Below are positions 1-64,000 of a DNA stretch of 64,000 nt, one piece after another. The position numbers and the translations under genes were made by a program. Positions within the stretch are counted from its first letter, which is position 1; every line of letters starts with the position of its first letter. Under the pieces are notes generated by a model that saw only the letters and a list, made by a program, of their open reading frames with translations, made no database searches and was not told the DNA's origin. Source of the DNA: Eledone cirrhosa. Its lineage: Eukaryota. Where the stretch lies: contig OZ024744.1 in NCBI GenBank assembly GCA_964016885.1, positions 32,612,001 through 32,676,000 of the forward strand. The letters are read 5' to 3'.

Positions 1-1302
1 AGAAGTAATAGGAACAAATAAATACATACACGCAAACAGATACGTACATACACAAGCATTCGCAAAACCTTACCATAGGTATACAAAACCACGCACATAT
101 AAATATGTGTGTGTGTGTATGCTTGTGTACAAATAAATAAATAAATAATTATATAAACGTATATAAGTAAATAAATACGTATATAACAAGCGCACACACG
201 TACCTACAAATAAATACACGAATATTCGGAGACGTAAGTCAACTAAAACAAGAAGTACACATATACACACACCCACTATACGTACGAACCTGCATACTCA
301 CGCAGACGCAAAACACCCGTATACACATAGCCAAACGCTAAATACCAGAATATGTAAAAATTATACGCCATAACAGTCAAATATACGTACGAGAAGCTAT
401 ACATACCTTCACAAAACATACGGGTAATATATACTTACCTATGCAAATAATTAAATGAATAAACAAAACATATACTTAGCACCCACATCAAGACGTAAAA
501 TATCCACGTATAGATCGTGCTATCCGTTAGGGTATAACGTGGGGCTGTAATACAGGAAAGTTTTGTGCAATTTATGTTTACAAGCCGAAATTGCCTCAGA
601 TGTTTTGTTTAAGATGTGGTCTGTGGCGTAGAGTATTTCCAGGGCCTGAGCGGCGCAGAGGTCACATGGTCTTTTATTTCCGTTATACGATCTAGCCCTA
701 GCTAGGATCTCCCAGTGTAACTTATATTGGGTGTGGTTGTCTTTTAAACTCCAGATATAAGCTGAAAGGGACGTCATATTCTTTCTTAGAGGGTAACGAA
801 AAGAATGGGTATGCATGTAAAGACGCTGCTTGAAACTATTGGCGGTTAACCCTATGTAGGCCCTACGGGACGTGGTGTTACAACCTTACATTTGTAGACA
901 ATGTTACTAGAGAGGCATTTCCCGGATAGGGGGCAATCAGCCCGATTCCTACAATTACAGTTAGTACTAACTACAGGGTTGCACGTGTTCCTACGGCTAG
1001 GTAGTTTAGCTAAATTTGAAGCTGTGATGTTATGTGCAAGGTTAGGAGTCGTAGAGTAAGAAATTTTAATAGTATTTCTATTAAAAATGTTACTATATTT
1101 ATGTGTAGGGGGAAAATGCTTCGTAATAAGGGAAAGAAAGATCTTAGCTAATGGTGTGGCCACCTCCATATTATATGGTGGGTTAAACCAACAAATGCGA
1201 CGGGATCTATTTCTTCTAGGTCTATTTTCGTACTCTGTATATGCTACCTTATCAACAAATCCACTTCGAGGAAGAGCTTCATTGTAGTAAGTGGAATGGT
1301 CG

Positions 1303-1306
<4 letters not shown>
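1..1306 (-). mobile_element. Penelope-like element (PLE), 5'-truncated 3' portion with GIY-YIG endonuclease and 3' UTR
   Basis: Minus-strand frames 852-1306 and 520-860 give WFNPPY...KHFPP...[12 protein letters not shown]...[15 protein letters not shown]...IVYKCKV / [12 protein letters not shown]...H...CDLC...ILNK..E..SACKH, the typical C-terminal GIY-YIG region of PLEs. It abuts (TA)n at 1307. Confidence 0.85.
520..1306 (-). pseudogene. PLE ORF C-terminus (RT thumb, Cys-rich linker, GIY-YIG), frameshifted near 860
   Basis: Two adjoining ORFs; the IVY and YIG halves of the motif are in different frames. Confidence 0.8.
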
Positions 1307-1344
<38 letters not shown>

Positions 1345-1451
1345 GCATATGCATGCATATACATGCATATATATATATACATATATATATATATACATAT
1401 ATATATTCGTATATATATATATATGTGTATATATCTATGTATATATCTATG

Positions 1452-1490
<39 letters not shown>

Positions 1491-1497
1491 GTATATT

Positions 1498-1540
<43 letters not shown>

Positions 1541-1632
1541 GTATATATATGTATATGTATATATATATAAATGTATATATATATATGTATATATATATGT
1601 ATATATGTATGTATATATGTATGTATATATTG
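1307..1632. repeat. (TA)n/(TATG)n microsatellite
   Basis: Directly visible. Confidence 0.95.
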
Positions 1633-2250
1633 CAGGTCATCAGTTGGTGCTACAGTTAACATGTATCCCAGTACAACCTGTCTAATGGTCGGGTTGTTGG
1701 CGACTAAACTGGCAATCCCACCAAGGTTTCTTGGTGAGGAGGGTGACTTTGGACATCCTGCAGGACTAAAAACAAAATCTGTCAAAAAGTCAAAGGGCAA
1801 AGGAGCTCTTAAGAGTCAATGGCCATCCATAATCACCCGGAGAGATGACCCCTTAGCCTTTGTCAAGGCAGAATTCTAGGAGCAGGAAAACTCTGATATA
1901 ACACCTGCAACCCTGATGGTATCCAATGATGTTGACTTGTTCTTCTTTTTGGTAAATATCATCTTGGTTAAGAGAGTGGGACTGGCTTTGTGCAGTGCCT
2001 TTGCTAACTATAAAAGCTTCATGGCACAGGCATTGCTTTATATCTGGAGATCTCTCTGCACTTGTCATCACATGGTACCATGGGCCTAGCACTATGTGAC
2101 ACTAATTGTCACAAGTGTAGTGTTTGTACTAGAGTTTTCAAGTTACTGGCTGGACTAAAAAGTCACACTCGTTCAGCGCATTGGTAGGGGTTCTCCTACA
2201 TGGATATAAAGTAGTGGCCGTACTCGAAAACGAGTTGGCAGCCACCACCA
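1633..2250 (+). mobile_element. ~620-bp non-coding interspersed repeat, probably an RTE-derived non-autonomous retroelement (copy 1)
   Basis: Near-identical to three inverted copies downstream. Carries CTAGGAGNAGGAAAACTCTGA, a motif typical of RTE 5' regions, and is flanked by microsatellite. Confidence 0.65.
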
Positions 2251-2353
2251 TATATCTACATATGTATATATATATATGTATATATGTATCTATATATATA
2301 TGTATATATATATACATATATATATAGATACATATATACATATATATATATAC

Positions 2354-2425
<72 letters not shown>

Positions 2426-2426
2426 G

Positions 2427-2464
<38 letters not shown>

Positions 2465-2466
2465 TG

Positions 2467-2497
<31 letters not shown>

Positions 2498-2530
2498 GTG
2501 TATATATGTATATATATATGTGTATATATG

Positions 2531-2595
<65 letters not shown>

Positions 2596-2676
2596 ATATG
2601 TATATATGTATATATATATGTATATATGTAAGTGTGTATGTATATATATGTATATATGTGTGTATATATGTATGTA

Positions 2677-2755
<79 letters not shown>

Positions 2756-3647
2756 GTCTATGTGTGTTGATATAAAACTACTAGTTTATATAATTACTCG
2801 CCAGTTGATTCAGATCTTATCTCCTTTCTTCTTTATACAAATTTGGAGTTGAGTTGCATATATCAATGTAGTCGAACACATACATGTACACACTGATGCA
2901 CAGGCACACGTACACACACGTACACATACACATATACACACATGCACACTGATTCACATGCACACGTACACACGTACACATACACACATACACACACGTA
3001 CACACATACACACATGCACACTGATGCACATGCACACGTTAACACGTACACATACACACATACACACATGTACACACATACACACATACATACACCCACG
3101 TACACATATACACATGCACATATATACATGTATACACATACAGACTGATGCACATGCACACATGCACACGTACACATATACACACGTATACACATATACA
3201 CATACACACATGCACATATATACATATATACATGTATACACATATACAAATGTACCCATACACACGTACACATATACACGCGTACACACGTACACAGATA
3301 CATACGTACAGTTACACACGTATACACATACACACGTACAAACATATACACATATACACATACACATGTGTTCGCATACACACATACACTCGTAAACATG
3401 TACACATTTACACATATACACCCATGTATACATACACACACGCACCCATACTCGCATACGCACTCATAAACATATACATATTCACACATGTACGCGCATA
3501 CAAATACACTTACACACATACCCACACACACATACGCACATACATACTTACACAAATACATACATACATACACACATACATACACACACACATACGCACA
3601 TGCATACTTACACACATACACACATACATACACACATACTTACACAC
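2251..3647. repeat. (TA)n/(TATG)n then degenerate (CA)/(TACA)n microsatellite, with a short unique spacer at ~2765-2875
   Basis: Directly visible. Confidence 0.95.
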
Positions 3648-4258
3648 ATGGTGGCTGCCAACTCGTTTTCGAGTACGGCCACTACTTTATATCCATGTAG
3701 GAGAACCCCTACCGATGCGCTGAACGAGTGAACTTTTTAGTCCAGCCAGTGACTTGAAAACTCTGGTACAAACACTACACTTGTGACAATTATTGACACA
3801 TAGTGCTGGGCCCATGGTACCATGTGACGACAAGTGCAGGGAGATCTCCAGATATAAAGCAATGCCTGTGCCGTGAAGCTTTTATAGTGAGCAAAGGCAC
3901 TGCACAAAGCCAGTCCCACTCTCTTAACCAAGATGATATTTACCAAAAAGAAGAACAAGTCAACATCATTGGATACCATCAGGGTTGCAGGTGTTATATC
4001 AGAGTTTTCCTTCTCCTAGAATTCTGCCTTGACAAAGGCTAAGGGATCATCTCTCCCGGTGATTTTGGATGGCCATTGACTCTTAAGAGCTCCTTTGCCC
4101 TTTGACAGGTTTTGTTTTTAGTCCTGCAGGATGTCCAAAGTCACCCTCCTCACCAAGAAACCTTGGTGGGGTTGCCAGTTTAGTCGCCAAAGACCCGACG
4201 ATGAGACAGGTTTTACTGGGATACATGTTACCAGTAGCACCAACTGGTGACCTGACAT
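3648..4258 (-). mobile_element. RTE-derived non-autonomous repeat, copy 2
   Basis: Reverse complement of 1633-2250. Confidence 0.65.
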
Positions 4259-4359
4259 AATACATACATACATATATATATACATATATATATATATACA
4301 TACACACATACATATATATATATATACATACACACATACATATATACATATATATATAT

Positions 4360-4396
<37 letters not shown>

Positions 4397-4716
4397 CATA
4401 CATACATATATATATACATACATATATATATATATACATACATATATATATACATGTATACATATATACATACATATATATATACATACATACATGCATA
4501 CATAAATACATACATACATACATACACACATTCATATATATATATATATATATATATACATACAGACATATATATATATATTTATATATATATACATACA
4601 TACATGCAGACATACATATTCACACATATATATATACATACATATATACATACATGATGCACACATACATATACACATATATACATACATACACATATAC
4701 ACCCATACATACATAT
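4259..4716. repeat. (TACA)n/(TA)n microsatellite
   Basis: Directly visible. Confidence 0.95.
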
Positions 4717-5145
4717 ATGGTGGCTGCCAACTCGTTTTCGAGTACTGCCACTACTTTATATCCATGTAGGAGAACCCCTACCGATGCGCTGAACGAGTGT
4801 GACATTTTAGTCCAGCCAACGACCTGAAAACTCTGGTACAAACACTACACTTGTGACAATTATTGACACATAGTGCTGGGCCCATGGTACCATGTGACGA
4901 CAAGTGCAGAGATATCTCTAGATATAAAGCAATGCCTGTGTCATGAAGCTTTTATAATGAGCAAAGGCACTGCACAAAGCCAGTCCCACTCTCTTAACCA
5001 AGATGATATTTACCAAAAAGAAGAACAAGTCAACATCATTGGATACCATCAGGGTTGCAGGTGTTATATCAGAGTTTTCCTTCTCCTAGAATTCTGCCTT
5101 GACAAAGGCTAAGGGGTCATCTCTCCCGGAGAGATGACTCCTTAG
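4717..5145 (-). mobile_element. RTE-derived non-autonomous repeat, copy 3 (truncated, ends in a fold-back)
   Basis: Matches copy 2 up to ~5129, then carries an inverted copy of its own end. Confidence 0.65.
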
Positions 5146-5158
5146 GGTATGTATGTAT

Positions 5159-5770
5159 ATGGTGGCTGCCAACTCGTTTTCGAGTACGGCCACTACTTTA
5201 TATCCATGTAGGAGAACCCCTACCGAAGCGCTGCATGAGTGTGACTTTTTAGTCCAGCCAGCGACTTGAAAACTCTGGTACAAACACTACACTTGTGACA
5301 ATTATTGACACATAGTGCTGGGCCCATGGTACCATGTGAGGACAAGTGCAGAGAGATCTCCAGATAGAAAGCAATGCCTGTGCCGTGAAGCTTTTATAGT
5401 GAGCAAAGGCACTGCACAAAGCCAGTCCCACTCTCTTAACCAAGATGATATTTACCAAAAAGAAGAACAAGTCAACATCATTGGATACCATCAAGGTTGC
5501 AGGTGTTATATCAGAGTTTTCCTTCTCCTAGAATTCTGCCTTGACAAAGGCTAAGGGGTCATCTCTCCCGGTGATTTTGGATGGCCATTGACTCTTAAGA
5601 GCTCCTTTGCCCTTTGACAGGTTTTGTTTTTAGTCCTGCAGGATGTCCAAAGTCACCCTCCTCACCAAGAAACCTTGGTGGGGTAGCCAGTTTAGTCGCC
5701 AACGACCCGACCATGAGACAGGTTGTACTGGGATACATGTTACCAGTAGCACCAACTGGTGACCTGACAT
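5159..5770 (-). mobile_element. RTE-derived non-autonomous repeat, copy 4
   Basis: Matches copy 2 over its full length. Confidence 0.65.
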
Positions 5771-5840
5771 CATGTATACATACATATATACATACATACC
5801 CACATACATATATATAAATATATATATATATATATATTTC

Positions 5841-6010
5841 GTTTCTGAATTTGTTTAATAAGATTCTTTATCTGAAAACGTGTGTTGAAACCGATATTGT
5901 TATACCGGATAAATTTTTAAATTTATAATTTAATTTATAATAAATTGGAATGAAAGCAACTAGTGCATGTGTTTCTTATTGGCAACATGACCCTCCCAAA
6001 GTATAACAAT
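5841..6010. mobile_element. Minimal PLE insertion (inverted pLTR tail plus pLTR 3' end), same family as 50807-53260
   Basis: 5841-5904 matches 50807-50870 and 5905-6010 matches ~53152-53260. (TA)n on both sides. Confidence 0.8.
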
Positions 6011-6748
<738 letters not shown>

Positions 6749-6762
6749 AGAGATACTACAGC

Positions 6763-7106
6763 GTGAGAGTGGAGAGAGAGAGGGGTACTTCACCCCAGTA
6801 AATTCGCTGAAAGGTGGGTCAATGTGGCAAAAATGGCCCGAGTGAATGTATATAAACCTGTAGATTGAGGAAGACAAACATAGGGAAGACGGGGACACCT
6901 ACAAAACGTGCTCTGGTGTTGAGGCTTGTTCTATCTACGGGGTGTAAAACAAACCCGCAGTAACGTTCCTCCCCTATTGGAAATTTCGATTGTTTTATTT
7001 TGTATATATTCTATTGTTAGCCATTATTATTGTTAAAGATTTTATGAAAAGCCCTCGCCGTCACGTCTTGTAATGTCCCATTTTTGTACGCCCCTGTGGC
7101 AAATAA
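6763..7106 (+). mobile_element. Tx1-type LINE unit A, short 3' fragment
   Basis: Matches ORF2 end (stop TAG 6861-6863) and 3' UTR of the other units. AATAAA is followed by (ATCT)n at 7107-7170. Confidence 0.85.
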
Positions 7107-7170
<64 letters not shown>

Positions 7171-10100
7171 CCAACACAGATGGTACATTTGGACCCGGAG
7201 GGTCGACTAGTGGTTCTGGACCTTGGCAGTGGTAAAGGCGGAGCGTTTAGGTTGGTAGCCGCCTACGGCCCTTTCGAGTCAATGCGGCCGGACTTCTTCC
7301 ATCGTCTGGAGACTTTTCTAGGGACGTCCCGCTCCTTGCTATTAGTGGGGGACTGGAATGGTATCCTAGATGCACGCTGGGACTACGTAGGGGCCTGCCC
7401 CGATAGAGAGGGGTGTAATAGCCTCAAAGGGTTAATCGGTCGATTTGACCTGGCCGATAGATATCGACTAGATTTTCCGACTGCGCCAACCTGGACTTGG
7501 GCAAATCGTAGCGGATCATCTAGGTCGTACCTAGATAGGTTCTTAGTTAGAATTAAGGATAAGGACATTTTAAGTTGTCCAAAAATGCGCATGGTTGGCT
7601 ATTCAGACCACAAATTAGTGACCTGCATGGTCAACCTTGACAGAACTCATAGACAGGGCCCCGGTTACTGGAAGCTCAACTTGTCCTTGCCGGCAAGTAG
7701 AGCCTACAGGAATCGGATTAGTACGTTAGTTAAGGAACGGTTGACTGGAGCGATAGTCAACAGCAGGTGGTGTGTATCTCTAAAGAGAGAGATTAGAGTA
7801 GTCTCGATAGAATTTAGTAAGGTTCTAGCTGCGGATAGGAATAGGAAGGAAAGGGAGCTAATAGATAGAGTAGAAGAGGCAATTAGAAGCGGCGACGTGG
7901 CCAGAGTGCTAGCGTCGAGAACGGCTTTGAGCCAGTTTTTCGACGCGAAGCACGAAGGCTGCGTTGTCCGAAGTAAAATACGTGCTCTAGGGAACGAGGG
8001 GACCAAAGCTGTTAGCTGGGCCCGCGTGACAGAGGCCAACAGTGGAACTAAATCCACCATCCGGTCTTTGCGAGACCTGGATGGACGGGCGATTCTTGAG
8101 CCTAAGCAGATGTGTGAGGCCTTTCAAAGGCACTTTGCCCGACTGTTCGGGAGGGGCGGGGAGCCGGTTGGGAACGTGGACTTCGGTCCATACCTCGACG
8201 GCCTGCCGCGCCTCTCGGACAGGGAGGCGAAGTCCTGCGAGATAGAGGACGTGCTGAGCCAATGCGGCAAACGCAAATCCCCGCGTCTCGATGGTCTTCC
8301 TTACGAATTATATCTAGCTATGCCGGACTTGTTCCCCGATCTCCTCGAGGCGGTCTACTGCAACTGGCAACAGAACGGGAGAATTCCCTGTACTGTGACC
8401 AAGGGCGTAGTCACGCTAGTGAGGAAGGACGAGAACAAGGGGGACGAAATAAGTAACTTCAGGCCCATAACTCTGCTAAATACAGAGTTACAGATTTTGG
8501 CCAAGGTGCTAGCAAAGAGGTTGGCGCTTGTCGTGGGCAACCTGGTGGGAGATGCGCAGACATGCGCTATCCCGTCCAGGTCCATCCATGACAACCTCCA
8601 CCTCATGCGATACATCATAGAGAGGGTTGGGAACGAACCCGGCTTTGGTGGGGCTCTGATCAACTTGGATCAATCTAAGGCGTTCGATAGGGTCGACCAT
8701 GGTTACCTGGATGCGGTGCTAGCGGCGGCAGGCTTCGGACCCGTTTTCAAGGGCTGGATCACTGCTATGCACAGCAGCCGCATCTGCTCTAGGGTCAAAG
8801 TGAACGGCTACCTCTCGGAGCCGTTCAAAATCGCGCGGTCCATCCGACAAGGGTGCCCTCTCTCCTCCCTTCTGTATGTGTTGACTCTCGAGCCACTACT
8901 GCGGAAGTTGGAGTTGTTGCAGGGCATCCCTTTGGAACCGGGATTGCGGAAAGCGGTGTCGGCCTACGCCGATGACGTGACAGTAATGGTGTCGACGGCC
9001 TCCGAAATCGAGGCGGTCGGCACCTTACTGGAGGAGTACGAAAAGTTCACAGGGGCTAAGCTGAACCGGGACAAGTCGATCGGTTTGCAACTCGGCACGT
9101 GGAGGGGCAGACCGATGCCCTCCGATGCCCTCCGATGGCGTCGTCGGACGCTGGACGGAGGGCCCGGTGAAGTTGCTCGGGGTCTGGTTCGGACCGGACC
9201 TCCAGGTGGAGAAAAACTGGGCGGAGGTTACGAACAGGGTGTTTGCACTGACCCAGAAGTGGGCCAGTTGCAAACTATCCCTGAAAGGTCGGGCGGAGGT
9301 GGCGAACGCCTACATAGCGTCCGTCATCTACTACCGCCTGACCGTAGTGCCCTGCCCAAGGGAAACCCTCACCAAGATGGAGCGCGCGCTCTTCCAATTC
9401 CTTTGGAAGAGGCGGGCTCCTATGGTGAGGAGATCCATCTGCTGTCAACACCCTTCGAAAGGAGGGCTGGGGACGCCGTGGCTAATGATGCGTAAACACG
9501 CATTAAGGCTACGGCACCTCTACGTATTCCTCACCGGACAACCGGTGTGGGCCTCGTTTGTGAGACGAACCTTTCCCAGACTCGTCTCACTCACCGAGCT
9601 GCAATCCTGGGTCAAGCAAAGACCGAGAAAACTGGGCGCCTGGCACACTGAGTGTGCCCAGGCGCTCACCGCCCTCTGGCAGGCGGATCCGGTTATCAGT
9701 GGAGACTCCACCGCAACATTCTATAGAGGGCTGGTACGCAGCAGGTGCGACAACGCCCTCGGAGAAGCCCTAGACACGGAGGAGGACGAACTGGCCAGCC
9801 TGTTCGGTAGGACATTCAGCCCGGGACCTATGGACAACTTCCAGAAGTCCCTGGCCTGGCAGTGCTACCGAGGGGCTTTACCCGTTCGTGAAAGGCTCTA
9901 CAGACACGGGCGCTCGGGTAGGGACCCCGCCAAAAAGATCTGTCCCAGATGCGTGTGCGACGAGGAAACCGTTGCACACGCATTGGTACACTGCTCGGGC
10001 GTAGCCGATCTGTGGGGCTATGTCGAACAACTGCTGTCAAGGGTGGGACCGATCCGGTTGACCACCGAGTCTATTGTAATGATCAAGCCGCCTCCCCCCT

Positions 10101-10357
10101 TCAAAGATGAAGCAGAGGCGGTGTTTCTGTGCGTAATAGCCATGGCGAAAGAGGTTGTATGGTGGACGCGTCTGAAAGGACTGAGGTCAGGCACCTTTCT
10201 CTCTGGCCAACAACTGGTCCGTTTCTTCCGATATCATTTCGGAAGAAGGATCAGGATGGAGAGAGAGGTGCTGCACCCCAGCCGTTTCTATAAAAGATGG
10301 GTGAAAGTGGCGAGAATGGCCCGTGTGAATGGGCCTTCACTCTACATCAGACTATAG
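7171..10357 (+). pseudogene. ORF2 (APE endonuclease, reverse transcriptase, C-terminal CCHC), frameshifted
   Basis: GDWN, SYLDRF, SDH (EN); DQSKAFDRV, QGCPLS, YADD (RT); CPRC..ETVAH...C. A 10-bp tandem duplication (CCGATGCCCT, 9112-9131) shifts the frame. Confidence 0.92.
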
Positions 10358-10620
10358 GTGAGGAAGATGAAAGACCAAGGGAGCACGCCTTCTCTGTGCT
10401 CCTGAGGAGAAGGGTTGCACACTTTTTTCGGGGGTGTGTGCGACCCCCCAAGGCGCCTCCTCTCTATTGAGGATTTTGTTATAAATTTTATTTTTTGTAA
10501 TATCTTATTTTATTTTTATATTTTGTTATTGCCTCCTCCTTATTGAGGACGCCTTTTTGTGTAAACTCCCCCCTTTGTACTTGTCCCCCTTTTGATGCCC
10601 TAGTGGCAAATAAAAGAAAC
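7171..10620 (+). mobile_element. Tx1-type LINE unit B, 5'-truncated within the endonuclease
   Basis: Starts directly after (ATCT)n. Has EN-RT-zinc finger ORF2, AATAAA at 10609-10614, then ATATCTATCT. Confidence 0.95.
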
Positions 10621-10865
10621 ATATCTATCTCCATAATCTAGCTGTCGTCTGTTCTACAGTGTGGATGTCATTCACTTCGCACAGAAGTTTTGTTCAAATT
10701 TATTGAGGAAATTTCGTGAGTTCAAACTTAATTTTGATACAATTGTGTAGCTTGACCCTCCGTCTGAACTGTCAGGCGGTGGGTCAGCTCATCTTTACCC
10801 CTCCTAGAGGTGAAAAACCTGTTTTAAAAAATTTTGTGTAAAAAAATTTCAATCGTCTAACAGAA

Positions 10866-12766
10866 ATGTTAAACGCAGCGAACGAAAATAGTGGTGGGGG
10901 GACAGCGGTAAGAGTTGTAAGCTCGCACGCTTTAGTACCCCCTTCCTTCCCAACTAACGTCATAGAGAAGGAAGGAAAAATTAAAATAAAAACAGACGAA
11001 TCTGCGGAGAAAAAATTAAATGACGAAAACACAAATCTGGACTTGGATTCCAACAACGAAAAAAAAAAATTTGAAAAATTGCATGACAATACTAATAACA
11101 CAAACAAAGACACAACAAACACAAAAATAACAGTTGAAAATAACACCATATCAGAAAACAAAGCAGACGACAAGATTTCATTTGCACAGAAAACAAAGAA
11201 ATCTTTGACTTATATAGCGGAAAACATTTCAGATGTGGTACGAAGGATCACGGACGCCAAACAATACATAAGTGAAGGAGAGAATGGTATTTTATCGGTA
11301 AAAATGCCTCAAGAATTCACGAAAGACATTGAAAGCCGAACGGTCAAGTTTCGGACCATCAACAACAGTACCAAAAAACCTGAACAGCCTTCTCAAGCAG
11401 ATATCAAAACAGTACTCACAGAAGTACTTAATGAAACCACTTTCATAAGAAAAGACAGACTGTATGGAAGCCTAGCAATTATCATGAAGAACGAATCGGC
11501 GGCAAAAAAATGTGCTTTGTCACCGATTCGTTCGAAAAATTTCACCTTTTATCCATCTTATATGGGAAAAGAACTCAACGCATATGGCTGGATGCAATGA
11601 TGCCAGATGTGGACTACTGCTGGCTCATAGCTGGCTTCATCGATCCAGTGAATGACAACGTGATTTCCATTGGGAAAACCACAGGCAATGCGTTCAGTGG
11701 AACAGGTATAGAGCTGGTAGTACAAATGAAGCCTGAACGCATCGCCCAAATACCCGACAGAACCCTATTAGAGGACCACGGGTATATAAACATTAGCGTG
11801 GAGGGGAGAAGGCCGTCCTGCCATATCTGTGCAGGCAGAGGGCACCTGAAGGCCGCTTGTCCCCAACTCAACAAAAAGAAAACCCTGCTACCAACACCAG
11901 CTCCACCACCACCACCACAACAGATAAACAAACAACAAAACTCAGTCCCATCCAACCCGTCCCTCAGTAAAACCACAACACCACCACAACACAAACAGTC
12001 ACAACACATTACCCCAAAACAAAATACAGGCCCACCCAACCTCTCACTCAATAAAACAACACAACCACCGCAGACACAACACACAACACAGTCTAACATA
12101 GTGACATCCATTTCCCCCACAAAGAAAACCAACACGGAAACATTACCAGCAAACATACCTCTTCCCTCCAACACTGAAGATAACCCAACGAATTCGGAGG
12201 AAGAAACGGAGTCCTTCAGACAGATTAAAAGGAAAAAAAGAAAACATGTGCAAAACACACAAGGACAAACAACCCCCACCCAAATCTCAACACAGTCCAA
12301 CAAAACAGAAAACACCCCTCCAGCAACAAACAAAACCAAACCTGCCCCTCCCCTCTTCGAAACACTCACACCATCCGAAAAAAAGACATTACACTATACT
12401 TACATCAACAGAAACAATAATAAATTTAATGAGCTCATATACAATAATCCTTCGGTACAAACCGAAGGTGTAAACTTTGTTTCGTCAGAAAACTACCCAC
12501 ATTTAAAACTAATAAAGATCCCAATGAACCTCTACCAAAAACTAAAAAAGGATTTTAAGGAGGACGTAGGACCACCCTCTGTCAAACCCATAAACCGCGT
12601 CCTACTAAAAAGCTTTCCCCCTCCCCTTCCCCTCCCCAACACAACTCCAAACACCCCAACCCCACCACACACTGACGACCCCACACCACCACAAGACACC
12701 CCTTCACCCAACACCCCCGACCCCATGGAAGTCGTGCAACCCGAACCCCGGGAAGCGGAAAGGTAG
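10866..12766 (+). pseudogene. ORF1 nucleic-acid-binding protein with CCHC zinc knuckle; single frameshift near 11567
   Basis: ORFs 10866-11600 and 11510-12766 join at YMGK/RTQR (one A missing from an A-run). Knuckle CHICAGRGHLKAAC; homologous to ORF1 of units D, H, K. Confidence 0.85.
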
Positions 12767-12799
12767 GTCTCTACACTCTCCTTTGGCTCTGCCGCCCAC

Positions 12800-15700
12800 A
12801 TGGATGTGTTAAGAGTAGGATGTTTGAATGCACGTGGCCTGGGCTCAACTTGGAAGCAAGCAAAGCTTCTAAATGACCTCAGGTCATGTAGTATAAATGT
12901 AATGGTTATCTGTGAGACTCGAATCAGCGTCGTGCGGCAGCTGGCCCCCACCTTCGATGACTTTGAGGTGCATGCATCTCTCTGTCAACCTGGAGGTGGG
13001 GGTGGGGTTGTCGTACTGCTGCAAAAACACCTGGGTCTTGCCGTACAGGTTGTGCACTCGGACCCGGAGGGTCGTTTGTTGGTGCTAGACGTTGGCAGTA
13101 GTGAAAGTGCGGCCTTGAGACTGGTCGCCGTCTACTCCCCTTTCGGAGCTGAACGGCCCGACTTCTTCCAGCGTTTGGAGACTTTTCTGGGAACGTCGCG
13201 TTCCCTGCTTCTAGCGAGGGATTGGAATGACATCCTGGATGCACGTTGGGACTATGCAGGAGCATGTCCTAATAGAGGGGGGTGTAACAGCCTCAAGGGG
13301 TTACTCGACCGTTTTAACTTGGTCGATAGATATCGACTAGATTTTCCAACTGTGCCTACCTGGACTTGGAGAAACCACAGTGGTCAATCTAGATCGTACT
13401 TAGATAGATTCTTAGTTAGAAGTAAGGATAGGGACATATTAAGCACGGTTGGCTACACGGATCACAAATTAGTGACCTGCGTGGTCAATCTCGAGAAAAC
13501 ACATAGACAGGGTCCCGGTTACTGGAAACTTAATTTGTCTTTACCGGCAAAAGAGACTTACAGAAACCGGATTAGCAGATTAGTTAAGGAGAGGTTGACG
13601 GGTGCAATCGTCAACAACCGATGGTGGGCATCTCTCAAAAGAGAGATTAGAACAGAATCAATAAGTTATAGCAAGATGTTAGCTGCCGATAGGAATAGAA
13701 ACGAGAAAGAATTAAGAGGTAAATTAGAAGAGGCAATCAAGAGCGAAGATGTGGCCAGAGTGCTGGCATCGAGGACGGCCTTGAACCAGTTTTTCGATGC
13801 AAAGCACGAAGGCTGCGTCATCCGAAGTAAAATACGTGCTCTAGGTAATGAGGGGGCCAAAGCCGTTGGATGGGCCCGCGTGACAGAAGCTAAGAGTGGA
13901 AATCGATCCACCATCCGGTCGTTGCAAGACGAAGATGGACGGGTGATCCGGGAGCCTAAGCAAATGTGCGAGGCCTTTCAAAGGCACTTTGCCCGATTGT
14001 TCGGGGGAGGCGAGGGTCCGGGCGGGGGCGTGGATTTCGGTCCATACCTCGAAGGCCTGCCGCGTCTCTCGAACGAAGAGGCAGAGTCCTGCGAGGAACC
14101 AATATCGGCTGATGAGATCCGAGATGCGCTGAGCCAATGCAGCAGACGCAAATCTCCAGGTCTCGATGGTATACCTTACGAACTTTATTTAGCAATGCCG
14201 GTCTTCTTCTCCGAACTCCTCGAAGCGGTCTACTGCAATTGGCAGCAGAACGGGAGAATTCCTTGTTCTGTAGCCAAGGGCGTAGTCACGCTGGTGAGGA
14301 AGGACGAGAACAAGGGGGATAATATAAATAATTTTCGGCCCATAACCCTGCTAAACACAGAGTTAAAGATTTTGGCCAAGGTGTTAGCAAAGAGGTTGGC
14401 GCTTGTCGTGGGTGGCCTGGTGGGAGATGCGCAGACATGTGCTATCCCATCCAGGTCCATTCACGATAACCTCCACCTCATGCGATACATCATAGAGAGG
14501 GTTGGCAACAAACCCGGCTTCGGTGGGGCCCTGATAAACTTAGATCAGTCTAAGGCCTTCGATAGGGTCGACCATGGTTACCTGGATGCGGTGCTAGCGG
14601 CGGCTGGGTTCGGTCCTGTTTTCAGAGGCTGGATCAATGCCCTACATAGCAACCACATCTGTTCTAGGATCAAGGTGAACGGCTACCTTTCGAAGCCGTT
14701 CGAAATCACACGATCCATTCGACAGGGGTGCCCTCTCTCCTCCCTTCTGTACGTATTGACTCTCGAGCCTTTACTGAGGAAGTTGGAGTTGTTGCAGGGT
14801 ATCCCCCTGGAACCAGGATTGAGCAAAGCGGTGTCGGCCTACGCCGATGACGTAACAGTAATGGTATCAACCGACTCGGAGATCGAGGCGATCGGTACCT
14901 TACTGGAGGAGTACGAAAGGTTGTCAGGAGCGAAACTGAACCGGGAAAAATCCATCGGGCTGCAACTCGGAACGTGGAGAGGCAGACCGATGCCTCCTGA
15001 CGGTGTCGTCGGACACTGGACGGAGGGCCCGGTAAAGTTGGTTGGGGTCTGGTTTGGACCGGACCTCCAGGTGGAAAAGAACTGGAACGTGGTTACGAAC
15101 AAGGTGTTTGCACTAACCCAGAAATGGGCCAAGTGTAAGCTGTCCCTAAAAGGCCGGGCGGAGGTGGCGAACATTTACATAGCGTCCGTCACTTACTACC
15201 GCCTGACTGTCGTGCCTTGCCCTAAGGAAACACTCACCACCATGGAACGCATGCTCTTCCAATTTCTTTGGAAGAAGCGTCCTCCTATGGTGAGAAGATC
15301 CATCTGCTGCCAACAACCTTCGAAAGGAGGGCTGGGGATGCCGTGGTTGATGATGCGTAGGCACGCATTAAGGCTACGGCACCTACAGGTATTCCTCACT
15401 GGTCAACCGGTGTGGGCTCCGTTCGTGAAACGAGCCTTTCCGAGACTCGTCTCGCTCATTGAGCTACAGTCCTGGGTCAAGCAAAGATCCGGAAAACTGG
15501 GAGACTGGCACACTGAGTGTGCTCAGGCGCTCAGGGCTCTCTGGCAAGCGGGCCAGGCCATCGGTGGAGAATCCACCTCAACATTCTATAGAGGGCTGGT
15601 GGCTAGCAGGGGCGATGACACCCTTGGAGAGTCGCTGGACATAGAAGAAGACGAACTGGCCAGCCTGTTCGGTAGGACTTTCGGCCCAGGACCAATGGAC

Positions 15701-16222
15701 AACTTCCAGAAGTCACTGGCCTGGCAGTGCTACCGGGGGGCTCTACCCGTTCGAGAGAGGCTCTACAGACACGGGCGCCCGGGCAGGGATCCCTCAAAAA
15801 AGATTTGCCCTAGATGCGTGCGTCACGAAGAAACCGTTGCGCACGCATTGGTGCAATATCCGGGCGTGGCTGATCTGTGGGGCTACGCCGAACGACTGCT
15901 GTCGCGGGTGGCGCTGATTAAATTGACCGCCGAGTCCGTGATGACAATCAAACCGCCTCCCCTCTTCACAAAGGAAGCAAAGGCGGTTTTTCTGTGCGTA
16001 ATAGCCATGTTGAAAGAGGTTGTTTGGTGGACACGATTGAAAGGTCTGAGGTTAGGCAACTTCCTCTCTGGCCATAGTCTGGTCTACTTCTTCCGATATC
16101 ACTTCGGAAGAAGGATAAGAATGGAGGGAGAGGTGCTTGGCCACAGGCAGTTTTATGAAAGGTGGGTGATAGTGGCGAGAATGGCTCGTGTAAATGGGCC
16201 TTCTCTGTATACCATCCTGTAG
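12800..16222 (+). CDS. LINE ORF2 polyprotein, 1140 aa: APE endonuclease + reverse transcriptase + C-terminal zinc finger
   Basis: Uninterrupted ORF with LNARGL, ETR, DWN, SYLDRF, TDH, PGLDG, FRPITLLN, DQSKAFDRV, QGCPLS, YADD and CPRC..ETVAH. Has a small in-frame EN deletion, and the last zinc-finger Cys is Tyr. Confidence 0.95.
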   Translation: MDVLRVGCLNARGLGSTWKQAKLLNDLRSCSINVMVICETRISVVRQLAPTFDDFEVHASLCQPGGGGGVVVLLQKHLGLAVQVVHSDPEGRLLVLDVGSSESAALRLVAVYSPFGAERPDFFQRLETFLGTSRSLLLARDWNDILDARWDYAGACPNRGGCNSLKGLLDRFNLVDRYRLDFPTVPTWTWRNHSGQSRSYLDRFLVRSKDRDILSTVGYTDHKLVTCVVNLEKTHRQGPGYWKLNLSLPAKETYRNRISRLVKERLTGAIVNNRWWASLKREIRTESISYSKMLAADRNRNEKELRGKLEEAIKSEDVARVLASRTALNQFFDAKHEGCVIRSKIRALGNEGAKAVGWARVTEAKSGNRSTIRSLQDEDGRVIREPKQMCEAFQRHFARLFGGGEGPGGGVDFGPYLEGLPRLSNEEAESCEEPISADEIRDALSQCSRRKSPGLDGIPYELYLAMPVFFSELLEAVYCNWQQNGRIPCSVAKGVVTLVRKDENKGDNINNFRPITLLNTELKILAKVLAKRLALVVGGLVGDAQTCAIPSRSIHDNLHLMRYIIERVGNKPGFGGALINLDQSKAFDRVDHGYLDAVLAAAGFGPVFRGWINALHSNHICSRIKVNGYLSKPFEITRSIRQGCPLSSLLYVLTLEPLLRKLELLQGIPLEPGLSKAVSAYADDVTVMVSTDSEIEAIGTLLEEYERLSGAKLNREKSIGLQLGTWRGRPMPPDGVVGHWTEGPVKLVGVWFGPDLQVEKNWNVVTNKVFALTQKWAKCKLSLKGRAEVANIYIASVTYYRLTVVPCPKETLTTMERMLFQFLWKKRPPMVRRSICCQQPSKGGLGMPWLMMRRHALRLRHLQVFLTGQPVWAPFVKRAFPRLVSLIELQSWVKQRSGKLGDWHTECAQALRALWQAGQAIGGESTSTFYRGLVASRGDDTLGESLDIEEDELASLFGRTFGPGPMDNFQKSLAWQCYRGALPVRERLYRHGRPGRDPSKKICPRCVRHEETVAHALVQYPGVADLWGYAERLLSRVALIKLTAESVMTIKPPPLFTKEAKAVFLCVIAMLKEVVWWTRLKGLRLGNFLSGHSLVYFFRYHFGRRIRMEGEVLGHRQFYERWVIVARMARVNGPSLYTIL

Positions 16223-16464
16223 GTAAAGAAGTAAAGGAGAGGGGAGCACCTTCTCCATGTGCTCCCCGGGCAAAGGATTGCACACTTTTTCGGGGGTGTG
16301 TGCAACCCCCATCACGTCCCCTCCCTTTTGAGGTTATTTTCGATTATTTTCATGTTACACCCTTTTTACTCGATTATATGTAAACTCCCCCTTTGTATTT
16401 GTCCCTTCTTTTTATGCCTTTATGGTAAATAAAGAAATCTATCTATCTATCTATCTATCTATCT

Positions 16465-19400
16465 CCAAACTGTAGGGACACACGTGTGAAACTTGCTGGG
16501 TAAGTTCTGCTTAAATTTCTACAAAAAATCTTGACTGTGAGCCTTCATTTTTGTACCAATTTGTATAGGGACTGCCAGGTCAAATTTTGATCTGGTCAGT
16601 CTCTCAAAATATTCTACGCCATTAGGCGAAACAGTTCATGAAAATTTTTTGGGGAAAAACTAACGTTTTAAAAAATATGGCTGAAGTAACATCTTCTTCA
16701 CCAACATTCGAAGGAGGAAATGGGAAGGTATGCTTACAGCTTCCCTCTTCTACTGTCATAGTAGCAGATGTCTCAGTCAAAGGTCACAGAGAGGAAGGAT
16801 TTTCTCCACCTGCTGACCGACAACTTGTAGTTGCCATGGCAACAAACCAAAAACAAAAGTGTGAAACAATGAATAAAACAACACAACCGACACCACCAGC
16901 AACAACAACAATGCTATGAATGAAAACAACACCAACAACAACGAAGACAATACCAATAACAAGAACAACAAAAACAACAATTCCAGCACAAACGAAAACA
17001 GACAAAAAAAAAAAAACGTTTGCAGAAAGCCTTGCCAAAGAGACAGATTTTATAGAAATAAATCTGTCAAACCAAGCGCAGCACCTAAAGGACGCTGCTC
17101 AACATATAGCTTTAGAAGGTAACGGCTTTCGAATAAGTACCCCACCGGAAATTAGGGCCGCGACCTTAAGAAAAACAATTTTCTTCCGGAATACCTGCTC
17201 ACAAACCAAGAAACCGATGGCTTTAAGCAATAGCACGGTGGAAACCGCACTAAATGAGGCGATGCCAGACATGGCTTACCTCCAGAGGGCCAAGCAGTAC
17301 GGGAGCATCTCGGTGCTCTTTTAAAGCGAGGCCCTCGTCCAGAAATATTCGGTGGCTCCAATTAGAACGAGCCAACACATCTTCTGCCCAACATACATGG
17401 GAAGAAGAACACATAAAATAAGGATCTCCCAGATCCCACCGAACACCAACATTTGGTGGATCCTGGGTGGTTTTTTAGAGGAGGGTGAAGACAACCTCCC
17501 TCTCTGTAAAAAAATCAATCTGACAGAACTGCAGCGGGACCTCAATTGAGATTTTAGTTCAAATGAAACCGGAGAGAATTGAAAAATACCGGAAAGGGTG
17601 CCGGTGGATGATAACCATGTTGTCCTCATCGCAGTGGAGGGCAAAAGACCACAATGTTTCAAATGTGGAAAAAACACACATTTAAAAGCATTTTGCCCAA
17701 TGATGGATGTGGAAAAACAAAAGAAGGCGTTGTTGCCAACCCCAAAGCTACAACGGACACACCTAAAAACAAAAAAACACAACCCCCAAACCATCAATAT
17801 TCACCCATCACAAACCACAAAAGACACCACACCAAAAATTCCCCTCAAGGATTCTGTCCCACCCCTTCCCCCTCTGTCCAACACTCCCACAAACATACAC
17901 ACAACCACTCCACCACCACACAACATACCCCTCCCACATACCCACAATGATAACACCTCAGACACGGGAACCTCAACATCTCCAAGTGAGGACGAAGAGG
18001 AACCCCCAAAATCAAAGAAGCAAAAAAGAGACAGAAAAAATACAACCAAACCATCAATTGAAAACACGCACAGACCCAACACTGACATAAACATACCGCC
18101 ACAAACGACAACCACACCAACAACACAACCAGACACTCCACCAACAACACAACCAGACACTCCACCAACAACACAACCAGACACTCTACCAACAAAAAAA
18201 ACACCCACACCACCACAATCACAAACCCGAACCACTAAAAGAAAACTACAAACAGAAACAGTATACATAAAAAACAAAACACATTACATATACATAAAAA
18301 CAAGACACAAAGAACTGGTCGAAACTGTCCGAAAGGACGCCACAATACAAACGGAAGGGAAAAATTTCCCCACCAACGACCCACCCCAAACCTCAAACTT
18401 ATCAGGGTAACAACCGTACAGTACGAAACTTTAAAAGCGAACTTCCCACATGATGTGCCCCCCCCCCTCCAAAAACCCCTTAACCGTGTCCTGCTAAAAG
18501 GATTCCCTCCTTCCCAAAACACCCCCAATTTGGACATGGAGATCCAATAACCCGACCTCCAGGAAACAAAATGGTAAGTGTTCCTGCCTTTTCTCTCCTT
18601 AACTCTTCTTCACCAACATGGCGACTATACAAGCTGGATGTTTGAATATACGTGGCCTGGGCATGCCCTGGAAACAGGGCCAGCTTTTAAATGATCTCAG
18701 GTCACATTGTATAGATGTGATAGCCATCACCGAGTCCAGAATTCACAACAAGCAGCAGCTAACCCTCGTGTTCGATTATTTTGAGATCTACGCATCTCTC
18801 TGTCAGCCAGGAGGTGGAGGGGGAGTTACTGTTCTGTTTCGAAAAACTTGGATCTCTAAGTACTGACGATTCACTTGGACCCGGAAGGCAGCCTAGTGGT
18901 CCTGGACGTGAATGGTAGTGAAGGTAGAGCTTTCAGACTGGTGGCCGTATATGACCCGACCCGGACATCGCAACCAAGTTCTTGAAGCGTCTGGAGCCAT
19001 TCTTGGGAACGTCTCGCTCCTTAGTGTTAGCGGGGGACTGGAATCGCATTTTAGACGCACGTTGGGACTATGTAGGAGCTTGTGATAATAGAGGTGGGTG
19101 TAAAAGCCTCAAAAATCTCATCAGCCAATTCCAACTGGCTGATAGATATCGACTAGACTTCCCACGTGGAGCAACCGCACTGGGTCTTCTAGATCATATT
19201 TAGATAGATTTTTAATTAGACAGAATGATAAGGAAACATTAAACTGTTCGCAAATGCACATGGTTGCCTATTCAGACCACAAAATAGTCACCTGCATAGT
19301 CAACCTTGATGGAACACAAAGACAGCGACCCGGATACTGGAAGCTAAACATGGCGCTCCCGGCGCGAAAGGCCTACAGTAAACGGATTAGCACCTTAGTT

Positions 19401-21818
19401 AAGTGCCAGTTGATGATCGTCAACAACAGGTGGTGGAGCTCTCTCAAGAGAGCAATTAGAATAGAATCGATAGCATTTAGCAAGGAAGTAGCTTTAGAAA
19501 AAAAAACAAAACTGAAAAGGAACTTGTAGCTAAAGTAGAAGAGGCACTTAGGAATGGCAGTACAGCTGACGTGCTAGCGGCGAGAACGTCACTAGACCAG
19601 TTCTTCAACGTGAAACACGAAGGTTGTATTGTCAGATGTAGAACACGTGCTCTAAGAAACGATCGAGCCAAAGCTGTTAGCTGCGCCCCAGTGGCAGAGG
19701 CGAAAAGTGGCAACAAATCCACAATTCGGTCTTTGCAAGACAAAGATGGACGCATTCTACTTGAATCCAAGCAGATTGTGCACGGCCTTCCAGCAGCATT
19801 TAGCACAACTGTTCCGGTAAAGCGGTACGTCGAGCGAGGTGATGACTTGAGTTCCTACCTCAGCGGTGTACCACGACTCTCTCGCGCCGGATGAAGAGAG
19901 CGATCACAGCGGGCCGATCACAGCGGGCGAAATAGAAGATACCCTAGACCTCTGTGGGAAACGCAAATTACCCGGTTTAGATGGTCTACCCTATGAGTTT
20001 TACATAGGGATGCCAGATTTGTTCTCTGGCGACCTCGAAGCGGTCTACTGCAACTGGCAGCAGAACGGGAGGATTCTCAGTTCTGTAGGCAGAGGCTTAG
20101 TAACGCTGATCAGGAAAGATGAGAACAAGGGGGATGAGATAAGCTATTTCAGGCCCATAACCCTGCTCAACACGGAGTTAAAGATTTTGGCCAAGGTGTT
20201 AGCAGCGAGGCTGGCGCTTGTCGTAGAGAACCTAGTAGGGGAAGCGCAAACGTGTGCAATCCCGACCAGGTCCATACACGACAACCTCCACCTCATGCGA
20301 TACATCATAGAGAGGGTAGGGTGTAAACCTGACTTCAGTGGGACTCTGACCAATTTAGATCAGTCTAAGGCATTTGATAGGTTCGACCATCAATACTTAG
20401 AAGCGGTTCTCAAAGCGGCCGGCTTCGGTCCCGTCGTCAGAGGTTGGATCGCTGCCATGCACACCACATCTGCTAGGCAGTCAAGGTGAATGGCTACCTA
20501 ACGGAGCCATTCCACATCATGCGTTCAATTCGTCACGGATGCCCTCTCTCCTCCATTCTGTATGTACTGACTCTCGAGTCATTACTGCGGAAGTTGGAGT
20601 TGTTGCAGGGCATCCCGATCAAACCAGGACTGCGGAAAGCAGCGTCGGCTTAAGCCGACGACATAACCATAATCGTGTCGAAAACATAGGAAATCGTGGT
20701 AATCGGCAACCTATTACAGGAATACGTAACGTTGACAGGAGCAGGACCAAACCCAAACAAGTCTGTCGGTTTGCAACTCGGCACATGGAGAGGCAAACCC
20801 ATGCCTTCCGGCAGTGTCGTTGGACGCTGGACGGAAGGTGGACAAGAACTGGAATGAGGTCTCAGCGAAGGGTGCAAACTCTCCTAGAAAGGTCGAGCGG
20901 AGGTGGCAAACACTTAGATAGGGTCCGTCATCTACTGCCGCTTGACAGTCGTGCCTTGTCCCCACGAATACCTCACCAAAATGGAACGCCTACTCTTAAG
21001 CCCCTCTGGAAGAAACAGGCTCCATTGGTGAGGAGATCCATCTGCTGTCAACACCCTTCTAACGGAGCGCTGGGCATGCCCTCGCTGATGATGCGCAAAC
21101 ACGCGCTGAGGCTACGCCATCTCTAGGTATTCCTGACCGGTGAACCGGTGTGGCTGTCGTTTGTGAGACAAACTCTTCCACAATTCGTGTCACTAACAGA
21201 GCTGCAGATGCGAGCAGGACATCGAAACCGTTCTGCACGCAATTGTTCAGTGCCCAGGAGTGACCGACCTGTAGAATTATGTCGAACAGCTTCTGTCACG
21301 TGTGGCACGCATCCAGTTGCCAGCCGAGTCCATCGTGAGGATCAATCCGCCGCCTTTATTTAAGAATGAAGTAGAGGCGGTTTTCTTCTGTCTGGTGGCT
21401 ATGGCGAAAGAGTTAAAATGACTGAGGGCAAACACCTTTCTCTCCGGACAACAACTTATCCCCTTCTTTAAGTACCACTTTAGAAGGAGGTGAGAGTGGA
21501 GAGAGAGGTGCTACACCCCAGTAAATTCGCTGAAAGGTGGGTGAATGTATATAAACCTGTAGGTTGAGGAAGATAAACAGAGGGAATAAGAGAACACCTA
21601 TAAAACGTGTTCCTGGATTTGAGGGTTGTTCTATCCACGGGGTGTAAAACAACCCTGCAGTAACGTTCCTCCCTATTAGGGATTTCGATTGTTATTTTAT
21701 TATATATAGTTTGTTGTTATTTATTAATGTTAAAGTGATATGATTTTTATGTAAAACCCCCGCCGTCACGTCTTTTAATGTCTCATTTTTGTACGCCTCT
21801 GTGGTAAATAAAGAAAGA
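16465..21818 (+). mobile_element. Tx1-type LINE unit D, full length but decayed with internal deletions
   Basis: ORF1 remnants 16677-18577 (CFKCGKNTHLKAFC), ORF2 remnants 18618-21562, AATAAA at 21807-21812, then (TATC)n. Confidence 0.92.
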
Positions 21819-21838
21819 TATCTATCTATCTATCTATC

Positions 21839-23251
21839 GAGGGTCAAGGTGCTACCTATCGGGGCCGTTCGCAATCACGCGTTCCATTCGACAGGGGTGC
21901 CCTCTCTCCTCCATTATGTATTTATTGACTCTAGAGCCACTACTGCGGAAATTGGAGCTGTTGCAGGGCATCCCTCTAGAACCGGGACTACGCAAAGCGG
22001 CGTCGGCTTATGTCGACGACGTGACGGTAATGGTGTCGGGCCCCTCGGAAATCGGGGTGATCGGCAACTTACTGAAAGAATACGAAACGCTGACTGGAGC
22101 AAAACTAAACCCGGACAAGTCTGTCTATATCTATCTATCTATCCATTTCTCTCTTTATCTATCTATACCGCTTGACGGACGTGCTTTGACCCGTGATCAC
22201 CTCGCCAAAATGGAACGGCTACTGTGCCAGTTTCTTTCGAAGAAACAAGCTCCATTAGTGAGGAGATCCATCTTCTGCCAACACCCTCTAACGGAGGGCT
22301 TGGTATGCCGTGACTGATTATGCGCAAACACGCGATGAGGCTACGGCATCTCCAGGTGTTCCTGACTGGTGAACCAGTGTGGTTGTCGTTTGAGAGACGA
22401 GCATTTCCACAACTAGTCTCGCTAACGGAGTTGCAGTCCTGGGTCAAGCGAAGACCGAAAATGGACGCCTGGCAACCTTGTGTGCGCTCAGACGCTCACA
22501 GCCCTCTACCAAGTGAAAAAAAGCAATCACCGGAGACTCCACGTCAACATTCTGTAGGAGGTTAGTGGTGGATAAGTGCAACGACTTTCTTGGGGAGACT
22601 CTGGGCGCCGAAGAGGATGAACTGTCCAGTCTATTCGGACGGACTTTCCGACCAGGCCCTATGGATAACTTCAAGAGGTCTCTGGCCTGGGAGTGCTACC
22701 GAAGAGCTCTGCCAGTTTGAGACAAGATCTACAGGCACGGACGCTCTGGCAGGGATCCTGCTAAAAGGACCTGTCCAAGATGCGAGCGAGACATTAAAAC
22801 CGTTCTGCACGGAATTGTTCAGTGCCCAGAAGTGACCGACCTGTGGAATTATGTCGAACAGCTACTGTCACGTGTGTGACACATCCAGTTGTCAGCCGAT
22901 TCCATCGTGAGGATCAACCCACCGCCTTCATTTAACAATGAAGGAGAGGAGGTTTTCCTCTGGCTGGTGGCTATGGCGAAAGAGATAATATTGTTGACGA
23001 AGTTGAAAGGACTGAAAAACACCTTCCTCTCTGGACAACAACTCAGTCCCTTCTTTATAAAACATGCTCCTGGAGTTGAGGGTTGTTCTCTCTACGGGGT
23101 GTAAATCAATCCAGTTGTACGTTCCCCCTGTTGGCGATTTCGATTGTTCTTTAATTATTTGATAACTGTTAAAACAAGCTTAAATGTAAAATCTCCGCCA
23201 TACGTCCTGTAATGTCCCATTTCTTGTGCGTCCTTGTGGCAAATAAAGAAA
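21839..23251 (+). mobile_element. Tx1-type LINE unit E, 5'-truncated and decayed
   Basis: RT to 3' UTR remnants; AATAAA at 23242-23247; ATCT-like tracts on both sides and internally at ~22125-22168. Confidence 0.88.
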
Positions 23252-23307
23252 CCTATCCCTCTCTTTCTATCTCTCCCTTTCTCTATCTATCTATCTAGCT
23301 ATCTATA

Positions 23308-24896
23308 CTCCATTCTGTACGTACTGACTCTAGAGCCACTACTGCGGAAGTTGGAGCTGCTGTAGGGCATCCCGTCGGAAATCGGGTCGATCGGCAACTT
23401 ACTGCAGCAATACGAAAGGTTGACAGGAGCAAAACTAAACCTGGACAAGTCTGTCGGTTTGCAGCTCGGAACGTGGAGTGGCAAACCGATGCCGTCCGAC
23501 AGTGTTGTCGGACGCTGGACAGAAGGACCGGTGAAATTGCTCGGGGCCTGGTTTGGTCCAGACCTCCAGGTGGAGAAAAACTGGAACGAGGTCACGGCCA
23601 AGATATTTGCGCTCACCCAGAAGTGGGCAGAGTGCAAACTATCCTTGAAAGGTCGAGCGGACGTGGCGAACACTTTCAAAGCGTTCGTCATCTACTATCG
23701 CTTGACCGTCGTGCCTTGTCCCCGTGAATACCTCACCAAGATGGAACGCATGCTGTTCCACTGGTGAGTAGATCTGTCTGCTGTCAGCACCCTTCCAACG
23801 GAGGGCTGGGAATGCCGAGGCTTATGATGCGCAAACATACGCTGAGGCTACGGCATCTACAGGTATTCCTCACCGACCCCCAACCGGTGTGAGCACCGTT
23901 TGTGAGACAGGCCTTCCCGCAACTTGTCTCGCTGACGGAGCTGCAGTCCTGGGTCAAGGGGAGACCGAAGAGATGGGCGCCTGGCACATTGAATGCGCTC
24001 AGGCTCTCACAGTCCTCTGGCAAGCGGCCACAGCAATCAGTGGAGACTCCACTTCGACATTCTATAGAAGGTTAGTACGTCACAAGGGCGACGACGTGCT
24101 CGGAGAGACTCTAGGCGTCGAAGACGACGAACTCACCAGTCCGTTGGGTAGGACTTTCCGCCCGGGACCTATGGACAACTAGCGAGGAGCTCTACCGGTT
24201 CGTGACAAGATCAACAGGCATGGACGCCTCGGCAGGGATCCTTCCAAGAAGATGTGTCCAAGATGCGAGCAGGACATTGAAACAGTCTTGCACGCAATTG
24301 TACACTACCCGGGCGTAATCGACCTGTGGAAATACGTAGAACAACTGCTGTCGCGTATGGGACAAATGCAGTTGACTGCCGAGTCCATAGTAAGGATCAA
24401 ACCGCCAACTTCTTTCAAAAACGAAAGAGAGGCGGTTTTCCTCTGTATAGTGGTTATATAGTGAACGAGACTGAGAGGACTGAGGACAGATGCCTTTCTC
24501 TCCGGACAACAACTCATTCCCTTCTTTAGGTACCACTTTAGAAGGAGAATCAGAGTGGCGAGAGAGGCACTGTACCACAGTAAAATTACTGAAAGGTGGA
24601 TGAATGTGTCAAAATTGGCCCCAGTGATTAGGCCTTCTCTGTACATAAACCTGTAGGTTAAAAAAGAGAACAAAAGGAAGAAAGGTGCACTTGCACAACA
24701 CGCTCCTGAAGTTGAGGGTTGTTCTATCTACGGGGTATTAAACAGCCCATTTGCAGCGCCCTCCACCCCACCCCATTGGGGATTTCGATTGTTATATTTG
24801 TTTATTTCATATTTTTACACGATTGTATGTAAAATCCCCCGGCATGTGTCTTTGTTTTGTCCCCTTTTCTTGTGCGCCCTTGTGGCTAATAAAGAA
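23308..24896 (+). mobile_element. Tx1-type LINE unit F, 5'-truncated and decayed
   Basis: GLQLGTW...GPDLQVEKNW remnants, stop TAG 24654-24656, AATAAA at 24888-24893, (ATCT)n at 24897-24974. Confidence 0.9.
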
Positions 24897-24974
<78 letters not shown>

Positions 24975-25249
24975 TATCAATCTATTTATCTATATTTATC
25001 TACAATGGTTTACATAAAATAATTTTTCTTATATACAGTATATATAATTTACACACACACACATATATATACATATTTCTCCCCACTTTAACAATTTATT
25101 TCTTCTCACTTATCTCCCTATATATGTTGACAGCTGTTAATAGGTTAAGATTATCTTGTTTGCTGCATAATACTGTAATCTTTATAAGGTTTCTGCTAGT
25201 TTTTTCGTATAGATAACATCAGCTTCAGCATTCAGTAATAAGATGAAGG

Positions 25250-25696
25250 GAGGTTGGCGTAAAAGCCAAACTTGCTATCTTCAATTTGGTTTTCTTGCCA
25301 ACCCTTACCTATGGTCACGAATCTTGGGTAATGACCGAAAGAATACGATCGTGAATACAAGCGGCCGAAATGGGGTCTTTCGAAGTGTCTTTGGAATAAT
25401 GTAACTCGATAAAGTGAGTAGCTCTGAGATGAGAGAGTTACTCAGGTAGAGTCACTACTTCTCCGAATTGAGAGATAACAGCTCTGATACTATGGACATG
25501 TGGTTAGAATGTCTCAGTAAAGAATTGCTGGAGAGATTTTACGAGCAAACCCAACATGTAGGAGACCCAGGAATAAACCCTGAGCAATATGGTTGGATAA
25601 CATCCATGAGCTTGGCTAGTAACGCTTGGGAATCCAGCCGAATCAGTTGGAGACAGTTGCTTCTGACAGGATCCGTTGGAAGGAGTGTGCCTCCAC
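25250..25696 (+). mobile_element. RTE-clade LINE 3' fragment (Expander/Rex3-like)
   Basis: Decayed frame AKLAIF..FLPTLTYGHESWVMTERIRS.IQAAEMG; homologous to 44620-45176. Confidence 0.8.
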
Positions 25697-26580
25697 GAGA
25701 CTCCACTTCGACATTCTATAGAGGGTAGGTCTGCAGCAAGTGCGACGACACGCTCGGAGAAACTCTAGGCGTAGAGGAGGACGAACTGGCCAGTCTGTTC
25801 GGTAGGACCTTCCGCCCGGGACTGGACAACTTCCAAACGTCCCTGGCCTTGCAGTGCTACCGAGGAGCTCTACCAGTTCGCAGTTCGAGACAAGCTCTAC
25901 AGACACGGGCGCCCGGGAAGGGACCCTTCGAAAAAGATCTGTCCGAGATGCGTGCGCGACGAGGAAACCGTTGCGCACGCATTTGTATACTGCCCGGGAG
26001 TTACCAACCTGTTGGGCTATGTAGAACGACTATTGTGGGACCAATCCAGTTGACCACCGAGTCCATTGCCATGATCAAACCGCCACACTCCTTCAAAAAC
26101 GAGGGAGAGGCTGTTTTCCTATGTGTTATGGCTATGGTGAAAGAGGTTATATGGTGGACGAGGTTAAAAGGGCTGAGGTCAGACATCTTTCTCGCCGACG
26201 AGCAACTGATTCGTTTTTTCAAATATCATTTTGGAAGAAGAATGAGGATGGAGAGAGAGGTGCTGTACCCCAGCAAATTTTATAAAAGGTGGGTGAATGT
26301 GGCAAAGATGGCCCGAGTGGTTGGGCCTTCTCTCTATATAATCCTGTAGGTTGAGGAAAAAGAGGAAGAGAGGAAGGGAGTACTCACTCTTGGTGCTCCT
26401 GGAGATGAGGGTTGTACATTTTTTCGGGGTGTGTACAACCCCTGTGTAACACCTCCCCCCTATAGGGGATTTCAATTGTTATTTGTTATTGTATTAATAG
26501 TTTTATTTTCATATACCTGTATGTAAACTCGCCATTTGTATTTGTCCCCTTCTTGTGTGCCCTTGTGGCTAATAAAGAAA
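25697..26580 (+). mobile_element. Tx1-type LINE unit G, 3' fragment
   Basis: ORF2 C-terminus (stop 26349), AATAAA at 26571-26576, ATCT tract. Confidence 0.9.
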
Positions 26581-26599
26581 TTTATCTATCTCTCTATCT

Positions 26600-29500
26600 G
26601 CCTGTCGCGTGGAACATCACCGGTAAGATTTTTTGTAAATTTATATACGAAAAACAGAACAAATTGTTTGAAAAAACATATTATTTTGTAGATTAACCCC
26701 CAACCTGAATTGTCAGACGGGTGGTAATCCCCTTTAGGGGCGAAAATTTAATTTAAATATTGTTTTATATTATCAAATTTTGTCAACTATAAAACATGAA
26801 TAACAAGACAAGAACGCTGGTGAACGTCGACAGAGAAAAGAAAGAGAAAGAGGCAGATTTTAACGTTATATCTGCTTCTGTTACTATGGACGTCGCAATA
26901 GATACGACTGTCAACAAAGGGAAAAAAATATTGCCACTTGAAGATTGTACAATTTCTACCGTCGAAGCGGAGAAAAATGAAAACACAGGAATTAAACCCA
27001 TTAACATACATACACATGAAAAAAACAACATCAACAACTCCACAGGTACATCTACACATAAAGTTTCACCTCGTCAAGGAACTGAGATTTCCAACACCGA
27101 GGCTAACTACAATAACAACAACAACAAAAGCAACACCACACAAAAAAAATGTCTTTCGTTGAAACAGTGAACAAAAAACAAGATTTTATAAATCTTGACA
27201 TCTCCAATGCAAGAGATATGCTCCAGCAAGGGAGGAAATTTGTAACTTTCGAAGAGAAGGGTGGGTTTAGAAATGACTCACCCCTCGAAATAAAAGAAGA
27301 GACAGTTCAAAGGACAGTGACCTTTAGGACTGTATCCAATACCACGAGAAAGCCGATATTTGTTAGTTAAGGAGATATAGTAGATAACTTGAAGGAAATT
27401 CTTGCAAATATCGACTTTCTCCAACGAGAAAACAGTACGGAAGTGTTTCCGTACTGTTTAAAAGTGAAGCACTCGCCCCAAAACATTCTGTGACACCAAT
27501 GGTGTCAAAAGCATTCACATTTTTCCCTACATACATGGGAAAATGGACACAAAAAATAAAAATAAATATATACCACCAAACATTAACATCTGATATGATT
27601 CTTTCGATACGAAAGTCTATTAGACAAAGGTGGGCGGGTACTGATTTGGAGTTTCTGTTGCAAATGAGGCCGGAGAGAATCTCCAAAATACCCGAAAAAG
27701 TCGTCATCGACGACAACAACAAAATGAACATTTCGGTAGAAAGACGAACATTTCATTGCTTTCGCTGTAGTAGCACAACACACCTAAAATCCTCCTGCCC
27801 TTCACAAACACACCACAACAACATCATTAAAAAAACACTATTACCAACACCAACACCAAAACAACCACCACCACTAAAAGTACAACAACAAACGAAACTA
27901 GCAAACACACCAAAACAAACAACCACTCAACCAACAACAACAGAAACAACAGAGACAACACCCCTGAAGAACACAGCCCCACCCCATCCCACTCCATCAA
28001 ACACTACCACAAACACACACCGAAACACCACCACCACACAACATACCCCTACCCCACACGCCTTATGATGATTATTCATCGACGGATGAAGCTGCTTCTC
28101 CTTCTTTAAGTGAAGAAGAGGGAGAGCCGCGGAAATCTAAAAAACAAAAAAGAGACACCACAAACCCCCCAAAACTCCAATCACCAACCCCAACACACAA
28201 CCACAGACACAAACAACAACACAAACAACACCACAGTCAAACATCCCCCTACCAGCAAAACCAACACCGACACCACCCCAAACGCAAGCACCCACCATAA
28301 AAAGAAAACTCACGGACGAACAACACAAAAAAAAACAAACAACAATACGCATACATCAACACAAACAACAAGAGTTTGATGGAGGTCATCTCCCAAAACC
28401 CAAAGTGGAGACGGAGGGAAAACTTTCGTCAAAGCAGAATCGTCTCCACACCTAAAACTAATAAGGGTTTCGATAGAAATCTATCAGAAATTGAAAGAAC
28501 AATTTTCGCAGGATGTTGGCAACCCCTGTCAAAAACCTATTAACCGCGTCTTATTAAAATGTTTCCCCATCCAACCCAATACCCCTACCAGAACTGAAAT
28601 AGAGATTGAACAACCCGATCTCCAGGAAACGAAAAGGTAAGTGCACCTTTTCGTCCTTTTCGCCCTTTTCGCCAACTCTTCTCCACCAACATGGCTAGTT
28701 TACGAGTTGGAAGCGTGAATGTACGTGGCCTAGGGATGCCCTGGAAAAAGGGCCAACTTTTAAACGACCTTAGGTCACACGGTATGGATGTGATAGCCGT
28801 CACCGAGTCCAGGATCCACAACAGGCAGCAACTAACCCCCATCTTCGACAACTTTGAGATCTACGCATCTTTCTGTCAGCCAGGAGGTGTAGGGGGAGTG
28901 GTTGTCATGTTTCGGAAGAACCTGGACGTTGAAGTACAGCAAGTACACTTAGACCCGGAGGGTAGACTGGTAGTCCTAGACGTGAACAGTATCGGAGGTG
29001 GAGCCTTCAGACTGGTGGCCGTTTATGCTCCGACCGAGCAATCGCAATCACGGCCAGACTTCTTTAAGCGTATAGAATCTTTTCTGGGAACATCTCGCTC
29101 CTTACTTTAGTGGGGGACTGGAATGGTATCCTAGATGCACGATGGGACTATGTGGGAGTAGAGGGGGGTGCAACAGCCTCAAAACTTTAATCGGCCAATT
29201 CCAACTGGCCGATAGGTATCGATGGATTTCCCGACTGCACCACAGTGGACGTGGGCAAACCGCAGCGGGACATCTAGATCGTATTTAGATAGGTTCTTCA
29301 TTAGAGAGAGGGACAAGGAGATGTTAAGCTGTCCACGAATGCACATGGTTGCCTATTCAGATCACAAATTAGTCGTCTGCTTAGTCAACCGTGATGGAAC
29401 ACATAGACAAGGATCCGAACTCTGGAAGCTGAACGTGTCGTTGCCGGCACGTAAAGCTTACAGTGAACGGATAGAATCGATAGGGTATAGCAGAGAGTTA

Positions 29501-32230
29501 ACCTTAGAGAAAAACAGAATAGAAAGAGAACTAGTAGCCAAGGTAGAGGAGGCACTTAGAAGTGGCAATGCGACTAGAGTGTTAGCGTTGAGAACGGCAC
29601 TGGACCAGTTCTTTGATGCGAAATACGAAGGCATACGGTCAGAAGCAAAACACGTGCTCTAGGAAACAAAGGAGCGAAAGCTGTCAGCTGGGCCCGGGTG
29701 AGAGAGGCAAAAAGTGGCAACATGTACACGATTCGGACTTTGAAAGACCAAAACGGACGCGTATTACTTGACCCCAAGCAAATGTGCGCGGCCTGTCAGC
29801 AGCACTTTGCGCGACTGTTTGAGCAGAACGACGGTAAGCCGAACGTGGTAATGGACTTTAGTTTATACCTCGACGGCCCGCCGCGTCTCTCGAACACGGA
29901 CACCGAGTTCTGCGAAAGACCGATCACGTACACTGAAATTCGGGACGCTCTGGGCCGATGCGTGAAACGCAAATCACCAGGTCTAGATGGTCTACCCTAT
30001 GAGTTTTACATAGGCATAGCGTACTTGTTCTCTGGCGTCCTCGAAGACGTCTACTGCAATTGGCAGTAGAACGGGTGAATTTCCAGTTCTGCAGGCAAGG
30101 GCGTAGTAACGCTGATAAGGTAAGACGAGATCAAGGGGGTCGAAATTAACAACTTCAGGCCCATAACTCTGCTCAACACAGAGTTAAAGATTTTGGCCAA
30201 GGTGCTAGCGACGAGGTTGGCGCTTGTCGTCGAGAACCTAGTGGGGAAAGCGCAAACGTGTGCAATGCCGACCAGGTCTATACACGACAATCTCCACCTC
30301 ATGCGATACATCATAGAGAGGGTGGGTAGTAAACCCGGCTTCGGTGGGGCTCTGATCTATTTGGATCAGTCTAAGGCATTTGATAGGGTCGACAATCGAT
30401 ACTTGGAAGAGGTTCTCAAGGCGGCCGGCTTCGGTCCCGTTTTCAGAGGCTGGATCGAGGCGATGCACCCGAGCATCTGCTCAGGGGTCAAGGTGAACGG
30501 CTAACTATCGGAGCCGTTCGCAATCACGCGTTCCATTCGACAGGGATGCCGTCTCTCCTCCATTCTGTATGTATTGACTCTAGAGCCACTACTGCGGAAA
30601 TAGCAGCTGTTGTAGTGCATACCTCAAGAACCAGGACTGCGCAAAGCGGCGTCGGCTTATGCCGAGGTCGTGACTGCAATGGTGTCGATCACCTCGGAAA
30701 TCGGGGTGATCGGCAACTCACTGAAAGAATACGAAACGCTGACGGGAGCAAAATTAAACCCGGGAAAGTCTGTCGGTTTGCAACTCGGTACGTGGAGAGG
30801 AAAACCGATGATGTCCGACAGCGTCGTTGGGCGCTGGACGGACGGACCGGTAAAATTGCTCGGGGTCTGGTTCGGTCCAGACCTCCAGGTGGAGAAAACC
30901 TTAAACCAAGTCAGGGCCAATGTGTTTGCGCTCACCCAGAAGTGGGCAGAGTGCAAACTGGCCTTGAATGGTCGGGCGGAGGTGGAGAACACTTTCATAG
31001 CATCCTTCATCTACTACCGCTTGACTGTTGTGCCTTGTCCCCGTGAACACCTCGCCAAGATGGAACGCATGCTTTCTGTGGAAGTAGCAGGCTCCACTAG
31101 TGAGTAGATCCGTCTTCTGTCAGCATCTTTCCAACGGAGGGCTGGGAATGCTGTGGCTGATGATGTGGCATCTACAGGTATTCCTCACCGACCCCCAACC
31201 GGTGTGGGCACCGTTTGTGAGAGAGGCTTTCCGACAGCTCATCTCGCTGACGGAGCTGCAGTCCTGGGTCAATAAAAGACCGAAAACGATGGGCGCCTGG
31301 CACATTGAATGCGCTCAGGCGCTCACAGTCCTCTGGCAAGCGGGTGCAGCAATCAGTGGAGACTCCATTTCGACATTCTATAGAGGGATTGTACGTTACA
31401 AGGGTGACGACGTGCTCGGTGAGACTCTAGGCGTCGACGACGATGAGCTCACCAGTCTATTTGGTAGGACTTTCCGCCCGGGACCTATGGACAACTTCCA
31501 GAGCAGTGCTACCGAGGAGCTCTACATGTTCGTGACAAATCTACAGGCACAGACGCCCCGGCAGAGATCCTTCCAAGAGGACGTGTCCAAGATGTGCGCA
31601 GGACATTGAAACAGTCCTACACGCAATTGTACACTGCCCGGGCGTAACCAACATGTGGAACTATGCAGAACAACTGCTGTCGCGTATGGGACAAATCCAG
31701 TTGACTGCCAAGTCCATAGTAAGTATCAAACCGCCAGCCTCTTTCAAAAACGAAAGAGATGCGGTTTTCCTCTGTACGGTGGCTATGGTGAAAGAATATG
31801 GTGGACGAGATTGAGAGAACTGAGGACAGATGCCTTTCTCTCTGGACAACAACTCATTCCCTTCTTTAAGTATCACTTCAGAAGAAGAATCAGAGGGGAG
31901 AGAGAAGCACTGCACCCCAGTAAATTTACTGAAAGGTAGGTGAATGTGGCAAAAATGGCCCGAGTGATTGGGCTTTCTCTGTATATAAGCCTGTAGGTTG
32001 AAAAGGAGAGAGAAAGGAAGAAAGGGGCACTTGCACAACACGCTCCTGGAGTTGAGGGTTGTTCTATCGACGGGGTATTAAACAACCCATTTGTGGCGCT
32101 TCACCCCTTTTGGGTATTTCGATTGTTGTAATTGTTTGTTTTTATATTTTTTACACGACTGTATGTAAATTCCCCGGCATGTCTTTGTATTGTCCTCTTT
32201 TCTTATGTGCCCTTGTGGCAAATAAAGAAA
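26600..32230 (+). mobile_element. Tx1-type LINE unit H, full length, decayed
   Basis: ORF1 remnants 26796-28640 (CFRCSSTTHLKSSC), ORF2 remnants 28691-31996, AATAAA at 32221-32226, ATCT tract. Confidence 0.92.
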
Positions 32231-32815
32231 TATATCTATCTATCTATCCCCCTCGCACTTACTGTTACTGTTGCTGCTGCTGCTGCTGTTGTTGTTGTTC
32301 AAGTTGTTTTGTGTTGTGAACTAAAACAGATTTTGTTAATGACGGTCATGGACACTTCCCAAGGGAGGTAACAAGCTTCCTTAATACTGACCTTTGACCT
32401 TAAACGTACTCCCTAAATCCTGTAGGGCGTTCCTCGTGTCGATATTCCCTGATCGCTATATCACATGTTATGAAGTTGGGTAGTTTGGAATTATTTACTT
32501 CTTTTTTAATGTTGCTGTTGTTGGTTGGTTCGCTTTTGTTTTTGATTTGATATTTTGGGTGGGCTGGGGTTATTTTTTTAGGGGTTGATCTCTAGAGTGG
32601 TTTGTAAAGTCACTGGTGACCGCTTAGCAATGGAATAACAGAGGGGATGACAAAAAGAAAGAGAGGTAAATAGAGATACAGGGAAATTATGTATGCGTGT
32701 ATGAGAGAGAGGGGAGGGAGAAAGTATGTGAGAGAGAACAATCGAAAGAGATTTAAAAAAAGGTAAGAAAGTAAGAAAGAAAAGAAGGAAGATAGAAATA
32801 CAAAGAGATATAAAG

Positions 32816-32818
<3 letters not shown>

Positions 32819-32882
<64 letters not shown>

Positions 32883-32999
32883 ACTGGAGAGAACTCGTTC
32901 ATGGATCTCGGGAATTTTACCCACCTTATATAAATCTATATATATACATAAATAAATAAAGAGAGAGAGAGGTAGAGAGAGAGGGAGAGAGAGAGAGGT

Positions 33000-33070
<71 letters not shown>
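32819..33070. repeat. (GA)n microsatellites
   Basis: Directly visible at 32819-32880 and ~32960-33070. Confidence 0.9.
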
Positions 33071-33073
<3 letters not shown>

Positions 33074-33162
33074 GAAAACAAAAAAGCAAAGTGAGGCAGA
33101 AAGTAATTAAGAAAAGAATTGAAAGTATGAATGAAAAAAAAGGTAAGGAAGATATAATAATG

Positions 33163-33820
33163 ATTTCTTTATTAGCCACATAGGGCTCACATTAAGGAGA
33201 CATTAAAGACGGCACAGGACGATACAGTATGGGATTTGTGTGTAAAATAAAATTTGCAACCGAGATTTAGAAAAACATTTAAAACAAACATAACAAATTC
33301 CCCGAAGGGGATGAGAATCGAAGGGTCACTCGTGTAGAAATCCCACAAAAGCCACGGTCACCTTGTCTGCAATGGTAAAGGGCCCTCTCCCAGTCTTTCT
33401 ACACCAGCCTACAGGCGTATGTTCAAGGCAGGCCCATTAACACAGACCATGCTCGCCACTCTCACTCACCTTTCAACAAACTGGTTGGCATCACTTCCCT
33501 CTCCACCCTGATTTTCCTCTTCAAGTGAAACCTAAAAAAGTTAATGTGGGTTTCGCCAAAGAAAAAGATGGCTGCCTTCAACCCTTTCAAACTCATCCAC
33601 CACACGACCTCTTTCGCCATGGCCACCAGGCAGATTAAAAAGTTCCTGTCCTTCGCCTCTAAACGAGGACGGCGAGGCGATCTTCATAATGGACTCAGTT
33701 GATAGTTGGAAACGTTCTACACGTGACAGCAGGTGTTCGACATAAACACACAGGACAGCAATACTCGGTCACTCGACGAGTGCATGCAGGAAATCAGACA
33801 GGTCCGATTGACGGCACTTC
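33163..33820 (-). mobile_element. Tx1-type LINE unit I, 3' fragment of a divergent subfamily with an (ATT)n tail
   Basis: Reverse frame ends ...VASMVCVNGPALNIRL* (stop 33409-33411). AATAAA at 33168-33173 is followed by GAAATCATTATTAT. Confidence 0.8.
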
Positions 33821-33822
33821 TA

Positions 33823-34053
33823 CAGCGTTCTTTCCGAGTTATTCATGTTTTATAGTCAGCAAAATTTGATTTTTTTTAAACAACATTTAAATTAAATTTT
33901 CGCCCCTAAAGTGGCGAAATATGGGATTACCACCCGGCTGACAATTCGGATTGGTGGTTAATCTGCAAAATGATATGTTTTTTTAAACAATTAGTTCAGT
34001 TTTTGTATAGAAATTTACAAAAAAGCTTACCAGCGATGTTCTACACGTCAGGC
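33823..34053 (-). mobile_element. Tx1-type unit J: 5' UTR and first ORF1 codons of an H-type element
   Basis: Reverse complement aligns to 26600-26819. Confidence 0.8.
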
Positions 34054-34067
34054 AGATAGATAGATAA

Positions 34068-37000
34068 ATTTCTTTATTAGCCACAAGGGCACAAAAGAAG
34101 TGGTCAAATACAAATGGGGAGTTTACATACAGGTATATGAAAGTAAAACTATTAATAAAATAACAAATAACAATTGATATCCCCAATAGGAGGGAGGCGT
34201 TACACAGGGGTTGTACACACCCCGAAAAAATGTACAACCCTCATCTCCAGGAGCACCAAGAGTGAGTACTCCCTTCCTCTCTTCCTCTTTTTCCTCAACC
34301 TACAGGCTTATATAGAGAGAAGGCCAAACCACTCGGGCCATCTTTGCCACATTCACCTACCTTTTATAAAATTTGCTGGAGTACAGCACCTCTCTCTCCA
34401 TCCTGATTTTTCTTCCAAAATGATATTTGAAAAAACGAATCAGTTGCTCGCCGGAGAGAAAGGTGTCTGACCTCAGCCCTTTTAACCTCGTCCACCATAT
34501 AACCTCTTTCACCATAGCCATAACACATAGGAAAACTACCTCTCCCTCGTTTTTGAAGGAGTGTGGCGGTTTGATCATGGCAATGGACTCGGTGGTCAAC
34601 TGGATTGGTCCCACAATAGTCGTTCTACATAGCCCCACAGGTCGGTAACCCCCGGGCAGTATACAAATTCGTGCGCAACGGTTTCCTCGTCGCGCACGCA
34701 TCTCGGACAGATCTTTTTCGAAGGGTCCCTTCCAAGGCGCCCGTGTCTGTAGAGCTTGTCTCGAACTGGTAGAGCTCCTCGGTAGCACTGCAAGGCCAGG
34801 GACGTTTGGAAGTTGTCCATTGGTCCCGAGCGGAAGTTCCTACCGAACAGACTGGCCAGTTCGTCCTCCTCTAAGCCTAGAGTTTCTCCGAGCGTGTCGT
34901 CGCACTTGCTGCGGACCAACCCTCTATATAATGTCGAAGTGGAGTCTCCACTGATCGCCGGGTCCGTTAGCCAGAGGACTGTGAGCGCCTGAGCACATTC
35001 GATGTGCCAGTCGCCCATTTTCCTCGACCCAGGACCGCAGCTCGGTCAGCGAGACAGGTCGTGCGAAGGCTCGCCTCTCGAACGGGGCCCACACCGGTTG
35101 TCTGGTGAGGAATACGTGGAGGTGCCGCAGCCTGAGTGCGTGTTTGAGCATCGTCAGCCACGGCATCCCCAGCCCTCCGTTTGAAGGGTGTTGGAAGCAG
35201 ATGGATCTTCTCACCAAAGGAGCCCGTTTCTTCCAAAGGAATTGGAAGAGCGCGCGCTCCATTTTGGTGAGCGTTTTGGCTGGACAAGGCACGACGGTCA
35301 AACGGTAGTAGATGAGCAGCTTGACCGGTCCTTCCGTCCAGCGTCCGACGACGCCATCGGAAGGCATCGGTCTGCCTCTCCATGTTCCGAGTTGCAAACC
35401 GACGGATTTGTCCCGGTTCAGCTTCGCTCCTGTGAACCTTTCGTATTTCCCCAGTAAGGTGCTGATCTCCCCGATTTGCGAGGTGCTCAACACCATTACT
35501 GTCACGTCATCGGCGTAGGCCGACGCCGCTTTTCGTAGTCCCGGTTCCAAAGCGATGCCCTGCAATAGCTCCAACTTCCGCAGTAGTGGCTCGAGAGTCA
35601 GTACGTACAGAAGGGAGAAGAGAGGGCATCCCTGTCGGATGGATCGCGTGATATGGAACGGCTCCGAGAGGTAGCCATTCACCTTGACCCTTGAGCAGAT
35701 GTTGCTGCTGTGGATTGCAGCAATCCAGCCCCTGCAAACGGGTCCGAAGCCTGCCGCCTCGAGCACAGAATCCAGGTAACCATGGTCAACACTATCGAAA
35801 GCCTTATACTGATTCAAGTTGATCTGGGCCCCACCGAAGCCGGGTTTACACCCTACTCTCTCTATGATGTATCGCATGAGGTGGAGGTTGTCGTGTATGG
35901 ACCTGGTCGGGATTGTGCATGTCTGCGCTTCTCCCACCAGGTTTTCGACGACAAGCGCCAGCCTCTTTGCCAACACCTTGGCCAAAATCTGTAACTCTGT
36001 GTTGAGCAGAGTTATGGGCCGGAAGTTGCCTATGTCATCCCCCTTGTTCTCGTCCTTCCTGACTAACGTGATTACGCCCTTGGTCACAGAACTGGGAATT
36101 CTCCCGTTCTGCTGACAATCGCAGTAGACCGCTTCCAGGAGACCGGAGAACAAGTCCGGCATTGCTACGTAAAATTCGTAGGGTAGACCGTCGAGACCTG
36201 GAGATTTCCGTTTGCCGCATTGGCTCAGCGCGTCCCCTATCTTAGCGGCCGAAATCGGCCTTTCGCAGAACTTCGCCTCGCTGTCCGAGAGTTGCGGTAG
36301 GCCGTCGAGGTATAGACCGAAATCCATAGCCCCTCCAGGCGCGCCGCCCTGCCCTAACCGTTGAGCAAAGTGCCGCTGAAAGGCCGCGCACATTTGCTTC
36401 GGCTCACATATGACGCGTCCGTCTTGGTCCTTCAAAGACCGAATCGTGGACTTGTTGCCACTTTTCGCCTCCGTCACTCGGGCCCAGCTAACAGCTTTGG
36501 CTCCCTCGTTTCCCAGAGCACGTATTTTGCTTCTGGCAACGCAGCCTTCATGCCTTGCGTCGAAGAACTGGTCCAAGGCCGTTCTCGTCACTAGCACGCT
36601 GGCTACGTTGCCACTCCTAAGTGCCTTTTCTACTTTATCTACCAGTTCCTTTTCGGTCTTATTTCTATCTAACGCTAATTCTTTACTAAACCTATCGAGT
36701 CTAATCTAACTGCTCTCTTGAGAGAGTACCACCATCTGTTGTTAACAATGGCCCCCGTCAAGTGCTGCTTAACTAAAGTGCTAATCCGTCTACTGTAGGC
36801 TTTGCATGTCGGTAACGACAAGTTCAGCTTCAAGTCGCCGGGTCCCTGTTTATGGGTTTTGTCAAGGTTTACTAAGCAGGTCACTAATTTGTAATCTGAA
36901 TAGGCAACCATGAACATTTGTGGACAGCTTAACATGTCCCTATCCTTCTTTCTAACTAGAACCCTATCTAGGTACGATCTAGATGTTCCGCTACGATTAG

Positions 37001-39680
37001 TCCACATCCACAGTGGCACAGTCGGAAAATCTAGTCGATATCTATCGGCCAGGTCAGATTTGTCGATTAACTGTTTGAGGCTGTTACACCCCCCTTTATC
37101 GGGACATGCTCCCACATAGTCCCAACGTGCATCTAGGATTCCATTCCAGTCCCCCACTAAAAGCAAGGAGCGGGACGTTCCCAGAAAAGTCTCTAGACGT
37201 TTGAAGAAGTCTGGCCGTGGTGTCCCGGATGGGGCACTAGCCTCAAGGCTCCACCTTCACTACCGTCAACGTCTAGGACCACCAGTCGACCCTCCGGGTC
37301 CAGATGTACCGTCTGTGTTACGAGGTCCAGGTGTTTTCGCAGCAAAACGGCAACCCCACCCCCACCCCACGGCTGACAGAGAGATGCGTAGATCGCAAAT
37401 CCGTCGAAGATGGGAGCCAGTTGCCGCTCGCTGTGGATCCTGGACTCGCAAATGGCTACTACATCCATACTGTGCGACCTGAGGTCGTTTAAGAGATTGC
37501 CCTTTTTCCAGGGCATCCCCAGGCCGCGTACATTCACACATCCAACTCTTATATTGGCCATGTTGGTGCTGAAAATTCAAAAGAAGAGGAAAAGAAATCA
37601 CTCACCTCTTCGTCTCATGGGGACCAGGCTGCACAATTTCCATGGGGCTGTTGGAGGGTTTGTTTGGTGAGGTGGTGGTCTCTGGCGGGGTGGGGACGGA
37701 GATGTTTGGTGGGGAGGGGGTGTCTGGAGCGGGGGTGGGGAAACATTTCAAAAAGATGCGGTTATAGGGTTTGACGCAGGGGTTACCTACGTCGTTAGGA
37801 AATTTTTCTTTTAACTGTTTATGTGTGTCCATGGAGATCCTAATCATTTTAAGATCAGGATTCTCCGAAGAGTGTGTAAAAGTTTTACCTTCGGTCTCCA
37901 CCGTAGGGTTTTTATATATGGTGTCTGTTAAAGTTTTATTGTTAGTATTTATGTAGGTGTGACATTTTTGTTGTGTTGCTTTTTTTCTGTGGTTCTTGTG
38001 TGTGTTTACGTTTTGTTGTAGGTGTTTTGTTTTCAGGAGGAGGTGTTTTTGTTTGTGCTGTTTGTGTCGCTTGTATTGGTGTTTGTGTGTTTGTTGCATT
38101 TTTGTTTGTGTTATGTCTTTTCTTTTTTTCTTTTTACTGGTCGGAAAGGCTCTCACTCATCGTCACTGGGTGACGATGATGAGGCCTCATCCGTCTCGTT
38201 GGGGAGGGGTATATTTTTGGGAGCTGTTATGTGTGTGTGTGATTCTGGAGTTGTTTTAGGTGGAGAGTGTTTGGGTGGGACTGTGTTTGCAGTTTGGTTT
38301 GTTTTTGTGTGTTGTTGTTGTTGTTGTTGTTGTGGTGGTGGTGGTGGTTGTGTTGGGTGTCGGCAGTAGTGCCTTTTTTTTAATGCAGTTAATTGAGGAC
38401 AGGAAGCCCTCAGGTGACCACTGCTTAAACAGTGATAACATGAAGGCCGCCTACCCTCAACAGAAATGTTTATGTAGGAATTTCCATCCAGAGGCACACG
38501 TTGTGGTATTCTAGCTATCCGTTCTGGTCTCATTTGGACCAGAACTTCTAAGCTTGTACCGTTGAATATGCCCCTGGAGGACTTTCCTACCGAAATTACT
38601 GTATCTTCATCAAAATTGATGAAACCAGCTAATATCCACCAGATGTTTACATTTGGTGTGATATTTTTTACTTTTATTTTTTGGGTCCTTTTTCCCATGT
38701 ATCTGGGGAAAATTGTGTAGAGGGGGGGGGGGGGGGATACAATTGGCGACACAGAATATTTCTGTGCCGTCAATTGGTCTTTCATTATTATTGATAAACT
38801 CCCGAAGAGTTTTCCCTTCTGTATGCAGGTAATGTCCTTCATGGAGTTTCTTAGAACCAGCTCAATTCCATTTTGAGTTAATTGAACTGGTTTTCTGGTC
38901 GTATTTGAGATTGTCCTAAAAACTATGGTTTTCAGGACAGTGTCTCTACGCAATTATTGGGGAGAAGTGATGCTAAAAGCGCCATTCTCACCAAAAGTTA
39001 TATATTGCTTGGCATCTCTTAGCAATTCTCCGGCATTAGAGATGTCAATCTGTGTATATAGTTCTGTATTTTGGACAGTTTGTGCAAACGAAACCTTTTT
39101 CCTTGTTTGTGGAGTTGTTCTTATTAGTGTTGTTGTCATTATTGTCGCTGTTGTTGGTGTTGTTGTCATCATTGTTGCTGTTGTTGTCATTGTTGTTGTA
39201 GTTCTCAATTGCTTCATCTGTGGTTGCGGAATTCATTTGTGAAGTTGTATTTTCGTTTTTAGCATTGTTGTTATTGTTGTTGCTGGTGCCGCTGGTTGTG
39301 TTGTTTTGGTTTGTTGCCATGGCAACGTCAAGTTGTCGATCAGCAGGTGGAGAAAATCCTTCCTCTGGCTGACCTTTGTCTTTGACATCTGCTACTATGA
39401 CAGTGGTAGGGAGAAGCTGTAAGCATATCTTCCCCTTTCCTCCTTCGAATGTTGGTGAAGAAGCTTCAGCCATTTTTTTTAAATGTTAGCTTTTCCAAAA
39501 AAAACATTTTATGCACTATTTCGCCTAAAGGCGTAGAATATTTTGAGAGACTGACCAGATCAAAATTTGACCTGGCAGTCCCTCTACAAATTCGTACAAA
39601 AATGAAGGTTCACAGTTAAGAATTTCTATAGAAATTTAGGCAGAACTTACCCAGCAAGTTTCACGCGTGTGTCCATCCCA
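34068..39680 (-). mobile_element. Tx1-type LINE unit K, full length, decayed
   Basis: ORF1 remnants 39473-37602 (CYHCLSSGHLRASC), ORF2 remnants 37561-34300 including a 557-aa RT frame, AATAAA at 34073-34078, (AGAT)n on both sides. Confidence 0.93.
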
Positions 39681-40495
39681 GATATAGATAGATAGAGAGA
39701 TATACACACACGCGTGTGGTTTGGTCACAATTGGGTTATCATTCGATTTTGAGAACACAGGGAGAGAGAGAAAGAGAGCCGTGTCGGATGCATACCAAAT
39801 GTTCTTTTCTTAATATTTCATGACACGTAATTCCACTATATTTTATTTTAACGAATGAAAAATAAAAACTTATTTCGTAACGTCTCTACGTTTCCATATT
39901 TATTTTATACTAAAATTAACATTTATTTATCTTTCGGGGCAAGATATCTAAACTATGATAAAGGAGTGCGGGACTGCGTACAGTTTATTTTTTTAATCCA
40001 GTTAGTTGGATTACTTTGAATAACTAATGAATGAATTTATGTACTAAATTTCGTAAATATAAATAATTTAAAATTGACTTCTTTTCAAAGTTTCAAATTT
40101 CTACACTTCCGGTACATCGTCGCCACCACCACCACTTCAACTACCATATATATAGAAAGAGAGAGTTTGTGATGAGAGAGATATAGTGATTATGATTTTC
40201 TACCCGCTGACGCGTATGCTTGTGCACGCAAACAAACTTATAAAAATACACGCTGACGGACATAGAATCAGATAAATACACATATACATTTACACAAACA
40301 CACATTCACACATACATTTACACAAACACACACATACAGTCATCATAGCAGCGTTCAGTGAATTGGAAATGGGAGGGTAAAAACAAGTATAACGCTTTAT
40401 TTAATTAACACAGTTTAACTCTTTTTTTTTAAACTCATTTGTATAAAAATTGTATATAATGATTACAGAACGATAACACTAACAAATATAATATA

Positions 40496-43400
40496 CTAGC
40501 AGTTTATCCCGGCGTTGCTCGGGTTTGTTCATTTGCTATGAAAAGTTACATACAGGCAAACGTGGCTTGAAAGCGAATAAGCTTATCAATTAAATGCATA
40601 AAGCAGTTGAAACGGTTATTAAAAGTTACGAACCAATTAACATTTTTGACAATCAATGATGGGTTAATAATCTTCCAATACCGAATTTAGTAGACCAAAG
40701 CTGCAAGATGGTGGCCCTGATGCTACCAGGAAATTGTTTTCCATATGGCATAGCTCCAACACCTCCACCAACATCTATATAGCGTGACGATATAGCGTGT
40801 CATGGACATGGCAAAACATGGTCTTACCGGGAATTGGGATCGCCGGAAATCGAACGGGATATCTGACGCCGAGGGGAAAAGGTTCATCCTTGGAATGAAA
40901 ACATTCTCCCCTCTCCCGCACCCAGTTACAAAGGTGGGCTCAATCTAGTGGGGCGTCGGTGACTTGACGACCATGCAAGTACCGTTGCACTGCTTTGGTG
41001 GACGCAAGTTCCTTATTAGCATAGTGGGACAGCCAACCCTAAGCTTAAGAATGTGAGGTGGGAGCCCTGGGGGCTCAAGGGAATTTAATAGCTCAACCGG
41101 ATAATTAAGGATATTGTCGGGGTCTGACGTCCGGTCGATAGATTTGAAGATGTTCTCTTTACCGGGAATCTTCTGAATCAGCTGCTCGTTAATAAAATTA
41201 ACCATGGTATTTTTCGGAGCAAGGATGGCTCTTTCGCTGAGCCAGTCGAGATTTTTAAAGTTAGATGAGACATTAGGAAAAACTGCTTCCCAAATGTCAG
41301 AAGGGCTGCTCACAATGTTGCACAGGGAGTCGATTGCTATGCCGCCCTTGTCATCCGCAGAGAGCTTGCCCTCATTGCTAAAATGTTCTGAGCAAATGCT
41401 GCAGATATGTCACCATGCAAATGAGCACGCATATTTATGCTCAGGTACAAACTCTTCACCTGGAGCCACAACATGGACGATTTAAGGCAGGCACGCACTT
41501 CATCAGCTCTTATCCCTTTGGGGATGACAGGCAGCGTTTTCCGAAAATCCCCTGAGAGCAGAAGGGTTACGCCACCCATAGGAGCCGTAGAATCCCTAAT
41601 GTCTTTCAGCGTCCCGTCCAATGACTCAAGGGCACCCTTGTGTGCCATTGTGTACTCATCCCAAACATCGAGGCAACATTTTTTGAGAATCAGAGCTTCG
41701 TGTGAACTCTTGCTGATATTGCATGTTGGTGTCTCAGTTTTTATTAAATCCAAGGGGAGTTTAAAGGTTCAATGTGCTGTCCTGCCTCCCGGCAGCAAAG
41801 TAGCAGCGATCCCGGACGATGCAACGGCCAACGCAATTTTTTTCTCCTGACGAATCTTAGCGAGAATCAATTTCGTTACAAAAGTTTTCCGGTACCCCCA
41901 GGAGCATCGAGAAAGTAAATACCCCCAGACTGATTTTGAACCGCGTCAATGATAGTTAAATAGGCCAACCTTTGGTCCGACAGAAGTTTGGGCTCATTTT
42001 CCTCTAAGTATTGGGAAAGAGATTCGATGTCATATGCTGTTTCCCGCAACAAATCCGGGGCCAACGTGTTAGCTTCCTCTCTGGCGGTTGACGGCAAGTC
42101 ATACGTCGCCAACTCACTCCCACCCATGTCGAGGAGGGCGTCCTCGATATCAATGAGTCCCCTTGTGTAGATAATGTCGCTGTAACCAACTTCCACTGAA
42201 GGATACTGCAGATGAGCCAGGCGCAGGATATCCTTAGACATGAAGTCTCTGTACTTGACCCATAAAGATTTGGGATCACACGATTCACACTTTTGAAGCA
42301 AAATGGCAAAGAGTTCCCGTAGACCTTTAGGTGATTTCAACAAAGCACCCTCTGCTAAAGTGGAATCCCATTGCGAATCATCTTCCAAAATACCACGCTT
42401 AAAGCAGGCTTCCCGGTACGTATCACATATTTCTCCAACAGTTTTGAGGTCCTGAAAACTTTGTGGGCCTACAACTTCATGCAGGAAAAGGCGGAGATGA
42501 AAGCACTCATGCTGACTTGGGGGCACAGTGTAAACCCTTCCAAGACAGCTGTCAAATTTTACACCAGGAGGACCTGACTTTCTTCGCACCCAAGTGTTTT
42601 TCGACCATATAAAGTAGGATGGAACCTGGGGGTACACAATTGTTTGCGCAAATGTATCGAACTGGCAAAGTTTGAAGAAACCCGTCTTTCGGATCGGCGG
42701 CCAACTTGGCGGCGGTTTGGTCCGTAAAGTAAACCCTTTGCCCATTTTCCAAATGTACCGCAAGCTGTACGATGGCAGGGTGCCGTTGGTGTAGGGGTAA
42801 CCCAAATAGGCGCCAAAAAGCTTCATTGCTACTGATGTGTCGCCCCGCCAGGTTATCTGTGACCTCGTCCCTGCTGTTTTGCGAACATTGCGGCATCAGA
42901 GCCCTTATTTACATATTTGCATATGTATTTTATCGACTTGACGGAGTTGCAAAACTCAATGTTGGTGTGGGCGTTGAACATCTTCAAGAGAAGCGGGAAG
43001 TAAGGGACCACCCATCTATTGTCGACTTGACCTCCCCTTACTGTTGTGGTGAAGCCACCGTTCTCGGGCCATCTCCGCCTGTACAGGGGGTTCCCGTCGC
43101 CACCAGTCTGAGTCTGGTCAACAAATTTTTTGGAGTATCCCTTACTGCACGGCCCCCATTTCAGACACGTGTGATGCTCATTAGGACCCGACGTACACGA
43201 ACCATGTTAGCTTTGACGATGTCATGTAATTCCTGGTCAGTTGCTGGGTTAGGGATTTCAGCCGAAATGAAGCTGTCTATGGCATTTGAATTGATTTTAT
43301 CAGCTAACCAATTCAAAATGTGAGCATGTGGCAGCTCTCGTTTTTGCCATTCGACGGTGAACATGTCACATTTTACAGCCCCAAATATCTGACCCTTTTT

Positions 43401-43876
43401 TTATTAAAGCCATAAGTTTAGCCAGTTTCAGTCTGAACACTGAGGTCATGTCTGTTCGAATTATGTTGCCCAGGAAAAAGTTCACGGGTTACATTCCTAT
43501 TCATATGTCTATAGCATTAATCTGTTATATGAAGTGTTATTTTGCGGGTTGTTATTTGCAATAAGCCGATTGAAAATGCCGCAGATAAGCCGTATGTCAA
43601 TACGGAACGCTCAATATGGAACGCTTCACTGCAGTGTTGTCATATAGGGAGTGAAGAGCGACAGAGAGAGTAAAGCAGTTAAATTATAGAGAGGGGGAAT
43701 GATCATGATTGATTTTTGCCTTTATTGTTGATGGATTTGAAATTTGTTTGCCTCATGTCCTTTTCCTGACCAAAAGCAATAATTGTCCCGACTTTGAATA
43801 GAATCTGTTGGAAATTGTGGACGTGCATACGTTACAAACCTTAACACACACATGCTCAGATTTATATATATATAGA
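40496..43876 (-). mobile_element. Helitron, internally deleted, both termini retained
   Basis: 5' end TCTATATATATATAAA at 43876. 3' end is the hairpin CCCGAGCAACGCCGGG, then ATAAACTG, then CTAG|T at 40496. Rep-helicase remnants lie between. Confidence 0.88.
40860..43440 (-). pseudogene. Helitron RepHel (HUH Rep + PIF1-family helicase), fragmented
   Basis: VEWQKRELPHAHIL (HUH), GRHISSNEAFWRLF..LAVHLENGQ, DAPGGTGK (Walker A), WDE, GDFRKTLPVI, RAILAPKN, PPHILKLRVGCP.MLIRNL. Confidence 0.9.
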
Positions 43877-44619
43877 CACAAAAGAAAGGGAAAGGAAAAA
43901 AGAAAGAAAAAATACACAAGCACGTAATACCCATATCTTAGACCCAATAGAACAATATGCAGGCGAAAGAATGGAAAAACGAGATGCTACCAGAGCAAAA
44001 GATAGCAATATAGCAAGGAGCACTGGGTAACCACTAATAATGTTTTAGGCAAGCCAGCACGCTTGCAGCGTTACCTGGGGATGATGGCGAGGCTGAGGTG
44101 CTGGAACAATCAAGTGCCCTCACGAGCATCACCAGTTACCTCTCTTTGACGAGCCGCCGGTGAAGATAAAAACCTCGTTGTCAGTAGTCCGACTCACCCC
44201 CAATGTCTAAAACGCCATAGGCTGGATAATGTAGTTAGAAGAAAAAGAGCCACTAACTGACGTCCCAGGTAAGGCACCTGCCTCATGACCAGGAGCACGG
44301 AGTAAAACGGCAAGTCTTTTACCATCAATTCTGACGGTTCCAAAATTGAGGGGATGTTTGCCCGGGCCAAAACCCTTGAGTGGTAATAGGACTGTGTGTA
44401 TGTGCACGCGCGAGTTTGACGGTGTTCTTAAATTAGAGACATGTGTGTGTGTGTGTGTGTCACTGTTTTTAAGTTAGACATATATATGTGTGTATCCCTT
44501 TCCTTCCTTTTACAGATACATTCACACAAACACACATACACATTATGTGATGGACGGGTGGACAGAAGTCCCTCAAATTTATATACATGTGAATGGAGTT
44601 CTACTGAAGCAGTTAGAGA

Positions 44620-45176
44620 AGTTCATGAGTGATGGAATGCAGGAGGCTGAATAAAGTACAAGAATTGCAAAAGCTAATGCAGTAATGCGCCAGCATCAGC
44701 AATCAGAAGAAGCCAAACCCGCTGTCTTCCCTGTATTCCTGCCAACTCTTACCGAGGATCATGAGTCTTGAGTAATGACCAAAAGAATACAATTGCAAAT
44801 AAAAGCGGCAGAAATGGGATTTCTCCGAAGGGTCTTTGGAGTAACGTTACTTGATAAAGTGCATAGCTCAGAGACCAGAGAGTCACTCCTGATAGAGCCG
44901 CTACCTCTCCAAATTGAGAGATCACAACTCCGATATTATGAGCATGTGGTCAGAATGTCTCAGTAAAGAATCGTTGGACACATTTTACAGGCAAAACCAA
45001 CCGGCAGGAGATCCAGAGGTAGACCCTGAGCAAGATAGTTGGATAACATCCATGAGCTTGGCTGGTCACGCTTTGGGATCCAGCTGGATCAGTTAGAAAT
45101 GTTTGCTACTGACAGACAGGCTGGAAGGAGTGTTTGAGAAGGACTCTTCCCCCACGACCCTCGACGAAGAAGAAGA
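44620..45176 (+). mobile_element. RTE-clade LINE 3' fragment
   Basis: MTKRIQLQIKAAEMGFLRRVFGVTLLDKV...IERSQLRYYEHVVRM, ending in (GAA)n; homologous to 25250-25696. Confidence 0.85.
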
Positions 45177-45194
45177 TATTGTCAATTTACTTTT

Positions 45195-45230
<36 letters not shown>

Positions 45231-45499
45231 TATATATATATATATATATATTTTTTTTTGCGTATAATACGAATATGCACACTAAATATGCTAGCAGAAA
45301 ACCGCCTCTGGGTGGTTTTTCTGCTCGTAATTGTAATATTTATTGTAATTCTTTAAAAACAAAAACAATTTTAAAATCAAATCAGCAATTCGAAAAATAC
45401 ATTTTTTTTTCTCTCCAAAAAAATGTATTTCAAAGTATTAACCTTCTGTGGGGTAATTAAAAAAATATATATACAATATACAAGTGGAATCTGTTTCTT

Positions 45500-46430
45500 C
45501 TACAACAACTACAACGGTACGCGATGGGACCCACCCACAGCCCCGGCGGACAGAATGGAGAAGAGGTTTCCCCGGAGGACGGCGAGGGAGACGCGCTGAA
45601 TGAGCCATTCCAACCCGCGGGCCTCACATCTGCGGCTGGCCAGCTCAGCGCCTATGGTGGTGAGTAAGGAGGTAGCCCTGGGGCCGAGGACACCAGAAGT
45701 CTCCACTGCCAGGAGTACGACCGCAAACCTGTCGGAGAGCGAACGGTATTTGAGGAGTTTGGCTCCCTTAGCCTGACGTGCAGCAAAACCTGGGTCAGTC
45801 GCAGACTGCACCAGGTTGCGGCTGCAGAAAGTGTCGGTGCAAGTGGCAGCACAGACGAGGGGTTTGCCACTGCGGAACGGGAAGATGGTCATGCCATCTG
45901 GCCTTTTGCCGTCCCATCGATCCAGCCCCACCGGCTCAAGATGGGAAGGGAAGCCTGCAGCGTCCAAGCCACGCTTAATGACCTCGTTGAGGGCAGCATG
46001 GCGTGGAATGCGGTCGGCACTGTGGCGACAGGAAAGCGGGTGGAGACCGAAAGAGTCCACGGTGGAACCGCAGCGACATTGGTGTGACTGGCAGATCCGG
46101 AGGCCGAGCCTCAGGGAAAAGCCGATGCGCAGGCTATGGTTGTCTAGCTGCGTGCCAGTGGAGCAGGAGGGCAGGACATGGAGCCAGGCACCACTGCGAG
46201 GTTTGGAGGCCGCACGAAAACAAGCAAGCGGTGCTGGTCGAGCTGGCGCGTGAGCCTGTCTGAAGCCAGACTGCAGTGGATGGCATCCCAAGTGCTTTGA
46301 GGGGGGACTTGACGTCAGCAGGGGGAGAAGGAGGAGGGACGTCTACTGGGTAAGTCCCAGCCGGTCCCACGTTTCACAGGCGGCCTCACGTTCTCTGAAC
46401 ACAGAGGGTTCTGTTGTGTATAGTGAAATA
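45500..46430 (-). mobile_element. CRE-like non-LTR retrotransposon 3' fragment with zinc finger and restriction-like endonuclease
   Basis: GC-rich ORF 45509-46291: SGAWL, LRLG, CRC...H.LSC, RH..LN, EP, KRPDG, K..KY, ETSG.LG, SLAVLRGN. Confidence 0.8.
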
Positions 46431-48268
46431 GAGAAGCTTTCGTTAGAGGAAGCCGAGTCGATTATGTATGTTTTAATATTTAAAAGTATAAATATCCAAC
46501 AACATTAGCTGATAAATAAAGGAAAGCTGAATTGTTCAATATTTAGAGAAAAGATTTACGGCTAGAGCAATTTTTTCATGGATTATTTTGAGGCTAAATG
46601 CTTTAGTCACGCATCAGACTATTAAAGCTTAATACTTACCAATATTACTGGTGTCTGAATGAAAATTAAGGGCTCTGCATAGTCAGGTTTGGGACCATAC
46701 TTTTTAAAATGAAAGCGTGGTCGAACCTTTTTAAGAATCACATCTGTGATGGTATTTTCTTGTTTCTCTCTGCTGCATATAGATGTAGGGTCTGGGTGGG
46801 TAAACAGACACTGACGAGCCAACGAGAGAACATCTACGTGGTTTCTCGAAGTTCGTGAATTGACAGTGAAATGCCGCTGAAATGAGACATCATTGGGAAA
46901 AATGCTTGTAATCCTAAACAGTGTATTTGTATAAAAAAATATCGTGTCATTCAATTGGGAGAATTCTATGATCACTATTGTACTGAGTAAATACACACAC
47001 ACACACACACACACGAGTAAAAGCTGTGTCGGACGCACACAATCTTTTTGCCTTAATACTTCGTATACCAATAAAAAAAATAAAGACTTTTATTTCCATA
47101 TTTATTTTATACAAAAATTAACATTTCTTATTTATCTTTCGAAGCAACAAAATTGTAATATATTTATTTAAATTCTTCAAACACAAACCATTTTAAAATT
47201 AAATCAGCAATTCAACAAGCAATTTCCTTTCCAGTGAATTTATCTGTGTCTGAGTAAAAAAAAAAAATATATATATATATATATATATCAGAATACATAA
47301 ATACAGTTGAATGTTGTTTTCATTGAAGAGCATAGAACTGCAGAGACAACTACATCACATTTTGAAATAAAAATCTACCTCATTTAATCGTTCTATCCAA
47401 TAATGGAGATTTAATAACTGATTCCAATTTTCTTTTGCAGGTTATGAACTTAAAAACAGATTTACTAAATTAAAAGAATTCGCCATGTTTATCAGCACAA
47501 GAGGGCAGCAACACTAAAAAAACAAATTCCAGTTTTTTAAACCCTTTCGTTAGAGGAATCCGAGTCGATTATGTATGTTTTAATATTTTAAAGTATAAAT
47601 ATCCAACAACATTAGGTGATATATAAATGAAAGCTGAACTGTTGTTCAATATTTAGAGAAATAGATTCACATATGTTAAGGCTAAATACTAAAGGCTTAC
47701 CAATATTACTGGTGTCTGAATCAAATTGAAGGTTTCTGCATACTTTAGGTTTGGGATCATATTCTTTAAAATGAAAGAATAGTCGAGCTCTTTTACAAAT
47801 CACTTGATGATTTATTCTAGGGTAGGATTCATAAATTTCTAAAAGAACTGGTTCGCCATTCATTTTGACAGGTTCTTGCTGAAAATAATGTGTGTTTTAT
47901 AGAATAGATTTAAATAAGTCGATACTAATCATTGAAAAGTTTTATATTGGCAATAAAATAAAAATGGACTTTCTTCAACATTTCATTTCGTATAAACATT
48001 CAGAATATAAAGAAAGAAAATACGAGATAAAAACTTTGTATATAATGATAAAAATAAATAATATTTTTAAATAACTTACTTGATGATACATCGTTAGAAA
48101 TATATGAAGACTGGTAAATTAATTCAAGAATCATGAAATAAATATTTAACTTAGATACTATATATAGTGATTTTGAATGGTTGTATTAAGAGTTGACCCC
48201 GATAACACAAAATGGATTAACTTAACTGGCAGGATTTCATGCGCGTATAAACACACATAATATATATA

Positions 48269-48423
<155 letters not shown>

Positions 48424-48424
48424 C

Positions 48425-48965
48425 GTAAAATAAGAAAATTATAAAATTAACTTACTTACTAAAAAATCACTTCCAACTAATTAGTTTCTGGAATGGAGTA
48501 AATATATTTTCCGAAGAAACTTATAGAAAATCATTCCGTCATCAGGAAAGTCTTTTTCCGTATAGGTCTCCAGGCATAGCGAGGACACTGGAAACTTATT
48601 AAAAAAATAATTCAGTGGAATGGAAATAGCGATGCGTGGACTGGATTCCAAGCCATTGAGAAAGTCACTGCCTCTACGTCCGTGGCAAATTCAAAAAGAA
48701 TCAATCACGTGACATCGAGGTCAATCAGTGGAAAGCGAGTGGTTATTAAGACAGCGGGACAAGTGAATCGCGTAAAGCGAGTGAGACAAGTAAACAAGAA
48801 GGAAAAGCAAACCGAAGGTCGGAAAACAGCAAGCAACATGGTTATCCGTTACTAATATATAAAACGTATATAAATAAATACGTATATAACGCACGCACAC
48901 ACATACCTACATGTAAATAGACATATGTTCGCAGACGTACGTCAACCAAAACACAAAGTACACAT

Positions 48966-48970
<5 letters not shown>
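48425..48970 (-). mobile_element. PLE 3' UTR / pseudo-LTR fragment related to the element at 1-1306
   Basis: ~48868-48970 aligns by eye to ~163-270. Contains a hammerhead motif and is flanked by (TA)n. Confidence 0.65.
48469..48551 (-). ncRNA. Type I hammerhead ribozyme motif
   Basis: Minus strand reads ACTTTC-CTGATGA-CGGAATG...CATTCCA-GAAAC-TAATTA-GTT-GGAAGT. Core boxes are intact, stems I and II pair, and stem III is palindromic (AACTAATTAGTT). Confidence 0.7.
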
Positions 48971-48999
<29 letters not shown>

Positions 49000-49065
49000 T
49001 TATAAGTTGAAAAAAAATGAAAACGAAATTTCATTTCTCACTCTTAGTATATATTTATATATATA

Positions 49066-50132
49066 TAGGAAAAAGTATGACCCCGACGGCAGAGCTCAAG
49101 CCGTTTCGGCGGCTATTTCTGGATTAAATTAGAATTTTTAGCCTGGTGAATAAATAGCCGAACTTGTCAAGGGAGTACTTCCTTATATGGGAAGATTGTC
49201 AAGAGCATTGCTTAAAATTTGTTGTAAACACAAATAAGTCTATCATGGCATTTGGTGGGAGGTAGGGGTGGCTGAACTTGCCTGTAGAAGAATAGAGAAG
49301 TGAGTGGATCGGTTAAGCATTGAAAGTGATATGTTTACAGCAGATTCTAAGGATAGTGTTTGAAATGGAGGAGGGAGGTTATAGAATAGGTAAATCGAAT
49401 GAGAGTAGGAGACAATAAAAGATACCAGAAAGAAATTAAAAAAATATATAAAATTAGATAGTGAGAAATGAATAAAAAAATCCCAATGCTATCTTACAAT
49501 TACAGGTTAATAAGTTGAGAATAGAAAAAACGTGTAGGAATTGAGTGGTACTAAAACTGATACAAAAATAAAAGGGGTTTCAAACGTCTGCTACAAGTAG
49601 TTAGTAAAACGTATTCGGCCAATTCTATCTTAAAATAACAGGAGTGGGGGAACTGATGCTACAGAGGCCCGATGGGCTGCATCGGGGTAGGCGAAAGGGG
49701 AAAAGCAGACGAGGAAGAAAATAGGGGGTGGAAGGAAATGATAGGATGAGACCGGGGGAAGAAGGAGACAACGAGGAAAAGAAAAGAAAAGGATACATCT
49801 ACCTATGTAAGGTGGGGTTTCGCCTAACTTATTCGGCAAGTAAGGGGGGTATCAACCCTTTTCTACCCACCCGTGTCGTTATGGGGGTTTGAGGGCGAGG
49901 TAAGTCCTACGCAATCTGTGTTTGCATGCGGTTACCAGTTCGTCTTTCTTGTTTAGGAGGTGGTCCTTCGAAAACAGCATTTGCAATTATAATTTAGTCA
50001 AGAAATAGTCGTCGAAACGACTTGACCTCTGCCGTCGGGGTCATACTTTTTCCTATTTCCCACTCTACTACCCTAAGTATTGAGTACTCTGGTGCCTAAT
50101 GGTCCATCTAGTTCCTTACCACATTTCCTTTG

Positions 50133-50134
<2 letters not shown>
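49066..50134 (-). mobile_element. PLE 3' fragment preceded by an inverted pseudo-LTR
   Basis: Minus frame near 49890-49978 reads LFSKDHLLNKKDELVTACKHR (GIY-YIG C-terminus). 49066-49135 is an inverted repeat of ~49988-50057. (TA)n flanks. Confidence 0.75.
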
Positions 50135-50197
<63 letters not shown>

Positions 50198-50236
50198 GTG
50201 TGTGTGTATATATATATATATATACACATATATACA

Positions 50237-50335
50237 CAGTTGTCCCTCTGTATTCGAAAGGATTACGTTCCTAGCGCACCCGTGAAGAGCGAAAATCCGC
50301 GAATATTGAATGTGGTTCATAACAATAACGTCAAA
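50237..50335. mobile_element. Probable pogo/Tigger-type MITE end
   Basis: CAGTTGTCCCTCTGTATTCG...TTACGTTCC...GCGAAAATCCGCG resembles Tigger-family TIR ends. A similar CAGTGTACCCC-like end lies at ~53321. No partner TIR found. Confidence 0.4.
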
Positions 50336-50390
50336 ATATAACGTAAAATATATGCCGGTGAATATGGTATATCGCTATTAATAAGTTAAC

Positions 50391-50460
50391 GGGGTCGATA
50401 AAATAAAGTACCAGTAATGTTGTAGGGTAATTGCTGGCCTTGTGCCAAAAGTAGAAACAA
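50391..50460 (+). mobile_element. SINE 3' fragment
   Basis: GGGGTCGATAAAATAAAGTACCAG...GGCCTTGTGCCAAAAGTAGAAACA, shared with three other copies. Confidence 0.75.
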
Positions 50461-50468
50461 TTTTTAGT

Positions 50469-50548
<80 letters not shown>

Positions 50549-50550
<2 letters not shown>

Positions 50551-50732
50551 CGAAGGAAATGTGGTAAGGAACCAGGTGGACCATAACGCACCAAAGTACT
50601 CAATACTTAGGGTAGTAGAGTGGGTAATAGGAACGAGTAGGACCCCGACGGGTGAGCTCAAGCCGTTTCGACGGTTAATTCTGGACTAGCCGTCGAAACG
50701 GCTTGAGCTCAGCCGTCGGGGTCCTACTCGTT

Positions 50733-50737
<5 letters not shown>
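50549..50737. mobile_element. Solo inverted pair of PLE pseudo-LTR pieces, same family as 49066-50134
   Basis: 50549-50687 is the reverse complement of ~49994-50133. 50688-50737 folds back onto ~50628-50677. (TA)n on both sides. Confidence 0.75.
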
Positions 50738-50809
<72 letters not shown>

Positions 50810-50894
50810 TCTGAATTTGTTTAGCAAGATTCTTTATCTGAAATCGTGTGTTGAAACCGATATTGTTATACTTTGGGAGGGTCATGTTGCCCAT

Positions 50895-52860
50895 ATGGTG
50901 ATGTGGACGAATATAATGCAGCCCAACAAAAGGACTGCCAACAACTTCCAGGCTTGGAACAATGACGTGTCGGCGTTGTATGGGCTTCGAAAAGACCATA
51001 AAACGGGCAGTGACCCTGTCGCGGGACCACCAACACGGCCAGTCTGTGGAGCTAACATTGCTAGTAACTACAGACTGTCCTACTTCCTCTCCCTGATCAT
51101 ACGCCCCATCAATGAAATGTCCCCAGATGTATGTGACAGCACGGTGGACCTCCTCAGCAGAATCGGCGCGAGTAACCGATCTAGGGACCTAACAAACTGC
51201 ATAATAGGTAGTATGGATGTTGTGTCCCTGTATCCATCTATTGACGTGGATTTTGCTGTGGAGAAATGCGTAGAAATGATCAGTGAGAGCAATGTTGAGT
51301 TCCGTGGGATTGATACCAGTGAGCTGGGACTCCTACTTAAACTTACCTATAGTAATAATTACCTAGACACATATGACCTTAGCAATCTGTGCCCTACAAG
51401 ACCAGCAACAGGCAGACCACCTACCATTACCTCAATGGCCAAGAAAACCCACACAGATAGATGGAACGGGTGGACCAGAGCCATACGGACACCCGAAAAC
51501 CACGATGAACTGAAGAAAATGATTGCACATGCGGTAGGGGCCAGCATAAAACTAACCCTTAAGGAACATATGTTCAAATTTAATGGAAAAACATATGCCC
51601 AAGAGGAAGGAGCAGCCATTGGTGTTAGCATTGCAGGCGACATAGCTAACTTATTCATGGTATGGTGGGACAGTAGACTTAAACTTAAACTTAAAGAACA
51701 ATTAGAAGACCCCTTAAACCTGATAATGTACTCCCGCTACGTTGATGATATAAACATCGTAGTTAAGACACCCCCACTAGAGAACAGTCAGGAACTAGAG
51801 AAAAACACAATGGAAAGCATCCAGCAAATAGCTAACTCCATCCACCAGAGCATTAGAGTTACTATAGACTACCCAAGTAAACACCCCAACCATCGATTAC
51901 CTGTACTAGACACAGAGCTCTGGTTAGATACAATTAATAATAAAAAACAAATCCTCCATTCCCATTAGGCCAAACCCATGACTTCCAAACATCTGATCCA
52001 CCGAAACTCGGCCGTTTCGGACCATACCAAAATCAAGATACTGATTGCGGATTTGGTACGGGTGATGAGAAACGTGTCCCGCATGTGCAACCCCAAAGAA
52101 CTAGAGAGACACATACAACACTTCATCCACCGTATGCAGTTGTCTGGCTACAATCAGAGAGATAAAATCAGAGTGTATAGAGGAGCCAGAACCAAATGGG
52201 AAAAAATGGTAAATAATGACATAAATGGGACCTGCTACTTGTATAGGAGCAAATTTTGGAATAGAATAGAAAGAACTAGGAACAAGGCTAATAGAATAAA
52301 CTCATGGTATGATAGCAATAAATACCAGAGTGTAATGTTCATCGATACAACCCCTAGAGGTGAATTAGCTTACAAATTTAGAAGGGCCCTAAATAAACAT
52401 AAACTCAATATTAAAATAGTAGAAAGACCAGGTACCTCCGTAAAAACACTCATTAGCAAGACATACCCTTTTCAAAGACCCTCATGTATAGATAAGAAAT
52501 GTATAACCTGTAAAATAAGCCCCCATATTAACTGTAAAACTAGAAATGTAGTGTATAGCATAAGATGTACCGAAGGACAATCTATAGACAAAAATATAGT
52601 GTACATAGGTGAGACAGCTCGTAGTGAAGGGGAACGGATAAATGAACACTGGCGAGACCTTCAAGATAGTAGAGAATCATCTGTACTCTACCAACATGCT
52701 AAAATAGAACACAAGGGTAAACTAGAGAACATAGAAATAAAAAATAGAATCTACACACAGAAAAGACGCAATGTTTAGACAAATTACAGAGGCAATAAAC
52801 AAAAGAATTACAACCAAAATTAAATAGAAAATATGAGTGGAACAGCAACATCACAACTTA
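50895..52860 (+). pseudogene. PLE reverse transcriptase + GIY-YIG endonuclease
   Basis: LYGLRKDHK, RPVC, SMDVVSLYPSI, GAAIG, RYVDD, LPVLD, then an in-frame TAG at 51966-51968, C..KCITC..C..NVVY...YIGETAR...ER..EH. Frameshift near 52745. Confidence 0.9.
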
Positions 52861-53068
52861 CAATTAAGGACAAAATGAAAACACACACACACACAGAACA
52901 AACAACCAACCAGTAACATGTAAATAAACAAATAAATAAATGAACATAAACACACACAGACACCCGGATGTGGCGCTTGCGCAGACTGAGCACACAACAC
53001 ACACACAGAAACAAAATGGCGTAGGACAGAATAAAGGAGAGGCACAGAAACAAAGAAAGGAATCCCCA

Positions 53069-53111
53069 GTCACTGAAGAGGTCACAGAGTGTGTGACGAA
53101 AGAACTATGAC
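53069..53111 (+). ncRNA. Minimal type I hammerhead ribozyme motif
   Basis: GTCA-CTGAAGA-G-GTCACA(GAGTG)TGTGAC-GAAA-GAAC-TA-TGAC: stem I GTCA/TGAC, 6-bp stem II, minimal stem III, one extra G after the core. Confidence 0.75.
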
Positions 53112-53252
53112 AATATATAAACAACTATCTGGTTGTGGAACCAACCAACCAACCAGAAATTTATAAATTTATTATAAATTTATTATAATAAATTGAAGTG
53201 AAAGCAACTGGTGCGTGTGTTTCTTATTGGCAACATGACCCTCCCAAAGTAT

Positions 53253-53324
<72 letters not shown>

Positions 53325-53485
53325 TACCCCCGGCATTCGCGACCCCGGTTATTGCGGTACCGGTTACTCGCTGAAATTTCCTTAGAACCTAATTAATAAT
53401 TGTTCGTGGAAAACACTAAATATTCGCGGAATCGTAAATATTTTTCGCTATTTTTTATGGCCTTTTTTAGCGTTAAATTATTAAC

Positions 53486-53672
53486 TGTTTCTCCTTTTAG
53501 CACAAGGCCAACAAATTACCCAGTACATTACTGGTACTTTATTTTATCGACCCCGTAAAGTGAAAGGCAAAGTTAACCTCGGCGGCATTTGAACTCAGAT
53601 CATAAAGGGTCATAACGATATGCTCAAAACATGGCGCCAGACCCTCTACTGATACTGCCAATCCACCGACCT
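53486..53672 (-). mobile_element. tRNA-derived SINE (Meta-domain-like core)
   Basis: Minus strand has A-box-like TGGCAGTATCAG, B-box GAGTTCAAATGCC, core GCCGAGGTTAACTTTGCCTTTCA...GGGGTCGATAAAATAAAGTACC. Confidence 0.75.
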
Positions 53673-54264
53673 TGTATGTATTATTAATAATAAAAAGGAC
53701 GTTTATTGAGGTGTGAGACGCGTTTCGCGATTGATCAGCTCAAGGCTCGATCTTTATCGATCTGCCGAGTCTACAGTTGCAGACACTTGTCCAAGCTGGA
53801 GTTAAACATGTCTGAAAAAAGAACCACGTTGTTGTGAGGCGAGCTCCATTACCATACATGGCACTTTCATTACTTTTATTAATATTTATTCATATGGTGT
53901 TGTTGTTGTTGTTGTTGTTGATGCGGTTGTTGTTGTTGTTGTCGTTCTTTTTGTTGGACGTCTTGGTACATATGTTAAAACAATTTGTGACACACCATTT
54001 ATTTTATAGCCACTAATGAAACCAACAGAGACAGGTAGGTAGGCTACCGGGGTACCGGGGTTGTGATGTAGGGGGTGGGAGAAGGATGAGGAAGAAAGTG
54101 GGGACACTGATGGAGAAGTCGTCACGCTTGGCTGGTGGCGTTTGACGGTAGTCATATCATCAGATCAAAAAAAAAAAAAGAAATTCAGTAGCTCGGACTG
54201 ACAGTACCACTTAGCAACCACGTGCATATGTGTGTGTGTGTGAGTGTGTGTGTGTGTGTGTCTG

Positions 54265-54326
<62 letters not shown>

Positions 54327-54432
54327 CACACACACACATATACATATATACACACATATATATATATGTGTGTGTGTGCGTGTGTGTGTGTGTGTGTGAA
54401 TATATAAGTTCAGCTCATCACTTTCGCTGCAT

Positions 54433-54464
<32 letters not shown>

Positions 54465-54654
54465 CACACACACATATATATATACGTATGTGTGTGTGCG
54501 TGAGTTTGTGTGTGAGTGTGTGTAAGTGAATGTATGTGTGTGTTTGAGTGTGTGTGTAATGTGTGTGTGCATGTGTGTGTGCATGTGAGTGTGTTTATTC
54601 TAGCGCGAACACGCGAGCTTATAGATATCATTTCCTTGTTATATAGGTGCACAC

Positions 54655-54656
<2 letters not shown>

Positions 54657-54718
<62 letters not shown>
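54657..54718. repeat. (GATA)n microsatellite with no Tx1 insertion
   Basis: Directly visible. Confidence 0.95.
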
Positions 54719-54719
<1 letters not shown>

Positions 54720-54819
54720 GAGACAGAGAGAGTGAGAGAGAGGGGGGAATGGACAGACAGACAACATAAATACATACAAAATAGAAAAAAAGATGAGTTG
54801 ATAAAAATACCGAGCATAC

Positions 54820-55490
54820 TACAGTGATGGTTGGATACAAGCCTGGCAATGTGATTTGGGGGACAGGATGTTGCCCATGCAGCATTCCCCCTCCCACTCT
54901 CCTCAATGCTGCTGGATCCAAAGGAACAGTGCGACTGGTACAGTTCGGCAGCTGAGCTCCCGCAGGAGCTGCCAGAACGAAGCTGTAATCAACGACAAAC
55001 TGGTTTAGGGGTTCCTACTCCGGATTTTTCCACAAATTTTACTCCTGAAGCCTTTCCATGGCTGGATATCACTTCAAGGCAGCAGTTGTTTGGATTCAGA
55101 GTTTTCCTCCTCCTAGATGGACTTATTTCCATCTGGCCCTATGTCGCAGGTAGTACTGGGTTAAATGGTAACCAGTAGTAGGAAAATTCAGGGAAACAAG
55201 AAAAACCTGACCTGATTCTAACTCAGATATGTACCTGAGCGCTGAGCTGGCTAGCCACAGATGTGAGCCTCGCCAAATGGAATGGCCCTTCCAGTGCATC
55301 TGCCATCCTCCGCGGAAATGCCTTCTCCATTTTGTTCACCGGGGCCGTGGGGTGGCCGGCACGTGGGACCCCATTTGTTCATAATAGAGAGAGATGGGGA
55401 GAGACAGAGAGATGGAGGTGATGACAGTGGGAGTTTGGCTCTTCCGTGTTCGGTCCTGGTGTACAGCATCAGTTATCCGTAAGGAGGTAG
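54820..55490 (-). mobile_element. RTE-related non-coding repeat (second family)
   Basis: Contains the same CTAGGAGGAGGAAAACTCTGA motif (~55097-55117, minus strand). GC-rich island without a credible ORF; boundaries approximate. Confidence 0.5.
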
Positions 55491-55542
55491 TGATTCATCT
55501 ACTATTATAGAGTAGATATCTAGATATCTGCCTTATTGTTGC

Positions 55543-55921
55543 TGTAGTGGGAAAAAGCTATCTCACTTACCGCTTTTCAAAGGCGCCGCTCTGATCTCCA
55601 CTGCATGGTAGTTTGAATACCATTTCGTGTACGTCCTTCTTCCTCGGTTGGCCGTCTCTATCCACGTATCAACAGTCCCATATCGTTTTGCTCTTTTCAC
55701 TAGCGCTGCTATCGTCCTGCTCCTTACTCCTCGCCTGCCTGCTTCCGACTGCCTAGCACCGGGAGATCCCAAACTGGCGTTTACGCCGTTGCTAGGTACT
55801 ACGCTAGGTACTGCCCAAACTTGCGTTCACCCCGTTGCTAGACACTGCCCAAACTGGCGTTCGCCCCGTTGCTAGGCACCACTAGGCACCTGCAGCCACC
55901 GCTCGCCACACCATACCCACA
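55543..55921 (-). repeat. 3' LTR (379 bp)
   Basis: Direct repeat of 59125-59458 with an extra 46 bp at 55796-55841. Confidence 0.93.
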
Positions 55922-55934
55922 CGCCCCCCTGATC

Positions 55935-58230
55935 TCAAGGATCAATTTCCTCATCGTCTCTCTGCATGTGGAAGTCTGCTGTCCAGGTTGGTGGTCTACG
56001 ACATCGTTGCGATCTCCGTAGTATTGGGGCAGGGCTCTGAGTTTCCACCTCATCTTGGGTTTCCTCTTCCTCGGAGTCCGTCGACACAGTGACTCTTCTT
56101 ACATCCAGGACATGACGTGGTACCCCGTCCACGGACACATTGTTCTTTGAATTTACGGCCGTCACTGTTCCCCTTCCCCATTGAGATGTGCAACGTGTAT
56201 CTGGGGGCTTAACCCAGACTTCTTCGTCCACCTGCACGAATGCACTCTCTTTCCTCACTGGCCGTTGTGGTGGCGTGCACAGGTGCCTCCACTCGTATTT
56301 GAATACTGCTCTGTGTGGCACCGATTCCTCGACCTGTCCAACCCGAGGGGACATGTTGTACCAGAACACGGCCTCCATTGGTGAGACATGGCCCCGCTCC
56401 GCCATTGCCTTGATCGTCCGGTGGTGTCGCTCCACGATTCCATTCCCGCTCGGCCTGTGCGCCGCTCTGAAGAAACGGTCCACCTTCCATCCATCGAGCA
56501 TCCCCCTCAGTGCCTCCGAGCGGAACGCTGCGCCGTTGTCCATCAGCAGTTCGTCCACAGGGCCCGCTCCAAGAACACCTCTCTCAACGTCCGCACGATT
56601 TCCTCGGCCGTTCCAGTCCTCATCTCCCTCCATATCGCCATTCGACCTGGTCCACAGTCGACCATCGAGAGGTACGTTCCCTGACGGTAGTGAGTCACAT
56701 CCACCGCTAATCGCTTCCAGTCGCGATCCACCGGGAGGCTTCCCGTTTCGTGTACATGATTGCAGTCGTCCTTCTTTCTAAGCAAGGCTGCATCCTATCT
56801 CCAACGTGACACCCAGCGCTATGCTGCTGGCATCGCACCACACGGTCCCGCTCTGTGATTTGGGAACATACCAGCGTCCCCGCACTAGGTCGTCGGCCTT
56901 CACCCTTCCCACGATCTCCTGTATCATGGCCATCGTCCTCTCTCCCACTCTGTCACTCCTCCCGCTCGTCTCTTGACATAGTTGCATGCCGTCCGGAGCC
57001 ACCCAGCGATCGGGTAGTGACCCACCAGCTTTCCGCACACCGAGAAAAGCACCCGCCTACACATACTTTGGCCCAGTTCCGGAACTTCGTTTCCTCTCTG
57101 GAATACCAAAACGCCCGTCTTGTCTCGCCGTAGCCTAAGTCCCAGCGCGGCTCCTCCCTCCAATGCTTCTGACGGCTTCGCAGTCAGTCCGTACCCCTGT
57201 AAATGGCTCGTGACCTCCGCCGCCGACACCACCGACTCGTCCACTAAGATGTCGTCAATATAGGAGTTAGTAGCCCTCTTTATCTTGTCAGCCTTCCCCA
57301 GAACGGTCTTGAGGACCGCCGACATGATCTTCGGTGCGGAGCTCAGCCCGAAACCGAGCCTGGTCAGGCAATATGTCCGGCCCTTATACCTGACCAGCTG
57401 ATACCGCCAGAGCTTCTCAGCTATATGCAACTGCAAGTAAGCCGACTTTAAGTCTACGATCGCTGAACCCCCCGTCATGAGTCTTCACTCACGCAGGGTT
57501 TCCCCGCAGATATCCGTGACCTCGCCACCCGTGTGGCATGACACGTGTTCGTTCAGCTCCCGATAGTCCAGCACCGGCCTCACCTTGCTCTTCGTGGGTT
57601 GCACCACCGCCATTAACGGCAATACTCCGCACTTCACCTCCTCCTTCCAGGGAAGCAGTATGCCCCCTTCGATCCATCTCTCTACTTCTCGCTCGAACTT
57701 GCTCCTAACGTTTCCCTTCAATGTGTGTTGATAGCAGCCCACTTTGGTCTTCAGTGTTGGTGGTTCTCCCTTCCAGTACCACTCAACAACCCATCGCTGC
57801 CCATCAAACACGGCCTTGAAGTCTTTGTCCTGCACAGTGTAAGCGGGGTATTCCTCCTCGTGGGCCTTCTGGTTCTCATGACGTGCACTCACTGCGCATG
57901 CCGATGCAGCGGCGCCAAACGACACACCGACGTTGTCCACCGTGACACCTCCTAAACGGCCAATCGCGTCCATGCCCATAACCACGCCGATCCCATCCAC
58001 CATACTGTCTACTACGATGGCCGAAAGCTTTATCCTCCTTCCCCGTACCGCTATTTCCACCTCGCTGCGACCTCGGCATTCGATTTTCCTGCCGTCGACT
58101 GCCCTTACACTGCTCTTCCCTCCCCACCTCTGCGCCACCCCCGCGGTCACCAGTGTCGTCGTACAGCCCGTGTCCACGAGGGCTCACTGTGGCTTCCCCC
58201 TCACGAAGACTTCCACCACGGGCAGCGCCG
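55935..58230 (-). pseudogene. pol: Gypsy pol (protease, RT, partial RNase H, integrase)
   Basis: LVDTGC, RPVLDYRELN, DLKSAYLQ, GFGLSSAP, YIDDIL, WCDAS, VDVTH...MVDC, DNGAAF, GNGIVERHHRTIK. Deletion between RNase H and integrase near 56780. Confidence 0.88.
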
Positions 58231-58992
58231 CTACTCGTAAGGGGCAACTACCGGCGCAGTAGTTCCACTTGGATCGTTTCCCTGGTCACAGTTAGTAGCG
58301 ATGTGGACTGGTCGCTTACACCGGTAGCAAATTATCTCCGGCCTCAACTCTTTACAGTCTCTAGCCATGTGCGGACCATGGCAACGAAAACAGCGCCCTC
58401 TAAACGTTCGCGTGCGACCGCGTGCCGAGGTTGACTCCCTTTCACCGTTTCGCTGCCAGGTGTCCTGAGCCTCCGTAGTTGCTATCGCCGCAACACTCTT
58501 TTTGGCATCTTCTGCTATGATCCGGGCTTGTTCCACCAGTGAACTGATTTCCATCTCTTTATAACCCGGGACTTACTGCAGCCTCACCGCTATGTCGTCT
58601 GGAAATCCATTAATGAACGCCAACCGCACCGTGCGTTCGCATTCCGCCTGATAACCAGCCAACATGGCCAACCGCCTTATTTCCGCTGCGAAAATGTCGA
58701 CGCCTTCACCATTCCTCCTAATTCTCGCCAGCTTAGCAAAAGCTGCCAACGGTCCCTCGGCGAATGCATCTATCAGACGCCGCTCAATCTTCTGCGCATC
58801 TCTTTGGCTGTGCTCGTCCAACTCAAGGAAGAGTACCAGCGCGTCTCCCTCGAGGTAGAATGCCATTTGGCCAGCCACATCCTCTATCTTCTGCAAGCTT
58901 GCGACCAGCCGAACTTTCCGCAGCCAAGCGATTACATCACCCTCCCCGGTAAATGCCCTGATGGCTTCGCTCGTCCGTACTCTTGTCGCCAT
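58231..58992 (-). pseudogene. gag: Gypsy gag with two CCHC knuckles, one internal stop
   Basis: FTGEGDVIAWLRKV...; CFRCHGPHMARDC and CYRCKRPVHIATNC. Confidence 0.85.
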
Positions 58993-59124
58993 CTTCTGAT
59001 TTGTCTAGCGGTAAGTGACACAAAAAAAAAAAAAACCAACAAAAGAATCCTCTCTGTTTTTCCAGTAGCTTTTTCTTCTTTCTTCTTTGTTCCGTCAGAT
59101 CTGTTTCCAGTGGCCGATATAGCT

Positions 59125-59458
59125 TGTGGTGGGAAAAAAGCTATCTCACTTACCGCTTTTCAAAGGCGCCGCTCTGATCTCTACTGCATGGTAGTTTGAA
59201 GACCATTTCGTGTACGTCCTTCTTCCTCGGTTGGCCGTCTCTATCCACGTATCAACAATCCCATATCGTTTTGCTCTTTTCACTAGCGCTGCTATCGTCC
59301 TGCTCCTTACTCCTCGCCTGCCTGCTTCCGACTGCCTAGCACCGGGAGATCCCAAACTGGCGTTTACGCCGTTGCTAGACACTGCCCAAACTGGCGTTCG
59401 CCCCGTTGCTAGGCACCACTAGGCGCCTGCAGCCACCGCACGCCACACCATACCCACA
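59125..59458 (-). repeat. 5' LTR (334 bp)
   Basis: Direct repeat of 55543-55921. Confidence 0.93.
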
Positions 59459-59473
59459 CTTGCCATGGAAAAT

Positions 59474-59627
59474 GACGCCGTTATGTGGAGTCATAGTTAC
59501 GTCCCTTTACGATCTAAGTTCAAATCCCGCCGAGGTTGACTTTGCCTTTCATCCTTACGGGGTCGATACAATAAAGTACCAGTAATGCACTGGGTAATTG
59601 CTGGCCTTGTGCCTAAAGTAGAAACAG
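59474..59627 (+). mobile_element. tRNA-derived SINE, 5'-truncated
   Basis: B-box GTTCAAATCC, then the same core and 3' end as the other copies. Confidence 0.75.
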
Positions 59628-59877
59628 TTATGTGGAGTGCACATGAACGAAACAGGCCTAAACTAATTTATCTAACATATGAGAATTTCGAAGGAAGGTG
59701 ATGGTGAAAGAACTGTAGCAAAACAGCGGCTGGCGTTCATTTTGATATGATGTGTGAGTATATCTGTATGCGTGTATTTGTGTGAATGTATGTGTATGTT
59801 TGTGCAAATGTATGTGTATTTGTGAATGTATGTTTGTGAGTGTGTCTGTGTTTACGTGTTTATATTTATGTATTGAT

Positions 59878-60309
59878 ACACATATACACACACGCACACA
59901 TATATACACACACGCACGCACATATACACAGACGCACATATATATACACACGCGCACACACATATACACACATGCACACACATACACACACGCGCGCACA
60001 CATATACACACACGCACACACATATACACCCACGCACACACATATACACACACGCACACACATATACACACACGCACACAGATATACACACACGCACACA
60101 CATATACACACAGGCACATATATATACACACACGCACACACATATACATACACGCGCACACATATACACACACGCACACAGATATACACACACGCACACA
60201 GATATACACACACGCACACACATATACACACAGGTACATATATATACACACACGCACACACATATACATACGCGCACATACATACACACACACGCGCACA
60301 CATATACAT
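59878..60309. repeat. 20-bp-unit minisatellite (CATATACACACACGCACACA)
   Basis: Strict 20-bp register; variant units recur 120 bp apart (60111 and 60231). Confidence 0.9.
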
Positions 60310-60740
60310 CAGCGTGTTGAAAAGACTTCTAGTGAACAAAAATCCTTAAGAAAAGGAGCGGGGTAGGGTGGGATCAACCTGTCATGTCAACAATTTTATT
60401 CTCCAAGAATGTGACACAAGTAAATCCAAAGACGAAGTCTACGGCGATACAACTGTATTAGTAATGATATAAATAAATATGTCATCAGCAGAAATGTGTG
60501 TCTTTCTAAAATCTTTTCTTTTTCAAAGCAACAATGAATGGGGATAAAAACTGAGGAGAACGCTACTTTTAGAGAGTAGCGTTCTTTTCTTCTTTCCTAC
60601 TTTTCTCGTGGTTTCCGGCAATATAACCTAAATTGAAGACCACACGTACACATTCCGTTTGTTTATGTTGTTGGTGCTGCTGTTGTTGTTATCTCTGACT
60701 TAACTTAGTGTTTCATTACATTGTTGTACGACTGTTAATG

Positions 60741-60807
<67 letters not shown>

Positions 60808-60831
60808 ATGCTGCTGCTGCTTAATAATAAT

Positions 60832-61020
60832 TGTTTCTACTTTTGGCACAAGGCCAGCAATTATCCAGTACATTACTGGTACTTTATTTTATAGACCCCG
60901 TAAGGATGAAAGGCAAAGTTAACCTCGGGGCGATATGAACTCAGAATGGCAAGGGGCGTAACTCTATGCCTCAAAGCATGGCGTCCGATCCTCTACCGAT
61001 ACTGCCAATCCACCTCGGCT
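60832..61020 (-). mobile_element. tRNA-derived SINE with (ATT)/(TAG)n tail
   Basis: Homologous to 53486-53672; (CTA)n tract at ~60743-60807. Confidence 0.75.
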
Positions 61021-61032
61021 TGATAATAATGA

Positions 61033-62572
61033 TTTCATTTATTGGCCACAAGGGCCGACATATAGGGGACAATACAAAAGACTGGGACTGGGGTTTTACA
61101 GAAAAATCGAGTAAACAATATGAATAACAATAGCAAAGTAACAATAAAATTGCAACAAGAAAAATTCCCCAATAGGGGGGATGACCACCCAGGATTCGCT
61201 CAGGTACCCCACCAATCCTGAACGACCCGACGCTTCGAGAACACCCTGGAAGGGCACCTCTCTCATCTTCAAATTTACCTACCTATAGCCGCATGACCAG
61301 AGTAGGCCCACTCACAGGGGCCATTCTCGCCACATTCACCCACCTTTCAGTAAATGTACTGCGGGGCAGCACTTCTCTCTCCACCCTCACCTTCCTTTCC
61401 AAGTGAAACTTGAAAAAGTTGATGAGGGATTGGCCGAAGAGAAAAGTGTCTGTCTTCAGTCCTTTCAACCTCGTCCACCATACAACCTCTTTCGCTACTG
61501 CCACCAGACAGAGGGAAATTGCCTGCCCTTCCTGGCCAAAAGAAGGCGGCGGGTCGATCTTCACTGTGGACTCAGCCGATAGCCGGATCCGTTCTACTCG
61601 CGACAACAGCTGTTCGACATAACTCCACAAGTCAGTAATGCACGGACACTGGACGAGTACAATCAGAACGGTTTCGTCGCTCTGCGTGCATCTCGGGCAG
61701 GTCCGTCTGACAGCACTTCCGTGCCTGTAGAGTTTATCTCGAACCGGCAGTGCCCCCCGGTAGCACTGCCAAGCGAGGGAATTTTGGGAAATTATCCATC
61801 GTCCCCGGCTCGAAAGACCTCCGGAACAGACTGGTTAGTTCGAATTCGTTAGTTCGAATTCCCAGAGCCTCTCCGAGTGCGTCGTCGCCCTTTGCTACCA
61901 CTAATCCTCTATAGAACTCGAGAGTGGAAGTTCCACTGACGGCATTGCCAGCCTGGTAGAGGGCAGTGAGTGTCTGGCAACATTCCAGATGCCAGTCACC
62001 CAGTCTCGGTCTCTTCTTGACCCAGGACTGCAGCTCAGTCAAAGAAACGAGCTGCAGAAAGGCCCGTCTGACAAGCGACGACCACACCTGTTCACCGTTT
62101 AGGCAGAATATCTGGAGATGCCGCAGCCTCAGCGTGTGTCTGCGCACCATTAAACACGGCATACCCATCCCTCTATGTAGAGGGTGCTGGCAGCAGAAGG
62201 ACCGCCTCACCAATGGAACCTGACCCCTCCACAAGAATTTGAAGAGGAGCTGCTCCAAGATGGCGAGGTGCGAACGGGCAAGGGACGACGGTCAGACGGT
62301 AGTAGATGACGGACGCGACGTACACATTCGCCATCTCCACCCGACCTTTCAGTGACAGCTTCCTCGCAGGCCATTTCTGGGTGAGACTGGCTATCCTGAT
62401 CGTCACCTCGTCCCGATTCTTATCCATCTGGCAGTCTGGAACGAACCAAACCCCGAGTCACTTTACCGGTCCGTCTGTTGTTGGACGACATGGACTTGCC
62501 TCTCCAGGTGCTGAGCTGCAAGCCCACAACTTTTGCGGGTTAAGTTTCGCTCCCATCAACCTTTCATATTCC
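61033..62572 (-). mobile_element. Tx1-type LINE unit L, 5'-truncated, divergent (ATT)n-associated subfamily
   Basis: ORF2 remnants (KLSLKGRVE.AN.YVASVIYYRLTVVPCP; KEVVWWTRLKGL; stop 61283-61285), AATAAA at 61038-61043, trinucleotide tracts on both sides. Confidence 0.9.
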
Positions 62573-63197
62573 TTAATACTACTACTGCTACTAATAATAA
62601 TAATAGTAATAAATAAAGAAATAAATGAAAAAGTAAAAGTAAAATTAAAAAGAAGAAAAAATGTTGTTCAGAAACGGATTTACTAGTTTCCTGTATGTAT
62701 GAATAGGGTTTCGTATTTACTGAGAAAAAGCTTTTGTTAGCCATAGGAAAGATGCAGTGAGCGTTAAGTCAGGCATAGATTATATTCTTGATTAAGGAAA
62801 TATTTATAATTAAACAGAACGGAAGAGCTACGTTAAAATATTTAGTTGGATGAAAAGAAATGGTTTTCATAATCATTTGGATTCAAACTAATGAAGACAA
62901 AACTTTTTCTTTAATAGCTTTAATATTCCCATGAGAATCACTAGTTTTGATTTCTTTTACATTAAAAATAAAATGTGTTGTGTGCCAGTCTATACTCAGC
63001 TGTTCGACCTTGTAGAAATAACAGTTTATTTTCCCTTAAATTACACAAGTTTCTGGTATTCATTTAGAACAGTGATTCCCAAAATGGAGGCACATGGCTC
63101 CCAGGAGAGGATTTTTTGTTAAGAGAGGAACTGGCGGGAAATGTTATTCAGAGGGGGGGGGGGGGTATCCAATTCGGAAAATATAATTTACATTTAA

Positions 63198-63370
63198 TTA
63201 TATCAAATGAAATATCTATATACCCAACTATAGAGTATATAGTATATATATCTAATGAAATACCAATATACCCAACTACAGTGTATATAATGTGTATATA
63301 TATCAAATGAAATATATACCCAAATATAGTGTATATTGCGTATATATCAAATAAATATATACCCAATATA
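63198..63370. repeat. Degenerate AT-rich minisatellite, about four ~45-50-bp units
   Basis: Recurring TATATCAAATGAAATA...TATACCCAA. Confidence 0.7.
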
Positions 63371-63426
63371 TAAAATTAAAAAAAACGGACTTAAAACCTC
63401 ACATTATATATATATATATATATATA

Positions 63427-63784
63427 TATAACAACTAGAAATTGATTAACATATAAATAAAGATATGAAACAATCACAGGGGATAATTTTTACAAGTGTG
63501 TAAGCACACACAGCTAGGTAGGTAACTAAATAAAGTTAACTAGAACTTCAAAAATAGATACCTTATAATATGATTAATGTTCCCTGTATATATTCCATTA
63601 AAATATATTTTAATGGAATATATATAGGGAAGATTAATCATATTATAAGGTATCTATTTTTGAAGTTCTAGTTAACTTTATTCAGTTACCTACCTAGCTG
63701 TGTGTGCTTACACACTTGTAAAAATTATCCCCTGTGATTGTTTCATATCTTTATTTATATGTTAATCAATTTCTAGTTGTTATA
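63427..63784. repeat. 358-bp spacer-less palindrome
   Basis: Arms pair about the centre 63605/63606; I counted three mismatches by eye. Confidence 0.95.
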
Positions 63785-64000
63785 AAATGCTCGGACCTAT
63801 TCATTAGAATCTTGGAGCTTATTTTACGGGTGATATGGCGCATGTCTTTCTGGCATGACACCCATAATTTTGATTTAGATTAAATTCATTTTGATTTATC
63901 TTAATTTTGGATATAGATATATATATATATATATGAAAGATTCAAAGGGTTATCAAACTGACACATGTTTCTGCCGACTTAAAATTTCATCCTTGGGCCA

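Follow-up and report, generated by a model that had tools for sequence, protein, structure and literature searches.

The window, that is, the whole stretch of 64,000 nt analysed here, lies within the 3.0-Gb genome of Eledone cirrhosa and contains LINE copies arranged head to tail, among which unit C is full-length and comprises the following features:

10636 to 16436 (approximately), forward strand: unit C, a full-length L1/Tx1-type LINE of a young family with 1,191 3′ ends genome-wide
10866 to 12766, forward strand: ORF1, with a CCHC knuckle, frameshifted in unit C and open from 11435
12800 to 16222, forward strand: ORF2, specifying an endonuclease and a reverse transcriptase (1140 aa) and forming the loop of a predicted helix
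16428 to 16464, forward strand: AATAAA and the (ATCT)n tail/target

The product of ORF1 is 633 aa in length in intact copies of the C family, and the two ORFs of unit C are separated by a spacer of 33 nt. ORF2 matches the Pfam family RVT_1 and, at a score under the curated threshold, Exo_endo_phos, and its nearest solved structure is that of human L1 ORF2p (E 6e-48, residues 8-850), R2 being far weaker. The translation of the separate ORF1 contains a CCHC knuckle (C-x2-C-x4-H-x4-C), and profile and homolog searches returned neither a Pfam family nor a homolog for this protein. On sequence grounds, unit C is an ordinary L1/Tx1-type LINE, with an APE endonuclease followed by a reverse transcriptase in ORF2 and a separate, CCHC-bearing ORF1. 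ATCT units occur at most 45 nt from the 5′ end in 16 of the 17 C copies and are also present in the tails; such ATCT-adjacent insertion is compatible with the Tx1 group, a placement which is based on target and ORF layout.

Elsewhere in the window, the end of ORF2 is missing from the unit at 21837-23312. A 410-bp repeat is present as inverted copies of 87% identity at 16444-16852, directly after the tail of unit C, and at 39304-39702. The minus strand carries a weak reverse transcriptase match belonging to another element (50808-51965) and a gag-type aspartyl protease match (57485-58180), and from these matches both are decayed retroelement pieces. In sequencing run X1, contig depth at 10824-11211 was far above that of the rest of unit C, unlike in run X2, contig depth being a poor measure.

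A preliminary description of this DNA had placed a 5′ splice-donor consensus over the ORF1 stop of units C, D, H and K, and all four donors are present in the sequence with a pyrimidine-rich spacer next to them. Those of units C and D (a slash marks the splice boundary) are:

12760 to 12768, forward strand: donor AAG/GTAGGT over the ORF1 stop of unit C (GT at 12763)
18571 to 18579, forward strand: donor ATG/GTAAGT at the ORF1 stop of unit D (GT at 18574)

The donors of units H (AAG/GTAAGT, GT at 28637) and K (GAG/GTGAGT, 37605, minus strand) likewise overlap the stop. Genome-wide, 4,631 copies have the ORF1-end motif followed by GTRRGT, and in a listing blind to the donor it was present in 94 of the first 100 of 4,677 matches. 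Thirty-seven full-length copies were paired at both ends, and 14 family representatives with 68-84% ORF2 identity to C were compared. G/GTRRG is found in all 14 families, in two codon phases. Within the donor, -1G, +1G, +2T and +5G are invariant, +6T is kept in 13 of the 14 families and +3/+4 vary among purines only, as compared to invariance at 23 of 114 four-fold sites in the same families. In three families the donor is in phase 1 and the ORF1 stop is located at +6 to +8; since the donor is kept there while the stop has shifted, its presence does not simply follow from the stop codon.

Splice-site scores were calculated using approximate animal frequencies, which were not fitted to E. cirrhosa. 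When both proposed sites were scored in this way across families, as had been suggested, 13 of the 15 family representatives had the donor in one of the top two places among their 233-317 GT sites, while only 1-2 of approximately 190 stop-like triplets per element stand in such a donor context. The donor context at the ORF1 stop thus exceeds chance, and the donor looks selected. As it is conserved in two phases and as genomic copies are joined exactly there (see below), it is probably a working 5′ splice site, and we consider it very likely to be functional. Among 24 distant metagenome L1-clade elements with a recognisable ORF1 (80 loci fetched), none reaches a donor score of 5 at the ORF1 stop (best 4.7), and the donor is therefore not general to L1-like elements. 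L238, a distant metagenome L1-like element, has G/GTGAGTAA at its ORF1 stop in a layout as in the phase-1 families (score 4.7).

Further donor-like sites were noted. The TAA and EQGK families (L151-L168, L161) contain a second perfect donor approximately 271 nt into ORF2, and donor-like sites recur across families at about 16161 (some 61 nt before the ORF2 stop) and at 15290 (some 2,500 nt into ORF2), the latter directly after an acceptor-like site; these two recurrent sites are probably protein-constrained. A mini-intron fusing ORF1 and ORF2 in frame was considered and rejected: it is out of frame in the three phase-1 families, its AG is missing in H, it would measure 42 nt in the B, PDT and PVS families, and none was found among the 91 listed joins in which the ORF1 end is not followed by G.

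The preliminary description had paired this donor with an acceptor at the ORF2 stop, so that all of ORF2 would be removed to leave an ORF1-only mRNA. Joining 12762 to 16223 of unit C in silico does yield E-R-stop, as it had claimed. Its observation that every ORF2 end is TAG, mostly TAG-G, is correct for the window, where all ten ORF2 ends located are TAG and nine of these are followed by G, and does not extend to the genome, since a sister family with 4,413 3′ ends has TAA/A and retains a perfect donor. TAG is found in 13 of the 14 families and in four further 3′-end types; of 31 two-fold purine synonymous sites, 13 are conserved to the former degree, so that by this comparison TAG is kept no better than synonymous sites. 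For two outgroup 3′-end types, only two of 20 upstream stretches reached the ORF2 start, too few to use. The pyrimidine run at the ORF2 end, which had been read as an acceptor tract, is explained by the encoded peptide in all eight families tested (P 0.15-0.88).

Ranking of AG sites placed the one at the ORF2 stop at 2-8 of approximately 260 in 11 of the 15 representatives, and an additional AG is present 6-8 nt upstream of it in B, H and K. The in-silico spliced product of the 13 AG-bearing families stops within one codon in seven, gains three residues in one and gains 18-41 residues in five. The match between product frame and donor phase is not significant (34 of 286 permutations). In each of the three phase-1 families, however, the AG is followed by a stop in the frame that matches, which counts against the masking model presented below because it is predicted by splicing of the whole ORF2 and not by masking. 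Taken on sequence, the ORF2-stop AG is poorly supported as the partner of the donor.

The reverse possibility, that TAG-G at the ORF2 stop acts as a donor, was rejected as a score of at least 4.9 was reached in only four of the 15 representatives. A local hairpin is predicted at 16172-16208, in the last ORF2 codons, where it pairs the pyrimidine run read earlier as an acceptor tract, and its sequence is kept across families. In the TAA family (among L151-L168, L161), a strong acceptor-like site lies approximately 160 nt from the start of the 3′ UTR, and the tail is (ATT)n rather than (ATCT)n.

The two ends of ORF2 are, moreover, predicted to pair with each other over a distance of 3.4 kb, with arms as follows:

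12763 to 12805, forward strand: predicted left arm, unit C (donor, pyrimidine spacer, ORF2 AUG)
16215 to 16254, forward strand: predicted right arm, unit C (last ORF2 codons, TAG/G with the proposed acceptor at 16220-16223, purine-rich 3′ UTR start)
16241 to 16267, forward strand: predicted local 3′ UTR hairpin, unit C, competing for the bases facing the donor
28634 to 28693, forward strand: left arm, unit H (donor, spacer, AUG), duplex of -45.2 kcal/mol with its own 3′ arm
31990 to 32040, forward strand: right arm, unit H (ORF2 stop and 3′ UTR start)
37559 to 37608, minus strand: left arm, unit K (donor, spacer, AUG), duplex of -39.8 kcal/mol
34260 to 34306, minus strand: right arm, unit K (ORF2 stop and 3′ UTR start, with a perfect donor complement)

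In all 14 families, the spacer between donor +1 and the ORF2 AUG can form a duplex with the ORF2 stop and some 40 nt downstream of it, and at most seven of 200 shuffled 3′ arms per family paired as well. Mean duplex energy is -32.0 kcal/mol with the arm of the own family versus -25.7 kcal/mol with those of other families, a difference equalled by none of 20,000 permutations across the 14 families; when row and column effects were removed, none of 50,000 permutations matched own-family pairing. In an exact test, the true pairing was the best of 362,880 permutations for nine deep lineages and the best of 120 for five. No ORF2 window pairs as well as the 3′ arm in 26 of the 37 full-length copies, and the sense strand outpairs the antisense strand in 12 of the 14 families. 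Spacers differ in sequence and in length (28-47 nt) between families and pair with bulges and G-U pairs. The weakest helices are those of B (-21 kcal/mol) and PDT (-20 kcal/mol), whose own partners rank tenth and eighth of 14, respectively. Cofolds of all 14 families have arms that end at the AUG and the ORF2 stop, and because they run through the AUG on one side and through the last ORF2 codons on the other, ORF2 constitutes the loop of the helix. Folding of whole 3.7-kb sequences recovered the helix in two of three cases (C and K2) and not in the TAA representative; the TAA family possesses the arm complementarity, without the AG. We regard the predicted family-specific helix itself as very likely.

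The helix covers zero to six bases of donor +1 to +6, and at least three in 12 of the 14 families. The bases facing the donor change along with it, being perfectly complementary in K, forming wobbles in H, EQGK and TAA, and being mismatched in C and PEGK; in unit C they overlap the local hairpin. Since these partner bases drift while the donor does not, pairing alone does not fix the donor. The helix explains the pyrimidine spacer, the TAG-GT context and the purine-rich beginning of the 3′ UTR with no need for an acceptor, and pairing of the arms is retained in the family that has no AG.

Use of the donor may be recorded in the genome itself. The ORF1 end is not followed by G in 91 copies, and in 12 of these a K-type ORF1 extends precisely to donor -1 and is there joined to the final 23 nt of a PDT/B-type ORF1, which lie directly after a CAG and from which the copy runs on through the PDT/B-type donor and ORF2. 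Four of the 12 contain a second exact join, to sequence after a CAG located 75 nt before the B-type donor. Both join types are out of register and are thus unlike homologous recombination. In control searches, 12 copies with a displaced donor comprised nine with the first join and three local duplications, and only two copies had a doubled ORF1-end motif 51-81 nt apart, both representing the second join; neither search (displaced donors, doubled ORF1-end motifs) revealed chimeras of the same kind with other breakpoints. The 12 joined copies form one ORF2 clade with modest support, and each join type probably arose once. The acceptor of the first join has a poor pyrimidine tract (score -4.6). 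Joins of the SpIRE kind, which lead precisely from donor -1 to sequence following an acceptor AG, are represented by 12 and four copies, and we infer that both derive from spliced read-through RNA of tandem arrays which was copied back by the downstream ORF2. SVA_F1 is reportedly another case in which spliced RNA has returned to the genome as copies joined precisely from donor to acceptor.

The chimeric subfamily of 12 copies (L206-L217, e.g. G000:C1:425440900-425447500) combines a K-type or B-type ORF1 with a PDT/B ORF2, and the join shifts the ORF1 frame at the C-terminus. Joins at or near the donor in L202, L203, L204/L205 and L218 were left out of the splice-like counts, as they lack an AG, are one base off or are microhomology deletions. 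Background breakpoints in the TAA family are spread across donor +1 to +20, and no copy was found in which the donor of this family is joined to the strong acceptor-like site in its own 3′ UTR.

The genome search that the preliminary description had proposed, for retrotransposed copies lacking exactly ORF2, found no copy joining the donor to the ORF2 stop, versus 4,631 unspliced junctions and 1,191 intact C ends. This negative is weak: by cis preference, established for L1, LINE proteins act mainly on their own encoding RNA, and a transcript devoid of ORF2 would seldom be reverse-transcribed. A homolog search identified no ORF1 homologs with spliced C-termini. Six runs contain the stretch, none of them listed as RNA. 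Contigs of four of these six on 10630-16436 did not contain the 12762-16223 joint among the 15 of 81 joints listed, while one X1 contig bridges the proposed acceptor unspliced and one X5 contig bridges the donor; as the runs may be of DNA and rare forms are lost from contigs, these count neither way. The donor half of the proposed ORF1-only mRNA is supported by conservation and joined copies, while the acceptor half is unsupported as the reason for the conservation, in view of the TAA family, of a TAG conserved at synonymous level and of a helix that explains its context. Excision of the whole of ORF2 to produce an ORF1-only mRNA, possibly as regulated splicing, is possible but less likely than not.

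The reading that we favour, although we would stop just short of calling it probable, is a combined model in which the predicted helix, on completion of the 3′ end, hides a U1 site and also gates ORF2. U1 snRNP would bind the donor during ORF2 transcription, and bound U1 would protect the transcript from early 3′-end formation. ORF1 contains many AAUAAA/AUUAAA hexamers; as the poly(A) hexamers are mostly located 5′ of the donor and are scarce in ORF2, such protection would have to act on upstream sites, a point against the model. U1 protection of upstream sites is known from the HIV-1 major donor. A dual role of U1 has a precedent in Arabidopsis EVD, in which U1 binding is described as both initiating splicing and blocking early termination (PMC5580714), and by analogy might apply to this donor. 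On emergence of the 3′ UTR, the helix would cover the donor, the ORF2 AUG and TAG-G together, and the masked donor would keep the finished transcript unspliced. Ribosomes terminating ORF1 or ORF2 would then open the helix, rendering the AUG accessible and permitting the local 3′ UTR hairpin to fold. Splicing from the donor would represent a leak, occurring when head-to-tail read-through RNA joins the donor to the next element, and TAG-G(T) would be kept mainly as pairing partner of the bases before the AUG and not as an acceptor. The model is further opposed by the failure of the TAA representative to form the helix when folded whole, by the weak helices of B and PDT, by the partial cover of donor +1 to +6, and by the probable single origin of each join type and the poor tract of the first.

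It is also possible, if doubtful, that the donor is indeed spliced to the ORF2-stop AG and that the helix competes with the spliceosome and so sets the fraction of spliced ORF1-only mRNA. A strong donor always directly before the ORF1 stop, the high rank of the AG, products that stop within one codon in seven of 13 families (all three phase-1 families included), the TAG of four more 3′-end types, the use of the donor at least twice, and the Drosophila copia intron which spans all of pol (PMC5580714) are consistent with this possibility; it is opposed by the retention of the donor in the TAA family without the AG, the synonymous-level conservation of TAG, the extra AG in B, H and K, the 18-41 residue tails in five families, the non-significant frame match and, weakly in view of cis preference, the absence of ORF2-less copies. 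A switch in which a covarying helix over both splice sites and the ORF2 AUG chooses between spliced ORF1-only mRNA and full-length template, with leaks creating chimeric lineages in tandem arrays, would have to be viewed with similar reserve. We regard it as improbable that the helix is purely a translation and RNP-assembly switch, which would hide the AUG until ORF1 ribosomes open it and hold the ORF2 stop beside the start, the donor look-alike being a by-product of stop and pairing: the arms do end at AUG and stop, and SART1 coupling needs downstream structure while looping has been raised for L1 (PMC5972666), yet the donor survives the stop-codon shift in three families, is kept better than its pairing partner and is the site of exact joins. 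Very improbable, in our view, is an absence of function, with shared ancestry and DNA-level homogenisation of two short inverted repeats during reverse transcription accounting for the pattern. The single common ancestor of all families, the lack of a donor scoring at least 5 in the 24 distant elements and the background of small deletions at and near the donor would fit such an explanation, but spacers vary in length and sequence and pairing nevertheless tracks the family with bulges and G-U pairs, the sense strand being favoured in 12 of 14.

Bicistronic LINE RNAs give rise to far more ORF1p than ORF2p and escape splicing. Under either the masking model or whole-ORF2 splicing, a covarying helix ending at the ORF2 start and stop over a conserved donor would offer a testable mechanism for this, while the splice-joined copies point to exchange of ORF1 between LINE families without homologous recombination.

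Several of the components are already known: copia-type LTR elements use subgenomic splicing, human L1 has produced spliced retrocopies (PMC5860796) and translation of ORF2 depends on RNA structure in SART1 (PMC5972666). The open literature searched, to the exclusion of subscription papers and Repbase, contained no LINE whose ORF1 stop coincides with a donor or whose ORF2 is enclosed by a helix. Kibi and Koshi belong to the Tx1 group of L1-like non-LTR retrotransposons (PMC4494074), and active 'L1-Tx1' families are described from Octopus vulgaris (PMC13282606). Unit C shares with the Tx1 group two ORFs, a CCHC ORF1, an endonuclease-RT ORF2 and microsatellite insertion (PMC4494074); its target is (ATCT)n, and the literature searched contained no Tx1 donor at the ORF1 stop or ORF2 helix.

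Drosophila copia and the gag RNA of plant Ty1/copia elements resemble the present case in that a strong donor is conserved where their structural-protein gene ends (PMC5580714). They are LTR elements with one ORF whose spliced RNA has been shown (PMC5580714), whereas the element studied here has two ORFs, one large family has no acceptor, and both sites are predicted to be covered by a helix; a conserved acceptor after the enzyme gene is not found here, as it is absent from the 4,413-copy TAA family and displays no excess conservation elsewhere. In Drosophila TART, likewise a LINE in head-to-tail arrays, the subfamilies have also retained splice sites, but the introns occur in antisense transcripts of UTRs (PMC1636488). 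Human L1 SpIREs are spliced RNAs copied back with exact donor-acceptor joins, their donors being located in the 5′ UTR and the join within one element (PMC5860796), whereas here the donor is at the ORF1 end and ORF1 and ORF2 of two families are joined. Finally, termination-reinitiation in SART1/L1 similarly ties structure near the ORF1/ORF2 junction to ORF2 translation; in SART1 this structure is a local one, located 3′ of the overlapping stop and start codons (PMC5972666), while the partner predicted here is 3.4 kb away, at the ORF2 stop.
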